Assembly: GCA_934122115.1 (NCBI GenBank)
Contig: CAKOVU010000001.1
Location: 215,755 to 279,754, forward strand
DNA from: an uncultured Clostridia bacterium
GTDB taxonomy: Bacteria; Bacillota; Clostridia; TANB77; CAG-508
DNA: 64,000 nt
Direction of reading: 5' to 3'
Part shown: one piece after another, positions 1-64,000 of the stretch
Layout: every line of letters begins with the position of its first letter
How positions within the stretch are numbered: position 1 is the first letter of the stretch
Program-made: the position numbers and the translations under genes
The notes under the pieces: generated by a model
Database searches by the model: none
The model's input: only the letters and a program-made list of their open reading frames with translations
Told to the model about the DNA's origin: nothing

Positions 1-233
1 ATGCAAGAGATTAAAGCAAATGTAAATTGCCAAATAAGTGTGTATAATATCATGATTGTTATAGCTTTAACAGTATTATATGCTAGGTAATGCGCTTTAA
101 ATAGGCACTTTTTCAAAAAAATAAATAAAATTTAACATTTTATGTAGACAAAACCAAAAAATGGTAGTATAATAATAACTGTAGGTTAAAAAAATACAAA
201 ACTTTTGAAAAAAAGTAAGAGGAGGAAAATTAA

Positions 234-932
234 TTGGATACAACTTATTTAGAGAATAACCACATAGTATTGGTGGGAAAAGTTACTAGTGATAAAAGAT
301 TTAGTCACGAAATTTATGGAGAGAAATTTTACGTTTTTGATTTAAGCGTACCACGTTTAAGTGGAAATGATGATATTATACCAGTTACAATATCAGAAAG
401 ATTAATCCCAAATGACAACATAGAGATTAATAGCAAAATAATAGTTGAAGGTCAATTTAGATCTTACAATAGCTATGTAGATGGAAAGAACAAATTAGTA
501 TTAACAGTATTTGCAAAAGATATTAAATTCTTAGAAGATCAAGAATCAGAAGTTGAAGCAAAGAAAGATTTTGTTTCAAATGAAGTTACATTAATTGGTT
601 ATATATGCAAAAAACCAGTATACAGACAAACTCCATTTGGAAGAGAAATTGCAGATATATTGTTAGCAGTAAATAGAGCATACAGCAAATCTGATTATAT
701 ACCATGTATTGCATGGGGTAGAACAGCAAGATTTTGCGAGAACATGGAAGTTGGAACAGAAATAAAATTAATAGGTAGAGTTCAATCAAGAAATTATGAG
801 AAAAAATATGAAGATGGAACTAGTCAAATGAAAACAGCTTACGAAGTTTCTGTTGCAAGCTTAGAAGTAGTTAATAAAAATGACGAAGAAAAAGAAGAAG
901 TAAAAAAAGAAGAAAATGAAGAGGCTATATAA
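234..932 (+). CDS. Two tandem OB-fold, SSB-like domains (single-stranded DNA-binding protein family)
   Basis: Internal duplication of an SSB-type OB-fold with an acidic C-terminal tail. AGGAGG RBS at 219-226. Terminator follows. Confidence 0.45.
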   Translation: MDTTYLENNHIVLVGKVTSDKRFSHEIYGEKFYVFDLSVPRLSGNDDIIPVTISERLIPNDNIEINSKIIVEGQFRSYNSYVDGKNKLVLTVFAKDIKFLEDQESEVEAKKDFVSNEVTLIGYICKKPVYRQTPFGREIADILLAVNRAYSKSDYIPCIAWGRTARFCENMEVGTEIKLIGRVQSRNYEKKYEDGTSQMKTAYEVSVASLEVVNKNDEEKEEVKKEENEEAI

Positions 933-973
933 TAAGATAAATAGATAAACATATAAAAATATCCTTTAAGATG

Positions 974-1020
974 AAAATAGAATCTATGATATTAGAAAAT
1001 ATTATAGATTCTATTTTTTA
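974..1020. terminator. Rho-independent terminator (bidirectional hairpin aatagaatctat/atagattctatt plus T-run)
   Basis: 12-bp perfect inverted repeat followed by tttttt, seen directly. Confidence 0.6.
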
Positions 1021-1022
1021 TA

Positions 1023-1174
1023 TTATTGTTTTTTAGATGGTGGAATAATTATTTTATTGCTATCATTAACCTCTGAATTAGGTTCATCAACATTTAAATG
1101 TTCATATACTTTTGAAATGTCTAAATCCTTGCCATCTCCTGATACGATTTTTATTTTATTAGATTTATCACTCA
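1023..1174 (-). CDS. Small hypothetical protein (about 50 aa, MSDKSNKIKIV...); the ORF-track start at 1205 is probably too long
   Basis: ATG with AGGAGA RBS 7 nt upstream on the minus strand. Lies downstream of the leftward promoter of switch 1. Confidence 0.3.
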
Positions 1175-1344
1175 TAGTAAAATCTCCTATCCAATCTTTT
1201 ATCAACTAAATATATAATAGCAAAAAATAGCTATTTTGTCAAAGACGAAATAAATAGAAAATAAAAATGGATATAATACTTGAAATAAATAAAACATATT
1301 GTTATACTATAATCGATAAAATAGTAAGCAATATGTTTGGTTAT

Positions 1345-1562
1345 TTCCTTAAGTTATATACTTAAAGAAATATTTCGATACGAAAATTATATCAATAAAA
1401 GCTTGATATTTCAAGCAAAATTCAGAAAAAATAATTGCAATTTTTTTGAATTAATTTGAATCAGTTTGAAAAATGAGTAAAAACGCTGCAAGCTAGTATC
1501 TTCAAATATTATAGCAAAAATATTTCAAAAAAATCTTTTCGTTAAGTATATAACTTAAGGAA
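1345..1562. promoter_or_regulatory. Invertible DNA switch 1: inverted 25-bp core sites (ttccttaag-ttatata-cttaaagaa at 1345-1369; ttcgttaag-tatataa-cttaaggaa at 1538-1562) flanking a segment of about 170 bp
   Basis: Outer arms are perfect inverted repeats; the 7-bp spacers are exact reverse complements of each other (asymmetric overlap). Same architecture at 3621-3823 and 12578-12791. Confidence 0.8.
1386..1414 (-). promoter_or_regulatory. Sigma-A promoter inside switch 1 (TTGAAA-17-TGaTATAAT, extended -10), currently directed away from the 1624 gene
   Basis: Near-consensus -35, 17-bp spacer and TGnTATAAT read on the minus strand. Identical at the homologous position in switches 2 and 3. Confidence 0.7.
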
Positions 1563-1623
1563 GTTGGAAAAGATAATAAAAACATAGTAATACCAAAGAA
1601 AATAAGGAAAGGAAATTAATATA

Positions 1624-3318
1624 ATGAAAAACTTGAATATTGAAGTCGAAGAAAATAAAAAAGGAATTACATTAGTTGCATTAGTAGTAACAATAGTAGT
1701 TTTATTAATACTGGCAGGAGTAAGCCTGAACTTATTAATAGGCAATAATGGAATAATAACGAGAGCACAACAAGCCAAGATAAGTAATGACCTAAGTTCA
1801 TATAAAGAGCAACTAGCAATGTTCATAGCAGAAAAGAAAGTAGAAAATCCAGAGTTTTATGAATCAAGCCTAACAGCAGGAAAGAATAATTTATATTATA
1901 ATACCAAAACATCAGAAGACGAAAAAACAATAAAAGACATAATCAATGATGTAAAAGATGAGTATTTAGACAGCCTAGAAGTAATAAAAGGAAAGCTAAT
2001 AATAAATACACAAGATAAAAATATAATAAAGGTGGCTCAAACAGTGGGAGTAGAACCAAATCCATATGATATAAGAAATGGAGTATTACAATCATCAGAT
2101 GGTAATTTATTATTAATGGATGAGAATGGAACATTAAGGATTCCGGATAGTGTAACAGAAATAGGAGAAGGAGCATTTTCTGGAATAGAAGGACTAAAAA
2201 CAATAATAATACCAGGGACAGTAAAAACTATAGCTACTAGTGCTTTTTCATTTAATACAACACTTGAAACAGTAATACTAGAAGAAGGAGTAGAGAATAT
2301 AGGCAATCAAGCATTTAATGGATGTAGCAATATAAAAAATGTGAACTTGCCAGAATCATTAAAAAGAATTGGAAATTTAGCTTTCTATCAATGCAGTAAA
2401 TTAGAAACAGTAACGATACCAGGAAATATACAAGATATAGGGAGTTATGCGTTTTCCGCATGTAGCATCTTAGATAATGTGGTACTGGAAAATGGAAATA
2501 AATTAATAAGCAATGAATGCTTTTCATATTGTTCAAATTTAACTAATATAACAATTCCAAGCACAGTAACAAGTATTAATGCATCTGCTTTTAGATATTG
2601 CACAAAACTAAACAAAATTATATTAAAAGAGAATAAGAGTTATACATTTTCTGATGGAATATTAAAAACGTCAGATGGTAAGCAGGTTGTATTTATGACT
2701 GATGAATTACTAGCAGGAACAAGCACGTTAGATATTCCAGAGGGGGTAACCAATTTTGGTATGGATGTTGCTGCGTATAAAAATATAAAACAAATAAAAA
2801 TACCATCTACATTGGAAAGTATATGTGAGGCAAACTATTTTCCGAATACTGTAAGTGATGTAATAGTAGACTCAAAAAATACCCAATATGTGGCAGAAAA
2901 TGGCATATTATATACGAAAGTAGGTAAAGAAGTAATAATGTGCTATTCAAAAGAAAAGGATATAAATATTCAAGAAGGAATATTAAGATTAAATGTATCC
3001 TCTTTTAATCAAGCTGAAAAAGCAGAAAATATTATTTTACCGGAAAGCTTAAAAGCTATTGAATATACGGCTTTTTCATCGCTAAATAATTGTAAAAAAA
3101 TAGTGATAGGAAAAAAAGTATCAGAAATTAGTCCTGTATTTAAATATGGCAATTATGCAGGGACAATTGAAATAAACAGTGAGAATCCATATTATATAGT
3201 GGAAAATAATATATTGTATTCAAAAGATAAAAAGAGATTAGTATGTGCTTTAAGCAAAATAGAAGGAACATTTACTGTATCAGAAGGCGTAGAAACAATA
3301 CGGATATTATGCTTTTGA
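1624..3318 (+). CDS. Pilin-like N-terminus (class III signal/N-methylation-like segment KGITLVALVVTIVVLLILAGVS) fused to a BspA-type leucine-rich-repeat domain; reading frame breaks near 3300
   Basis: N-terminus conserved with four paralogues. Repeats of the IPxxVTxIGxxAFxxCxxL type. Confidence 0.7.
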   Translation: MKNLNIEVEENKKGITLVALVVTIVVLLILAGVSLNLLIGNNGIITRAQQAKISNDLSSYKEQLAMFIAEKKVENPEFYESSLTAGKNNLYYNTKTSEDEKTIKDIINDVKDEYLDSLEVIKGKLIINTQDKNIIKVAQTVGVEPNPYDIRNGVLQSSDGNLLLMDENGTLRIPDSVTEIGEGAFSGIEGLKTIIIPGTVKTIATSAFSFNTTLETVILEEGVENIGNQAFNGCSNIKNVNLPESLKRIGNLAFYQCSKLETVTIPGNIQDIGSYAFSACSILDNVVLENGNKLISNECFSYCSNLTNITIPSTVTSINASAFRYCTKLNKIILKENKSYTFSDGILKTSDGKQVVFMTDELLAGTSTLDIPEGVTNFGMDVAAYKNIKQIKIPSTLESICEANYFPNTVSDVIVDSKNTQYVAENGILYTKVGKEVIMCYSKEKDINIQEGILRLNVSSFNQAEKAENIILPESLKAIEYTAFSSLNNCKKIVIGKKVSEISPVFKYGNYAGTIEINSENPYYIVENNILYSKDKKRLVCALSKIEGTFTVSEGVETIRILCF

Positions 3319-3328
3319 CGTTCAAAAT

Positions 3329-3565
3329 TTGATGAGTGAAGTTATAATAAATGAAGGAGTGAAAACAATAGAAGATACAGCTTTTTCACAGTGCACAAAT
3401 TTGCAAAGAATAGAAATTCCAAGCACAGTTACAAGTATTGGAAAAAATACATTTGAAAGGTGCATTAATTTATCAAACATAGTTATAAATAATAAAGAAG
3501 ACTCGATAGGTGGTGCACCATGGGGAGCACCAAAAGGAATGAGAGCAATAACCTGGAAAAAATAA
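3329..3565 (+). pseudogene. C-terminal LRR repeat continuing the 1624 gene in another frame (apparent +1 frameshift near 3297-3305; atacggatat versus expected ataggatat)
   Basis: Frame 2 upstream of 3329 reads ...QYGYYAFDVQNLMSEVIINEGVKTIEDTAF, the same LRR unit type. Could be a genuine pseudogene or a sequencing error. Confidence 0.5.
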
Positions 3566-3587
3566 TTGAATAAAAAGTAAAGCATAT

Positions 3588-3620
3588 TGCCGGCGAAACT
3601 GAACAATATGTTTTATTTTT
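3588..3620 (+). terminator. Terminator hairpin (catattg...caatatg) plus T-run
   Basis: Inverted repeat followed by ttttattttttt. Confidence 0.45.
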
Positions 3621-3823
3621 TTCGTTAAGTAATAAACTTAACGAAAGTGTTTATATAAAAATTATAGCAATAAAACAGTGGTATTTCAATAAAAGTAAAA
3701 GAATAAATAAAGTTGCAAAATGATAAAAAATTTAAAAAAATAAAAATATAAACTTCTTGAAATCATTTAGTTCCAATGTATTCAAGGTTTTTAGTTACTT
3801 CCTTAAGTTTATTACTTAACGAA
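3621..3823. promoter_or_regulatory. Invertible DNA switch 2 (core sites ttcgttaag-taataaa-cttaacgaa at 3621-3645 and ttccttaag-tttatta-cttaacgaa at 3799-3823)
   Basis: Sequence-variant arms and spacer but identical 9-7-9 architecture. Spacers are reverse complements; outer arms are perfect inverted repeats. Confidence 0.75.
3661..3689 (-). promoter_or_regulatory. Sigma-A promoter inside switch 2 (TTGAAA-17-TGcTATAAT), facing away from the 3882 gene
   Basis: Seen directly; homologous position to the switch 1 and 3 promoters. Confidence 0.7.
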
Positions 3824-3881
3824 AAATTAGAATTAGAGGGAACATAGAAGTAGCAAGGAAAACAAGCAAAGGAGCAAAAAA

Positions 3882-5714
3882 ATGAAAGAAGCAAGAGATG
3901 AAAAAGGGGTCACTTTATTAGAATTAACAATAACAATTACGGTATTGCTAATATTGGCAAGTGTTACAACACAATTGGGTTTAGGTAAAACGATGGAATT
4001 AAAAAGATATAATGCAGTAAAGAGCGATATAATAGAATTAACAGAGGCGGTTCAAACATATTATATGGAAAAAGGAGAGTTACCACTAGAAGATGCAGTT
4101 ACACAAGTAGAATTTACACCGCCAGAGGATAATAAAAATCCAAATGACAGTGGAGAATATTATGAAATAGATGTAAGTTTGCTAGAGAGTGTAAATATTC
4201 AGAATAAGAGAAATACATATATAGTGGATAAACAGAGTTTAACAGTGTATTGCCAAGAAGGAATAGAATATCAAGGAAAAACATATTACACGATACTGGA
4301 CAATAATGAGACAACAGATTATTATAATCAAGTAGATTTACCAATAATTTCAATAGTTACGTTTGAAAGTGATAATAGCATAAACAAGTATTGGGCAACG
4401 GAAGGAGACACAGTAACACTAAAGCTATTTACAAATTATGAAATAGATCCAACAGTAATTATAAATGGAACAAACGCAAATATAGAATGGAGTGAAGATA
4501 AAAGAATTGGAACAGCAACATATAAGATAGGAGAAATAAAAACACCAGATACAAAAATAGAGTTTAGCATATCGAATTACACAGCAAATGGAAAAGAAGG
4601 AGAAACGATAAACAAGCCAACATTTTCTGATGGAGTAACATTAAAAATGAATACATGGGAAATAATGAAAGTAAGCTTAAATACAGAAGCAATAGGAAAC
4701 GGAACAATAAATGGAGGTACACCAAACACCAATAATCCAATAATACCAAGGGGATACATACCAATAAATACAGGGAATGCCACATGGGGAGATGGAAGTT
4801 CTGCACCAACACAAAGTTCAGTAGATAACGGTCTAGTAATAAAAGATAGTAAAGGAAATGAATGGGTGTGGGTTCCAGTAGAAAAAAGCATATTGTCTAA
4901 AATGTATACAAAATCAAACGGAGAAAATATTACTGGAATTACAGGAGTAACGACTAAATTATATACAAATTCTACAACAATAGGAAGAGCGGGTGATACA
5001 GTAACCCTAACGAGAAGCCTACCAAATACAACCGATTATAGAGAACCGGATTTTATAGTTGGAGATAACAGTACGGATTATGACAAAAATGAAATCTACT
5101 ATAAAACAATATTAGGATTTGATACATCAGAGGCGATGGCAGAAGCATTTATTAGTGATTATGCTGATATGATAACTAGTATAGAAACATATGGTGGGTT
5201 TTATATCGGAAGATATGAATTATCAAATGAAGGGGTGCAAAAAGGAAAAGCAACATTAACCAATAAAAATTGGTATGAATTATACAAAAAATGTACAGAA
5301 TTAAAAGCAAGTGAAAAAGTAGAAAGTAGGATGATATGGGGAATTCAATGGGATTTAACATGTGATTTTATATCTAAAAAGGGTGAAAAAAAGAGCATAA
5401 CAAATTCTACTACTTGGGGAAATTATAATAACAGTACAGGAAATGCAGCTGTAATGGAAGGAACAGCCAAAAAATATGGAAGTAAGCAAGTAACAGGATA
5501 TAGTGAATACTGGAAGGCAAACAATATATATGACTTTGCAGGAAACTGTTGGGAATGGAGTCAAGAGGCTATACGTATTATAAACCGTACCCATAGAGGT
5601 GGTGTTTATGGTCAAGATGGTTTAAGTGAACCAGCATCTATTCGTAGCTATAGTTGGGCAAGTTATAGTAATGGTAGTGATTTGGGTTCTCGACCGATTT
5701 TAATAATAAAATAG
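3882..5714 (+). CDS. Pilin-like N-terminus (G|VTLLELTITITVLLILA with Glu+5) fused to an FGE-sulfatase/SUMF1-type (C-type-lectin fold) C-terminal domain, 610 aa
   Basis: Canonical prepilin-type class III signal. C-terminal motifs NNIYDFAGNCWEW and RGG of the FGE/DUF323 family. Confidence 0.7.
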   Translation: MKEARDEKGVTLLELTITITVLLILASVTTQLGLGKTMELKRYNAVKSDIIELTEAVQTYYMEKGELPLEDAVTQVEFTPPEDNKNPNDSGEYYEIDVSLLESVNIQNKRNTYIVDKQSLTVYCQEGIEYQGKTYYTILDNNETTDYYNQVDLPIISIVTFESDNSINKYWATEGDTVTLKLFTNYEIDPTVIINGTNANIEWSEDKRIGTATYKIGEIKTPDTKIEFSISNYTANGKEGETINKPTFSDGVTLKMNTWEIMKVSLNTEAIGNGTINGGTPNTNNPIIPRGYIPINTGNATWGDGSSAPTQSSVDNGLVIKDSKGNEWVWVPVEKSILSKMYTKSNGENITGITGVTTKLYTNSTTIGRAGDTVTLTRSLPNTTDYREPDFIVGDNSTDYDKNEIYYKTILGFDTSEAMAEAFISDYADMITSIETYGGFYIGRYELSNEGVQKGKATLTNKNWYELYKKCTELKASEKVESRMIWGIQWDLTCDFISKKGEKKSITNSTTWGNYNNSTGNAAVMEGTAKKYGSKQVTGYSEYWKANNIYDFAGNCWEWSQEAIRIINRTHRGGVYGQDGLSEPASIRSYSWASYSNGSDLGSRPILIIK

Positions 5715-5718
5715 AAAT

Positions 5719-5833
5719 ATTACGAAAAAAGTACGTAAACGGAAAAAATTCGTAATGAAATATTGAATAAATTATGAAAATTTGATATAATTATTACGAA
5801 AAAGTTCCATAAACGGAAAAAATTCGTAATGAA
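5719..5833. repeat. Two direct copies of a 41-bp hairpin-containing repeat (attacgaaaaaagtacgtaaacggaaaaaattcgtaatgaa), each with an 8-bp stem attacgaa/ttcgtaat
   Basis: Copies at 5719-5759 and 5794-5833 differ at 3 positions. Confidence 0.6.
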
Positions 5834-5842
5834 GGTTAAGAT

Positions 5843-7087
5843 ATGGAAATAGAAAGAAATTTTTATTTAAATGAATTAATAGATAGGATGGATAATGGAC
5901 TCATTAAAATAGTTACAGGGATAAGAAGATGTGGAAAGTCTTATTTGCTTGATCCAATATTTAAAAATTACCTTTTGGAGCAAGGAATAGAAGCTAATCA
6001 CATTATAAAATTAAGTTTAGATGAAAGAGCAAATAGCAAATATTTAAATCCAGATGAACTTGACCAATATGTAAGAAGCTTAATTGTTGATGACAAAAAA
6101 TATTATTTGTTACTAGATGAAATTCAAGAGGTTAAAGAGTTTGAGTCAGTCTTAATTGGATTTATGCATATAACCAATGTAGAGATCTATGTAACTGGAA
6201 GTAATTCAAAGTTTTTATCATCAGATATTGTTACAGAATTCAGAGGCAGAGGTGATGAAATAAGGGTTTATCCTCTATCTTTTGATGAATTCTTTTCAGT
6301 ATTTGATGGAAGCGAAGAAAAGGCTTTAAATGAATATTATACTTATGGAGGATTGCCATTAACTTTATTAGCTAAAACAGATAATGCAAAAATAAATTAT
6401 CTAAAAACGCAGAAAGAAAACGTTTATATCAATGACATTATTGAAAAAAATAATGTGCAAAACAAAGAAAAATTTGAAATGCTTGTACAAATAATTGCAT
6501 CAGATATAGGGTGTTTAACAAATCCATTAAAATTATCAAATGTGTTTAAAGAAAGAGATACAAGCTCAAGCATGACTGATAAAACAATATACAATTATTT
6601 GGGATACTTACAAGATGCATTTATGATAGAAAAAGCGAGACGTTTTGATGTAAGAGGGAAAAAATTTATAGAAACTCCACAAAAGTATTATTTTACAGAT
6701 ATGGGAATTAGAAATTCGTTTCTAGATTTTAGACAAAGTGAGGAAATATCTCATACGATGGAAAACGTAATATATTTAGAATTGCGAAAACGTGGATATA
6801 ATGTTGATGTTGGTTCTGTTGAAATAAGAGAGGGCGATAGCAAAAAGCAGCTTGAAATTGATTTTGTAGCCAATAAGGGAAATAACAAGATTTATATCCA
6901 ATCTGCATTAGAGATGAAAACGGCTGAAAAAGTTGAACAAGAACAAAAATCATTATTAAATGTAAACGATTTCTTTAAAAAAATAATAATTGTAGGAGAT
7001 AATGTTAAAAAGTCTCGCTATGAAAATGGAATAATAATAATGAGTATATATGATTTTCTATTAGATAAAAATAGTTTGGAATATTAA
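5843..7087 (+). CDS. AAA-family ATP-binding protein (AAA_14 plus DUF4143 type)
   Basis: Walker A GIRRCGKS, Walker B LLLDEIQ; typical 410-aa architecture. Confidence 0.7.
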   Translation: MEIERNFYLNELIDRMDNGLIKIVTGIRRCGKSYLLDPIFKNYLLEQGIEANHIIKLSLDERANSKYLNPDELDQYVRSLIVDDKKYYLLLDEIQEVKEFESVLIGFMHITNVEIYVTGSNSKFLSSDIVTEFRGRGDEIRVYPLSFDEFFSVFDGSEEKALNEYYTYGGLPLTLLAKTDNAKINYLKTQKENVYINDIIEKNNVQNKEKFEMLVQIIASDIGCLTNPLKLSNVFKERDTSSSMTDKTIYNYLGYLQDAFMIEKARRFDVRGKKFIETPQKYYFTDMGIRNSFLDFRQSEEISHTMENVIYLELRKRGYNVDVGSVEIREGDSKKQLEIDFVANKGNNKIYIQSALEMKTAEKVEQEQKSLLNVNDFFKKIIIVGDNVKKSRYENGIIIMSIYDFLLDKNSLEY

Positions 7088-7095
7088 TGAACTAG

Positions 7096-7128
7096 AACCT
7101 TAAGGAATTCCTTAAGGTCCTCTTTTTT
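7096..7128 (+). terminator. Terminator: perfect 20-bp palindrome ccttaaggaattccttaagg plus T-run
   Basis: Seen directly. Confidence 0.6.
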
Positions 7129-7143
7129 GACAATAAAAATCCT

Positions 7144-7172
7144 TGACAAATTAATAGCATATTGATAATATA
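7144..7172 (+). promoter_or_regulatory. Putative sigma-A promoter TTGACA-17-TAATAT
   Basis: Consensus -35 and 17-bp spacer upstream of an AGGAGGA RBS for 7198. Confidence 0.4.
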
Positions 7173-7197
7173 AAATAGCAGATAACTAGGAGGATAT

Positions 7198-7740
7198 GTG
7201 ATGAGCTTTTTTGAAATTTTTTATCCTAAAAAGCATATAAATAATGTATTAGATATAGAGTACAATTTCTTACAGGAGAACGGAATTGAAGCATTATTAT
7301 TGGATATAGATAATACATTAATTGATTATGATAATAATCTACTAGAAGGGTTAGAAAATTGGGTAGAAAATTTGAAAAGGAAGAACATAAAATTTTGCAT
7401 ATTATCAAATACTAATAAAAAGCAGAAAGCGGAGAAGTTATCAAAAAAATTTGGTATTCCATATGTGTTTTTTGCAACGAAACCATTAAAAAGAGGCTTT
7501 TATAAGGCAAAGGAAATTTTAAAAATACAAGATAATACGAAAATTGCAGTTGTGGGTGACCAAATAATGACAGATGTATTGGGTGCAAATAGGTGCAAAA
7601 TGTATTCAATATTAGTTACTCCGATAAAGAATAAAGATATATTTGTTACAAAGATAAATAGAGTTATAGAAAAAAAAATATTAAAAAAATACTATAAAGA
7701 CAAGATGAAAGATAAGAGGGATACGAATGTACATAAATGA
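7198..7740 (+). CDS. HAD-superfamily phosphatase, YqeG family
   Basis: LLDIDNTL motif I and GDQIMTDVLGAN motif. Confidence 0.7.
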   Translation: MMSFFEIFYPKKHINNVLDIEYNFLQENGIEALLLDIDNTLIDYDNNLLEGLENWVENLKRKNIKFCILSNTNKKQKAEKLSKKFGIPYVFFATKPLKRGFYKAKEILKIQDNTKIAVVGDQIMTDVLGANRCKMYSILVTPIKNKDIFVTKINRVIEKKILKKYYKDKMKDKRDTNVHK

Positions 7741-8464
7741 TATAAATATTTTATATTTTTTAGGAATAGGAATTTTAGGATTATTAGTAGGGCAGTTTGT
7801 AGATTGGTGTAATATTAGATTGTTAGAGCACAAAAAAGTTTTTAGTAAAGAATTTTTTTCGGTATATATGAAACAATTTAAGCCTAAATACAGCTACATG
7901 TGTGCAATGGCTATTATATATGTAGGGATAATGTATACAAGTGCATTTTCGCTAAAGGCATTGGCATATTACATATTAGCACCAATGCTAATGAGTGCTT
8001 TGATAATAGATTATAAAGAACAGATAATTCCTAATAGGTTAAATCTAACAATTTTTGAAGTTGGATTAGCATACACGTTTTTGGAAGGAATAGTAAATAT
8101 AAATGTTGCAATAAATATGCTTTTAGGAATGATTGTTGGAGCTGGAATATTTTTGCTTATAACTTTTATAGGAGGTCTTATTGCAGGTAAAGAAGCGATG
8201 GGTTTCGGAGATGTAAAGCTTATGGGAGCTTTAGGATTATTTTTTGGATGGCAAACAATAATTATTATTTCACTTTTTGCATTCTTGATGGGAGCAATAA
8301 TTGGAGTTTTATTGATTGTAAGCAAGAAAAAATCAACACAGGATTATATTCCATTTGGACCATTCATAGTAATAGCAGCTATAATAGCAATGTTTGTACC
8401 ATTTAATATTTTATTATTAGCATCATTAAAAATATTCACATTAGGAACATATACAGGAGCATAA
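7727..8464 (+). CDS. Type IV prepilin peptidase (A24 family)
   Basis: Polytopic membrane protein with the GFGDVKLMGALG motif. Confidence 0.75.
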   Translation: MYINDINILYFLGIGILGLLVGQFVDWCNIRLLEHKKVFSKEFFSVYMKQFKPKYSYMCAMAIIYVGIMYTSAFSLKALAYYILAPMLMSALIIDYKEQIIPNRLNLTIFEVGLAYTFLEGIVNINVAINMLLGMIVGAGIFLLITFIGGLIAGKEAMGFGDVKLMGALGLFFGWQTIIIISLFAFLMGAIIGVLLIVSKKKSTQDYIPFGPFIVIAAIIAMFVPFNILLLASLKIFTLGTYTGA

Positions 8465-8487
8465 AATGAAAAGAGGGTGTAATCTTT

Positions 8488-9561
8488 ATGAATAGTAATT
8501 TACGTTGGCTAAGAGACAAAATAAAAATGCAAAATCTTCAAGGTATAATAATATCAAACCCAATAAATGTAAAATATTTGGTAGGGATAGAAGCTGAGGG
8601 AACTCTGCTGATTACTCCAAAAGAAAATATTTATATAACAGATGGAAGATATATAGAAAGTGTTAATAAAACACTAACTCTAGATGATGAGATAATTGTG
8701 TATGATATGAAAAATCTTACTAAAGACGATTACGAGAATTTTTTCTTATTTTGTGAAAACGTTGGATTTGAAGAGGAGTATGTAACGTATGCTAGATATA
8801 AAGAATTCATGCATAAATATAAGATTAATAGCCTAAATGAAACTGAGGGTATAATAGAAAAGCAGAGAATGATTAAGGATTCTGAGGAAATAGAGCTAAT
8901 AAGAAAAGCATGTGAAATAACAGATAATTGCTTTGAATATTTGAAAAGCTATATCAAAGTAGGAATCACAGAAAAGCAAATAGCAAAGGAAATAGAAAAC
9001 TTTTTTATAAGTAATGGAGCAGAAGGTGTTTCGTTTGAAACAATAGTAGCATCTGGGGCAAATTCTTCAAAACCTCATGCAGTTCCAACAGATAAAGCGA
9101 TAGAATCAGGGGATCCGATTACAATAGACATGGGTTGCATATATAAAGGTTATTGTTCAGATATGACAAGAACAATATTTGCACAATATGTTCCAGAAGA
9201 AATAAAACCTGTTTATGAGCTAGTATTAAAGAATCAGAAACAAGTAATAAATGAGATAAGAGAAGGAGTTAATTTAAAAATAGTTAGCAGAATGGTAGAA
9301 AATGACTTCAAATTGCATGGATATGATTGCATACATGCATTAGGGCACGGTGTTGGTATGGAAATACATGAATTACCATTTATTAGTTCTAAAGTAGATT
9401 TTATGGTTAAACCAAATATGGTGATAACAGATGAACCAGGAATATATGTGCCAGGAAAGTTTGGAGTAAGAATAGAAGACACTTTAGTTGCTTATAAAGC
9501 AATGAGTGAAGCACTAACAAAATCAGAGAAAGATTATGTAATAGTTGACAAAAAGAGCTAA
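8488..9561 (+). CDS. M24 family Xaa-Pro aminopeptidase/dipeptidase
   Basis: HGVGMEIHE metal-binding motif and creatinase-like N-domain. Confidence 0.75.
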   Translation: MNSNLRWLRDKIKMQNLQGIIISNPINVKYLVGIEAEGTLLITPKENIYITDGRYIESVNKTLTLDDEIIVYDMKNLTKDDYENFFLFCENVGFEEEYVTYARYKEFMHKYKINSLNETEGIIEKQRMIKDSEEIELIRKACEITDNCFEYLKSYIKVGITEKQIAKEIENFFISNGAEGVSFETIVASGANSSKPHAVPTDKAIESGDPITIDMGCIYKGYCSDMTRTIFAQYVPEEIKPVYELVLKNQKQVINEIREGVNLKIVSRMVENDFKLHGYDCIHALGHGVGMEIHELPFISSKVDFMVKPNMVITDEPGIYVPGKFGVRIEDTLVAYKAMSEALTKSEKDYVIVDKKS

Positions 9562-9667
9562 AAGACTTGATTTTTGGCTTGAAATGTAGTATTATAGTAT
9601 AGTCGTACATAATTTATGAAAATTATTAATAAAATAAATAATAAAAATTTTGAAAGGGGTAATAATA

Positions 9668-10234
9668 ATGGCAGGAGTATATATGGCAGGAGATTTTAGA
9701 AATGGAACAACATTTGAAATGGACGGAAACGTTTTTAGAGTAGTAGAATTTCAACATGTTAAACCAGGAAAGGGTTCAGCATTTGTTAGAACAAAATTAA
9801 AGAATGTAATAACAGGAGCTGTAATAGAAAAAACATTCAACCCATCAGAAAAATATCCAGAAGCAGAAATAGAGAAGAAGGATATGCAATACCTATATAA
9901 CGATGAGAATTTATATTACTTTATGGATAACGAAACTTACGAGCAAATGCCACTTAATAAAGAGCAAATTGGGGATGCATTAAAGTTCATAAAAGAAAAC
10001 ATGAATGTAAAAATGTTATCATATAAGGGAAAAGTATTTGCAGTTGAACCTCCAATGTTCGTAGAGCTAGAAGTTACATATACAGAACCAGGATTTGCAG
10101 GAAACACAACTACAACATCTGGAAAACCAGCAACATTAGAGAATGGATATGAAATATCAGTTCCAATGTTTGTAAATATCGGTGATGTAATAAAAATAGA
10201 TACTAGAACTGGTGAATACATGGAAAGAGTTTAA
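9668..10234 (+). CDS. efp: Elongation factor P
   Basis: Strong match (GDFRNG...KPGKG). Start moved to the ATG 7 nt after the AAAGGGG RBS; the track start at 9650 is likely too long. Confidence 0.9.
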
Positions 10235-10252
10235 TTTAGAAAGGATTTTTAT

Positions 10253-10768
10253 ATGTCAGGCTTAAATGATAAATATAATCAAATATTATTAGATATAGAA
10301 GAACATATTTCTAATGAAGATGAGAAAAAATATGTTGTAGAGAAAGTAGAAAAACTGTCATCTTTATATATGGATTTGGTAGATAGAATTACTAGAATGG
10401 ATGATGAGAGAATAGAAAAATTAGAAGAGAAACAAGAAAAAATCATTAATGTGTTATCAAAATTGCAAGAGTCAGTAAACTTGATAAAGAGCGATATATA
10501 TGAAGATGACAATTATGATTTTGAAATAGTTTGTCCATACTGTAATCATGAATTTGTAGCAGATATAGAATCTGAATTAAAAGAAGAAATCGAATGCCCA
10601 GAATGCCATAATATAATTGAGCTAGATTGGGACGGAGAAGAAGAAAATTCATGTAGTGCTTGCCATGGTGGTCATTGTTCATCTTGTGGAATAGTACATG
10701 AGCATGAAGAAGATGAAGATAATGACGAAGATATTGATAATATAGATGATAACGAAGATGATATGTAA
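10253..10768 (+). CDS. Hypothetical acidic protein with a four-CxxC zinc ribbon
   Basis: CPYC...CPEC...CSAC...CSSC plus a D/E-rich tail. Confidence 0.4.
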   Translation: MSGLNDKYNQILLDIEEHISNEDEKKYVVEKVEKLSSLYMDLVDRITRMDDERIEKLEEKQEKIINVLSKLQESVNLIKSDIYEDDNYDFEIVCPYCNHEFVADIESELKEEIECPECHNIIELDWDGEEENSCSACHGGHCSSCGIVHEHEEDEDNDEDIDNIDDNEDDM

Positions 10769-10771
10769 ATA

Positions 10772-11332
10772 TTAAAAATTAAAATATTCCAAAGGATTGA
10801 CGGCGATGCCGTCTTTTTTTATTGTAAGATGCAAGTGGCAACCAGTTGTTGCTCCATTAGTAGGATTACCATAAGAATCTTTATAAGGATTATTTATTAT
10901 ACCATAAACATTTTTGGGACCTACATAGGAAATTATATCACCACCATTTACTATATCGTTTCTAGAAACAATAAATTCGGAAGATACATGGCAATATGAT
11001 ACAGCAATATCTAAACTATCATTTTTTACAACAATAGTGTATCCGCCGCCAGCACCCCAACTTGCAAAAGTTACTGTTCCAGAACATACTGCCAAGATAG
11101 GAGTTCCTTCAGGTGCAGGAATATCAATTCCACTATGATATGATGAAGCACCAGAAGTGGGGGAAGACCTATTACCAAAATACGAACTTATATAAGTATA
11201 GTTCGTAAGAGGCCAGATAAATTCACCATTGTATCCTGATGAAGTGGAAGCAACAATAGGAATAAAACAAGAAATTAGCACTGAAAAAAAGATTATAATT
11301 ATCAAAAAGAACTTAAAAAAACTACTAGTCAT
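10772..11332 (-). CDS. Secreted M23 (LytM) family peptidase
   Basis: Signal peptide; HSGIDIPAPEGTPILA...GYT..V.H motifs. Confidence 0.65.
   Translation of the reverse strand: MTSSFFKFFLIIIIFFSVLISCFIPIVASTSSGYNGEFIWPLTNYTYISSYFGNRSSPTSGASSYHSGIDIPAPEGTPILAVCSGTVTFASWGAGGGYTIVVKNDSLDIAVSYCHVSSEFIVSRNDIVNGGDIISYVGPKNVYGIINNPYKDSYGNPTNGATTGCHLHLTIKKDGIAVNPLEYFNF
10789..10818. terminator. Bidirectional terminator (gacggcgatgccgtc plus T-run) between convergent genes
   Basis: Seen directly. Confidence 0.6.
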
Positions 11333-11370
11333 AAAATCTCCTTTATTAACTAGTAGTTTGAATAGTTTGA

Positions 11371-11813
11371 TTATTTGTTTTTCTTAGTGAATACGAACAA
11401 TTTACTAAAAATATAATTTCCAACAATAACAACTGCTTGAGCAAATAGTGTCCAGAAAATTACCCATAATCTGCTGTTTAATTTTAGAACTGTTACAAAT
11501 ACAAACATTATTAGCATTTCTAAAACTAAAGTAAATAATCTTGCTCCAACGAATGAAATAAATTCTTTGAATACTTTTTTAGATTCACTTTTAAATACAA
11601 CTGTACGATTTGTTACATATGCAAATAAACATGCTACAATCCATGAAATTATAATTGCTATTTGCAATTGCGTACCGTTAGAAGCATCTAATACTGTGAA
11701 AAGCAATGCATATTTAACACCTAAATTTACCGCAGTAGCTAAAACACCAAATATTAAATATAATATCACTTCTTTATTACAAAATTTTTTAAATAATTCT
11801 TTTAACTTGTCCA
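11371..11813 (-). CDS. GtrA-family membrane protein (polysaccharide biosynthesis)
   Basis: Four TM segments with the GtrA-like pattern. Start set at MDKLKELFKK; the track ORF runs into the tRNA. Confidence 0.55.
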
Positions 11814-11868
11814 TATAAATACTCCATATAAAAATTAAAACCCGAAATAGTTCTATTCGAGTTTGTAG

Positions 11869-11943
11869 TGGCAGGGGTAGTAGGATTCGAACCCACACAG
11901 GCGGTTTTGGAGACCGATGTGCTACCATTGACACTATACCCCT
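11869..11943 (-). tRNA. tRNA-Trp (anticodon CCA)
   Basis: Cloverleaf with a CTCCAAA anticodon loop and encoded CCA end; closely matches the Bacillus tRNA-Trp. Confidence 0.9.
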
Positions 11944-12007
11944 ATCTAATGACTTTTATATAATAGCATACTTTTTTTGAATATGCAATACAAAAATAAA
12001 AAATATT

Positions 12008-12036
12008 GCACTTATGAAATTAAAGTAGTATAATAG
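12008..12036 (+). promoter_or_regulatory. Sigma-A promoter TTGCAC-17-TATAAT for ssrA
   Basis: Seen directly; the -10 ends 12 nt before the mature tmRNA 5' end. Confidence 0.6.
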
Positions 12037-12048
12037 AAGAGTATATGG

Positions 12049-12404
12049 GGATGTATTTGGTTTTCGACAATATCCCAGAAGCATATAAAGCGAGTAGTGG
12101 ATGGCTGCTTCGGCCACTATAAAAAAGCAGAATAAAAATAAACGCTGATAATACAGAATTAGCTTACGCTGCCTAAGATAGGTGGCCCGTCTTCTCTTTA
12201 GAGGCCTACGGCTTTAGAAAAGGCGTCAAATTAGTAGGAAACAAAACTATTTTTGCTATGGAAATAGTGGGTATTAAATAGCTACTTTAGATTTGCATTT
12301 GTTTGTTAATACAAATTTAGAGGAATAATAATAACAAACTGCACTCGGAGAAATATATGTGGAAAGAATATTGGACAGGGGTTCGACTCCCCTCATCTCC
12401 ACCA
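12049..12404 (+). ncRNA. ssrA: tmRNA (SsrA)
   Basis: 5' GGGGATG...TTCGACA; tag ORF ...ADNTELAYAA*; 3' tRNA-like end GGACAGGGGTTCGACTCCCCTCATCTCCACCA. Confidence 0.9.
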
Positions 12405-12478
12405 ATTTCTTTTGCAGCATTCTATAAATTTTATTCTTTATCCATAATTGAATTTACATAGACGGGTAATTGAATCGA

Positions 12479-12516
12479 AAAAACTCTCTACTTTTGAAAA
12501 GAAGTAGAGAGTTTTT
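12479..12516 (+). terminator. Terminator (actctctactt/aagtagagagt plus T-run) of ssrA
   Basis: Seen directly. Confidence 0.7.
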
Positions 12517-12577
12517 ATATTATAAATAAAAAACATGGTACAAGACCAAAAAGGCTCTGTTTATTTTTCTTTATTTA

Positions 12578-12791
12578 TCCTTAAGTTATATACTTAAAGA
12601 TAAATTCAATACAAAAATTATAACAATAAAGTATTAATATTTCAATAGTTTTAATAAAAATGTTATAAGTTTTTTTGAAACGAAAAAAATAAAATATTTA
12701 AAATTTAACAAACCTTGCAATACTACAGATACAAGATATACACAACTTTTATTGAAGAAAAATTACTTCGTTAAGTATATAACTTAAGGAA
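12578..12791. promoter_or_regulatory. Invertible DNA switch 3 (core sites at 12578-12600 and 12767-12791), inserted just downstream of ssrA
   Basis: Core sites identical to switch 1; spacers are reverse complements. Confidence 0.8.
12617..12645 (-). promoter_or_regulatory. Sigma-A promoter inside switch 3 (TTGAAA-17-TGtTATAAT), facing away from the 12854 gene
   Basis: Seen directly. Confidence 0.7.
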
Positions 12792-12853
12792 GCAGTTCGT
12801 TAAAGATAAAAGGCGGAATTTGCCAAGAAAAAACAAGAGAAAGAAGGATAAAA

Positions 12854-14143
12854 ATGAAAAATAGAAAAGGTATTACATTAGTTGCTTTGGTAATTACAAT
12901 AGTTGTTATACTAATTTTAGCGGGAGTGAGCTTGAATTTGATTTTTGGAGAAAATGGAATATTAAGAAAGAGTGAGTACACTGCTAATAAGTATAGTAAG
13001 CAGAATGAAAATGAGCAGACAGAATTAAATGATATAAATTTATGGATTGATGAGAGCACTGAGAAGCTAATAAAAGTAAATGTGAATGAAAAGGCAAAAA
13101 TCAATGGAACCATAAATGGCGAAAAAGCAAGCAATAATAATCCTGTAATACCCAAAGGTTATATACCTATAGATGCTGGAAATGCAATTTGGGGAGATGG
13201 TATAAGCAGCCCAGCTCAAAATTCGGTGGATAATGGTCTAGTAATAAAAGATGATGATGGTAATGAATGGGTGTGGGTACCTGTAGATGAAGAAACAATA
13301 AAGAAAATGTATGTTGTTTCTGATAAAGAAAACGGAGAAAAACTAGCAGGTGAAACAGAAATTACAACCAAATTTTATTCTAATACTACAACTATAGGTA
13401 AAGAAGGAGACACAGTTAAGATTGATAGAGTAAAGCCAAATGAGTCAGAATACAGAGAACCAGACTTGGTAACAAAATATGATTTAGAAGAAGAATATTA
13501 TAAAAATATATTGGATTTTAAAAGCCCAAAAGATATGGCAGAAGCATTTACAAAAGAATATGAAAATATGCTCAAAAGCATAGCAAAATATGGTGGATTT
13601 TACATAGGAAGATATGAATTATCGAATGAAGGCGTGCAAAAGAGAAAAACAGTTTTGTTTAATACGAATTGGTATAATTTATATAAGGAATGTGCAACAT
13701 TAAATGCAAGTGAAAAAGTTGAGACAAGAATGATATGGGGGGTTCAGTGGGATTTAACATGTGATTTTATATCTAAGAAAGGAGAAAAGAAAAGTATAAC
13801 AGATTCACGCAGTTGGGGCAATTTTTTAGATAGTATAGATAATGCTGCAGTAATGGACGGAACAACTAAAAAATATGGAGAGGGGCAAACAACTGGATTT
13901 AGTGAATATTGGAAAGCAAATAATATATATGATTTTGCGGGGAATTATGTGGAATGGACTCAAGAAGCGGGAAGTAATAATGAATGTAGAAGCCTAATGG
14001 GAAGAGACTATAAAACAGAAGGTGCTTCATCATGTACTTCAAGAATAAGACATTATCCAAATGAAGACCATCATAATAGAATACGGCACAAGACCAACTT
14101 TGATAATACTGGACTAATTAAAAATTATATGATAGAATTTTGA
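12854..14143 (+). CDS. Pilin-like N-terminus fused to an FGE/SUMF1-type domain, 429 aa
   Basis: N-terminus KGITLVALVITIVVILILAGVSL; C-terminus shares NNIYDFAGN.VEW and the GFYIGRYELSNEGVQK block with 3882. Confidence 0.7.
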   Translation: MKNRKGITLVALVITIVVILILAGVSLNLIFGENGILRKSEYTANKYSKQNENEQTELNDINLWIDESTEKLIKVNVNEKAKINGTINGEKASNNNPVIPKGYIPIDAGNAIWGDGISSPAQNSVDNGLVIKDDDGNEWVWVPVDEETIKKMYVVSDKENGEKLAGETEITTKFYSNTTTIGKEGDTVKIDRVKPNESEYREPDLVTKYDLEEEYYKNILDFKSPKDMAEAFTKEYENMLKSIAKYGGFYIGRYELSNEGVQKRKTVLFNTNWYNLYKECATLNASEKVETRMIWGVQWDLTCDFISKKGEKKSITDSRSWGNFLDSIDNAAVMDGTTKKYGEGQTTGFSEYWKANNIYDFAGNYVEWTQEAGSNNECRSLMGRDYKTEGASSCTSRIRHYPNEDHHNRIRHKTNFDNTGLIKNYMIEF

Positions 14144-14178
14144 TAGATTTACAAACTCAACAAAGGAGGAGGAGTTTT

Positions 14179-15000
14179 TTGAAAATTACAGACATTAAAG
14201 AATTGGAAATGCTATCAAATAATATTAGAAAAGGAATAATAGAAGAAGTATATTCTGCACAATCAGGGCACCCAGGAGGAGCGCTATCAATAGCAGATAT
14301 ATTAACAGTGCTATATTTTAATCAAATGAATATAAATCCACAAGAACCAAAATCAAATTTAAGAGATAGATTGGTGCTATCAAAAGGGCATGCGTCTGCA
14401 GCCTTATATGCAGCATTAGCAGAAAGAGGTTTCTTAGATAAAGAAGAATTAAAAACTTTTAGAAAATTAGGAAGCAGATTACAAGGACATCCAGATATGG
14501 AAAAAGTACCTGGAATAGATATGTCCACAGGTTCATTGGGGCAGGGATTATCAGTAGCTAATGGGATGGCAATCGCTTCTAAAATGGACAATCTAGGTTG
14601 CAGGGTATATTGCATATTAGGTGATGGAGAGATAGAAGAAGGCCAAATATGGGAAGCAGCGATGACTTCAAATAAGTATAAACTGGATAATTTGTGTGTG
14701 ATTCTAGATTATAATGGACTTCAAATAGATGGAACAATAGAAGAAGTGAAAGGGCTAGATTGCATAGAAAGCAAGTGGAAATCTTTTGGATTTAATACAA
14801 TACTATGCGATGGACACAATATAGAAGAATTGATAAATGCTTTTGAAACAGCAAAACAAACTAAAGATGTTCCAAGTATAATTATTGCAAAAACAATAAA
14901 AGGAAAAGGTGTATCTTTTATGGAAGGTAAAGCCGAATGGCATGGTAAAGCACCTAATGAGGAAGAATATAATAAAGCAATGAAAGAGCTTGGAAAGTAA
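14179..15000 (+). CDS. Transketolase, N-terminal (thiamine-diphosphate-binding) subunit
   Basis: SGHPGG and GDGE motifs. TTG start after a GGAGGAGG RBS; the track start at 14140 is likely too long. Confidence 0.8.
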   Translation: MKITDIKELEMLSNNIRKGIIEEVYSAQSGHPGGALSIADILTVLYFNQMNINPQEPKSNLRDRLVLSKGHASAALYAALAERGFLDKEELKTFRKLGSRLQGHPDMEKVPGIDMSTGSLGQGLSVANGMAIASKMDNLGCRVYCILGDGEIEEGQIWEAAMTSNKYKLDNLCVILDYNGLQIDGTIEEVKGLDCIESKWKSFGFNTILCDGHNIEELINAFETAKQTKDVPSIIIAKTIKGKGVSFMEGKAEWHGKAPNEEEYNKAMKELGK

Positions 15001-15003
15001 GAG

Positions 15004-15936
15004 GTGAGTTTTATGGATATAAATAGAAAAATAGCAACTAGAGCAAGCTATGGCGAAGCATTAGCAGAACTAGGAAGCGAAAATGAAAATGTGGTGGTAC
15101 TAGATGCAGATTTATCAGGAGCAACAAAAACATCAGTATTTGCTAAAAAGTTTCCAGATAGATTTTTTGATGTGGGAATTGCCGAACAAGATTTAATGGG
15201 AACTGCAACAGGGATGGCAACATTTGGAAAAATACCATATGTAAGTACATTTGCAGTATTTGCAGCAGGAAGAGCATATGACCAAGTAAGAAACACAATA
15301 GCCCATACAAATTCAAATGTAAAAATTTGTGCAACGCATGCAGGAATAACAGTAGGAGAAGATGGGGCTACGCACCAAATGCTAGAAGATATAGGAATGA
15401 TGAAAGCTATTCCTAATATGACTGTTATTTGCCCATCAGATGATACACAAACCAAATGGATAATAAAAGAAATTTCTAAAATAGATGGCCCGGTGTATGT
15501 AAGATTATCAAGATTGGCTACACCAGTAATTTATGAAGAAGACAATCAATTTGAAATAGGCAAGGGTGTTCAAATTGGTAATGGAACAGATGCAACAATA
15601 ATTGCTACAGGAGTAACAGTGGCAGAAGCCATAAAAGCACAAGAAATATTAAAAGGAAAAGGCATAGATGTAAGAGTAGTAGATATGCATACAATAAAAC
15701 CAATAGATAAAGAACTTATTATAAAATGTGCGAAAGAAACGAAAAGAATAATAACAATAGAGGACCATAGCACAATTGGAGGATTAGGAAGTTCAGTATG
15801 TGATGTGTTATCAGAAAATTATCCAACAAAAGTGGAAAAAATGGGAATTAATGACAAATTTGGAGAATCAGGAAAAGCCGAAGAATTAATGAGATTCTAT
15901 GGGATAGATGCACAAGCAATAGTTGAAAAATTTTAG
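15004..15936 (+). CDS. Transketolase, C-terminal (pyrimidine-binding) subunit
   Basis: Typical split-transketolase partner. Confidence 0.85.
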   Translation: MSFMDINRKIATRASYGEALAELGSENENVVVLDADLSGATKTSVFAKKFPDRFFDVGIAEQDLMGTATGMATFGKIPYVSTFAVFAAGRAYDQVRNTIAHTNSNVKICATHAGITVGEDGATHQMLEDIGMMKAIPNMTVICPSDDTQTKWIIKEISKIDGPVYVRLSRLATPVIYEEDNQFEIGKGVQIGNGTDATIIATGVTVAEAIKAQEILKGKGIDVRVVDMHTIKPIDKELIIKCAKETKRIITIEDHSTIGGLGSSVCDVLSENYPTKVEKMGINDKFGESGKAEELMRFYGIDAQAIVEKF

Positions 15937-15988
15937 TTTTAATTGTGAATTTTTTGTGAATTTTAAGAAAAGGAGAAAAATAAAGAAA

Positions 15989-16040
15989 AGTAGTATTTTA
16001 GGTAGTTTAATGCTCTAAAATACTATTTTTTTTAGAAAAA
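15989..16040 (+). terminator. Terminator hairpin (tagtattttag...ctaaaatacta) plus T8
   Basis: Seen directly. Confidence 0.55.
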
Positions 16041-16097
16041 TAGTATTGCAATTAATTGTGTTTATTGTTATGATATAGAAGAACTATTATAGAAAAA

Positions 16098-16802
16098 TTG
16101 AAAGGAAAGAAACTCGTAATGATAGAATTTAGAAATGTTTCTAAAAAATATGATACTGGAACAGAAGCTGTGCATAATGCTAGTTTTAAGATAGAAAAAG
16201 GAGATTTTGCCTTTTTAGTAGGAAGCTCTGGTTCAGGAAAATCTACATTAATAAAATTAATATTAAAAGAAGAAGAGCCTACATCAGGCAATATTATAAT
16301 AAATGGAAAAGATACTACATTTTTAAAACCAAAAAGAGTTCCATATTTACGTAGGAGTATGGGAGTTGTGTTTCAAGACTTTAGGCTTTTACCAGATAAA
16401 ACAGTGTACGAAAATGTAGCTTTTGCAATGTATATAGTAAATGCTACACCAAAGCATATAAGAAGGCAAGTACCAATGGTATTATCAATGGTAGGGCTTA
16501 CAGATAAAGCAAAAGTATACCCAAATGAATTGTCAGGAGGGGAACAGCAAAGAGTAGCTTTAGCAAGAGCCTTAGTAAATAATCCATCAATGCTAATTGC
16601 AGATGAGCCTACAGGTAACTTGGATCCAGAAACAGCATGGGATATAATGAAATTGCTAAATGAAATAAATTTAAGGGGCACAACATTAGTAGTAGCAACA
16701 CATGCTAAGGACATTGTAGACAGAATGAATAAAAGAGTTATCCGTATAGAAAAAGGAAATATAATAAGTGATAAAAAAGGTGGGTATGATAGTGAAGCAT
16801 AA
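16098..16802 (+). CDS. ftsE: Cell-division ABC ATPase FtsE
   Basis: Walker A GSSGSGKST, signature LSGGEQQR, Walker B LIADEPTGNLD. Confidence 0.9.
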   Translation: MKGKKLVMIEFRNVSKKYDTGTEAVHNASFKIEKGDFAFLVGSSGSGKSTLIKLILKEEEPTSGNIIINGKDTTFLKPKRVPYLRRSMGVVFQDFRLLPDKTVYENVAFAMYIVNATPKHIRRQVPMVLSMVGLTDKAKVYPNELSGGEQQRVALARALVNNPSMLIADEPTGNLDPETAWDIMKLLNEINLRGTTLVVATHAKDIVDRMNKRVIRIEKGNIISDKKGGYDSEA

Positions 16803-17691
16803 TGTTTTATGGTATTTATTAGGAGAAGGTTTTAGAAATGTATTTAATAATAAAAAATCATCAGGTGCATCACTAGCAATAATGTGTGCAACTATGCTGA
16901 TTTTTGGGGTATTCTTTCTAATTGTAGAAAACATAAATAATATGGTAAATACATTGGAAGAAAAACAAGGAATGCAAGTGTTTATAAAAGAAGATGCAAC
17001 AGATGCAGATATGGAAAAATTAGGAGAACAAATAAAAGCACTAGATGGAGTAAACACGGTTACCTTTGTATCAAAAGCAGAAGCTTTAGATAGTGTAAAG
17101 CAAAAATTAAAAGATAAACAAAAAATATTAATAGGCTGGGATGAAGAAAATCCATTCAGAGCATCATATGTAGTAACATTAACAGATTTAAAGCTTAGCT
17201 CATCAATACAAGATGAAATTTCAAAATTCGATAATATTTACAGCATAGAAAGTAAAGATGAAACAATTAATGCATTAGTATCAATAGCAAATGGCGTTAG
17301 AATAGTTTCTGCAACAATATTAATTCTATTAATATTAATATCAGTATTTATAATAGCAAATACAATTAAGCTAACAGTACATGCAAGAAGAAAAGAAATA
17401 TCTATAATGAAATATGTTGGAGCAACAGATGGATTTATAAGATGGCCTTTCATAATAGAAGGTATATTAATAGGAATGATGGCAGCGCTAATATCTGTAG
17501 GATTACTAGCAATAGTGTACACATTATTATCAAACTCAATGCAAAATTCAACGGTAATCCAAAGAATGGGAGTAAACTTATTAGCATTTAATCAAATGAT
17601 AAATCTGCTAGCCATAGTGTATGTAATAATGGGAACTGGAATAGGTGCATTAGGAAGTAGCATTTCAATGAGAAAATATTTAAAAGTTTAA
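16786..17691 (+). CDS. ftsX: Cell-division permease-like protein FtsX (start uncertain: 16768, 16786 or 16792)
   Basis: Four-TM topology with a large extracellular loop; overlaps the ftsE stop. Confidence 0.8.
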   Translation: MIVKHNVLWYLLGEGFRNVFNNKKSSGASLAIMCATMLIFGVFFLIVENINNMVNTLEEKQGMQVFIKEDATDADMEKLGEQIKALDGVNTVTFVSKAEALDSVKQKLKDKQKILIGWDEENPFRASYVVTLTDLKLSSSIQDEISKFDNIYSIESKDETINALVSIANGVRIVSATILILLILISVFIIANTIKLTVHARRKEISIMKYVGATDGFIRWPFIIEGILIGMMAALISVGLLAIVYTLLSNSMQNSTVIQRMGVNLLAFNQMINLLAIVYVIMGTGIGALGSSISMRKYLKV

Positions 17692-17706
17692 AAGGAGAAA
17701 AAACGT

Positions 17707-18870
17707 ATGAAAACAAAATTATTAATCAAACTACTGTCAATACTTGTAGTTTTGAGCATAATTAGTTCAATTACATTAAAAGTATTTGCTGCAACTGAGC
17801 AAGATAAAAGCAATTTACAAGATAAAATAAATCAAACAAAGCAGGATTTAAATAATATATCTGATAATAAGGAAGAAGCTCAAAGTGAATTAGATAAAAT
17901 AAATGATCAAGTAAGCCAAGTACAAAACGATATATCAAAATTAAAAGCTCAACTTTCAGAATTAAATTCGCAAATAGCAGAGAAAGAAGCGGAAATAACC
18001 AAAGAAGAAGAAGAGATAAAAGCTAAGGACGAGCTTTTGAAGCAAAGAATGGTTGCTCTATATGAAGCTGGTGATACTACATTTTTAGATGTATTGCTTA
18101 ATTCTGATAATCTATTAGATTTTATATCTGGTTATTCTGTAATTCAAACAATAGTTGAAACAGATACAAAATTAATAAATGAATTGGAAGCTCAAAAAGA
18201 ACAATTAGAGAAAGATAAAGAAGAAATAGAATCAAATAAAAGCAAAGTAGAAGACCTAAAAAAAGAGCAAGAAATAAAAAATGCAACATTAATAAGCTTA
18301 CAAGATAGCAAAAAATCAGAGGTAAATAAGTTATCAGAAGAAGAAAAGAAAAAGCAATCAGAATTAGAAGAATATAATGCTGCAATGGTAAAAGTAAATG
18401 AAGAATTGGAAAGAATTTGGCAAGAAAACCAGAAGAAAACTGATGGAATAAATTTTGATGGAAGTTTTATATGGCCTTGCAATAATAAGCAAGTAACATC
18501 AAGAATGAAATATAGATGGGGAAGATGGCATAAAGGTATAGATATAGGTGCAAGATATGAAAATGTATATGCTGCAGCTTCAGGGTATGCTTATAATGAT
18601 ACAAATCCAGGGGGATATGGTATATACATAATGATAATTCATGGCGGTGGATATGTAACATTATATGGACATTTAAATTCTAGCCACATATCAAATGGAC
18701 AATATGTTTCACAAGGACAAGTTATAGCAACTTCAGGAAATTCTGGAGGAAGCACAGGAGCACATTTACATTTTGAAATAAGAAAAGCATCATCAAGAGC
18801 TGATTTCTTCGGAAATAACTGGTTAAACCCATTGGATTATTTACCTGGCGGATATACAATGTTAGACTAA
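17707..18870 (+). CDS. Coiled-coil M23 peptidase (EnvC-like, FtsEX-associated)
   Basis: Signal peptide, long coiled coil, C-terminal HKGIDI...GHLHFE LytM domain. Confidence 0.75.
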   Translation: MKTKLLIKLLSILVVLSIISSITLKVFAATEQDKSNLQDKINQTKQDLNNISDNKEEAQSELDKINDQVSQVQNDISKLKAQLSELNSQIAEKEAEITKEEEEIKAKDELLKQRMVALYEAGDTTFLDVLLNSDNLLDFISGYSVIQTIVETDTKLINELEAQKEQLEKDKEEIESNKSKVEDLKKEQEIKNATLISLQDSKKSEVNKLSEEEKKKQSELEEYNAAMVKVNEELERIWQENQKKTDGINFDGSFIWPCNNKQVTSRMKYRWGRWHKGIDIGARYENVYAAASGYAYNDTNPGGYGIYIMIIHGGGYVTLYGHLNSSHISNGQYVSQGQVIATSGNSGGSTGAHLHFEIRKASSRADFFGNNWLNPLDYLPGGYTMLD

Positions 18871-18892
18871 TACATATGAAGGGAGAACATTT

Positions 18893-20128
18893 ATGAGAAA
18901 AAAGATATTATCATGTATATTGATGTGTTTGATAATAGTATCTTTCTCAATAAATGTTTTTTCTGTTGATGAAAATCAAGAAACAAATAGCATTGCAGAG
19001 AACAAAACACTAGAAGAACAACAAAGAGAATTGAACACAAAAATAGATGAATCAAACACAAAGCTGGAATATGTGCAAGGTGAGATGGGAGAAACATTAA
19101 AAAAAGTAGAGGAACTAAATGACTCTATTACAGATTACGAAGCACAATACTCAGATTTAGAAAATCAAATTACAACATTAGAAAATCAAATAAAAACTGA
19201 CAGTGCACAAATACAAGAAATACAAGAAGAATATGATAGAAAAGAAAAAATATTAAAAAGAAGAACAGTAGCATTATATGAAGCAGGAGAAACAACTTAC
19301 TTAGACTTTTTGTTAACATCAAAAAGCATAGTAGAATTTTTATCAAATTATTTTATTATTAGTGAAATAATAGAATATGATAATAATTTATTAGAAGAAT
19401 TAGATTACAAAAAAACTAAATTAGAAGAAGCAAAACAAAAACAGGAAGAACAAGAGAAAGAATTAAGAGTTGCTAAAAATAAAATAAATAGCACAAACAT
19501 ATTATTAAACAATACAAAGATTTTAAAAGAAAATTATATGCTAAAATTAACAGATGAAGAAAAGACTTTGCAAGAGCAAATAGCGCAATATAAGGAAGAG
19601 CAGGCGGACTTAGAAAGAAAAATTTTAGCTTCAATAAATTGGACAGGTACCATGTCTATAAAATTTACAGGTGGAGTGATGGTATGGCCCATTGCAATGG
19701 AAGGCACATACATAACATCTGGATATGGAAATAGGTTGCATCCAATACAGGGAGTGTATAAAAACCATGCTGGAATAGATATATCAGGAAGCAACGTGAA
19801 TGGAGCGCCAGTGGTTGCAGCAGCAGATGGTGTAGTTACATATGCTGGTTGGATTGGCGGATATGGAAATTGCATAATAATAAACCACGGAAGCGGAATA
19901 GTTTCGCTATATGGCCATGGTTCGGAAACTGTTGCTACAGTTGGGCAAGTTGTAAAGCAAGGTGATATAATAATGAAAGTTGGCTCAACCGGAAATTCAA
20001 CAGGCCCACATGTGCATTTTGAGATAAGAAAAAATGGAGAAGTGGTAGATCCAATTCCATATTTAAATGGTGAAATAACAAACATAGATGGAGAAAATAC
20101 AAATAATGAAATTGCAAATAGTGAATGA
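18893..20128 (+). CDS. Second coiled-coil M23 peptidase
   Basis: Same architecture; HAGIDI...PHVHFE. Confidence 0.75.
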   Translation: MRKKILSCILMCLIIVSFSINVFSVDENQETNSIAENKTLEEQQRELNTKIDESNTKLEYVQGEMGETLKKVEELNDSITDYEAQYSDLENQITTLENQIKTDSAQIQEIQEEYDRKEKILKRRTVALYEAGETTYLDFLLTSKSIVEFLSNYFIISEIIEYDNNLLEELDYKKTKLEEAKQKQEEQEKELRVAKNKINSTNILLNNTKILKENYMLKLTDEEKTLQEQIAQYKEEQADLERKILASINWTGTMSIKFTGGVMVWPIAMEGTYITSGYGNRLHPIQGVYKNHAGIDISGSNVNGAPVVAAADGVVTYAGWIGGYGNCIIINHGSGIVSLYGHGSETVATVGQVVKQGDIIMKVGSTGNSTGPHVHFEIRKNGEVVDPIPYLNGEITNIDGENTNNEIANSE

Positions 20129-28269: not shown

Positions 28270-30609
28270 GTGGCAAAAAGAGGAAGAAAAAAGAAGAAAG
28301 AAACGAACCTAAATCTACTAGTTGCAGGATTAATAATGTCAAGTATTGTTTTAGGAGTATTGATTTATACAAATTCAGGAACTATAGGGGAATTTTTAAG
28401 TCCATTTTTAGGAGGAATAATGGGATATGTAAAATACATATTGCCGATTGGAGTTTTTGCTATGGCAATATATATTGCATACCAAGGAGAAAATAATTGG
28501 GGAGCAAAAATAATACAATTTTCAATAATGCTATTGGCAATTGCGGTAATAATGAACGTATACCAAATTTCAAAGGGAAATATAGCATTTGAGGGCGAAG
28601 AATTTCAAAATATAGTAAAAGCTTCATATGACTTAGGAACTAAAAATATTGGTGGTGGAGCAATTGGAATGATTATTGCAATTCCATTAATAAATTTATT
28701 GGGCAATACAGCAACAATAATAGTATCAATAGGAATAATAATAGGACTAGCTGTTTCAATATTTGGAATAGACTTAGTTAATAATATATCAGCAATAATA
28801 GATGAATCATCACAAAGAAGGGCGAATAAAGCAAAGAATAAAAAAAATAAGGAACAAATAGAAACAACAGAAAAAGAAGAAAAGAAAGAAACACAAAAAG
28901 AAAAGAGACAAAGAGAGAAAGAAGAAAAAGAGCAAGCTGCATTAGATATAGAACAATTAAAAATAAATTTGAATGACAAGGAAGAAAAAAGTAGAGAAGG
29001 TGGTTTCTTAAAATTCGGAAAAGGAGCAAAGAAAGAAGAAAAACAAGAAAAACAATCACCAGAATTTATAGAGAATCCATTATTTAAGGAAGAACAACTA
29101 CAAAAAGAAGAAAGAACAAAAGAAGTATTACAATTAGAGCATACTGTTACAGTAGAAGATGAAAATTATGAATTTCCACCTATAACGTTACTTAGCGAAG
29201 GCGATAAAAAAGGAATAAAAGGAAGCAAGAAAGCATTGGCAGATACAGCCTCTAAGTTACAAAAAACATTATATAGCTTTGGAGTTTCAGCAAAAGTAGA
29301 AAATGTTTCTGTAGGCCCAGCTATAACTAGATATGAATTAAAACCAGCAGAAGGTGTAAGAGTAAGTAAAATAGCCAACCTAGCAGATGATATAGCATTA
29401 AACTTAGCAGCAAAAACAATAAGAATAGAAGCACCAATACCAGGAAAGCAAGCTGTTGGAATAGAAGTGCCAAACGAAGAGAGTGAAATGGTACATATTA
29501 GAGAGATACTAGAAACAGATGCATTCACAAATAGTAAATCAAAATTAGCATTTGCTCTAGGAAAAGATGTATCAGGTGAAGCAGTTGTTGCAGATATAGC
29601 TAAAATGCCTCACGTAATGATAGCAGGTGCAACAGGTTCAGGAAAGAGCGTTTGTATAAATACTTTAATATCTAGCATTATTTATAAAGCAAAACCAAGT
29701 GAAGTAAAATTAGTAATGGTAGACCCTAAGATAGTAGAGTTATCAGTATATAATGGAATACCACATTTATTAATACCAGTAGTAACAGATCCTAAAAAAG
29801 CAGCAGGAGCATTGGCATGGGCTGTTCAAGAAATGGAAAATAGGTACACAATGTTTGCATCAAAAGGAGTGCGTGATCTAAAAGGATATAACGAAGCAGT
29901 GGAGCAAAAAGGCGAATTAGGCAAGCTTCCACATATAGTTATAATAATAGACGAGCTTGCAGATTTAATGATGGTGGCTAAAGGTGATGTAGAAGATGCA
30001 ATTTGCAGATTGGCACAAAAGGCCAGAGCTGCAGGAATGCACTTAGTAATTGCAACACAAAGACCTTCTGTAGACGTTATTACGGGATTAATAAAAGCAA
30101 ATATACCATCAAGAATAGCTTTTGCGGTTTCATCACAAGTAGATTCAAGAACTATATTAGACCAAGTTGGCGCTGAAAAATTATTGGGTAAAGGAGATAT
30201 GCTATTCTTCCCAACAGGAGCACCAAAGCCAACTAGAATACAAGGTTCGTTTATATCTGATAAAGAAGTAGAAAAAATTGTAAACTTTGTTAAGGCAAAT
30301 GGAGAAGCTTCATATAATGAGGACATAATAGAAAGTATAGAAAAGGCTAACAGCACGGATAAAGAAATTGAAGAAGGAAGTTTAGATGATGATGAAACTG
30401 ATCCACTTTTAGCGGAGGCAATAGAGGTAGTAATAGAAACAGGCCAAGCTTCAACATCTTTTATACAAAGAAAATTTAAGGTAGGATATGCAAGAGCAGG
30501 TAGAATAATAGACCAAATGGAGGAAAGAGGAGTAATTTCTGGTTACCAAGGAAGTAAGCCACGTGAAGTTTTAATGAGCAAAGAACGTTGGCAAGAGTTA
30601 AACAGTTAA
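28270..30609 (+). CDS. ftsK: DNA translocase FtsK/SpoIIIE
   Basis: N-terminal TM domain, Lys/Glu-rich linker, motor domain (GATGSGKS Walker A), gamma winged-helix. Confidence 0.9.
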
Positions 30610-30627
30610 ACCAAAGGAGAAAATTTT

Positions 30628-32196
30628 ATGGGACTATTCTCAAAAGTTAGTACATATAATGATAAACTAGAAAAAATATTAGAAAGCAAGAATTATGATA
30701 GTGAAACAAAAAATCTTTTACTAAATATGCTTTACAAAATAGAAATATCTTTTGCTGATTATCAGAAAGTAAAAGGGAAGGGATTTACAAAAGAAGAATT
30801 TATAGAAAAAATTATAGATATAATAGACAAAAAATGTGAAGATATAAAAACTGTTACTCCAAGAACAGAAAAAAGCAAAGAACTAGAAAGTAAGGGAGTA
30901 AACAGCATTGTGGATGAAATGTTGGGAACAATATTAGTATATGCAAATGAAAAAGATTTGCTATATGCTATATGTGAAATGGATATAAAATATATTTTAT
31001 ATGCCAATAAGAATGCATACTTTATAAAAAATGATGAATTGCAAAATGAAGCTATCATGAAATTTGTTCTCACAGGCGCTGCAATGGATGTATCTGAAAT
31101 AATAAGAGATTTTAATGGGTGGTCATGGAATGCTAATATAAAAGACATGGAAAATATAAATTATAATTTATTGTATCAAAATATAGCGATATTACAGCAT
31201 TCACCTATAAAATCAGAATTTATGGAATATAATGAAATAATAGAAAAAGTATTTTGCTTAGAATGCGATAATGAACAGCTTTTTACAAAAATAAAAAATA
31301 TTGTATTAGCCGTATTGGCAAAACAAGATGAAAATGTAGAAAAATCTTTAAAAGCAATAGAAAAACAAAGAAAAAAACAGTTAGATATAATGAGCGATAA
31401 TAAAGCATTCTTGGAGGATGTTACAAAAAATAAAAAAGAGCTTAATAGAAAAATAAAAGAAATAGATGAAATGCTAAATGATAAAGAGAGAATGAAGAAA
31501 GAATATGATGAAAGAAACTCAAAATTAGCAAACAAAGATAAAATATTTAGCATCAGCCATCTTGCCAACATGCTTGAAGAAGAAAGAGAAGAATGCTTAA
31601 AAGAAATTCAAAAATACAATAAATTAATGGAACCACTAAATTATGTACAAGAAAAAGAATTAGTTGGCAAGAAATATGAAGAAATAAAAAATATACTTAA
31701 TGCAACTGAAAAAGATGCATTTGAAAGAGAAATAATAAAAATACAAAAAGAATTTTTAAAGTCTTTTCTTAAAATTGTAGAAGAAGCTGAAACAAACCAA
31801 GAAATATTAGAATTGATATATAAATTAAGATATTATTGCCTATTACCAATAAATGAAATACAAGCAATTAAAGATGTACCAGAATTAAAAGAAAGCATAA
31901 AAGAAGTTATTAATGCGCTTGTAGATAAAGGCATTGATAAGAAAGTATTAGAGAATATATCAGATAGCATTAGCTTATGCTATAATACGTTTAAATATGT
32001 TTTTGAATGCAAAATTATAGACTTAGAAAAAGTGAATATAAAAATAGTGAAAAACAAGGAAGAAGATAAAATAGCGGATATATCAATAATTTTGTATGAT
32101 AGTAAAGATGCAGAAGAGATTCATAGGGAAAAAGTAAATAATTTGCATCAATTAAATATTAAGCAAAATAAAAAAATAGCTATTATTTTAAAGTAG
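30628..32196 (+). CDS. Hypothetical coiled-coil protein, 522 aa
   Basis: No recognisable motif; Lys/Glu-rich. Confidence 0.4.
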   Translation: MGLFSKVSTYNDKLEKILESKNYDSETKNLLLNMLYKIEISFADYQKVKGKGFTKEEFIEKIIDIIDKKCEDIKTVTPRTEKSKELESKGVNSIVDEMLGTILVYANEKDLLYAICEMDIKYILYANKNAYFIKNDELQNEAIMKFVLTGAAMDVSEIIRDFNGWSWNANIKDMENINYNLLYQNIAILQHSPIKSEFMEYNEIIEKVFCLECDNEQLFTKIKNIVLAVLAKQDENVEKSLKAIEKQRKKQLDIMSDNKAFLEDVTKNKKELNRKIKEIDEMLNDKERMKKEYDERNSKLANKDKIFSISHLANMLEEEREECLKEIQKYNKLMEPLNYVQEKELVGKKYEEIKNILNATEKDAFEREIIKIQKEFLKSFLKIVEEAETNQEILELIYKLRYYCLLPINEIQAIKDVPELKESIKEVINALVDKGIDKKVLENISDSISLCYNTFKYVFECKIIDLEKVNIKIVKNKEEDKIADISIILYDSKDAEEIHREKVNNLHQLNIKQNKKIAIILK

Positions 32197-32206
32197 GAGG
32201 AAACCA

Positions 32207-33853
32207 ATGAATATAACCTTTTTAGGCGCAACGAAAACCGTAACAGGTTCAAACTTTTTAGTGGAAGGAGCGGGAAAAAAATTCTTAGTAGATTGTGGTA
32301 TGTTTCAAGGCAAAGCTGAGTTAGAAAATGAAGCTCCATTTTTATTTGATGTAAAAGATGTGGATTTTATGATATTAACACATGCTCATATAGACCATTC
32401 TGGAAGGATACCAAAATTATATAATGAGGGGTATAGAAATCCAATATATGCTACAAAAGCAACTTGTGATTTGTGTGCAATAATGCTGCCAGACAGTGGA
32501 CATATACAAGAAATGGAAAACCAATGGAAAAATAAGAAAAGAGCAAGAAAAGGGCAAAAACAGATACCACCATTATACACAGCAGAAGATGCAACAAAAT
32601 GCTTGGAAGTATTTAAGCCAATTAAATATGACGAGATAATAGAGATAGACGAAAATATACATATAAGGTTTAATGATGCAGGCCATATGCTAGGCTCTGC
32701 AGTTGTTGAAGTGTGGGTAAAGGAAGATGGCAAAGAAACAAAAGTAGTATTTACAGGAGATTTAGGAAATAATGATATTCCATTATTAAGCTCTCCTACA
32801 ATGATAGATGATACAGATTATTTAGTAATGGAATCAACATATGGGGATAGGCTACATGTAGGAACCGAAAATAAAGCACAGGAGTTTTTAAATATAGTAT
32901 CAGAAACGCTAGAGAATGGAGGAACTGTAGTAATTCCATCATTTGCAGTAGGAAGAACACAAGAAATTTTATATGAATTAAATATGATAAAAGACGAGTT
33001 GATGAAAGACCCTAAATTTGCAAAAGAATATGAAGAATTGATGAAAGTACCAGTTTATGTTGATAGCCCACTAGCAATTTCGGCAACAGAAGTTTTTAAA
33101 GAAAATGCTGATTTATTTGATGATGAGACACAAGCAATAATAAAAAGCGGAGATAATCCATTGGAATTTCCAGGCTTAAAATTTACAAGAACGGCAGATG
33201 AATCAAAAGCATTAAATGAGTCTGATATACCATCAATAATAATATCTGCCAGTGGTATGTGTGAAGTAGGAAGAATAAAACATCATTTGAAACATAATAT
33301 ATGGAATCCAAAGAGCACTATATTATTTGTAGGATACCAAGCACCAGGAACACTTGGCAGAACTATAGTAGATGGCGCAAAAAGAGTTAAAATATTCGGA
33401 GAAGAATTTAGTGTGAATGCACGAATAGAGTATATAGAAGGATATTCAGGTCATGCAGACCAACAATGGTTATTAAACTTTATTTATTCTTTTATAAAAA
33501 AGCCAAAGCACATATTCTTGGTACATGGCGAGCCTAATGGACAATTAGTATTGAAAAATAAAATAGTGGATAGCACAAAAATTCCGGTAACAATACCGGG
33601 ATATGGAGAAAAATATACACTAGACGATAATTTGACAATGGAAAAGAAATATGAAGAGAAGATAGATAAACAATATTTAAGACTTCAAGTCTTAGATAGA
33701 TTAGAAACTTTACAAGAAGAAATTGAAGATATGAAGAATATTGTAAAGGATGATTTCTTAAGTAAAGAAGAAAATGATGAGGAAATAAATAAATTGAATA
33801 GCAGAATAAAAGAACTTGAAAATAAGATAGTAGAGATTATAGAGAATAAGTAG
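32207..33853 (+). CDS. Beta-CASP family MBL-fold ribonuclease (CPSF/Ysh1-like, COG1236) with a C-terminal coiled coil
   Basis: HAHIDHSG metallo-beta-lactamase motif; beta-CASP region. Confidence 0.7.
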   Translation: MNITFLGATKTVTGSNFLVEGAGKKFLVDCGMFQGKAELENEAPFLFDVKDVDFMILTHAHIDHSGRIPKLYNEGYRNPIYATKATCDLCAIMLPDSGHIQEMENQWKNKKRARKGQKQIPPLYTAEDATKCLEVFKPIKYDEIIEIDENIHIRFNDAGHMLGSAVVEVWVKEDGKETKVVFTGDLGNNDIPLLSSPTMIDDTDYLVMESTYGDRLHVGTENKAQEFLNIVSETLENGGTVVIPSFAVGRTQEILYELNMIKDELMKDPKFAKEYEELMKVPVYVDSPLAISATEVFKENADLFDDETQAIIKSGDNPLEFPGLKFTRTADESKALNESDIPSIIISASGMCEVGRIKHHLKHNIWNPKSTILFVGYQAPGTLGRTIVDGAKRVKIFGEEFSVNARIEYIEGYSGHADQQWLLNFIYSFIKKPKHIFLVHGEPNGQLVLKNKIVDSTKIPVTIPGYGEKYTLDDNLTMEKKYEEKIDKQYLRLQVLDRLETLQEEIEDMKNIVKDDFLSKEENDEEINKLNSRIKELENKIVEIIENK

Positions 33854-33868
33854 AAAAGGGGAAAACAA

Positions 33869-35818
33869 ATGAATCAAAAATATTACAATGATGCGATAAT
33901 AGGTAATAAAAATATAAGAGCAACATTTAGTAAAAAAGGTGAATTGCTAAGGTTATATTATCCAAGCGTGGATTTTAAGCAATTTATAGATTTTTATAGA
34001 GTGGGCGTAAAAATAAACGATTCAGGAATAATATATTTACATGAAGATATAAACAATAGATATAATCAATACTATACAGAAAACACAAATATTCTTAATA
34101 CTGAAATAGAAAATACATATTTTAATTTGCAAATAAAACAAACAGATTTTGTTTCAATTAAAGAAAATGTATTGATTCGTAAATACATGGTAAAAAACAA
34201 TAATAAGCTAGATTTAAATATAAGCTTATTAATAGATTCAAAATTACTTACGGATGAAAACAATATGGTATCAGGAAAAGTGCTTGATAATGGCTTAATG
34301 CAATATTCACATGATAACACATTAATTACATTATCAAACACTAAGATAAATGGACACAGAATAAATAATGTTCAAGAACATATCAATTCAGGAATTTTAG
34401 AAGATAAAGATTACATTGGAATGTCGGAAGAGTCAGCAATAAGCTACAATATTGGAGAAATAAAATCCGGAGAAGAAAAAGAATTTGTAATTTATATTTT
34501 AATTAATGACAAAATAAAAAGTTCAGTAGATTTAGATAATGAAATAGAAAAGGCTAAAAAAATAGACGCAGAAAAAGAATATAATAATGCAAAGAGATAT
34601 TGGAATAAATATGTTAGAGCCCATACTAATTTAGAGTTAAAAGAATTTGAAAAAATATATACACGTACTATTTTATTATTTCCATTGTTAACAAATAGTG
34701 AAACAGGCGGAATTGCAGCCGCAATGGAAGTGGATGAAAATAGAGAAAATAGTGGAAGATATTCATATTGCTGGCCACGTGATGCAGTGTTTGTTACTAG
34801 AGCAATGGATGAATTAAAAATGAATGAGGAAACAGAAAAATTTTATAAGGTCTTCTGTAAAAACACTCAAAGAACAGATGGTATGTGGGAGCAAAGGTTT
34901 TACACAGATGGAAGGCTTGCTCCATGCTGGGGCTATCAAATAGATGAAACAGCTAGTGTGGTATATGGCGTATATGAGCATTATAAAATAAAGCAAGACG
35001 AAAAGTTTTTAACAGCTAATTTGAAAATGTGCGAAAATGCAACAAAAGCATTGCTAAAATATTTATCCGTTGTGTTTGAAGAGAACGAGGAAGAAGATAT
35101 AGTAAAAAAAGAAATAGAGGACTGGGCAAAAGAAGAAGGAAGACAAACAGATAAATTGTACAAGCATGTAAGCTATGATTTATGGGAAATGAATGAAGGT
35201 GTTCACCTTTACTCTTTAGCAGCAGTATATGCATCTTTTGAGGCAATGGAAAAAATGTATGATATTGTAAAGCAAAAATATGAAAACAATAGATTAAAGC
35301 TAGAGCAAATATCAAAATTATTAAAGAAGATGGGGGAAGAAAAGGAAAAAATAAAGAAATACATAGCTAAGAACATGTATGATGAAAACACAAAAACACT
35401 AAAAAGAAATTGTGAAGATTCAAGAATGGATATAAGCATTATTGGAGCAATAGAGCCTTTTGCGGTATTCCAACCAGAAGAGAAAAAAATAAAAAATACT
35501 ATAGAAAGAATAAATATGACATTAAGGACTTATACTGGTGGATATATTCGCTTTGAGGATGATAGCTACATGCAAGGGCATAATCCATGGCCAATTGCAA
35601 CACTATGGATGGCTTTGTATTATATAAAAATAGGCAGCAAAAATAAAGCAAGAGAATGCATTGATTTCGTTACACAAAGTGTTAATCATTTAGGGTTCAT
35701 TGCAGAGCAAGTAGATAATTCAACATTGGAACCTAAATGGGTTATAGGACTAGGATGGGCTCATGCAATGTATGTAATAGCAATTACTGAATATAATAAG
35801 AAGTTTAATACAAAATAG
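33869..35818 (+). CDS. Glycoside hydrolase family 15-like (glucoamylase/glucodextranase-type) protein
   Basis: SYCWPRDA motif and (alpha/alpha)6-type C-terminal region. Confidence 0.55.
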   Translation: MNQKYYNDAIIGNKNIRATFSKKGELLRLYYPSVDFKQFIDFYRVGVKINDSGIIYLHEDINNRYNQYYTENTNILNTEIENTYFNLQIKQTDFVSIKENVLIRKYMVKNNNKLDLNISLLIDSKLLTDENNMVSGKVLDNGLMQYSHDNTLITLSNTKINGHRINNVQEHINSGILEDKDYIGMSEESAISYNIGEIKSGEEKEFVIYILINDKIKSSVDLDNEIEKAKKIDAEKEYNNAKRYWNKYVRAHTNLELKEFEKIYTRTILLFPLLTNSETGGIAAAMEVDENRENSGRYSYCWPRDAVFVTRAMDELKMNEETEKFYKVFCKNTQRTDGMWEQRFYTDGRLAPCWGYQIDETASVVYGVYEHYKIKQDEKFLTANLKMCENATKALLKYLSVVFEENEEEDIVKKEIEDWAKEEGRQTDKLYKHVSYDLWEMNEGVHLYSLAAVYASFEAMEKMYDIVKQKYENNRLKLEQISKLLKKMGEEKEKIKKYIAKNMYDENTKTLKRNCEDSRMDISIIGAIEPFAVFQPEEKKIKNTIERINMTLRTYTGGYIRFEDDSYMQGHNPWPIATLWMALYYIKIGSKNKARECIDFVTQSVNHLGFIAEQVDNSTLEPKWVIGLGWAHAMYVIAITEYNKKFNTK

Positions 35819-35889
35819 CTACAGTATTGATTTTTAGCGATTTTGATTGTATAATATCCAAGAATAAAAAATAAGGGAGAACAAAGAAA

Positions 35890-36006
35890 ATGGCAAAAAA
35901 ACATCATAATATAGGAGAAATAATGGTGAAAATAATGGCTGCGATACTAGCAGTATTAATGATAATAGCAGTCGCAGCAACATTAATATATTATTTATTA
36001 CACTAA
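35890..36006 (+). CDS. Small membrane peptide (38 aa, MAKKHHNIGEIMVKIMAAILAVLMIIAVAATLIYYLLH)
   Basis: RBS AAGGGAGAA; single TM. Not in the ORF track (below 60 aa). Confidence 0.3.
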   Translation: MAKKHHNIGEIMVKIMAAILAVLMIIAVAATLIYYLLH

Positions 36007-36031
36007 TTTATAATAAAATAAGAGGTAAAAT

Positions 36032-36922
36032 ATGATAAATAACTTTTTGACAAGTATGTCAATTTATGGAGAAAAAATATTGGAATATTTGAATCAATTA
36101 TACCAATACCCAATAAAATTAGTATCCTTAGTATTAGATTTAACAATAGTAGTTCTAGTATTAGTAAAATTAATAAAACTAGCTAAGAACTCAAAAGTAA
36201 TGCAATTAATAAAGGGAATAGTCATAGTAATATTAGCAACATGGCTAAGTGACATATTGCATTTAACAATTGTACACTCCGTATTAATGGCAATATTACC
36301 TTCAGGAGTGGTAGCTTTAATTGTAATATTCCAACCTGAAATAAGAAGAGCATTAGAACAAATAGGTACAAATAAATTTGCTAACTTTTTTGGAATGGAT
36401 AAAGATATTGCAACTAGAACGAAAGAGGATATATATAAAATTGTGATAGCAGTAGAGGAGTTAGCTAAAACAAAAACAGGAGCACTTATAGTTATAGAAA
36501 GAGATATAAAAATAGATGATGTAGTATCTACTGGCATAGAATTAAATTCAGAAATATCTCCACAATTATTAGTTAATATATTTGTTCCAAATACACCTTT
36601 GCATGATGGAGCTGTTGTTATTGCTAATAATAAAATTTTAGCAGCTGCGTGTATATTACCACTAGCTAATAATAGAGATATTTCAAAAGATTTGGGGACA
36701 AGGCACAGAGCAGCTGTAGGAATTTCTAAAGAATCAGATGCAATAGTAATAGTAGTATCTGAAGAATCTGGAAAAGTTTCAATTGCAAAAGATGGAACAC
36801 TGATAGCAGATGTAAAAGAAGAAGCATTAAAGCAAATTTTAATTAAAAATATAGTAACAAATAGGCTTGAAGAAAAGAAAGTAATAAAGAGGGAAAATGA
36901 GGAACATAAAGTTAACGATTGA
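36032..36922 (+). CDS. cdaA: Diadenylate cyclase CdaA (membrane-anchored DAC domain)
   Basis: Three N-terminal TMs; DAC motifs HDGAVVI, RHRAA, VSEESG. Confidence 0.85.
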   Translation: MINNFLTSMSIYGEKILEYLNQLYQYPIKLVSLVLDLTIVVLVLVKLIKLAKNSKVMQLIKGIVIVILATWLSDILHLTIVHSVLMAILPSGVVALIVIFQPEIRRALEQIGTNKFANFFGMDKDIATRTKEDIYKIVIAVEELAKTKTGALIVIERDIKIDDVVSTGIELNSEISPQLLVNIFVPNTPLHDGAVVIANNKILAAACILPLANNRDISKDLGTRHRAAVGISKESDAIVIVVSEESGKVSIAKDGTLIADVKEEALKQILIKNIVTNRLEEKKVIKRENEEHKVND

Positions 36923-37637
36923 GTATGATGGCAAAGATTTTAATGGTTGGCAAAAGCAACCTAATAAGCTCAACATACAAGGTGAAATAGAAAGAGCAAT
37001 TTATAATATAACAAAAGAAGAAGTGGATTTAATTGGCTCAGGGAGAACTGATGCTGGTGTACATGCTTTTGGGCAAATTGCAAATTTCAAGACAAATAGT
37101 AATATATCTATAGAGAAAATGGCGATAGCAATAAATTCTCAGCTAAAGAATAGCATTGTTGTAAAAAAAGCAGAAGAAGTTGATGAAAGATTTCACAGTA
37201 GATATAATGCAAAAAGAAAAACATATAGATATGTAATAAATAATACAGAGTACGGCTCAGCAATATATAGGAACTTAGAATATCATTTTCCAATAAAGCT
37301 TAATGTGGAAAATATGAAAGAGGCGGCAAAATTTTTTGAGGGCGAACACGATTTTAAAGCATTTAAATCTAGTGGAACTAGTGGCAAAAATAGTGTAAGA
37401 ACAATATATAAAGCAGAAGTGAGAACTGATGGAGAAAGAATTTTAATTGAACTAACAGGAAATGGCTTTTTGTATAATATGGTAAGAATCATATCTGGTA
37501 CATTATTGGACGTGGGGTTAGGAAAAATAGAACCTAGCGAAATAGAAGATATAATAAATTCAAAAGATAGAACCAGAGCTGGAAAAACATTACCAGCACA
37601 TGGATTATATCTAGTAAAAGTAAATTATGAAAAATAA
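36897..37637 (+). CDS. truA: tRNA pseudouridine(38-40) synthase TruA
   Basis: YDG..F.GWQ and GRTDAGVHA catalytic motif. Confidence 0.9.
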   Translation: MRNIKLTIEYDGKDFNGWQKQPNKLNIQGEIERAIYNITKEEVDLIGSGRTDAGVHAFGQIANFKTNSNISIEKMAIAINSQLKNSIVVKKAEEVDERFHSRYNAKRKTYRYVINNTEYGSAIYRNLEYHFPIKLNVENMKEAAKFFEGEHDFKAFKSSGTSGKNSVRTIYKAEVRTDGERILIELTGNGFLYNMVRIISGTLLDVGLGKIEPSEIEDIINSKDRTRAGKTLPAHGLYLVKVNYEK

Positions 37638-37723
37638 AATGGTGGCAGATAGCCATCTTTTTTATGTAACTATTGCTAAAATAAAACATAATATATATAA
37701 AGAAACGTATAAGGAGAAGAATT

Positions 37724-38113
37724 ATGGATTTATTACTTTATTTTGCATTACCAATAGCAACAATAATATTAGCAGTAGTTTTTCAAAAGATAATAAGATG
37801 TCCAATTTTAGTTGCTGCAACTGCATTTGCAATATATTTAATTGTAACATTTGCAGCATTTGACGCTTCATTTTTAATTTTTGCAATTGTTTACACAATC
37901 TTAGCATACTTAGCAGCGGCGATAACCAGATTTATATGCAATTTTATAGGCAGAAATGGATTTTTCAAAAACATAAATGCTGAAAACATAAACACAAATA
38001 CATTAAGCGCAAACAACATAGAATTAAATGACGATGATGATGACAATAATTCTGGCTGTGGATGCAATTGCAATAACAGATATTATCAAAGAAGGAGAAA
38101 CTATAGATTTTAA
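37724..38113 (+). CDS. Small membrane protein with an Asp-rich and Cys-rich tail (DDDDDNNSGCGCNCNN)
   Basis: Three predicted TMs; the 37627 ORF upstream is probably not coding. Confidence 0.4.
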   Translation: MDLLLYFALPIATIILAVVFQKIIRCPILVAATAFAIYLIVTFAAFDASFLIFAIVYTILAYLAAAITRFICNFIGRNGFFKNINAENINTNTLSANNIELNDDDDDNNSGCGCNCNNRYYQRRRNYRF

Positions 38114-38139
38114 AAAGATTGCAAAGTTAAGATGCACTC

Positions 38140-38172
38140 AAAAGGAGTACTTTCGATATGAAAGTACTCCTT
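38140..38172. terminator. Bidirectional terminator (aaggagtactttc/gaaagtactcctt)
   Basis: 13-bp perfect inverted repeat. Confidence 0.6.
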
Positions 38173-38341
38173 AAAAGATATCAATTAAATTAAAAATTAC
38201 AATAATATTTCAATTCTGTTTCAAAAATGTTAAATAACATATTTAAGCATTAAAAATATTGTCTTTAAATTATAATTGTTGTAAAATAAAATAAGTAATA
38301 TTATGTTGTAGTTTGTAAAAAACTACAAAGAGGAGGAAAAG

Positions 38342-39250
38342 ATGGCTACTACAAACCCAATGCAAAGAAAGGCAAAAAATTCATTCTTATTAGGAGTTTT
38401 ATTAACTATGCTTGTAATGGGAGTGATTGTTGGACTATTATTTTTAAAAATAATGAATATGCAAAAAGCAGAAAATGAAAGGCTTGCAAACCAAAAGCAA
38501 GTATATGTATTATCACAAGATGTAAAATCTGGAGATAAGGTAGATAGTGCAAATTTAACAACTATAACAGTTGATAATGCAGCAGTACCTTCTAATGCTA
38601 TAACACCAGGAAGCTTAACTGAATACACTGTTGCAAAAATAGATTTGAAAAAAGGAACAACAATTACAGCAGGAATGATCACTGAATCTAGTGAGGAAAC
38701 AACTGCTGATTTAAGAATGCAAGAATATAATATGATAAAATTATCAACACAACTTGCAACAAATGATTACATAGATATTAGATTAAGAATGCCTTCAGGA
38801 TTAGACTACATAGTAGTTTCTAAAAAATCTGTAAAAATTCCTGTAATAGGTGGAGAAGAATCATCAAATACAATATGGGTAAAATTATCAGAAGCAGAAA
38901 CATTAGCAATGAGTAATGCAATAGTTGAAGCATACACAATGAATGGAGCAATACTTTATACAACAACATATACAGAGCCAGGAATGCAAGATGCAGCAAC
39001 ACCAACATATGTACCAAGTGCTAATGTACAAAATTTAATGAATCAAAACCCAAATATATTACAAGAAGCAAAAAATGCTTTATTTACAAGATATAATAGC
39101 ACTTCATCAATAAGAACTAATAATATAAACGGAGAACTTTCACAATATCAAGAAGAAGCACAAGGCAACATTAGTAATGGAGTATCATCAGAAGTAACAT
39201 CAGCACAAGAACAAAGAAAATCTTATTTAGATGCTTTAGCTGGAAACTAA
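38342..39250 (+). CDS. CpaB/RcpC-like Flp/Tad pilus assembly protein (N-terminal TM plus SAF domain)
   Basis: Architecture and size; start of the pilus locus. GGAGG RBS. Confidence 0.55.
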   Translation: MATTNPMQRKAKNSFLLGVLLTMLVMGVIVGLLFLKIMNMQKAENERLANQKQVYVLSQDVKSGDKVDSANLTTITVDNAAVPSNAITPGSLTEYTVAKIDLKKGTTITAGMITESSEETTADLRMQEYNMIKLSTQLATNDYIDIRLRMPSGLDYIVVSKKSVKIPVIGGEESSNTIWVKLSEAETLAMSNAIVEAYTMNGAILYTTTYTEPGMQDAATPTYVPSANVQNLMNQNPNILQEAKNALFTRYNSTSSIRTNNINGELSQYQEEAQGNISNGVSSEVTSAQEQRKSYLDALAGN

Positions 39251-39271
39251 TATAAAGGAAGGATAAATAAA

Positions 39272-39958
39272 ATGGAAAAAATAGGATTTATAGGGGCGTA
39301 TGATAAAGAAAATCTTATAATGTGTGTAGCAAAAATTCTTACAGAATTAGGCAAAAAAGTAATGGTTATAGATTCTACAGTTACACAAAAAATGAAGTAT
39401 ATAATACCTACTATAGATCCTACTACTTCTTATATAACACAACATGAAGAAATAGATTTTGCAATAGGAATTAAATCTTTTACTGAAATCAATAATTACT
39501 TGGGGATAACTAATTTTGAATCAAGTGATTATGATTATCTATTAATGAATATAGATGATTCAACAGAAATAGAAGAATTTAAAATGGATGAAGCAAAGAA
39601 AAACTATTTTGTTACATCATTTGATTTATATTCACTAAAAAGAGGATTAGAAATATTGGATGGAATAAAAAATCCAATAGATTTAAAGAAAGTGTATTAT
39701 GCTAATAATGTTAGAAAAGAAGATGATGAGTATTTAAATTACTTATCCTTAGGTAAAAAAATAAACTGGGAAGACGAAAAAATTTATTTCCCAGTAGATT
39801 TAGAAGATGAAGATGTAATGCTAGAAAATCAAAGGATAGCAAAAATAAGATTAAAAGGATTAAGCAATTTATATAAAGAGGCTTTAGCATATATTGCAGA
39901 GGAAATTGCAGGCAGTGAAGAAAAGCAAAACATAAAAAAAGTAATAAAGCAATTATAA
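39272..39958 (+). CDS. Degenerate MinD/ParA-fold protein (TadZ/CpaE-like, P-loop lost)
   Basis: IGFIGAYDKENLIMCVAKIL in place of a GKGGVGKT-type loop; DYDYLLMNIDD switch-like motif. Confidence 0.45.
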   Translation: MEKIGFIGAYDKENLIMCVAKILTELGKKVMVIDSTVTQKMKYIIPTIDPTTSYITQHEEIDFAIGIKSFTEINNYLGITNFESSDYDYLLMNIDDSTEIEEFKMDEAKKNYFVTSFDLYSLKRGLEILDGIKNPIDLKKVYYANNVRKEDDEYLNYLSLGKKINWEDEKIYFPVDLEDEDVMLENQRIAKIRLKGLSNLYKEALAYIAEEIAGSEEKQNIKKVIKQL

Positions 39959-39970
39959 AAGGAGAACGAT

Positions 39971-40825
39971 ATGGCAGTAATATCTTTTTGGGGAAACAGC
40001 GAAAAAGAAACTGGACAAACAATTGCTACCATGGCTATATCTACCATGATGGCTTTTGAACATAATTATAAAATATTAACAATTTCTACTGGCTTTAAAG
40101 ATAGAACCATGGATGAAAGTTTTTGGCCGGCAAATAGAGCAACAGGATTACAAAGAATATTAGGAACACAAAGCGAAAACTTTGTTAATATGGAATCTGG
40201 TATAGAAGGATTAGGCAGAGTAGTAGAAAGCAATAGGTTAAGAAAAGGGCTAATACCGAACTATGCAAAAGTAGTATTTACCAATAGATTGGACGTGCTA
40301 GTATCACCTAGAACCGAAAATCCAAAAGAATATATAGAAATTGCAAAAACATATCCTAGCATTATTGAAACAGCAGCAAATGATTATAATATGGTTTTTG
40401 TAGATATTGATAAGAGGCTTCCAACAGAAATTCAAAGAGCAATATTAACTAAGTCAGATGTTATAATAATAACTGCTAAACAAGGGCAACAAGGAATAAA
40501 CAAATTAAATGAATTAACCAAAAAGAATGAAATGTTTCAAGGAGACAATATATTAAAATTGATAGGCAAATATGATGCAAGCTCTAAGTATAATGTAAAA
40601 AATATATCAAGAGAATTGCGAGAAAGAAAATTAATCTTATCTGTGCCTTATAATACAATATTCTTTGAAACAACAATGGAAGGAAAAGTACCAGATTACT
40701 TTTTAAAATTTAGAGGCTTAACAGTAGTAGATAAAAACGATTCTAATATGTTTTTCTTATCAGAGCTAAAAAGAGATTGTGAAATAATATTAGAAAAAAT
40801 ACGTGAAGTAGAATTAAAGAGATAA
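39971..40825 (+). CDS. Second degenerate MinD/ParA-fold protein (TadZ/CpaE-like)
   Basis: ISFWGNSEKETGQTIATMAIS in place of the P-loop; DYNMVFVDID. Confidence 0.45.
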   Translation: MAVISFWGNSEKETGQTIATMAISTMMAFEHNYKILTISTGFKDRTMDESFWPANRATGLQRILGTQSENFVNMESGIEGLGRVVESNRLRKGLIPNYAKVVFTNRLDVLVSPRTENPKEYIEIAKTYPSIIETAANDYNMVFVDIDKRLPTEIQRAILTKSDVIIITAKQGQQGINKLNELTKKNEMFQGDNILKLIGKYDASSKYNVKNISRELRERKLILSVPYNTIFFETTMEGKVPDYFLKFRGLTVVDKNDSNMFFLSELKRDCEIILEKIREVELKR

Positions 40826-40844
40826 CAAAGGAAAGGAGCTAGAC

Positions 40845-42758
40845 ATGAATATTACAAATATTGTTTTAATGGTTATTGTAGTAGGATTAGCTTTTTCTTT
40901 AATATATAGATTTATTAAGAAAAGAAGAAATGAAGAAAAAGAGGATACTATTAAAGTAGACGATAAAACTTATACTTTAGAAAGAATGACGGAATATATC
41001 AAAAAGAGATTGGATGAAATAACAAAGATAAACTTATATGATATAGGCCTTTCTGAAGAGGAATTAAAAAGAAGAAAAAATAAAAAGTATGAGTTGAAAA
41101 AAGCTTTAAAAGGATGTACATATGGAGATGTTAACGATAAAAAATATATAAAAGAGCTTATATATGACCTTTTATATAATGAATATGGTGTTGATGAGAT
41201 AACTGTATCAAAAGCAATTCCATTTGATATTCCTTCATTATTAACTCCACAAGATAAATTTGATATTATCATATACATGTACAAAATGGAGTTTGGATAT
41301 GAAGCTTTAACAGAAATGATAAAAAAATATGATCTAGCAGAGCTAAAATATGTAGAAGGAGAATCAAAACCTTCATATGTAATAACTTCAGAAGAAATAT
41401 CTGAAATATATGAAAAAGAAAATTTTGTATTATCATTTCCAGATAAATTGAACGTAGTAGTGCAGAGAATTTATCAACAATACAAAGGATACAGCAGCAT
41501 CGATGAAATAAGAGATATGAACATAGATGGTATTTCTGGTGGTGTATCTGGATTGCCAGAGAGCTTTTTAAGCCAGGTTGCTCAAACAGATAGCGATTAT
41601 TTAGGACAAATATCAGAACACAAAGTTCCACGTGCTTGTGATAGCATTTGGATAATGTTCCAAGGTAAATCAATTCGTTTGGCATTCTTATCATTTGGCT
41701 CTGAAGCTGAATTAAAAAGGGTTTGCCAGAATATTTACAAATTCAATAATCCAGGTCAGTTATCAGATACAAATGGTTATAAGATAAACGAAATGAAAGA
41801 TGGTTCTCGTGTTGTTGTTGTAAGACCAAGTATGTCTGAAACATGGGCATTCTTTGTAAGAAAATTCGATGTTAAGAGAGCTACACTAGAGCAAATAGTT
41901 AGATTCCCTGGAAAAGACGAAACAATAGATTTATTAAAATACCTTGTAAAAGGTGCAAGAATTATATCACTTACAGGTGAGCAGGGTTGTGGTAAAACAA
42001 CAATGCTTATGGCTATGATAGAAAACATATATGATACAATGAACCTTCGTATCACAGAAACAGCATTCGAGCTTCACTTAAGAAAAATATATCCAACAAG
42101 AAATATTTTATCAATGCGTGAAACAGAAACAATATCTGGACAACAATGTTTGGACGTTCAGAAGAAAACAGATGGTACTGTTAATATAATCGGAGAGGTT
42201 GCAACAGACCCAGTAGCATCTTGGATGATTCAATCAGCACAGGTTGCATCTAAATTTACATTATTTACTCACCATGCTAAAACTTTCCCAGATTTAGTAA
42301 CAGCACTTCGTAACTCAATGCTTAGAGCTGGAGTGTTCAATGATGAAAGAACAGCTGAAGAGCAAGTTGTTTCAGTATTAAATTTTGATGTTCACTTAGT
42401 AAAAGACTTTAGAGGAAGAAGATACATAGAAAGAATAACAGAATGTATACCAGTACAAGAGAAAAATGAATACACATATGATTATAGAAAACAAAAAACT
42501 TTAGAAGGAAAAATAGAAAAATTTATGGATAATGCAACAATGTATTTTTCTAAGAGTACTAATAGAGAATTGTATCAATACAGAAATATACTAGAATATC
42601 ATGATGGAACATATGTGCTAACAAATCCAATAACAGAAACAAACATTACAGAAATGCTAAACAACATGGATGATACAGATGCAGAAGAATTTAAAAAGTT
42701 TGTATATGAAAAATGGGGAATAAAAGCTCGTAGAGCATCTGATGATGTTATAGAATAG
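40845..42758 (+). CDS. Secretion ATPase of the CpaF/TadA (VirB11-like) family, 637 aa with a long N-terminal extension
   Basis: Walker A GEQGCGKTT; Asp/His boxes. Confidence 0.7.
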   Translation: MNITNIVLMVIVVGLAFSLIYRFIKKRRNEEKEDTIKVDDKTYTLERMTEYIKKRLDEITKINLYDIGLSEEELKRRKNKKYELKKALKGCTYGDVNDKKYIKELIYDLLYNEYGVDEITVSKAIPFDIPSLLTPQDKFDIIIYMYKMEFGYEALTEMIKKYDLAELKYVEGESKPSYVITSEEISEIYEKENFVLSFPDKLNVVVQRIYQQYKGYSSIDEIRDMNIDGISGGVSGLPESFLSQVAQTDSDYLGQISEHKVPRACDSIWIMFQGKSIRLAFLSFGSEAELKRVCQNIYKFNNPGQLSDTNGYKINEMKDGSRVVVVRPSMSETWAFFVRKFDVKRATLEQIVRFPGKDETIDLLKYLVKGARIISLTGEQGCGKTTMLMAMIENIYDTMNLRITETAFELHLRKIYPTRNILSMRETETISGQQCLDVQKKTDGTVNIIGEVATDPVASWMIQSAQVASKFTLFTHHAKTFPDLVTALRNSMLRAGVFNDERTAEEQVVSVLNFDVHLVKDFRGRRYIERITECIPVQEKNEYTYDYRKQKTLEGKIEKFMDNATMYFSKSTNRELYQYRNILEYHDGTYVLTNPITETNITEMLNNMDDTDAEEFKKFVYEKWGIKARRASDDVIE

Positions 42759-42772
42759 AAGGAGGTGCAATT

Positions 42773-44851
42773 ATGCCATCGAGTAAAATAATATTATACA
42801 TGCTTATAGCAGTAGGAGTATTATTAGGATTTATAGTAGTAGCGTATATGGTATTAAGAAAAAAACTACAGCAATCAGATGTAATGCAGATGCAAAAGCT
42901 TCGTGCAGGTACTCAAGAGAAAACTTTTTCACTAGAAATACTATATCAGAAATTATATACAAAATACATAAAAACCCCCTTCTTAAAAAGATATCTATTT
43001 AAAATAAGAAGAAGATTGGAAATTATTAACGTAGATGATGAATATTTAACAAGAAAGCAAACTTCGCAAATATTAACAAAAGCTTTATTAATAATTATTC
43101 CACTTACATTATTCATAATTTTAATAGCGAAAAGTAATGCTTTATTACTATCTATATTATTAATATTTGAACTATTTATAATAGATACTTTAGTAGATGG
43201 TATGGTTGATAAAATGGATAACAGATTGCTTCAACAGCAGATAGATTTCTTTGCAGAAATAAGACATGCTTACCACGAATACAACATGGTTGAAGAAGCA
43301 ATTTATCAAGTAGCTCAGGATGATGAAAACGTTGAGATGGCAAGGCAGGCAGAAAAGATATATGAGATATTAATATCAAATGACCCTGAGAGTGAACTTG
43401 AAAAATATTATGATGTTGCACCAAACAGCTATTTAAAAGAATTTGCTGGAATATCATATTTAACAAAGGAATTTGGCGATAGAAAAGTAGATAAAACTTC
43501 TTTATATTTGAAGAATTTAAATAATATAAGCCAAGAAATGCAATTGGAAATATTAAAAAGAGATAAATTGGATTATGTGTTCCAAAGTTTGTCTGTAATA
43601 TCTATACTTCCATTACTAGCATTAGAGCCAATAAAAAATTGGGCAGTATCACAATTTTCATTTACATCATCATTCTATTTGGGAAAACAAGGAATGATAG
43701 TGCAAATATTAATAGTAATACTTACATTCTTGTGCTATACGTTAACAAGAAAATTGAAAGATAATGGCTCAACAACAATTGATACAAGGCCAACAAACCC
43801 ATGGCAAGAGAAATTATATAAATTGCCAATAATAAAGCAATTGGTAGATTGCTTTATACCAAAAGATGGAACAAAAGAAAGAAGAAGATTAACAAATTTA
43901 ATAAAAGATTCTGCAACAAAAGATAAGATACAATGGATATATGTATCAAGAATATTGTTAACCATTGTAGCATTTGCTGGCTCTTTAATTGTATTTACTC
44001 AGTTACATAGAATTGAAATAGATTATATATACACACAACCAACTTCAACTTATAATATAGTTGGAGAAATGTCTGATAAAAACTTAAAAAGTGCTCAGCA
44101 ATTAACAGAAAGTGATAACAAGTTTTTAAATAAATTTAGAGGAAAAACTGCTACAACTTTAGAAGATATAGAAAAAGCTATGTCTAGGTCTGAAGACTAT
44201 GCCACAAGCACAGATGATGAAATTGAAGTGGCAGCAAAAAGAGTATTAGAAAAATTAAGAAAAATCAATAGTGAGTATCTAAGTTGGTTTGAAATGCTAC
44301 TTGCAATGGTATTTGCTTTAGTGGGTTATAACTTACCAATATGGCTATTATATTTCCAAGCAAGAATGAGAAAGATGGAAATGGAAGACGAAGTAATGCA
44401 ATTCCAAACAATCATTTTAATGCTTATGAGAATTGAAAGAGTTAATGTAGAAATGATTCTTGAATGGCTAGAAAGATATTCAAATATATTCAAAGAACCA
44501 CTTGCTAAATGTATAAACAATTATGAAAGCGGTTCATGGGAAGCTCTTGAGCAATTAAAAGATGATGTAAATTATAAAGACTTTATTAGAATAGTAGAAA
44601 GTCTTCAAGCAGCAGTAGAGAAAATACCAATTGCAGATGCTTTTGATGAATTGGATTCTGAAAGAGAGTACTATCAAGCTAAACGTAAAGAATCAAACGA
44701 AAGATTAATCAGCAAAAAAGGAATGATTGGAAAAGTAATAGGTTTTGCCCCAATGGTTTGCTTATTTGTAGGTTACTTAATAATACCTTTAGTATTAATA
44801 GGATTAACAAGTATGAATTCATCATTTGCTGGAATGTCTTCATCAATGTAG
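42773..44851 (+). CDS. TadB/TadC (GspF-type) polytopic membrane platform protein, fused or duplicated, 692 aa
   Basis: Multiple TM blocks with T2SS-F-like cytoplasmic domains. Confidence 0.55.
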   Translation: MPSSKIILYMLIAVGVLLGFIVVAYMVLRKKLQQSDVMQMQKLRAGTQEKTFSLEILYQKLYTKYIKTPFLKRYLFKIRRRLEIINVDDEYLTRKQTSQILTKALLIIIPLTLFIILIAKSNALLLSILLIFELFIIDTLVDGMVDKMDNRLLQQQIDFFAEIRHAYHEYNMVEEAIYQVAQDDENVEMARQAEKIYEILISNDPESELEKYYDVAPNSYLKEFAGISYLTKEFGDRKVDKTSLYLKNLNNISQEMQLEILKRDKLDYVFQSLSVISILPLLALEPIKNWAVSQFSFTSSFYLGKQGMIVQILIVILTFLCYTLTRKLKDNGSTTIDTRPTNPWQEKLYKLPIIKQLVDCFIPKDGTKERRRLTNLIKDSATKDKIQWIYVSRILLTIVAFAGSLIVFTQLHRIEIDYIYTQPTSTYNIVGEMSDKNLKSAQQLTESDNKFLNKFRGKTATTLEDIEKAMSRSEDYATSTDDEIEVAAKRVLEKLRKINSEYLSWFEMLLAMVFALVGYNLPIWLLYFQARMRKMEMEDEVMQFQTIILMLMRIERVNVEMILEWLERYSNIFKEPLAKCINNYESGSWEALEQLKDDVNYKDFIRIVESLQAAVEKIPIADAFDELDSEREYYQAKRKESNERLISKKGMIGKVIGFAPMVCLFVGYLIIPLVLIGLTSMNSSFAGMSSSM

Positions 44852-44881
44852 TACTGATAAAAATTCTGGAGGAAAATATAT

Positions 44882-45508
44882 ATGGAAAACGCAACAAAAG
44901 CACTGGAAATAGCTGGCGGAGTATTAATTTCATTAATAATAATAGGAACAATAGTATTTTTTTACAACAGAATATCAGAAGTAAAGCAAACAGAACATAA
45001 TACTCAAGCGGAAGAGCAAGCAGCAGATTTTAATAAAGATTATGAAGTATATAACAGAAATGACGTTTATGGAAGTGAATTATTATCTTTAGCAAACCAG
45101 ATGCAAGATTATAACACTAGAGAAGTTGAAAAAGGTTATGAAAAGATAGAATTAAGTGCCACTTTTAAGCAAAAATCTAATATATTTATACAATATTATG
45201 GCAATAAGCAAACATATTCTCAAAGTGATTTAGCATCTGGTTATACAAAGCTTGCAAATGAAATAAATAAACTTTCAACTAAAAAGATAACAGACGCTTC
45301 TGGTCAAACAACAAAAACATATAATGAATGGGTAAAAATATCTAAAACTACCTTGAAATCAACTTTAAAAACTGCAGATTATAATAGTATAATAAATTAC
45401 CAAGACTTAATAACTGAGCAAACTAATATTGCTAGAGGAACTTTTAGATGCACAGATGTAAAATATAAAAATTCAAGAATAGTAAAAATGACTTTTTCTG
45501 AAAATTAG
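44882..45508 (+). CDS. Pilin-like protein, MENATKALEIAGG N-terminus, 208 aa
   Basis: Shared N-terminal motif plus hydrophobic segment, as in 45526, 46539 and 46984. Confidence 0.5.
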   Translation: MENATKALEIAGGVLISLIIIGTIVFFYNRISEVKQTEHNTQAEEQAADFNKDYEVYNRNDVYGSELLSLANQMQDYNTREVEKGYEKIELSATFKQKSNIFIQYYGNKQTYSQSDLASGYTKLANEINKLSTKKITDASGQTTKTYNEWVKISKTTLKSTLKTADYNSIINYQDLITEQTNIARGTFRCTDVKYKNSRIVKMTFSEN

Positions 45509-45525
45509 AATAGGAGGTAGCTAAA

Positions 45526-45987
45526 TTGGAAAATGCGAGCAAAGCTTTAATTATGGCTGCATCAGTACTTATAGCTATTATGGTTTTGTCATTAGGTGTA
45601 TATTTGTTTAGCATATTTGGTGGAACAAGCCAAGAAATAACAAATATTATAACAGAAAGTCAAATTTCAGAATTTAATAGTAACTTTACAAAATATGAAG
45701 GAAAAACTGATATAAGGGCACAAGATATAGTAAGTGTTGCGAATTTTGCAATAAAAAGCAACAAACAAAACGAAGATGACCCAAGAAAATATGTTTATGT
45801 GGTGCTAAGAAAAACACCGGGATTTAACAGTAACAGTTTTGAAACAAAAGAAAGCGAATTTATTGATTTTATAAAGCAATATTCGCTAGAACCAGACAAT
45901 GTAACAGTAATAAATTTTAAGTGTAGTGATGTTCAAATAAATGAAGAAACTGGTATGGTAAATAAGATTATTTTTGAAAAAATTTAA
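45526..45987 (+). CDS. Pilin-like protein, MENASKALIMAAS N-terminus, 153 aa
   Basis: As above; GGAGG RBS. Confidence 0.5.
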   Translation: MENASKALIMAASVLIAIMVLSLGVYLFSIFGGTSQEITNIITESQISEFNSNFTKYEGKTDIRAQDIVSVANFAIKSNKQNEDDPRKYVYVVLRKTPGFNSNSFETKESEFIDFIKQYSLEPDNVTVINFKCSDVQINEETGMVNKIIFEKI

Positions 45988-46050
45988 CAAACAGATTTTT
46001 ATAAAAAAGATTGCATAAAAAAATATAAAATGCTATAATAAAGAGGAATT

Positions 46051-46488
46051 ATGAAAAAAATTGGGATATTAATTTGTACTCTAGTAATAGTTATAGTTGC
46101 AGTAATTGGTGTTAATATATATAGCTATAATGAAAGATTAAAAGCAGCTGAAAAAAATAATAAAAATTATCAAAGTTATTATAATGTAGAAGTACTTGGA
46201 AGTGATGTGGGGTCACTTATAAATAAAATATTAGATACAAATTCAAAAAACAATATTCAAAAAGATGAAAATGGGAAATATATAGATAATGGAAAAGAAA
46301 TTGCAATTTCGGTTACAATAAAGTTTTTAGAATTAGATAAAAACATTTCAATCGAAGCAATTGAAAAGCAAGGAGTAGATAGATTTATTAAAAATTTCGG
46401 TGCAGAAACATTTAAATGCACAGAAATAGAATATTACCCAAATGCGAAAGGTGTTAAATCAATGCACTTTGAGCAAGTAAAAAAATAA
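46051..46488 (+). CDS. Small signal-anchored protein in the pilus locus, 145 aa
   Basis: N-terminal TM; RBS AGAGGAA. Confidence 0.4.
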   Translation: MKKIGILICTLVIVIVAVIGVNIYSYNERLKAAEKNNKNYQSYYNVEVLGSDVGSLINKILDTNSKNNIQKDENGKYIDNGKEIAISVTIKFLELDKNISIEAIEKQGVDRFIKNFGAETFKCTEIEYYPNAKGVKSMHFEQVKK

Positions 46489-46538
46489 GTTATTAATATT
46501 TTTAAAATATAAAATAAAATCTAAGGAGGAACATTTTT

Positions 46539-46949
46539 ATGGAAAACGCAAGTAAAGCACTAATCATAGCAGGAGCTATTTTAGTATCAATTTTAATTAT
46601 AGGTTTAGGTATGTATCTTTATACAACCGCAAGTGGTGTATTTGATAGCAACCAATTAAAAGAGCAACAAGCTAGAACTTATAATGATCAATTTGAAAAA
46701 TATTTTGGTTCAAAAGTTACAGGTTCAAATGTAAGAGCACTTTATGATGCAGTAAGAAACCACAATATAACAAACCAAAGCGATACATCTTTAACTATAA
46801 CAATTAAACATGGTACAAGTTCAGCTAGTACTGCTGCACAATTAAACACTGATAAAGCTGCAATTCAAGCTGGTAAAGTTTACACAGTTGAAGGAACGAC
46901 TTATGATTCAACATCAGGATACATAACAGAAATAACAGTTACAGACTAG
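46539..46949 (+). CDS. Pilin-like protein, MENASKALIIAGA N-terminus, 136 aa; candidate major subunit
   Basis: Shortest member, AAGGAGG RBS, Ser/Thr-rich. Confidence 0.5.
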   Translation: MENASKALIIAGAILVSILIIGLGMYLYTTASGVFDSNQLKEQQARTYNDQFEKYFGSKVTGSNVRALYDAVRNHNITNQSDTSLTITIKHGTSSASTAAQLNTDKAAIQAGKVYTVEGTTYDSTSGYITEITVTD

Positions 46950-46983
46950 TTAAGTTAATAATAAAGTGAAATAGGAAAGAATT

Positions 46984-47622
46984 ATGGAAAATGCAGTTGA
47001 AGCTTTAAAAATGGCATTTGCAATGCTTGTGCTAGTATTAGCACTTTCAGTATCAATCATGTCCTTTTCAGCGGCTAGGCAAACAGCAGATTTTGTATTA
47101 CAATCTGCTGACCCAACTGCAACCTATGAATATAATGCAGAAGGGCAAGAAAATAGAATAGTAGGGTTGGAAACAGTTATTCCAACTTTATATAAATATT
47201 CAATAGAAAATTACTCAATAGTTTTTAAGCAGGCTAGCGCAAATCAAGTAGATACGGCAAATGGAAAATTGTTAGTGCCGTATAACGAAATTAGTCCGCT
47301 AACCATATATACAACAAAAACAGTTAGAAGCACTTGGCCAGAAGACTATGTAAATACTACATTAAATCAAGACAAAAACATTAGTGTATTTGATTTAAAA
47401 GAAGAGCAAGAAAGAGGAGAAAGCTGGACAATAAGTAGTGATGCTATCAAAGAAAATCTAAAGAATATTATAGAGGGCAAAGGTCAAAATAACGAATATG
47501 CAAACAATCCATTAACTAAAAGAAATAATAAATACTTAGAGCTAATAGGAAGAAGCCAGGTAAGAAAATCTGGAAATAATACAGTTTCTAAAATAACAAT
47601 AACATATGTATTAATTAATTAA
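46984..47622 (+). CDS. Pilin-like protein, MENAVEALKMAFA N-terminus, 212 aa
   Basis: As above. Confidence 0.5.
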   Translation: MENAVEALKMAFAMLVLVLALSVSIMSFSAARQTADFVLQSADPTATYEYNAEGQENRIVGLETVIPTLYKYSIENYSIVFKQASANQVDTANGKLLVPYNEISPLTIYTTKTVRSTWPEDYVNTTLNQDKNISVFDLKEEQERGESWTISSDAIKENLKNIIEGKGQNNEYANNPLTKRNNKYLELIGRSQVRKSGNNTVSKITITYVLIN

Positions 47623-47664
47623 CAGAAGAAGGACAAGATTAAAAGTTTAGAAAGGAAATAGATT

Positions 47665-48189
47665 ATGGGAGATAGTTTAATGACAATAATTGCGATTTTT
47701 TTAGCAGCTATATTGATGTTTGTGTTCCCACTAATGTCAATGTCTGATAGAACTGATGATATTTCACAATTATTAGTAGAAACAGCTACAACAGAATTTG
47801 TAGATAATGTAAGAAGTACAGGAAAATTAACATTGGATGATTACGATAAATATGTACAAGAAATATCATCTACAGGAAATACATATGATGTAGAAATGAC
47901 AGCACAAATATTGGATGAGAATCCAGGAATAAAAACAACACAAGCTGAAATAACAAAAATAGGAGAGAATGTATATTACAATTTATATACAACTCAAATA
48001 GAAGATAGATTAAAATCTAATTCTACATTAAAGCTAAAGGAAGGAGATATTTTCTCAGTTTCTGTAAAAAATACTAATACAACAATATCTCAATCTTTGA
48101 AAAACTTTTTCTACAAAATAGCTGGAAATGATACATATCAAGTTGCTGCACAACATGCGGGAATGGTAACTGTTAATGGAACAAAATAA
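47665..48189 (+). CDS. Pilin or minor-pilin-like protein with an N-terminal hydrophobic segment, 174 aa
   Basis: MGDSLMTIIAIFLAAILMFVFPLM. Confidence 0.4.
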   Translation: MGDSLMTIIAIFLAAILMFVFPLMSMSDRTDDISQLLVETATTEFVDNVRSTGKLTLDDYDKYVQEISSTGNTYDVEMTAQILDENPGIKTTQAEITKIGENVYYNLYTTQIEDRLKSNSTLKLKEGDIFSVSVKNTNTTISQSLKNFFYKIAGNDTYQVAAQHAGMVTVNGTK

Positions 48190-48276
48190 AGATTATAAAA
48201 GCAAAGCCCGACTTAATTAAATAAAATAAGTCGGGTTTGTTTTAAACTAAATTATATTTAGAAAGGTAATTAACAA

Positions 48277-49890
48277 ATGAAACTACAACATTTAGCAGTG
48301 ATTTTTGTAATTATAATATTGCCAATATCGTTGGTATTAGCTGCTTATTTAGGTAATCAAATTACCACAATACAATTGCAAACACAGTATAGTACTAAGC
48401 TAATTAATGCAACATATGACTCACTAAAGGCATTTAAAATAAATACAGCAAATAACAACTATTCTACTTTGGGCGCCTCAAAGGCAAGAGATATAGAAGC
48501 CTCGGTTAGTACTTTTTATAGAACTTTAGCAACTGCAATGGGAACAATCGGGTATAGTTCATATGAATTGCAAACATATACACCTGCTTTAGTATACACA
48601 TTGCACGATGGCTTTTATATTTATACAAAATATTATGATACAAATAAAAATGAATATACATATGGCTTAAAGCCTATGATAGCTTACTCTTGTAGATATA
48701 AGGTTGGAAACGGTGATAGATATGATTTTGTGGTAAACTATACTTTAGATAATTCAATATCTATAATAGGAACTGTAGATGGTGAATTCGTTACAAAATC
48801 AGGATATTTGATAACTAGAGCTTATAATGTGCATCAATATGAAGCTTTATATGAAAATTTGATTACATTTAATGACGCAGGAAACCCAGAAAATACAGAT
48901 TCAGATGGAAAGCCTGTACCTGTTAGGTATCAATATATTGTATACAATAATCAAAAAGTGTACAAAGATGGAGATAGATATTTCTATTATAGTAGTGGCT
49001 ATAGGAAAGATTATTTAAAATCAAGTGATGATATAAGAGAGGTTGAAAGTCGTTTTAATAATGGAGGAAGCAATAGTGCATCAATGTATTATACTGAGGC
49101 TGCAACATTCTCATACTGGGTTATGAACAAATTGAGCAGTATAAAAATATCTGATGCTGTAGATGCCAATGGAAATTCAATAAGTTTTGCATCAAATTTA
49201 AGTGGAAACGTATTTGATGTTAGTACAGATAATGATCCATTAGTAAGCACATCATTATTTAATGAACATAGAATGAATGTAATTAGAAGAACTATAGAAA
49301 CCAATTTAGCTTCTTCAATAGCAAATTATAACAGTTACTCTAAATCGGGTTACCAATTTACAATGCCAATATTAAATGAAAACGAATGGGATAAAATAGA
49401 GAATAATGTTTGTATGATAGCTTTCTTACAAGGATTACCTATAGGAGGCAAGCTTTATAATAACTATTGTGTAGTTGCAAATAATGCTAATAAAGAAACT
49501 ATAGGAAGAAATTCAATTTATATAATAGATAGTGAAGGTGAATACCACAAATCAGGATGTGCAACTTTAATTGCTAAATTAAGGAGCGGAACTGCAACAA
49601 TAGTTGGAGCATATGCAAATAGCGATTTTGAAAGAAAAGCAGTTTCGCTTACAGGCGAAGATGCAAATGCTGGATCACAATTAACAGGAAGTAATGCAAA
49701 TGATACAGCATACTATTTCCCACAGGCATATACGTCGTGCTATGATTGTATAGTAAATTCTCAGGAGGATTATGATATAGACGATATAATAAATGGAAAG
49801 GTAAATATACCAGTGCTAAAAGATGCATATTTAAAGGCTTTAGCAAGATGCAGATATGATGCATATACACAGAATCAATATTTTAAGTAA
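48277..49890 (+). CDS. Large secreted or anchored protein of the pilus locus, 537 aa (tip-adhesin or TadG-like candidate)
   Basis: N-terminal hydrophobic segment. Tyr/Asn-rich, typical of a beta-rich extracellular domain. Confidence 0.4.
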   Translation: MKLQHLAVIFVIIILPISLVLAAYLGNQITTIQLQTQYSTKLINATYDSLKAFKINTANNNYSTLGASKARDIEASVSTFYRTLATAMGTIGYSSYELQTYTPALVYTLHDGFYIYTKYYDTNKNEYTYGLKPMIAYSCRYKVGNGDRYDFVVNYTLDNSISIIGTVDGEFVTKSGYLITRAYNVHQYEALYENLITFNDAGNPENTDSDGKPVPVRYQYIVYNNQKVYKDGDRYFYYSSGYRKDYLKSSDDIREVESRFNNGGSNSASMYYTEAATFSYWVMNKLSSIKISDAVDANGNSISFASNLSGNVFDVSTDNDPLVSTSLFNEHRMNVIRRTIETNLASSIANYNSYSKSGYQFTMPILNENEWDKIENNVCMIAFLQGLPIGGKLYNNYCVVANNANKETIGRNSIYIIDSEGEYHKSGCATLIAKLRSGTATIVGAYANSDFERKAVSLTGEDANAGSQLTGSNANDTAYYFPQAYTSCYDCIVNSQEDYDIDDIINGKVNIPVLKDAYLKALARCRYDAYTQNQYFK

Positions 49891-49893
49891 TAT

Positions 49894-49928
49894 AAAAATC
49901 AGGAATTCATTTTAGAACTCCTGATTTT
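49894..49928. terminator. Bidirectional terminator (aatcaggaattcattttagaactcctgatt)
   Basis: Inverted repeat between convergent genes. Confidence 0.6.
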
Positions 49929-49929
49929 G

Positions 49930-52290
49930 CTATTTTAATTCTACAACGGTAACTCCCATTTCCCCTTCACCGAATGTACCTAGTCTAAAAGATTTGGCAT
50001 GTTTATTAGTCTTTAAGAACTGATGAATACCACTACGAAGTTTACCCGTTCCTTTTCCGTGTACTATTCTTATGCTAGCTAAACCACTCATAGAAGCATC
50101 ATCTAAATATTTGTCGATAATAGGAATAGCCTCATCAACAGTCATTCCGATTACATTTATTTCAGGTGATATATTCTTTGCTTTGAAGCTATTTTTAAAG
50201 CTAGTACTTGAATGTGTAGTTTTTTGTACATTTACTGTATTTATTGGTAATGCTAAATCTTCCAGTTTTACATTCATTGTCATAACACCAAATTGCACCT
50301 GCAATTGATTAGATTTATTAGGCAAAGTTAAAACTGTAGCATTTTGGTTTAATTTTTTTATAAAAACAGTTTGCCCAATACTAATATTTTCCTTTGAGAA
50401 AGAAAAAGTCTTATTAGTAGAAGGGGAAGATGTAATACTATTTAGACAGTCATTTAAATTCAATCTTAATTTATTTGCTTTCTTTAAGTCTATTTCGTCA
50501 TCATTAAGTTCTTTAATGATTTCATTGGCCTCATCTTTAGCATTTAGCAAAATTTCTCTAGCTTTAATTTTGGCATTAGCTACAATACTTTCTGCCTCAG
50601 CATTTAATTTAGAATTATCACGTTCAAGCGATTTCCTTAAAAGTTCTATTTGATTAGAGTTCTTTTTAATTATTTCTTTTTCTTTTTCAATTTCTAATTT
50701 ATCATCATAAACTTTCTTCAATAATGATTCAATATCAACATGTTCTTGGTTTAAATATTTTCCTGCATTAGATAAAATATATTCAGGCAATCCTAAATTT
50801 TTGCTGATAGCGAAAGCATTGCTTTTTCCAGGAACACCAATTAATAATTTGTACGTTGGCTTTAAATGTTCTACATCGAAATCAGAGCTTGCATTTTCAA
50901 AACCTTCTGTAACTAAAGCATAATTTTTTAGCTCTGGGTAGTGAGTAGTAGCTAAAGTTAAAGCACCTTTATTATGAAAATCTTCTAATATACTTATAGC
51001 AAGGCTAGCACCTTCAACAGGGTCTGTACCAGAGCCAAGCTCATCTAAAAGAATTAAACTATTAGATGTTGCTTGATGCAAAATGTCAATTATTGTAATC
51101 ATATGTGAAGAAAAGGTACTCAAAGATTCTTGTATACTCTGTTCATCACCAATATCTGCAAATACATTATCAAACACATATATGCTACTACCTTCTTTAG
51201 CTGGAATATGCATACCACATAAAGCCATAATACTAAGTAAGCCAGTGGTCTTCAAAGTAGCTGTTTTTCCGCCGGTATTTGGACCTGTAATAAGTAAAGA
51301 TGTATAATCATCGCCAATATGAATATCAATAGGAACTACCTTTTCTGGATCAATAAGAGGATGCCTTGCACTAATTAAATTTATATATTTGGTATCGTTT
51401 ATTATCGGATGTACACCGTTAATTTTCTTAGAATATTTTGCTTTAGCAAAAATAAAATCTAAAGAACCAATTATTTCAACATCATTCGACAAATTATCTG
51501 CTAAAGGAAAAAGCAAAATAGATAAGTTTCTTAATATTTTTTCAATTTCAATATTTTCCTCTGTTTTAATATTATTAATTTTATTGTTCAATTCATAAAT
51601 GGCAGAGGGCTCAATATATACAGTAGAGCCACTTGCAGATATATCTAAAATAGATCCATTAATCTTATCTTTTGCTTCTTCCTTTACAGGTATTACAAAT
51701 CTATCGTTTCTAATTGTTATTATTGAATCCATAATGTATTTAGAATAAGCGGAAGAATGAATAAAATTAGATAATTTATCTTTTACATCTTGCTCTAATT
51801 TTTTCCTATTTCTTCTTAACGTAGACAAAACCTTAGAAGCATTATCTGCAATATTATTTTCGTCTATAATAGAATCAAAAATTTTATTTTCCACGTTTGA
51901 ATTTGCATATAAGCCAGAAAAATAATCTGATAACATACTAAAAGAAGATAAATCAAAAGTTTCATCCTCAAAAAAATAATCTTTTAGATTTCTAGACATT
52001 TTTAATACAGTAGCAACATCTAATAGTGCTTTTGCAGATAAAAAGTTATTGCTATGCAAATTTTTTATATAAATATCAATATTATTAAATTCTTCTATAG
52101 GTGGATTTCCTTTTCTATAAATAAGCTGAAGGGCTAAAGAAGTTTCAGATAGAGCCCTTTCAACATCATCTTTATTTTTAAAAGGTTCTAGCTCAAAAAC
52201 CTTAGATTTTCCTATATATGTATTGCAATGACTATTAAGCTCATCTAGTATTTTGTTAAATTCTAATCTGTTTAAATTTTTGTTTAGCAT
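49930..52290 (-). CDS. mutS2: Endonuclease MutS2 (MutS domains plus C-terminal Smr)
   Basis: Walker A GPNTGGKT, MutS signature, C-terminal Smr domain (VIGMTVDEA...HGKGTG). Confidence 0.9.
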   Translation of the reverse strand: MLNKNLNRLEFNKILDELNSHCNTYIGKSKVFELEPFKNKDDVERALSETSLALQLIYRKGNPPIEEFNNIDIYIKNLHSNNFLSAKALLDVATVLKMSRNLKDYFFEDETFDLSSFSMLSDYFSGLYANSNVENKIFDSIIDENNIADNASKVLSTLRRNRKKLEQDVKDKLSNFIHSSAYSKYIMDSIITIRNDRFVIPVKEEAKDKINGSILDISASGSTVYIEPSAIYELNNKINNIKTEENIEIEKILRNLSILLFPLADNLSNDVEIIGSLDFIFAKAKYSKKINGVHPIINDTKYINLISARHPLIDPEKVVPIDIHIGDDYTSLLITGPNTGGKTATLKTTGLLSIMALCGMHIPAKEGSSIYVFDNVFADIGDEQSIQESLSTFSSHMITIIDILHQATSNSLILLDELGSGTDPVEGASLAISILEDFHNKGALTLATTHYPELKNYALVTEGFENASSDFDVEHLKPTYKLLIGVPGKSNAFAISKNLGLPEYILSNAGKYLNQEHVDIESLLKKVYDDKLEIEKEKEIIKKNSNQIELLRKSLERDNSKLNAEAESIVANAKIKAREILLNAKDEANEIIKELNDDEIDLKKANKLRLNLNDCLNSITSSPSTNKTFSFSKENISIGQTVFIKKLNQNATVLTLPNKSNQLQVQFGVMTMNVKLEDLALPINTVNVQKTTHSSTSFKNSFKAKNISPEINVIGMTVDEAIPIIDKYLDDASMSGLASIRIVHGKGTGKLRSGIHQFLKTNKHAKSFRLGTFGEGEMGVTVVELK

Positions 52291-52390
52291 AAAATTAGTC
52301 TCCTTATTTAAAACATTATATAATAAATTATATAAATAGTAAAGAATACGATTGACAGATAAATTGGAATTAACATATAATTAATAAAAA

Positions 52391-53224
52391 ATGAAAGAGG
52401 AAAAAATGGAAAAAACAATAGATAAAATAAAAGAAATAAGAAAATACGAAGAAAGAGATATAAAGATTACATTTAAAAGGGTTTTAGCATATTTTGTAAT
52501 ATATAGTTTTTTAGGTTTTATAGTAGAAACTATATTTGGAATGCTTACAAAAGGAGTAGTAGAAAGCAGGCAAAGTTGCCTATATGGTCCATTCTGTTGT
52601 ATATATGGTTTAGGTGCAGCAGTGATGATCCCAGGATTAGAAAAATTTAAAAAGAGCAATTGGGGATTAGCAATAGCAGGAATGGTAGAAGGCTCTGTAG
52701 TAGAATATGTAATAAGCTGGGTTGGTGAGATTATATTTCAAATAAAATGGTGGGATTATTCAAATCTACCACTTAATATAAATGGTAGAATATGCCTGTT
52801 ATTTTCACTATTTTGGGGAATATTAGCATTAGTATTATTTAGACTAATAAATCCATTCATAGAAAAGATTATAGATGATATGCCAAAGAAATTATTTAAT
52901 TTCATTGCTGTTGGAGGTACCACATTTTTAATATTTGATTTATTATTTACCGCACTAGGTTTAAAAATATTTTATACCAGATTAATCAATCAATATGATT
53001 TAAATCTAAAGAGTGAAAGCTCATTAGTTGTTAGCCAAGAGTTCTTAGATAATAGTATAATAGAATATTTATCTGAACATGTTTTTACAGATGAGAAGAT
53101 GTTAAAAACTTTTCCAAATATAAAATTTGAAGACGTAAATGGCGATATAATATGGGTAAAAGATATATTGCCAGATATAGAGCCATATTATTTCAAAATT
53201 AGCAATAAAATACATCTAAAATAA
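52391..53224 (+). CDS. Polytopic membrane protein (CmpB-like, PF06541-type pattern FVIYSFLGFIVETIF)
   Basis: Conserved N-terminal motif of that family. Confidence 0.4.
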   Translation: MKEEKMEKTIDKIKEIRKYEERDIKITFKRVLAYFVIYSFLGFIVETIFGMLTKGVVESRQSCLYGPFCCIYGLGAAVMIPGLEKFKKSNWGLAIAGMVEGSVVEYVISWVGEIIFQIKWWDYSNLPLNINGRICLLFSLFWGILALVLFRLINPFIEKIIDDMPKKLFNFIAVGGTTFLIFDLLFTALGLKIFYTRLINQYDLNLKSESSLVVSQEFLDNSIIEYLSEHVFTDEKMLKTFPNIKFEDVNGDIIWVKDILPDIEPYYFKISNKIHLK

Positions 53225-53242
53225 TATTAAATAGTTCGTTTA

Positions 53243-53917
53243 TTAATACAAACGAACTATTTTTGCTGTTACATTTTCGTCATCTGATGAAAAATATAGT
53301 TTTATATCATTACTAGAGTTATTTTTAAATTTAAAATCAACAGAACCATATGAAACAGTAGCATCTTTACCTTCCGGCACATAGCCTACATTTTTGCCGT
53401 GTTCATGCCTTTCTACTACTTCTAAATCAGGCACAGCTAAAACTGCGTTGTATAAAGTGCTACTCACTTGGCAATTTCCACCACCTAATGCTTGTTCAGT
53501 TTCTCCATTAATAATAACATCAGCTTTTTCATATCCTTTCTCAGCAGTTGACGGACCTAAAGTATTACAAAAAGAGAAAGTATCACCTTTATGCACAATG
53601 GTTCCATTTAAAGCAGAGCAAGTAATTTTTATATTGTTCAACCTACCAGATGCTTTGGATTTTAAGGGAGAAGAATAAGAAGATATTTCTTCTTCAGTTC
53701 TATTTTCATTTGAAACAGAATTACTTTTTTCTATTATATTTTGTTTTTGAGCATCTTGAACTTCATTGTTAGTTTCATTAGATTCTATTGCAAGCTTTGT
53801 AGTATTGTTTGTGTTTTCATGTGTTTTATTATTTTGATAATTATTATAAAGTATAAAACCTGCTATCCCAATTATAATAATTAATATTATTATAAAAAAT
53901 AAATATTTTTTATTCAT
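53243..53917 (-). CDS. VanW-domain protein
   Basis: N-terminal TM; GGGNCQVSSTLYNA VanW core. Confidence 0.7.
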   Translation of the reverse strand: MNKKYLFFIIILIIIIGIAGFILYNNYQNNKTHENTNNTTKLAIESNETNNEVQDAQKQNIIEKSNSVSNENRTEEEISSYSSPLKSKASGRLNNIKITCSALNGTIVHKGDTFSFCNTLGPSTAEKGYEKADVIINGETEQALGGGNCQVSSTLYNAVLAVPDLEVVERHEHGKNVGYVPEGKDATVSYGSVDFKFKNNSSNDIKLYFSSDDENVTAKIVRLY

Positions 53918-53986
53918 ACTAAAATCCTTTCTTAAAAGTTATCTATAAATTAGTATATACAAATAAAAAATATTTATAATTTAAAT

Positions 53987-55255
53987 TTATGTTTTATTTC
54001 TAAAAAGAGTAAACCAATTTCCATAAATCATTCTAAGAACAGCAGAAAAACTTAGTTTTGCCACATTTTTGGAAGCAATTAAATTTACACTATCCAATAT
54101 TTCTCCATTGATTGAATATGTTACTTCGCCTAGCTTTTGACCTTTTATTATTGGGGCAGAGAAGGTATCATCCAAAGTGATATTTTGACTAATTTCAGAA
54201 GTATTTCCTTTTTTTAATAAAACTCCGGAATCATTCTCCAATATAACATCGAGATTTGAAGAAACACCTTTATCTATTGAAACATTTTTTATTACATCAG
54301 ATTTTTTTCCAAATTGTTTAAATTCATAATTATTAAAACCATAATCAAGAAGTTTTTGAGCTTCAGAAAATCTGATTTTTGGAGTTTGAGCACTCATAAC
54401 AACTGCAATAAATGATAAGCCATCTCTAGTTGCAGAAGCTGAAAGGTTATAGAGTGCAAGAGATGTAGAACCTGTTTTTAATCCCGTACAGCCATTATAA
54501 TTACGAACTAATTTGTTTGTGTTTACTAAGCTTGATTTTCCATCACGTAAAGAATCCATATAGATGGTGGTGTAATTAGTGATTGAAGGGTGTTTTATTA
54601 AAAGTTCTCTAGACATTATAGCAATATCGTAAGCAGAAGTTAAGTGGCCATCTTCATCTATACCATGGCAGTTCTTGAAGCAGGTGTCATTCATTCCCAG
54701 TTCTTTAGCTTTTTCATTCATTTTTGTTACAAAAGCTTCTTGGCTACCTTCTAAGTAATTTGCCATTGCCACAACGCAATCATTAGCAGAAACGATGCAA
54801 ATTGCTTTCAACATTTCATCTACAGTTAATGTTTCACGTACGTCTAACCAAATTTGTGAACCACCCATTGCAGCAGCATCTTCAGTGCATGGAACTTTAT
54901 CTGTTAAAGATATCCTTCCAGAATCAATAGCTTCCATTATTAATAATAAACTCATAATTTTAGTGACACTTGCAGGGCGTAATTGCTCATGCATATTATG
55001 ATCATATATTACAAGGCCAGTAGATTGCTCTATTAAACAAGCACTTTTACTTTCAAGATTTAAAGAATTAGTTGTGACTGTATCACTATTTGTATTTAAA
55101 GGAGCACTAGTTTGAACTGTTTCTAGCTTTGAAGACTGATTGGACCATACATATGTAGTTGCAGCTGCTAATGCATATGTTGGAGCTATACATAAGAAAA
55201 TTAATGCTAAAGTCACTGCAAGAGTAAATTTAAATATATATTTTATTTTATACAT
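53987..55255 (-). CDS. D-alanyl-D-alanine carboxypeptidase (S11, PBP5-type, sporulation-type Dac)
   Basis: ASVTK (SxxK), SAND-like and KTG motifs. Start set at MYKIKY after a GGAGG RBS; the track start at 55297 is too long. Confidence 0.8.
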   Translation of the reverse strand: MYKIKYIFKFTLAVTLALIFLCIAPTYALAAATTYVWSNQSSKLETVQTSAPLNTNSDTVTTNSLNLESKSACLIEQSTGLVIYDHNMHEQLRPASVTKIMSLLLIMEAIDSGRISLTDKVPCTEDAAAMGGSQIWLDVRETLTVDEMLKAICIVSANDCVVAMANYLEGSQEAFVTKMNEKAKELGMNDTCFKNCHGIDEDGHLTSAYDIAIMSRELLIKHPSITNYTTIYMDSLRDGKSSLVNTNKLVRNYNGCTGLKTGSTSLALYNLSASATRDGLSFIAVVMSAQTPKIRFSEAQKLLDYGFNNYEFKQFGKKSDVIKNVSIDKGVSSNLDVILENDSGVLLKKGNTSEISQNITLDDTFSAPIIKGQKLGEVTYSINGEILDSVNLIASKNVAKLSFSAVLRMIYGNWFTLFRNKT

Positions 55256-55683
55256 ACAAACCTCCAGAAAGTAGATTTGTTTAATAATATTCAACAAAAC
55301 AAAATATATGTGTCAAAAATCAATAAAGCATATTGCTGTGATGTATAAATCGAAATAGAGATATAATAAAGAAGTTGTAGAAATGACAATAAGAGATTTT
55401 ATAACTATTTTTTTGAAAATTTTGTTTCACATCATTGATAATTATGCACAAATAAAATAAAAAATAAAAAAAGATATTGCAAAAGAAAAAAAGTAATAGT
55501 AAAATAAAATTGAAGTATTTGTAATCTAAATTATAGCAAGAAAAAAGGTACAAATACAGCAAGAGCTAATAAAAACTATAATATAGAAAACAAATACAAA
55601 AAACTAAGAATATTATAGTAAAAAACAACTTAAAATGTTGCGAAAAAATCAAAAAGACCCAAAAGAAACAAAGGAGGATAAAG

Positions 55684-57054
55684 ATGTTTAAAAAACAGAA
55701 AATAAAATCAAAATCAGGAATAACATTAGTGGCTCTTGTTGTAACAATAGTTGTGCTATTGTTATTAGCGGGAGTAAGTCTAAGTTTAGTTATAGGTAAC
55801 GACGGAATAATGAAAAGAGCAAAAGAGGCTAAAGAAAAATATGGACAAGCAAGCAAGAATGAGCAGAAAGATTTAGATACAGTAGAAGATTATATGAATA
55901 AAATGACAGGTGAAGGTTCTGGAACTGGAACAGGAACTGTTGTGAAGGTAAATGTAGGAGAATCTGCAACGGGTGTTGCAACAATAAATGGAAAAGCAGG
56001 AAATACAAATAATCCAACAATACCAAAAGGCTATACACCAATAAATGCAGGAAATGCCACGTGGGGAGATGGAAACAGTAGCCCCGCCCCAAGTTCAATA
56101 GATAATGGCTTAGTAATAAAAGATGATAATAATAATGAATGGGTGTGGGTGCCAGTAGAAGAAATTAGCAAATATTATGAAAGCGTAGATTCAGGAGTCA
56201 CAATAACAGGAAGTACAGTAACAACAAAAAAATATACAAAATCATCAATAGAAATGGGAAGAGAAGAAGATAAGACAACAATAACAAGAGGATTACCAAG
56301 TAGTAGTAATAGTTGTCGTGAGCCTGCATTACTAGGTACAAATTATGATAGTGATGCTAATGCGAAAAAGGCAGGATTTACAGATGCAAAAGATATGGCA
56401 ACAAAAATGGTAAGAGAATATGAAACAATGATAAAAAGCATAGAAAAATATGGAGGATTCTATATAGGAAGATATGAGCTATCTGGAACAGTAGATAATC
56501 CAACAGAAAAAACAGGAGCAACAATAACAAAAAAAACCTGGTATGAATTGTATAATGCATGTAAAAAAATAGGAGCAAAATCTGATGGAAGTGATAAAGA
56601 AGGAATAGCAACAAGAATGATATGGGAATGCCAGTGGGATGCCACATGTGATTTTATATCAAAAAAGGGAGACCAAAAGAAAATAACAGATTCACGTAGT
56701 TGGGGAAATTATTCTGATTCAACGTTTCCAGCCAATACAGGAAATTATGAAAAAAGTAAAAAGAAAGATACAGGATCAAATGAATATTGGAAGGCAAATA
56801 ATATTTATGATATAGCAGGAAATTGCTATGAATGGACACAAGGGGCGAGCGTCACCAGCAGACGTGCTGAACGTGGAGGTTACTACTACGACAGTGGCTC
56901 TTACCTTCCAGCATATATCAACAGCCACAACGATCCTACCAACAGCTACGTCTTCTTACGGTTCTCGTCCCACTTTAATAATTACTACTGGAATCTAGAG
57001 CGTGGGAACCAGTGGAAAGAAGAATGGAATAGGTTGACAGAAAATAGAATCTAA
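55684..57054 (+). CDS. Pilin-like N-terminus fused to an FGE/SUMF1-type domain; C-terminal tail frame-shifted relative to paralogue 3882
   Basis: N-terminus and first 70 aa nearly identical to 25876. The homologous ...GSRPTLIITTGI* ending is in another frame. Confidence 0.65.
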   Translation: MFKKQKIKSKSGITLVALVVTIVVLLLLAGVSLSLVIGNDGIMKRAKEAKEKYGQASKNEQKDLDTVEDYMNKMTGEGSGTGTGTVVKVNVGESATGVATINGKAGNTNNPTIPKGYTPINAGNATWGDGNSSPAPSSIDNGLVIKDDNNNEWVWVPVEEISKYYESVDSGVTITGSTVTTKKYTKSSIEMGREEDKTTITRGLPSSSNSCREPALLGTNYDSDANAKKAGFTDAKDMATKMVREYETMIKSIEKYGGFYIGRYELSGTVDNPTEKTGATITKKTWYELYNACKKIGAKSDGSDKEGIATRMIWECQWDATCDFISKKGDQKKITDSRSWGNYSDSTFPANTGNYEKSKKKDTGSNEYWKANNIYDIAGNCYEWTQGASVTSRRAERGGYYYDSGSYLPAYINSHNDPTNSYVFLRFSSHFNNYYWNLERGNQWKEEWNRLTENRI

Positions 57055-57257
57055 AGAAGGCGAAAGCCTTTAATAGCATGAAATACGCTATTATGGCAAA
57101 ATTTAAGTTATACTACTCAGAAAGAGGAGCAAGACTTAAATTTTGCCATTATCGTAGCGCCACTAGTGTGGCGCTTTTTCTATGTTTACAGGCATGGTTA
57201 TGTAAACAAAAAATAACATAGAAAAAGCGTAATAATTATAAAAAAGGTGGTGCAAAA

Positions 57258-57476
57258 ATGAGTTTTAGTAATATGTTAGAAATTTTACAAGAGAAAAATA
57301 AGGGAAAAATTGTATTAGTAAAATTAGGTGTTTTTTATATTGCGACAGGAAAAGATGCTGTTTTGTTAAATAATTTATATTATACTAGAAATGTCAGAAG
57401 AATTAAGAAGAAACAAATCTATATATTGATTTTGCATTGCTATTATTTTTTGAATGGACTTTTTATAAAAAAATAA
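57258..57476 (+). pseudogene. Truncated MutS-domain-I-like gene, paralogue of 27315
   Basis: EILQEKNKGKIVLVKLGVFYIATGKDAVLLNNL versus ENLEENKGYLIWIRCGAFFVAICANAVILSNIL; similarity stops after about 45 aa. Confidence 0.45.
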
Positions 57477-57495
57477 AAAAATTTTAAGATAAGTA

Positions 57496-57524
57496 TTGAC
57501 AAGTATAAAGAAATCTAGTATACT
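57496..57524 (+). promoter_or_regulatory. Sigma-A promoter TTGACA-17-TATACT for the tRNA operon
   Basis: Consensus -35, 17-bp spacer. Confidence 0.6.
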
Positions 57525-57544
57525 TAATCTCGTCGGAAGGATAC

Positions 57545-57620
57545 GGTCGCTTAGCTCAGCTGGGAGAGCATCTGCCTTACAAGCAGGGGGTCATAGGTTC
57601 GAGCCCTATAGCGACCACCA
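57545..57620 (+). tRNA. tRNA-Val (anticodon TAC)
   Basis: Cloverleaf; CCTTACAAG anticodon loop; CCA encoded. Confidence 0.9.
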
Positions 57621-57628
57621 TTTTTTAC

Positions 57629-57705
57629 GGCCTGGTAGTTCAGTTGGTTAGAACGCTAGCCTGTCACGCTAGAGGTCGACGGTTCGAGCCCGTTCCAGGT
57701 CGCCA
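57629..57705 (+). tRNA. tRNA-Asp (anticodon GTC)
   Basis: CCTGTCACG anticodon loop; close match to the Bacillus tRNA-Asp. Confidence 0.9.
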
Positions 57706-57721
57706 TTTTTTTATATAAAAA

Positions 57722-57797
<76 letters not shown>

Positions 57798-57802
57798 AAG
57801 AA

Positions 57803-57830
57803 AATCGTGATTTTATCACGATTTTTTTTA
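57803..57830 (+). terminator. Terminator (atcgtgattttatcacgat plus T8)
   Basis: Seen directly. Confidence 0.7.
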
Positions 57831-57972
57831 CATAAAAACAGTGGATCTGGAATAAAAAATATTATATATATTTGCAAAAAATGCATAATAATTATTATAT
57901 ATATGTTATAATAACTGGGAAAAATAAGATAAAATGATTTGTTTAGATAGATTATGAGAAAGGAGTATAAAA

Positions 57973-59350
57973 ATGGTTGAAAACCAAGATATAGAATTTA
58001 AGTCAGTTTGGAAAGATGAATACTTAAAATGGATTTGTGGTATGGCAAATGCCAATGGAGGTACAATATACATTGGAAAAGATGATAAAGGAAAAGTTGT
58101 CGGTGTAAATAATGCTATAAAACTTGTAAAAGAGATTCCCAACAAAATAAAGGATACAATGGGAATAATTCCAGAAGTTAAAATAGAAGAAGAAAACGAT
58201 TTATTATATTTAATTATTAAAGTAGATGAATACCCAATGCCTATAAGCTATCAAGGGAAATTTTATTTAAGAAGTGGTAGCAATAATCACGAAGTTACAG
58301 GTAGTGAACTTGATAGATTTATGCTTGATAGAGTCGGAAAACGTTGGGAAGATTTGCCTGTAAAGAATGCTACATTTGATGATTTAAGTGAAGAAGCATT
58401 TAAAGCATTTCGAGAAAAATCAGTTAAAAGTGGTAGATTAAAACCTGAAGATGTAGAAATAGATAATGAAATATTATTAAAAAATTTAGGACTATATGAT
58501 GGAAAATATATAAACAAAGCAGGACTTTTACTGTTTGGAAAAAATCCAAATCAATGGATTGTAGGTTCGTATATAAAAATTGGATTTTTTGAAGATAATG
58601 ATGCAGATTTAAGATACCAAGATGAAATTCAAGGTCCATTAATTTTACAGGTAGATAAAGCAATAGACTTAATATATCTTAAATATTTAAAAGCGCTAAT
58701 CCATTACGAAGGAGTACAGAGAATAGATGAGTACATGTTCCCTATTGAACGGATTTAGAGAAATTTTATTGAATAGTATCAATCATAAGCAGTATGAAGA
58801 AAATAATCCAATTCAAATTAGTATTTATGATGATAAAATGTATGTATGGAATGATGGTAAATTTCCTGATGAAATTGCTAAACAAGATTTATTTAAAAAA
58901 CACTATTCAAAACCATATAATCCATTAATTGCTCAAACATTTTTTAAAGCTGGTTTTATCGAATCTTGGGGAAGGGGCTTTGAAAAAATAAGAAAAGAAT
59001 GTGAAGAATATGGTTCACCACTTCCAGAAGTAGAAATTAAAAATAGTGGGGTTATGGTAAAATGTGTTCCTTCAAAAGTTTATATGGAATTATTGGATAA
59101 AATGAAAGGAAAAAATGGCCCAGCAAATGACCCAGTAAATGACCCAGTAAATGACCCAGTAAATTTAGATGAGATAGAAAGAAAAATATTAGAAATAATT
59201 AAAGATAATGCTAGTATAACAAGGAAAGATTTATCAAAATTATTATATTTATCAGAGACAACTATAAAAAGAAAATTATCAAATTTAAAGCAACACAATA
59301 TAATTGAAAGATTAGGATCTGACAAAAAAGGCTCTTGGAGAATTTTATAA
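57973..59350 (+). pseudogene. AlbA_2 plus HATPase_c_4 plus C-terminal HTH putative regulator (Schlafen-like ATP-binding protein), split by a frameshift near 58745-58760
   Basis: The two overlapping ORFs (57973-58758, 58727-59350) together make the usual single protein of about 460 aa. Confidence 0.6.
59121..59156 (+). repeat. Tandem 12-bp repeat (aatgacccagta, 3 copies) encoding (NDPV)3
   Basis: Seen directly inside the 58727 ORF. Confidence 0.8.
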
Positions 59351-59557
59351 AATTGAAAATTTTACAATAATTATATAAGTATAATTTTCAAGTGGCAATT
59401 TAGTAGATATAATTGTTTTATCTAAAGAAAATAAAAAGCAATAAATTGAGAGATCACTGATATAGTTAAAGGGAGTTTTTTAAAAGTATGGGAATAACTC
59501 TGACTGTTATTATTATTGGATTTTTAATAGGTATAATTCCGACAAATGTAGGAAAAT

Positions 59558-60343
59558 GTGGAGATAATGCAACATTTGGAGGGTAAAAATAAAATGTTTT
59601 CAAAAATGGGAAAATACGAACCTTGCGGAATATTTACAACAGGGCATTTTATATTAATCGCAATTACTGTAATTTGCATAGCAATTGCATTAAAGTATTC
59701 AGTAAGGAAGAGTAAAGAAGAAGTTTATAAAATAATAAGAAATGCAACAATTGTAATATTCATATTAGAGGCTATAAAAATAATTTATAGTATACAACAA
59801 AACTCATGGAAGGCAGTTGATACATACCTTCCACTATATTATTGTAGCATATTAATATATGCTGGATTATTAAGTTCATTCGGAAAAGGCAAGTTAAAAA
59901 GAGCTGGAGATGTGTGCTTAGCAACAGGCTCTATAATTGGAGGAATTGTATTTATAATATATCCATCCACATCATTACCAAGGTATCCAGCATTTCATAT
60001 TTTAAGTATATATAGCTTTTTATTTCATGGAACTATGATGTATTTAGGAATATTAATAAATAAAACAAATTATATAGATTTAAAAATTAGTGACGTAAAA
60101 TACTTTGCTGCTGTAATAGGCGCGATGAGCATAGTTGCATTAATTGTAAATAAAATATTTAATGTTAATTTGATGTTTATATCAAATAATTTTCCAGGAA
60201 CGCCTATAGAGATAATATACAAATTAACTAATGGAGGCTATGCATATAGTTTGGTTATGGTAATACTTCAAATGACGTTACCGTTTTATGCTTGTTTCTT
60301 TCTAAAGTACTTGACAGTTTGTAAGAATAAGGCTAAAATATAA
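59558..60343 (+). CDS. Polytopic integral membrane protein (YwaF/TIGR02206-like); start possibly at 59594
   Basis: Seven hydrophobic segments; no catalytic motif recognised. Confidence 0.4.
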   Translation: MEIMQHLEGKNKMFSKMGKYEPCGIFTTGHFILIAITVICIAIALKYSVRKSKEEVYKIIRNATIVIFILEAIKIIYSIQQNSWKAVDTYLPLYYCSILIYAGLLSSFGKGKLKRAGDVCLATGSIIGGIVFIIYPSTSLPRYPAFHILSIYSFLFHGTMMYLGILINKTNYIDLKISDVKYFAAVIGAMSIVALIVNKIFNVNLMFISNNFPGTPIEIIYKLTNGGYAYSLVMVILQMTLPFYACFFLKYLTVCKNKAKI

Positions 60344-60483
60344 TAGGATATAATATATGTATTAATAAAAATAGATTAAATAAAAATAACCAAGTGCATA
60401 CAAAATGCACAAAATATAATCTAAAAATATTAGATATATATTTATACGCACATTGAAAATTTAATAGAAAGAGGTGTAAGATT

Positions 60484-62025
60484 ATGGATTATGTAATCGG
60501 TATCGCCATTTTTCTAGTCTCAGCAGTGATTTTTACCTTTGTTGGTATTACAATAAGAAAGAAAATAGCAGAGTCTAAAATAGACAGCGCAGAAAACGAA
60601 GCTAAAAAGATAATAGAACTAGCACAAAAAGAAGCAGAAAGTAAAAGAAAAGAAGAGATTTTAAAAGCAAAAGAAGAAATTATAAATGCTAGGAAAGAAT
60701 TGGATAATGAGGTTAGAGAAAGAAGAGGCGAGGTTCAAAATCAGGAAAGAAGATTAATTCAAAAAGAGGAAAACCTAGAACGCAAAATAGCTCAAATGGA
60801 TAACAAAGAAAGAGAATTCGAAAAGAAAGAAAAAGATTTGGAAAATAGAAGAGGAGAGCTAGAAAATGTAATAAACAGGCAAATGGAAGAGCTACAAAGG
60901 GTTTCAGGATTATCTAAGGAAGCAGCTAAAGAGCAATTGTTAAAAGAGATGGACAAGCAATTAACAATTGAAAAAGCAAATCTTATAAAATCAGCAGATG
61001 AGAAGGCAAAAGAAATGGCTACTAAAAACGCCAAAGAAATAATAGGATATGCAATTCAAAAATGTGCTGCAGACCATACATCAGAAACAACAGTATCTAT
61101 TGTTACACTACCAAATGACGAAATGAAAGGTAGAATAATAGGTAGAGAAGGAAGGAACATTCGTACATTAGAAACATTAACAGGAGTTGATTTGATAATA
61201 GACGATACACCTGAAGCGGTTGTAATTTCTGGATTTGATGCATTAAGAAGAGAAGTAGCAAGGATAGCTCTTGAAAAATTAATGGATGATGGAAGAATCC
61301 ATCCAGCCAAAATTGAAGAAATGGTTGAGAAAGCTAAAGAAGAAGTAGCTCAAACCATTAAAGAAGAAGGCGAAAGAGCTTGTATAGAAACAGGAGTAAT
61401 AGGTTTACATCCAGACTTAGTTAATTTAATTGGAAAATTAAAATACAGAACAAGTTATGGACAAAATGTTTTAAACCACTCAATAGAAGTATCAAATCTA
61501 GCAAGAATAATGGCAGAAGAGCTAGGATTAGATCCTAAAATAGCAAGACGTGCTGGACTATTACACGATATAGGAAAAGCACTAGACCACGATATGGAAG
61601 GAACACACGTACAAATAGGTGTTGAAGTTTTGAAAAAATACAAAGAAAATCCACTTGTAATAAATGCAGTAGAAGCACATCATGGAGATGTTGAGCCACA
61701 AACAATAGAAGCTGTATTAGTACAAGCAGCAGATGCAATATCAGCTTCAAGACCAGGAGCAAGACGTGAAACACTTGAAAATTACATTAAGCGTTTAGAA
61801 AAACTTGAAGAAATAGCAACATCATTTGATGGAGTTGATAAATCTTATGCAATTCAGGCTGGACGTGAAGTTAGAATAATCGTAAAACCAGAAAAAATAT
61901 CTGATGCTCAAATGACAATTTTAGCAAGAGATGTTTCTAAAAAGGTTGAAGAAGAAATGGAATATCCAGGACAAATAAAAGTAAATATTATAAGAGAAAC
62001 ACGTGTTGTAGATTACGCAAAATAA
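60484..62025 (+). CDS. rny: Ribonuclease Y
   Basis: N-terminal TM, coiled coil, KH domain, HD domain (LLHDIGKA). Confidence 0.9.
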
Positions 62026-62029
62026 AGAA

Positions 62030-62072
62030 AATCTTCATTTAGTAGAAATACTAGATGAAGATTTTTTGTATT
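62030..62072 (+). terminator. Terminator (aatcttcatttag...ctagatgaagatt plus T-run)
   Basis: Seen directly. Confidence 0.65.
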
Positions 62073-62170
62073 TAAATTGTAATAAAAAAGTAATGAAAAT
62101 GTAACTAAAATTAAAGAAAAATATTGTATAATAAAATTGTGTTATAATATACAATATTGGAGAAGAATGT

Positions 62171-63196
62171 ATGAACATATTGAAAGAACTTGAAAAAATA
62201 GGTATCACTCCAGGAGAAAAAATAACAGTAGAAGAAAAAAACTATATAGCAAAAACAGCGGCAAATCAATTGTCGGAAAGTATGCACGAGTTAGGTGATA
62301 ATTACAATGAAATATATATGAGATTATTTAATTGCGATATTTACCGAGCCCAGGTGGATAGCAAATTTAATGGAGTGTTTTATTATTATAAAAATAATGC
62401 AATATATGTGGATTATGCTAAAAACATAAAAGAAATGGACGACTATATAATCCATGAATTAATACATTATTTGCAAAACTTTAATCACGTAAGCAAAGAA
62501 GATAAAAGAGCAGGACTATGCCAATTTTTAGAATTTAAAATCTTTGGACTAGGTTTAAATGAGGCAATAGTGCAGTATCTAACTGCTAAAGCTCAATTTA
62601 AGAAGGCACATAGGGTAAGCAATGATAGGGTAACAATAGTTACAAATAGTGAAGAGTACTACAAATACATTACTAGCTTGGCAATACAAATATTGTTTTT
62701 GATAGGAGAAAGCAAAGCTATAGATAGTTGCATAAATAGCAATGATAATTTTGAAAATGAATTATATAATACGTTTGAAGAAAATACAGAGAAAATATTA
62801 AAAAACTTTGACTTGATTTTAGATGAGAACAATAAAACTGTTGATAAGAATGAAGACAGAATAACTGATATATATATGGAAACTCAAGAGCTTATTTACA
62901 AAACATATTTTGAAAACATGTATAAAAGAGTAGAAACAATAAAAGAACTTGATGAGCAAGTTCAAAAGTTAGAAGACTATGAAACGATAATAGGAAAAGA
63001 ACTTAACACTTCAATTGAAGAAGATAATTTTTTAGCATTCAAAAAAGAAATGAGTAGTAAATTCTTGAACAAATATATTAAGATAAACAGGGAAAGAACT
63101 GGTAATAGTCTTGCAGTAATATATAGAAATGCAATATATAATATATGGAGAAAAATCCAAAATTTCATACAAACTAAAATAATAAGAACAAAATAA
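62171..63196 (+). CDS. Hypothetical protein with an HExxH zinc-metallopeptidase-like motif (IIHELIHYLQ)
   Basis: Single HExxH; family not recognised. Confidence 0.4.
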   Translation: MNILKELEKIGITPGEKITVEEKNYIAKTAANQLSESMHELGDNYNEIYMRLFNCDIYRAQVDSKFNGVFYYYKNNAIYVDYAKNIKEMDDYIIHELIHYLQNFNHVSKEDKRAGLCQFLEFKIFGLGLNEAIVQYLTAKAQFKKAHRVSNDRVTIVTNSEEYYKYITSLAIQILFLIGESKAIDSCINSNDNFENELYNTFEENTEKILKNFDLILDENNKTVDKNEDRITDIYMETQELIYKTYFENMYKRVETIKELDEQVQKLEDYETIIGKELNTSIEEDNFLAFKKEMSSKFLNKYIKINRERTGNSLAVIYRNAIYNIWRKIQNFIQTKIIRTK

Positions 63197-63199
63197 AAT

Positions 63200-63228
63200 G
63201 AGGTACAGCAACATGCTGTACCTTTTAA
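63200..63228. terminator. Bidirectional terminator (ggtacagcaacatgctgtacc plus T-run)
   Basis: Seen directly. Confidence 0.6.
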
Positions 63229-63232
63229 TATT

Positions 63233-63550
63233 TTATAAAAAGAATTTTAAAAAGTTAAGAGTAAAAATTGAAAGAACAATTTTCCAAGTACTTTTTAAAG
63301 TCTTTAAAACTACATTCTTTGCGATTACTAGATTGTAATCTTTTTTTACTGTTAAAGCCAAACAATTTGATATATCATTATTTGAATCTTCTATGTTATT
63401 TTCTACATTAATATCTGATTCAGTAGAAACTTCTATATTGGTTGAATCGGTGTTTACATTTGTTTCTTCTAAATTTATATTTGTTTCGTTTAATTCTATT
63501 TGTTGCTCAGATTCTAAATTATTCGTGTTTTTCTCTCTTAAATCTACCAT
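63233..63550 (-). CDS. Hypothetical acidic, low-complexity protein (E/N/T-rich) with a C-terminal hydrophobic segment
   Basis: ORF with plausible start; low confidence. Confidence 0.3.
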   Translation of the reverse strand: MVDLREKNTNNLESEQQIELNETNINLEETNVNTDSTNIEVSTESDINVENNIEDSNNDISNCLALTVKKDYNLVIAKNVVLKTLKSTWKIVLSIFTLNFLKFFL

Positions 63551-63835
63551 AAATTGGAATCCTTCCTTAGTTAAAATACTTAATTTACGTAAATTATAAC
63601 ATAGTGCGATTAAAAGTCAACAAAAATAACAGAAAAGTCGAAAAAAATCATATAAAAGATTTACAATAATGTAAAAATATATTGAAAATTGGGAAAAAAT
63701 GTGGTATAAGAATAGTGTATTTTGTTTTACAATTATTAACATATTTTTCCAAATAAGGAGTATTCTGGATTATCTGGAATATCATGTTAATAAGAGCACA
63801 TTAAATAATAAAGTTTATTTTTAAAGGGGGTAAAC

Positions 63836-64000
63836 ATGAGAAGTGCAACAATTAAGTTAATAGCATGCATAATGGTTATTGTAATGCTGTTATTAGTTAC
63901 GGGAATGCCAGCAAAGGCAAATACAAATGAAGAAAATATAATTTTGAAAAAAGGTGAACAGGAATTTTTAATTTACTACAAAGATATTTGTAAGCAAGAA
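63836..64000 (+). CDS. Secreted protein, 5' partial (runs off the window)
   Basis: AAAGGGGG RBS; signal peptide MRSATIKLIACIMVIVMLLLVTGMPAKA. Confidence 0.4.
   Translation, partial: MRSATIKLIACIMVIVMLLLVTGMPAKANTNEENIILKKGEQEFLIYYKDICKQE

Follow-up and report, generated by a model that had tools for sequence, protein, structure and literature searches.

Three short segments of DNA, designated W1, W2 and W3, which precede genes for predicted pilin-like surface proteins in an uncultured member of the Clostridia, are very probably invertible promoter switches (invertons) of the fimS type. Natural inversion was observed for W3 and for a homologous switch, and the anatomy of the recombination sites as well as their conservation in related loci was established. 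The analysis concerned a stretch of 64,000 nucleotides, referred to below as the window.

Recombination sites and internal promoters

The original prediction placed paired 25-bp sites in front of the genes starting at 1624, 3882 and 12854, and re-examination confirmed these positions. The sites, promoters and hairpins of the region are as follows:

1345..1369, distal (left) site of W1, TTCCTTAAG-TTATATA-CTTAAAGAA
1538..1562, gene-proximal (right) site of W1, TTCGTTAAG-TATATAA-CTTAAGGAA
3621..3645, distal site of W2, TTCGTTAAG-TAATAAA-CTTAACGAA
3799..3823, gene-proximal site of W2, TTCCTTAAG-TTTATTA-CTTAACGAA
12577..12601, distal site of W3, ATCCTTAAG-TTATATA-CTTAAAGAT
12767..12791, gene-proximal site of W3, TTCGTTAAG-TATATAA-CTTAAGGAA
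1386..1414, minus strand, predicted invertible promoter of W1, TTGAAA-17-TGATATAAT, directed away from gene 1 (OFF)
3661..3689, minus strand, predicted invertible promoter of W2, TTGAAA-17-TGCTATAAT (OFF)
12617..12645, minus strand, predicted invertible promoter of W3, TTGAAA-17-TGTTATAAT (OFF here, ON in contig L147)
1280..1308, plus strand, conserved promoter-like element outside the distal repeat of W1, TTGAAA-17-TGTTATACT, directed into the switch
1292..1338, minus strand, terminator-like hairpin followed by a U-tract, in the path of OFF-direction transcripts of W1
3583..3611, minus strand, hairpin followed by a U-tract, in the path of OFF-direction transcripts of W2
12480..12516, no strand given, strong G+C hairpin with U runs, beside W3
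25179..25246, decayed fourth switch

Within each site of W1, W2 and W3, two 9-nt arms enclose an asymmetric spacer of 7 nt, and the paired sites are separated by 153-168 bp. In all three cases both repeats lie between genes, the start of the gene being 58-62 nt past the proximal repeat; shufflon-type inversion, in which genes themselves are altered, was rejected, since the repeats lie outside the coding sequences. The spacers of the two partners are exact reverse complements within each switch, as had been claimed. The outer arms, described as perfect inverted repeats, are such in W1 and W2, but in W3 they match at only 8 of 9 positions. An origin of the sites as chance palindromes is ruled out by the analysis of 100 shuffles, in which none were expected, compared with 5 sites observed for the exact motif (≤3 mismatches) and 11 for a degenerate motif. 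The description of the three switches as near-identical had to be abandoned: their interiors are only approximately 65-75% alike, and the conserved parts are the sites and the promoter alone. The decayed fourth switch, situated upstream of a paralog at 25876, retains a solo site (25179-25203, 3 mismatches) without a partner and a degenerate promoter sequence (TTGAAG-17-TATAAT, minus strand, 25246-25218).

The predicted TTGAAA-17-TGnTATAAT promoter was found on the minus strand of every switch, each time with 11 of 12 consensus positions plus the TG extension, and these are the top-scoring promoter-like sites of their regions. Promoter-like hexamers show no overall enrichment in this A+T-rich DNA (18 found versus 19.3 expected), and the promoter call is therefore based on quality, position and conservation. 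The arrangement of the -35 box, 17 nt, TG and -10 box is kept in 41 distinct switches, at a distance of 14-16 nt from one repeat, and within the invertible segment it is this promoter that is conserved. The segments of W1-W3 are predicted to carry a promoter directed outward through one of the repeats. Because the promoters are placed on the minus strand, i.e. facing away from the genes, all three switches are OFF in the window, in agreement with the original prediction, and almost every conspecific assembly examined shows the same state. The distance proposed for the inverted promoter (60-90 bp before the start codon) required correction: the -10 box would lie approximately 100 nt, and the transcription start approximately 95 nt, upstream of the ATG.

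RNAs transcribed in the OFF direction fold as a hairpin with a U-tract (z-scores of -4 to -7). The hairpin beside W3 is probably the terminator of tmRNA, and as a predicted terminator it would also halt OFF-direction transcripts of W3. An Rfam search of the leaders revealed no known regulatory RNA, the only matches being the tmRNA and a tRNA adjoining W3.

Natural inversion of W3 and of related switches

The view of the sites as inversion substrates, and of the whole as a multi-locus phase variation system, gained support from naturally inverted copies. W3 is precisely inverted (ON) in the conspecific contig L147, in which the gene shows 99% identity and the switch (214 nt), read in reverse, 99.07%; the OFF state was found in the window and in L143, L145, L148 and L149. 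When the window was inverted in silico, with the crossover placed within the spacers, 326 of 330 bases matched L147, and two inner-arm variants are located on swapped sides in this contig, as predicted for exchange inside the site. The left flank of the L147 copy differs from that of the window, and thus inversion here went together with a second rearrangement or with an exchange of cassettes. This ON copy of W3 came to light via near-identical protein variants, after a metagenome scan with the exact pattern of the predicted ON junctions of W1 and W3 had found none. Look-ups with the exact gene 2 and gene 3 proteins (with similar places collapsed) yielded only OFF or rearranged copies, and for W1 and W2 the conspecific contigs examined contain OFF or deleted forms, with no ON copy.

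A further case was found in an organism resembling Clostridium sp. CAG:245, whose homologous switch varies in orientation among 18 metagenome contigs: it is ON in 12 of them, as well as in a genome copy (L009), and OFF in the remaining 6. The 153-nt interior is 100% identical yet reverse-complemented, the flanks are 97-100% identical between contigs, and the inner arms (GGAT versus GGAA) are swapped here too. The switch of L068 is likewise inverted in comparison with nine orthologous loci. In the related loci, the spacers of 48 out of 51 distinct pairs are exact reverse complements of each other, with 11 spacer types represented. In L096 and L023/L062 the switch is locked: a single site is present, and the promoter is fixed in the direction of the same genes. 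Sites near contig ends were slightly more frequent than expected (8 versus 4.8), an enrichment too weak to be relied upon as indirect evidence of inversion.

A promoter-like element (TTGMAA-17-TGTTATAAT) is also present approximately 36 nt outside the distal repeat, directed toward the switch, in about 18 of 26 distinct cassettes, including W1, and could provide orientation-independent read-through. Its good conservation, and the fact that in the OFF state it would meet the internal promoter head-on, are in line with a mechanism of the cwpV/flgB type, in which the outer element drives the gene and the segment acts after initiation, through head-on interference or through a terminator that is made or removed on inversion. 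We consider this improbable, since W3 and the CAG:245-type switch lack the outer element, yet they invert, and since the internal promoter is both stronger and universally conserved. Moreover, a scan of the segments detected no conserved intrinsic terminator inside them, and in locked variants the promoter is placed at the gene-proximal repeat, as in L096.

The recombinase and the proposed mechanism

As originally stated, no recombinase is encoded in the window: a six-frame scan for tyrosine and serine recombinase motifs was blank, and a Pfam scan of all but four of the window ORFs of at least 150 aa revealed none, which suggests that the enzyme acts in trans. In the vicinity of promoter-only switches in 136 related loci, the only candidate was a XerD-like gene, 3.4 kb away in L127, which was judged to be a housekeeping gene and rejected as the switch enzyme. 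In other related loci, tyrosine recombinases of the PF14659+PF00589 type are encoded within longer invertible segments whose ends carry the same TCCTTAAG-N7 half-site. In these, the recombinase gene is located between (i) divergent pilin genes (L018, L141, L142) or (ii) divergent hsdS genes of Type I R-M systems (L137-L140). Both kinds of toggle share with W1-W3 the half-site and an outward promoter by one repeat, and their enzymes form one family (approximately 60-65% identity). However, they are about 1 kb long, hold the recombinase gene and select between two divergent genes, whereas W1-W3 are promoter-only units of 200 bp that would turn a single gene ON or OFF. Since a PF00589 enzyme resides within segments with the same half-site, the assignment of the W1-W3 sites to a tyrosine recombinase is supported, albeit indirectly. 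The sites themselves have the features of tyrosine-recombinase cores, namely the 9-7-9 structure, matched asymmetric spacers and inner arms that swap upon inversion.

Catalysis by a serine invertase (Hin/Gin/Mpi type) was also considered, as no recombinase of W1-W3 is known from this genome and there is a precedent in Bacteroides Mpi, a global serine invertase acting in trans on many promoters. This appears very unlikely, because the sites differ from those of Hin and Gin (approximately 26 bp, of even length, with a 2-bp core and an adjacent invertase gene): they are 25 bp long, lack a central dinucleotide and have 7-nt spacers that need to match no more than the partner. Furthermore, the same half-site bounds PF00589-carrying segments in three independent contexts, no resolvase-family gene is present in the window or next to any switch, and the sole serine recombinase observed was a large integrase inserted in gene 1 of L150. 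A reading of the 200-bp units as miniature transposable elements that carry terminal inverted repeats and an outward promoter, and whose orientations reflect independent insertions, is extremely improbable. Each genome does hold many copies, their terminal inverted repeats are 25 bp long, and whole cassettes are gained or lost between strains. However, both orientations are found between identical flanks, the junctions being exact to the base and the inner arms swapped; the spacers at both ends co-vary, the units are always placed 17-62 nt ahead of one gene family, and no transposase is associated with them.

According to the inverton model, a site-specific recombinase, most probably one of the PF14659+PF00589 tyrosine recombinases that acts in trans from a gene outside the window, would bring the paired 25-bp sites of a switch together. 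Strand exchange in the matching 7-bp spacers would flip the 153-168 bp segment, which bears one putatively strong sigma-A-type promoter, its -10 box being separated from one of the repeats by 14-16 nt. When the switch is ON, transcription would exit via the gene-proximal repeat and proceed through a leader of approximately 60 nt into the gene of the pilin-like protein. In the OFF state, observed at all three loci here, it would run the opposite way and end at the hairpin with its U-tract, a presumed terminator. A match of spacers is needed between partners only, so the differing spacers (TTATATA in W1 and W3, TTTATTA in W2) may prevent recombination between neighbouring switches.

As a tentative extension, which we regard as possible but rather doubtful, a single trans-acting tyrosine recombinase, of the family that toggles hsdS and pilin genes elsewhere, would run switches throughout the genome, with the 7-bp spacers serving as a code comparable to heterospecific lox sites. 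Under such a code partners would always match and neighbours always differ, and adjacent switches would therefore flip independently, without deletion of the intervening genes. Switches with the same spacer would occasionally shuffle promoter-gene cassettes, as suggested by the flank exchange in L147 and by the differences in cassette content between strains.

Putatively regulated genes and relation to known systems

The genes presumably controlled by the switches, and those of the window that are relevant to pilin processing and assembly, are as follows:

1624..3318, plus strand, gene 1, pilin-like N-terminus and BspA-type LRR domain
3882..5714, plus strand, gene 2, 610 aa, prepilin-type N-terminus (G|VTLLE)
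12854..14143, plus strand, gene 3, 429 aa, pilin-like N-terminus and weakly FGE/SUMF-like C-terminal domain
7727..8464, plus strand, prepilin (type IV leader) peptidase, Peptidase_A24, between the cassettes
38342-42758, CpaB-like and T2SSE-ATPase genes

Gene 1 is frameshifted near 3296-3318, the rest of the frame being 3332-3564, and gene 2 additionally has a domain in common with genes 3 and 5. A short basic leader, Gly at position -1 and a hydrophobic helix are present in all of the products; Glu at +5 occurs in that of gene 2 only, and is replaced by Ala in those of genes 1 and 3. PF07963 (N_methyl) gave scores of 20.0 and 18.7 bits, just under the Pfam cut-off of 21.2, and comparison of the family profile with PilA N-termini gave E = 0.003. 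The genome contains both a prepilin peptidase and assembly genes, as expected for type IV pilins. On these sequence features, the regulated products are predicted to be pilin-like surface proteins with a class III signal. For the gene 3 protein (429 aa), a profile search of PDB sequences yielded only weak pilin and SUMF2 matches, and the AlphaFold model was poor (pLDDT 56.7). Database relatives of the pilin-like family number more than 7000, every one of them annotated as hypothetical, and the NCBI labels in this lineage are Christensenellales or Clostridia bacterium.

Phase variation by invertible promoters is well known (fimS, the RecV regulon, Bacteroides-type invertons), and W1-W3 add a new example; literature text searches returned no earlier description of the motif or of phase variation in this lineage. 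One of the closest systems is fimS of Escherichia coli (FimB/FimE), in which a tyrosine recombinase, the type assigned indirectly here, flips a short segment bounded by inverted repeats, and a sigma-70-type promoter is directed across one of the repeats toward a gene for a pilus or an adhesin. However, fimS is longer (314 bp versus 153-168 bp), has 9-bp repeats with flanking half-sites instead of full 9-7-9 cores, and controls a chaperone-usher operon rather than single genes for large pilin-like proteins; unlike fimS, several independent switches per genome are present here and the recombinase is not adjacent. The RecV regulon of Clostridioides difficile (cwpV, flgB, cmrRST, pdcB) is likewise a Firmicute system with several short switches, proposed to depend on a single trans-acting tyrosine recombinase, before surface or motility genes. 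In contrast to W1-W3, with their conserved internal promoter, several RecV switches act after initiation (via a terminator or Rho) with the promoter outside, and no sequence relationship between the repeats was recognised. Gut invertons have reportedly been catalogued with PhaseFinder by Jiang and co-workers in 2019. The Bacteroides invertons, including those of capsular polysaccharides, also form a family of invertible promoters in gut commensals, govern surface structures, are mostly OFF in the population consensus and vary in orientation by sample; their Mpi is a serine invertase with another repeat consensus, whereas here a tyrosine recombinase is indicated and neighbouring spacers differ.

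For an uncultured gut Clostridia lineage with a low G+C content and a reduced genome, a clearly defined system is now available for the phase variation of this very large family of predicted pilin-like surface proteins. Such changes of the cell surface influence adhesion, recognition by the immune system (IgA) and susceptibility to phages. The TTCCTTAAG-N7-CTTAAGGAA motif and the fixed position of the promoter are easily scored in metagenomes, and the ON and OFF states may therefore be tracked across hosts without culture. The varied spacers, together with the half-site common to the hsdS and pilin toggles, provide a testable model, in which one recombinase would serve many independent switches.

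Recombination sites and internal promoters

Motif matching located the three site pairs of the invertible segments W1, W2 and W3, which precede the pilin-like surface-protein genes 1, 2 and 3, respectively, at the positions given in the original prediction. No matches of such sites were found in the shuffled window sequence. Each site consists of a 7-nt spacer flanked by two 9-nt arms (arm consensus TTCCTTAAG / CTTAAGGAA) and, as had been claimed, the spacers of partner sites are exact reverse complements in all three switches.

Site pairs and OFF-side hairpins of the three switches
1345-1369 and 1538-1562: W1 site pair, spacers TTATATA/TATATAA
3621-3645 and 3799-3823: W2 site pair, spacers TAATAAA/TTTATTA
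12577-12601 and 12767-12791: W3 site pair, spacers TTATATA/TATATAA
1292-1338: W1 OFF-side hairpin
3583-3611: W2 OFF-side hairpin
12480-12516: W3 OFF-side hairpin

The interiors of the switches (153–168 bp) each contain a predicted minus-strand promoter, TTGAAA-17-TGnTATAAT, with its -10 box ending 15–16 nt from the left site. These putative promoters are the highest-scoring promoter-like sites of their regions, and all three face away from the plus-strand genes (1624, 3882 and 12854), which agrees with the OFF state originally assigned to them. The promoter (-35 box, 17-nt spacing, TG extension and -10 box) is kept in 41 distinct switches and ends 14–16 nt from one repeat, while the remaining interior is variable.

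Perfect reverse-complement spacers were observed in 48 of 51 distinct adjacent site pairs, with 11 spacer sequences in use; one of the three non-matching pairs is an artefact of overlapping sites. The site pairs of two related loci (L029 308-518 and L058 6776-6987), whose spacers are not mutually reverse-complementary, may represent naturally locked switches, if spacer identity is required. The spacers of adjacent switches on one contig differ in 7 of 7 neighbour pairs (P ~0.04 given spacer frequencies), and such differences would block recombination between neighbouring switches. In their sequence-testable features, W1–W3 qualify as invertible promoters bounded by tyrosine-recombinase core sites, and they do not qualify as Hin-type systems or as shufflons.

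OFF-direction transcripts of all three switches are predicted to meet a hairpin followed by a U-tract (folding z-scores -4 to -7). At W3 the hairpin (12480-12516) probably serves as the terminator of the tmRNA and would also halt OFF-direction W3 transcripts; a tmRNA gene (12047-12404, plus strand) and a tRNA gene (11872-11943, minus strand) are located directly left of W3. Just past the W1 hairpin, the region 1023-1242 holds a minus-strand ORF of 50 aa together with its own 11/12 promoter (TTGACA-17-TATTAT with TG, 1242-1214); gene calling recovered the ORF in all conspecific contigs.

A conserved promoter-like element, TTGMAA-17-TGTTATAAT, lies ~36 nt outside the distal repeat and faces the switch; some 18 of 26 related cassettes (a switch plus its gene) carry it. 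W1 has it (1280-1308); W3 and the CAG:245-type locus lack it. The element overlaps one arm of the OFF-side hairpin. It also overlaps, at 1280-1340 and equivalent positions, the inverted repeat AAAACAYATTG ... CAATRTGTTTT, which displays compensatory changes between cassettes. The element could act as a second promoter, causing interference when the switch is OFF or read-through when it is ON, or it could be conserved as part of an insulating hairpin or terminator.

Inverted and locked switches and variation of cassettes

Scanning of species-representative genomes with the site motif identified 19 loci, mostly in MAGs of uncultured gut Clostridia and many with paired sites ~180 bp apart, and a metagenome scan added 111 further loci. 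A locus from an organism resembling Clostridium sp. CAG:245 is found in 18 metagenome contigs. Their flanks are 97–100% identical, and the 153-nt interior is 100% identical yet reverse-complemented in some contigs relative to others. The promoter is directed toward the adjacent 382-aa pilin-like gene in 12 contigs and in the genome copy (L009), and away from it in 6. The inner arms differ by one base (GGAT vs GGAA), and this difference switches sides with orientation, as predicted by strand exchange inside the site. The switch of another locus, L068, is reversed relative to nine orthologous loci.

The reading of W3 as an inversion substrate is borne out by a contig from another sample (L147; ENA ERZ28616820 scaffold_117), in which gene 3 is 99% identical and the switch is present in reverse (99.07% identity). 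When W3 was inverted in silico, with the crossover placed in the spacers, the product and L147 agreed at 326 positions of a 330-position stretch that runs from the left site into the gene, and both inner-arm variants are on swapped sides in the two sequences. The left flank of L147 differs from that of the window and matches the upstream flank of another family switch, which indicates that inversion of W3 was accompanied by flank or cassette exchange. W3 is OFF in six other conspecific contigs (L143-L146, L148 and L149), and the OFF orientation was also found in L063 and L105. No ON copies of W1 or W2 were found in the conspecific contigs examined, only OFF copies, deletions or replacements. 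Of the switches flanked on one side by a pilin-like gene, 34 were OFF and 16 ON. The switch of L069 is positioned between two divergent pilin-like genes and thus selects one of the two.

Several cassettes are locked or decayed. In L096 a single site abuts a TTGACA-17-TGCTATTAT promoter that is fixed and directed toward a gene 3 of 99.5% identity, and in L023/L062 other DNA, carrying a plus-strand promoter that is fixed, takes the place of the promoter half of W2. The window itself contains a decayed fourth switch (25179-25246) preceding a paralog (25876-27075). It retains a solo left-type site (3 mismatches) and a degenerate minus-strand promoter, its right half being replaced by ~650 bp of other DNA, and is 77–84% homologous to intact switches in L019, L080, L106 and L118. 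Near 25592-25620 this paralog has a putative promoter of its own, TTGAAA-17-TAGAAT.

Whole cassettes also vary between conspecific strains (L022/L030, L105, L152 and L023 vs window 1283-5714). L022 and L030 lack cassette 1, L105 lacks cassette 2, and W1 alone is deleted in L152; in L023 another gene, of 936 aa, lies upstream together with a sortase gene. The breakpoints lie within the conserved upstream element, so homologous exchange of cassettes is possible. In L150 (1-900), the pilin-like 5' end of a gene-1 ortholog has been replaced, and the ortholog is abutted by a gene for a 537-aa large serine recombinase (Resolvase, Recombinase and Zn_ribbon_recom domains); this suggests insertion of a mobile element in the N-terminal coding region.

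Candidate recombinase family

As originally stated, no recombinase gene was found in the window: a Pfam scan covering all but four of the ORFs of at least 150 aa was negative, as was a motif scan of all six frames. Among the related loci, no recombinase was found beside any promoter-only switch. In a rabbit-gut MAG (L018), two divergent pilin genes whose N-termini are identical flank a segment of ~1 kb (3994-5073), bounded by sites of the same type (TTCCTTAAG-TTTATTA-... and ...-TAATAAA-CTTAAGGAA). A tyrosine recombinase gene and an outward-directed promoter lie within this segment. A run of eight A (4512-4530) contains a frameshift that breaks the recombinase gene in two, and seven A would restore a 314-aa protein; either misassembly or control of the invertase by strand slippage could account for it.

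Relatives of the L018 enzyme (PF14659+PF00589, ~322 aa) number >6000 in the database and are often assembled as stand-alone contigs of 1.1–1.2 kb. Such recombinases lie between divergent pilin genes in L141 and L142 (flanking repeats read for L141: ATYCTTAAG-TAACTTA-CTTWA) and between divergent Type I R-M hsdS genes in L137-L140 (repeats ATCCTTAAG-TTTAATA). The same TCCTTAAG-N7 half-site delimits the invertible ~1 kb segments with recombinase gene and outward promoter at all these loci, L018 included, and its occurrence around both pilin and hsdS segments links TCCTTAAG plus a 7-nt A+T spacer to the PF14659+PF00589 family. The odd-length 9-7-9 layout likewise argues for a tyrosine rather than a serine enzyme. 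A PF14659+PF00589-type enzyme is probably encoded in this genome and would act on W1–W3 in trans.

Predicted target genes and relation to known systems

The window is a chromosomal segment of 29% G+C from a Clostridia organism carrying sporulation genes. Its proteins were also found in assemblies of human-gut metagenomes, and in MAGs that bear the label Clostridia or Christensenellales bacterium. At their N-termini, the products of genes 1–3 carry a short basic leader followed by Gly and a hydrophobic helix (KG/ITLVALV... in genes 1 and 3, KG/VTLLE... in gene 2). Pfam N_methyl scores of the pilin-like genes are slightly under threshold, and the family profile matched PilA N-termini at E = 0.003. 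Gene 1 encodes BspA-type leucine-rich repeats and is frameshifted near 3296-3318 into 564 aa and a 77-aa remainder (3332-3564). L069 and L043 carry unbroken orthologs of 644 aa. The frameshift recurs in the conspecific contigs L021, L024 and L151 and is thus probably genuine rather than a sequencing error.

A C-terminal domain with the motifs GGFYIGRYE, NNIYDLAGN.EWT and RGG.Y is common to gene 2, gene 3 and the paralog at 55684. An FGE/C-type-lectin-like fold is suggested by these motifs and by a SUMF2 match, which is weak (E = 0.015); the structure model of the pilin-like protein was poor. The paralogs at 25876 and 55684 lack a switch. A further gene-2 paralog without any switch (P0253, 90% identical) was detected in L153-L158, 50 nt behind an M50 peptidase gene and ahead of rpsF-ssb-rpsR; it occurs in the same samples as the species of the window and is probably a constitutively expressed family member.

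A prepilin peptidase gene (7727-8464) is located between the cassettes. A CpaB/T2SSE-type pilus operon (~38342-48189) possibly encodes the assembly machinery for the pilin-like proteins; besides genes for a CpaB-like protein and a T2SSE-type ATPase, it contains several ORFs that match no Pfam family.

No prior description of the site, the gene family or phase variation in this lineage was found in open-access full text. The system works like fimS/FimBE, the RecV switches of C. difficile and the gut invertons catalogued by PhaseFinder, and the identification of W1–W3 as invertible promoter switches of an already known type is well supported. The more original aspects are the varied spacers and the half-site that these switches have in common with the hsdS and pilin toggles.

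What the first reader, a model, noticed from the sequence alone, without database searches (positions are those of the whole stretch)
38342..49890. Tad/Flp-like pilus locus with two consecutive pseudo-ATPases and six proteins sharing a non-canonical MENA(S/T)KAL N-terminus
The assembly/platform part of the locus encodes a CpaB-like protein, two MinD/ParA-fold proteins that have both lost the P-loop, a CpaF/TadA-type ATPase with an N-terminal extension of about 250 aa, and a TadB/C fusion of 692 aa.

Four downstream proteins start MENA(T/S)KAL(E/I)(I/M)A(G/A), followed by a hydrophobic helix. They are at 44882, 45526, 46539 and 46984. Two further N-terminally anchored proteins follow at 47665 and 48277, and a small signal-anchored protein (46051) sits between the pilin-like genes.

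The N-termini lack the G|xxxxE(Y/F) Flp/prepilin site. They look like a TadE-like (AVEFAL-type) segment without the preceding Gly, so their processing may differ.

The five pilin-anchored LRR/FGE proteins elsewhere in the window are candidate cargo or tip subunits for a fibre built by this locus or by a type IV system. The prepilin peptidase at 7727 is unlinked.
Basis: partly seen in the sequence, partly recalled or inferred. Interest (0 to 1): 0.55.

Follow-up and report, generated by a model that had tools for sequence, protein, structure and literature searches.

The report
Known TANB77 Tad-like pilus gene cluster
This is the 12-gene Tad-like pilus cluster of the uncultured gut Clostridia order TANB77, published in 2024 for its link to cancer immunotherapy response; what seems not to have been reported is that its pilin-like proteins have no cleavable prepilin leader.

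Summary
All 12 ORFs exist as described and form one operon-like block (38342-49890, + strand). The block is orthologous by gene order and protein size to the "pilus gene cluster" 927-938 of TANB77 published in Nat Commun 2024 (PMC11680825), so the locus and its Tad-like reading are already known.

My tests agree with that reading:
- The ATPase is CpaF/TadA-like.
- The first protein is SAF/CpaB-like.
- The 284-aa protein has a ParA fold.
- Each half of the 692-aa protein aligns collinearly to a whole TadB/TadC unit (95% and 32% probability).

The title overstates the motif. Three proteins start MENA(S/T)KAL and a fourth starts MENAVEAL. The other two have different N-termini.

Three points are absent from the paper's main text:
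- MENA is invariant across about 80 species, and in-frame stops lie 1-7 codons upstream, so no prepilin leader or Gly(-1) site is possible.
- Both ParA-like proteins have degenerate Walker A motifs.
- The system is not confined to TANB77. Relatives with the same architecture sit on large plasmids of cultured Bacillales and Clostridium.

No filament has been shown, and no solved pilin fold matched the model. Most likely this is a Tad-type filament machine whose subunits are made leaderless.

The parts
38259..38292 (+). Candidate sigma-70-type promoter(s) upstream of the first gene. A hairpin at about 38143-38172 closes the upstream DUF2651 gene.
   Evidence: Consensus scan only (9 of 12 matches); sequence read. 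Weak evidence.
38342..39250 (+). g1: CpaB/RcpC-like protein (302 aa) with an N-terminal membrane anchor and a SAF domain.
   Evidence: PF08666 SAF at 23.9 bits. TIGR03177 CpaB at E 2.4e-9, below its cut-off. The orthologue profile hits the FlgA SAF domain 3frn at E 0.036. The paper reports structural homology to CpaB.
39272..39958 (+). g2: small ParA/MinD-like protein (228 aa) with a degenerate Walker A (GAYDKEN; orthologues FIGxYDKTD). Probably a TadZ-like scaffold that does not hydrolyse ATP.
   Evidence: The profile hits only MinD 4v03 at E 0.48, across the P-loop region. hhalign against g3 gives 32% probability. The paper reports a TadZ-like structure.
39971..40825 (+). g3: ParA/CpaE-like protein (284 aa). 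Its Walker A carries an insertion, and the lysine is Q in this genome (ETGQT).
   Evidence: The profile hits ParA-family 3ea0 at E 1.3e-3, and also CooC, Get3 and CapB. Position 16 is K in about 55% and Q in about 40% of orthologues.
40845..42758 (+). g4: TadA/CpaF-clade secretion ATPase (637 aa) with an N-terminal hydrophobic helix, an extra helical N-domain and an intact Walker A (GEQGCGKTT).
   Evidence: Best solved relative is CpaF 8rkd at E 4.8e-10 over residues 270-538. T2SSE scores 23 bits, below its gathering score. TIGR03819 scores E 7.5e-9. G383, K384, E451 and H477 are invariant.
42773..44851 (+). g5: polytopic platform protein (692 aa), a tandem of two TadB/TadC-like units.
   Evidence: hhalign against six canonical TadB/TadC proteins: residues 2-332 align to 1-316 of 317 (Prob 95.3%, E 2.3e-8); residues 385-688 align to 2-302 (Prob 31.9%, E 4.9e-4). 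About 7-8 hydrophobic segments. No Pfam or PDB sequence hit. The AF2 model is unusable. The paper reports TadC/TadB halves.
44882..45508 (+). g6: pilin-like protein (208 aa), N-terminus MENATKAL.
   Evidence: Its globular part is homologous to g7, g8 and g9 (Prob 84-98%).
45526..45987 (+). g7: pilin-like protein (153 aa, TTG start), N-terminus MENASKAL.
   Evidence: Homologous to g6, g8 and g9 beyond residue 30 (Prob 96-99%).
46051..46488 (+). g8: paralogue of the pilin-like globular domain (145 aa), but with an ordinary MKK + hydrophobic signal or anchor instead of MENA.
   Evidence: hhalign to g7 gives Prob 98.8% and to g6 98.1%. The paper predicts a signal peptide for the equivalent protein 934.
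46539..46949 (+). g9: candidate major subunit (136 aa). The N-terminus MENASKALIIAGAIL...G is near-invariant, while the rest of the protein is only 45-55% identical across homologues.
   Evidence: 6948 homologues; N-termini listed; alignment. The AF2 model has pLDDT 86.6, with helices 2-34 and 37-53 followed by an alpha/beta domain. Some species carry two copies.
46984..47622 (+). g10: MENA-class protein (212 aa; MENAVEAL) with an unrelated globular part. Candidate minor subunit.
   Evidence: No profile similarity to g6-g9 beyond residue 30.
47665..48189 (+). g11: N-terminally anchored protein (174 aa; MGDSLMTIIAIFLAAILMFVFPLM). It is the best conserved of the small proteins (45-81% identity), and plasmid relatives also have it.
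48277..49890 (+). g12: large N-terminally anchored protein (537 aa). By position and size it corresponds to 'pilin 938' of the published cluster. A core of about 325 aa is shared with plasmid relatives, and the length varies (448-868 aa).
   Evidence: The paper reports that about 25% at the N-terminus resembles TadE/PilV, and that recombinant 938 activates dendritic cells through TLR4.
49895..49928 (.). Hairpin between the convergent g12 and mutS2 genes. Terminator-like; the scan called it on the minus strand.
   Evidence: 14-pair stem.

Best explanation
The locus encodes a Tad-type (type IVc-like) member of the type IV filament superfamily, adapted to a single-membrane Clostridia lineage (order TANB77).

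Proposed mechanism:
- A membrane-tethered hexameric TadA/CpaF-like ATPase (g4) drives a fused TadB-TadC platform (g5).
- The platform extracts pilin-like subunits from the membrane by their N-terminal helix and polymerises them.
- The SAF/CpaB-like protein (g1) provides the extracytoplasmic collar.
- Two ParA-like proteins with degenerate nucleotide-binding loops (g2, g3) act as TadZ/CpaE-type scaffolds rather than enzymes.
- g9 is the likely major subunit.
- g6, g7 and g10 (MENA class), g11 and g12 are minor, priming or tip subunits. g8 is a Sec-type paralogue.

Unlike every characterised Tad, Com or type IV pilus, the subunits are translated without a class III leader. The protein begins M-E-N-A-(S/T)-K-A-L directly at the start of the hydrophobic helix, so no prepilin-peptidase step is needed. 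Glu2 and Lys6 lie one helical turn apart. They probably neutralise charge in the filament core, the role played elsewhere by Glu5 and the processed N-terminus.

Shown: gene content and order, family assignments, absence of a leader, and conservation. Inferred: that a filament is made, the role of each subunit, the lack of processing, and the Glu2/Lys6 role.
For: Published identity: PMC11680825 describes a 12-gene cluster with the same order and sizes, present in 122 of 129 TANB77 species, and gives it the same assignments from AlphaFold and Foldseek.

Machinery:
- The ATPase is nearest to CpaF, with Walker A, Glu and His residues invariant.
- The platform halves align collinearly to whole TadB/TadC units.
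- g1 gives SAF/CpaB hits.
- g3 has a ParA fold.

Operon structure: every gene has a ribosome-binding site and the gaps are short.

Conservation: all 12 genes are syntenic in about 80 species, with the ATPase at 75-91% identity.

Subunits:
- The g9 model has a 53-residue N-terminal helix followed by an alpha/beta domain, at pLDDT 86.6.
- The N-terminal 25 residues are near-invariant while the remainder is 45-55% identical. This is the conservation pattern of type IV pilins.
- g6, g7, g8 and g9 are paralogues.

Leaderless state:
- In-frame stops lie 1-7 codons upstream of each start.
- MEN is at least 90% conserved at positions 1-3 in four paralogue groups across about 80 species.
- There is no Gly before the helix.
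- A canonical clostridial Tad locus (L096) has KKGG|LS leaders, which gives a direct contrast.
- No peptidase gene lies in the locus.
Against: - No filament has been observed for this system. The paper tested only a recombinant protein on immune cells.
- Foldseek found no solved pilin similar to the g9 model. The best hits are NTF2-like, at E about 0.04 and TM 0.25.
- No Pfam or NCBIfam pilin family matches any of the small proteins. Across 142 orthologues there are only stray DUF4320 and archaeal-flagellin hits at E about 0.01.
- Profile comparison with TadE, TadF and TadG was negative. The reference alignments were tiny, and the positive-control pairs also failed.
- The second platform half scores only 32% probability, and my AF2 model of g5 was unusable.
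- An A24 peptidase does exist in the same genome, so processing cannot be excluded.
- Glu2 is not universal in distant relatives, for example MSTNASKAL in Thermobacillus.
Confidence: 0.6

Rival explanations
1. It is a Tad-related membrane machine that does not build a long pilus. The N-terminally anchored proteins would form a short pseudopilus or wall-spanning complex. That complex would export, display or anchor large surface proteins, or stabilise cell-cell contact, for example during plasmid transfer.
For: - The nearest non-TANB77 relatives sit on large plasmids: Thermobacillus pTHECO01, Lysinibacillus pBsph and Clostridium argentinense pRSJ17_1.
- There they lie directly beside SLH or cell-wall-binding proteins and DUF5704 surface proteins of 1000-1160 aa with Sec signals.
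- They also lie near replication-relaxation, C40 peptidase and large ATP-binding genes.
- No pilin fold match was found.
- Plasmid versions carry only one pilin-like gene plus homologues of g11 and g12.
Against: - In TANB77 the cluster is chromosomal and conserved across the order. Its flanks vary and are not plasmid-like, and it has four to five pilin-like paralogues, which is typical of fibre systems.
- No SLH or DUF5704 gene is adjacent in the window.
- The extreme conservation of the first 25 residues fits helix-helix packing in a polymer.
Confidence: 0.2
2. It is a conventional Tad-like pilus, and the subunits are still cleaved. Either the unlinked A24 peptidase (7727-8464) acts with relaxed specificity, or another membrane protease removes a very short leader, so that the MENA motif is a recognition site.
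For: - An A24 peptidase is encoded 30 kb upstream.
- Distant relatives have slightly longer N-termini, such as MNRLS-EAAKFLIIAG and MPTLS-EGAKNV, which could be short leaders.
- One distant locus (L087) ends with a gene carrying an HELGH motif and a faint M50 peptidase hit.
- Strict conservation of MENA would also fit a cleavage motif.
Against: - A24 enzymes cleave after Gly, or after Ala/Ser in archaea, and the site follows a basic leader. Here at most one to four residues precede the helix, and they are acidic or neutral.
- In the same window the five KG|ITLVAL proteins supply obvious canonical substrates for the A24 enzyme.
- No peptidase is linked to the cluster in about 80 species.
Confidence: 0.15
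3. The cluster is a decaying remnant of a Tad locus. It would have lost its pilin leaders, its peptidase and its ATPase-partner P-loops, and no longer functions.
For: Walker A motifs are degenerate in g2 and g3. There is no linked peptidase. Almost all proteins have diverged beyond Pfam thresholds.
Against: - All 12 ORFs are intact and syntenic in about 80 species, and the ATPase is 75-91% identical.
- The paper found the cluster in 122 of 129 species.
- The ATPase catalytic residues are invariant.
- There are thousands of homologues in metagenomes.
Confidence: 0.03

Closest known systems
TANB77 'pilus gene cluster', genes 927-938 of HRGM_Genome_2725 (CAG-245 sp000435175); Nat Commun 2024;15:10726, PMC11680825
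   Same: It has the same 12 genes in the same order with matching sizes: 358/231/280/640/693/165/170/143/146/237/178/621 aa, against 302/228/284/637/692/208/153/145/136/212/174/537 aa here. The assignments match (CpaB, TadZ, CpaE, TadA, TadC+TadB, pilin-like). The lineage also matches: the relatives of the window are Clostridium sp. CAG:780, Ca. Merdicola, Ca. Scatovivens, CAG:389 and CAG:575.
   Different: The window comes from a different species. The paper's main text has no occurrence of 'peptidase', 'leader', 'N-terminal', 'Walker' or 'motif'. It calls the cluster exclusive to TANB77, using a cut-off of at least 50% similarity within gut species. I find relatives with the same architecture elsewhere.
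Tad/Flp (type IVc) pili of Aggregatibacter, Caulobacter and rhizobia (for example loci L094 and L095)
   Same: The gene order is the same: CpaB/RcpC, then TadZ/CpaE, then TadA/CpaF, then TadB, then TadC, then accessory pseudopilins. The ATPase is nearest to CpaF, and the platform halves align to TadB/TadC.
   Different: - The ATPase core is only 25-28% identical.
- TadB and TadC are fused.
- The ATPase has a membrane helix and an extra N-domain.
- There is no secretin, TadD or TadV in the locus.
- The subunits are 136-212 aa, not Flp-sized (about 60 aa), and lack the G|xxxxE(Y/F) site.
Canonical clostridial Tad locus, for example Clostridium botulinum plasmid pBT-22100019 (L096)
   Same: It is also a single-membrane Firmicute system with a SAF protein, a TadA-like ATPase, two platform-like genes and small pilin genes.
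   Different: Its pilins carry classical leaders (…KKGG|LSQLLSVV). Its ATPase is 468 aa and 25% identical. Its platform genes are separate.
Uncharacterised plasmid-borne relatives: Thermobacillus composti pTHECO01, Lysinibacillus sphaericus pBsph, Clostridium argentinense pRSJ17_1, and plasmids of Paenibacillus, Cohnella, Sporosarcina and Alkalihalophilus
   Same: The ATPase matches over its full length at 39-56% identity. The order is the same: SAF, g2-like, g3-like, ATPase, a platform of about 680 aa, a pilin-like protein with a very short N-terminus (MSTNASKAL, MESPVVKAI, MDSPVVKKI), then g11-like and g12-like proteins.
   Different: They have only one pilin-like gene of the MENA type. They are followed by SLH or cell-wall-binding proteins and DUF5704 giant surface proteins, and their context is plasmid-borne. 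All these genes are annotated as hypothetical, and I found no publication on them.

Membership tests
Type IV filament (TFF) superfamily | A PilB/GspE/TadA-family hexameric secretion ATPase | tested here: met
   CpaF is the best solved relative (E 4.8e-10). TIGR03819 TadA-family scores E 7.5e-9. The Walker A lysine and the Glu and His residues are invariant. The Pfam T2SSE score is just below its gathering threshold (23.1 against 24.9 bits).
Type IV filament (TFF) superfamily | A polytopic GspF/PilC/TadB-C platform protein | tested here: met
   hhalign of a 40-sequence g5 profile against six canonical TadB/TadC proteins: the N half gives Prob 95.3% and E 2.3e-8 over the whole unit; the C half gives Prob 31.9% and E 4.9e-4. 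There is no Pfam T2SSF hit in 34 orthologues, no PDB sequence hit, and the AF2 model is unusable. The paper reports structural homology of both halves.
Type IV filament (TFF) superfamily | Subunits made as prepilins with a class III signal peptide: a basic leader, Gly/Ala/Ser at -1, then a hydrophobic helix | tested here: not met
   The proteins start MENA… directly at the helix. In-frame stops lie 1-7 codons upstream. The start is conserved in about 80 species. There is no N_methyl, Flp, TadE or Pilin_N hit.
Type IV filament (TFF) superfamily | A dedicated A24 prepilin peptidase | tested here: inconclusive
   There is none in the locus here or in related loci. One A24 gene lies 30 kb away at 7727-8464, but its obvious substrates are the five KG|ITLVAL proteins.
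Type IV filament (TFF) superfamily | A pilin fold: an N-terminal helix of about 50 residues packed on a beta-sheet | tested here: inconclusive
   The AF2 model of g9 (pLDDT 86.6) has helices 2-34 and 37-53 followed by an alpha/beta domain. Foldseek against the PDB gives no pilin and nothing below E 0.04.
Tad/Flp (type IVc) pilus | A Flp-family major pilin (about 50-80 aa) with the G|xxxxE(Y/F) motif | tested here: not met
   The candidate subunits are 136-212 aa and lack the motif. No PF04964 hit.
Tad/Flp (type IVc) pilus | A TadZ/CpaE ParA-like protein next to the ATPase | tested here: met
   The g3 profile hits ParA-family 3ea0 (E 1.3e-3) and other SIMIBI ATPases. g2 is only suggestive (E 0.48). 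Walker A is degenerate in both. Direct hhalign against two TadZ/CpaE sequences was negative.
Tad/Flp (type IVc) pilus | A CpaB/RcpC SAF-domain protein at the head of the assembly genes | tested here: met
   PF08666 scores above its cut-off (23.9 against 21 bits). TIGR03177 scores E 2.4e-9 but below its cut-off. The FlgA SAF domain 3frn scores E 0.036.
Tad/Flp (type IVc) pilus | TadE/TadF/TadG pseudopilins (PF07811) | tested here: not met
   No PF07811 hit in 142 orthologues. hhalign of g6, g7, g8, g10, g11 and g12 against TadE/F, and of g11 and g12 against TadG, gave under 1% probability, with small reference alignments. The paper reports only partial structural similarity for the N-terminal 25% of protein 938.
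Published TANB77 pilus cluster (927-938) | Twelve syntenic genes with matching sizes and annotations in a TANB77-order genome | tested here: met
   Gene order and sizes come, compared with Table 1 of the paper. Named relatives include CAG:780, Ca. Merdicola, Ca. Scatovivens, CAG:389 and CAG:575.

The most novel reading that the evidence does not exclude
This cluster and its plasmid-borne relatives in Bacillales and Clostridium may form a distinct branch of the type IV filament superfamily that needs no prepilin peptidase. The subunits would be synthesised in 'mature' form, with Met1-Glu2…Lys6 at the very start of the polymerisation helix. A membrane-tethered TadA-like ATPase with a fused TadB-C platform would assemble them directly. 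That would break the rule that every type IV filament requires leader cleavage.
Probability: 0.35. Interest if true: 0.75.

Novelty: already known. Interest (0 to 1): 0.42.

Why it matters
The orthologous cluster has already been linked to better responses to checkpoint-blockade cancer therapy. Its last gene product (938, here g12) activates dendritic cells through TLR4 (PMC11680825). Knowing how the appendage is built therefore has practical value.

First, the subunits have no prepilin leader. Expression and assembly studies should therefore not assume that a peptidase step is needed. If a fibre is made, the system would be a rare exception in type IV filament biology.

Second, relatives with the same architecture exist on plasmids of cultured bacteria. 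These include Lysinibacillus sphaericus C3-41, Paenibacillus polymyxa M1, Thermobacillus composti and Clostridium argentinense. They offer a genetic and microscopic route into a machine that is otherwise known only from uncultured TANB77 genomes.

Tried and rejected
- Pfam and NCBIfam scans of all 12 proteins gave weak hits only for g1 and g4. Scans of 34 g5 orthologues and 142 small-protein orthologues found no T2SSF, Flp, TadE, N_methyl or Pilin_N hit.
- Profile searches of g5, g9 and g12 against PDB sequences found nothing meaningful.
- Foldseek of the g9 model against the PDB found no pilin. The best matches were NTF2-like, at E about 0.04.
That alignment had 25 sequences, 65-69% identical to the query and about 79-100% identical to each other. 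I did not use the model or submit it to fold search.
- A search for an internal repeat in g5, N half against C half, found none. The tandem nature showed up only against external TadB/TadC profiles.
- hhalign of g1, g2, g3, g11, g12 and the MENA proteins against two- to four-sequence references for CpaB, TadZ and TadE/F/G was all negative. This says little, because the pairs that should have matched also failed.
- My first guess that 1624-10768 is a type IVa pilus cluster was wrong. It holds an LRR protein, an N_methyl protein, an AAA/DUF4143 protein, HAD, the A24 peptidase, an Xaa-Pro peptidase and EF-P.
- An Rfam scan for a riboswitch upstream of the locus found none. It detected only tmRNA and tRNAs in the window.
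- Literature searches for leaderless or peptidase-independent pilins, for DUF5704, and for Tad-like systems on Gram-positive conjugative plasmids found nothing relevant.
- P0241 was not on record in the contig collection.
- The 38-sequence ATPase alignment was too diverse for the locus scan and had to be reduced.

Full report
**What is in the sequence.** Each is preceded by a Shine-Dalgarno-like site at normal spacing, and the gaps between genes are 12-87 nt. A hairpin follows the upstream DUF2651 gene and promoter-like hexamers lie at about 38259-38292. A 14-pair hairpin sits between the last gene and mutS2. The window is about 29% G+C. The ATPase sequence occurs identically in many gut metagenome assemblies and in a Clostridia MAG, GCA_047013465.1. 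Named relatives are Clostridium sp. CAG:780, CAG:389, CAG:575, Ca. Merdicola and Ca. Scatovivens. On my own knowledge, not tested here, such names are the pre-GTDB labels of genomes that GTDB places in order TANB77.

**The locus is already published.** A full-text search for TANB77 and pili returned Nat Commun 2024;15:10726 (PMC11680825). That paper describes a stretch of 10-14 genes carried by 122 of 129 TANB77 species. It tabulates twelve genes (927-938) of 358, 231, 280, 640, 693, 165, 170, 143, 146, 237, 178 and 621 aa. [quoted passage not shown] It then lists six pilin-like proteins with one TMH or a signal peptide, and a last protein whose N-terminal quarter resembles TadE/PilV. The window's proteins are 302, 228, 284, 637, 692, 208, 153, 145, 136, 212, 174 and 537 aa, in the same order. 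The window therefore carries an orthologue of that cluster. The paper also showed that recombinant 938, which corresponds to g12 here, activates dendritic cells through TLR4 and improves anti-PD-1 responses in mice. It did not show a filament. Its main text has no occurrence of 'peptidase', 'leader', 'N-terminal', 'Walker' or 'motif'.

**Independent tests of the machinery.**
- g1 scores above the Pfam SAF cut-off. It matches the CpaB equivalog at E 2.4e-9, which is below that model's cut-off. An orthologue profile touches the FlgA SAF domain.
- g4 is nearest to solved CpaF (E 4.8e-10, residues 270-538). It keeps Walker A and the catalytic Glu and His residues across relatives only 30-48% identical to it. 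It has a hydrophobic N-terminal helix and an additional N-domain.
- g3's orthologue profile hits a ParA-family ATPase (3ea0, E 1.3e-3), and also CooC, Get3 and CapB.
- g2's profile reaches only MinD at E 0.48, precisely over the P-loop region. g2 and g3 align to each other with about 32% probability.
- g5 gave nothing with Pfam in any of 34 orthologues, nothing against PDB sequences, and no internal repeat. My AlphaFold run, limited to a shallow alignment, failed with pLDDT 44.7.
- I therefore took canonical TadB and TadC genes from Tad loci on Rhizobium, Serratia and Clostridium botulinum plasmids. I compared them by hhalign with a 40-sequence g5 profile. Residues 2-332 align to a whole TadB/C unit (1-316 of 317) at 95.3% probability and E 2.3e-8. 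Residues 385-688 align to 2-302 at 31.9% and E 4.9e-4. The 'TadB/C fusion' is thus supported, firmly for the first half and weakly for the second. This agrees with the published structural comparison.

**The two 'pseudo-ATPases'.** In g2 orthologues the Walker A region reads FIGxYDK(T)D. The lysine is invariant, but the glycine before it is Asp and the signature lysine of deviant Walker A motifs is missing. The window copy reads GAYDKEN. In g3 the loop carries an insertion, and the lysine position alternates between K (about 55% of species) and Q (about 40%). The window copy has GQT. A catalytic lysine that toggles with glutamine among close species argues against conserved hydrolysis. By inference, these proteins act as scaffolds.

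**The small proteins.** The only four ORFs in the window that start MENA are 44882, 45526, 46539 and 46984, all within 2.1 kb of each other.
- Across about 80 species, g6, g7 and g9 read M-E-N-A-(S/T)-K-A-L with at least 90% conservation at most positions. g10 reads M-E-N-A-x-(D/E)-A-L.
- g11 (M-x-D-T-L-I-T-I-I-A-I…F-V-F-P-L-M) and g12 (M-K-I/L-Q-x-L-A-V-I-F…L-P) form different classes. g8 has an ordinary MKK + hydrophobic start. The title's 'six proteins sharing MENA(S/T)KAL' should therefore read three, or four counting g10.
- Past residue 30, g6, g7, g8 and g9 are homologous (84-99% probability). g10 and g11 are not.
- The g9 family has 6948 detectable members. In the 120 listed and the 50 aligned, the first 25 residues are almost invariant while the rest is 45-55% identical. 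This is the conservation pattern of type IV pilins, whose N-terminal helix packs in the filament core.
- AlphaFold with a 50-sequence alignment gives a confident model (pLDDT 86.6). It has helices at residues 2-34 and 37-53, followed by an alpha/beta domain. That is the overall 'lollipop' layout of pilins.
- However, Foldseek finds no solved pilin. Nothing scores better than E 0.04, and the best matches are NTF2-like. The fold test is therefore inconclusive rather than positive.
- No pilin family in Pfam or NCBIfam matches any of 142 orthologues. There are only stray DUF4320 and archaeal-flagellin hits at about E 0.01.

**No leader.** In-frame stop codons lie 1-7 codons upstream of every start, and those codons overlap the ribosome-binding sites. 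No longer N-terminus is possible. No Gly precedes the helix. The residues before it are acidic or neutral, not basic. By contrast, a canonical clostridial Tad locus on a C. botulinum plasmid has pilins with …KKGG|LSQLLSVV leaders. In the same window, five other proteins (1624, 3882, 12854, 25876, 55684) carry KG|(I/V)TL(V/L)(A/E)L sites. Those sites would suit the unlinked A24 peptidase at 7727-8464. On established knowledge of A24 enzymes, which cleave after Gly following a basic leader, the MENA proteins are very unlikely substrates. The most economical reading is that they are made in their final form. Glu2 and Lys6 sit one helical turn apart. I infer that they play the charge-neutralising role that Glu5 and the processed N-terminus play elsewhere. 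This is inference only.

**The system is wider than TANB77.**
- The ATPase family, matching over its full length including the extra N-domain, has 376 clusters (at 50% identity) with E below 1e-30.
- All twelve genes are syntenic in about 80 fetched species, while the flanking genes change.
- Contigs carrying ATPases only 33-41% identical have the same layout: SAF, two ParA-like proteins, the ATPase, a platform of about 680 aa, then small proteins with very short N-termini such as MNRLSEAAKFLIIAG and MPTLSEGAKNV.
- tblastn against plasmids found full-length homologues at 39-56% identity on large plasmids of cultured Firmicutes. These include Thermobacillus composti, Cohnella, several Paenibacillus, Cytobacillus, Alkalihalophilus pseudofirmus OF4, Sporosarcina, Lysinibacillus sphaericus pBsph and Clostridium argentinense/botulinum.
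- Canonical CpaF proteins are only 25-28% identical, so this is a discrete clade.
- In three plasmids inspected, the order is the same. The cluster is followed by an SLH or cell-wall-binding protein and a DUF5704 protein of 1000-1160 aa with a Sec signal.
- The paper's 'exclusively conserved' statement therefore holds only at its cut-off of at least 50% similarity within gut species. I found no publication on the plasmid systems.

**Mechanism and rivals.**
- My preferred explanation (0.6) is a Tad-type filament machine of a single-membrane bacterium that polymerises leaderless subunits. g9 would be the major subunit, and the others would be minor or tip components.
- The main rival (0.2) is a short pseudopilus or wall-spanning apparatus for surface display or cell contact. 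The plasmid context and the lack of a pilin fold match suggest it.
- A second rival (0.15) keeps a conventional pilus but supposes that an atypical protease cleaves the subunits.
- Decay (0.03) is excluded for practical purposes by the conservation.

**Verdict.** Three points are absent from the paper's main text. The subunits lack a leader and share a strictly conserved N-terminus. The Walker A motifs of both ParA-like proteins are degenerate. Relatives exist on plasmids of cultured hosts. I score the finding as already known and of moderate interest. There is a real but unproven possibility that it represents a peptidase-independent branch of the type IV filament superfamily.

Noticed in passing
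window 1624-3318, 3882-5714, 12854-14143, 25876-27075, 55684-57054: Five proteins carry class-III-type N-termini (…KG|ITLVALVVTIVVLLILAG, or KG|VTLLELTI in 3882). Four of them have Ala instead of Glu at +5. 1624 has BspA-type LRR_5 repeats, and 3882 hits the N_methyl motif. They look like substrates of the A24 peptidase and of a conventional type IV or Com-like system that is not in this window.
   Followed up: partly
window 7198-10234: The A24 prepilin peptidase gene (7727-8464) overlaps the end of a HAD-phosphatase gene. An Xaa-Pro (M24) peptidase gene and efp follow it. No pilus assembly genes lie next to it.
   Followed up: partly
L091 (Thermobacillus composti pTHECO01), L092 (Lysinibacillus sphaericus pBsph), L093 (Clostridium argentinense pRSJ17_1): Relatives of the cluster with the same architecture lie on large plasmids of cultured Firmicutes. 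Each is followed by an SLH or cell-wall-binding protein and a DUF5704-type giant surface protein. In some, replication-relaxation, C40 peptidase and large ATP-binding genes lie nearby. This may indicate a link to plasmid transfer or aggregation.
   Followed up: partly
L085 1610-7399 and 8587-9189: In a distant relative, several proteins encoded just upstream of the cluster end in a shared C-terminal motif (…MGLF, …LGMF). The g2-like protein ends …KKRGLFG. This may be a docking peptide. It is unexplained.
   Followed up: no
L087 9813-10967: A distant relative of the cluster ends with a polytopic protein carrying an HELGH motif and a faint Peptidase_M50 hit, directly after the pilin-like genes. 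It could be a processing protease in that lineage. That locus also has a third ParA-like paralogue at 504-1517.
   Followed up: no
L028 15992-16918; L043 16435-17455; L047 16397-17449: The g9 gene is tandemly duplicated in some TANB77 species. g11 is duplicated and extended in L059 (16812-18101). g12 length ranges from 448 to 868 aa. These are signs of diversification of the exposed parts.
   Followed up: no
L092 4186-5637; L093 9956-11410: Plasmid relatives have an extra gene of about 480 aa immediately upstream of the SAF gene (MKLILASYNV…, MKLAIATGKE…). The TANB77 cluster lacks it. It was not characterised.
   Followed up: no
window 12047-12404; 11872-11943; 57545-57794: The window also contains a tmRNA gene and four tRNA genes, three of them clustered at 57.5-57.8 kb.
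   Followed up: no
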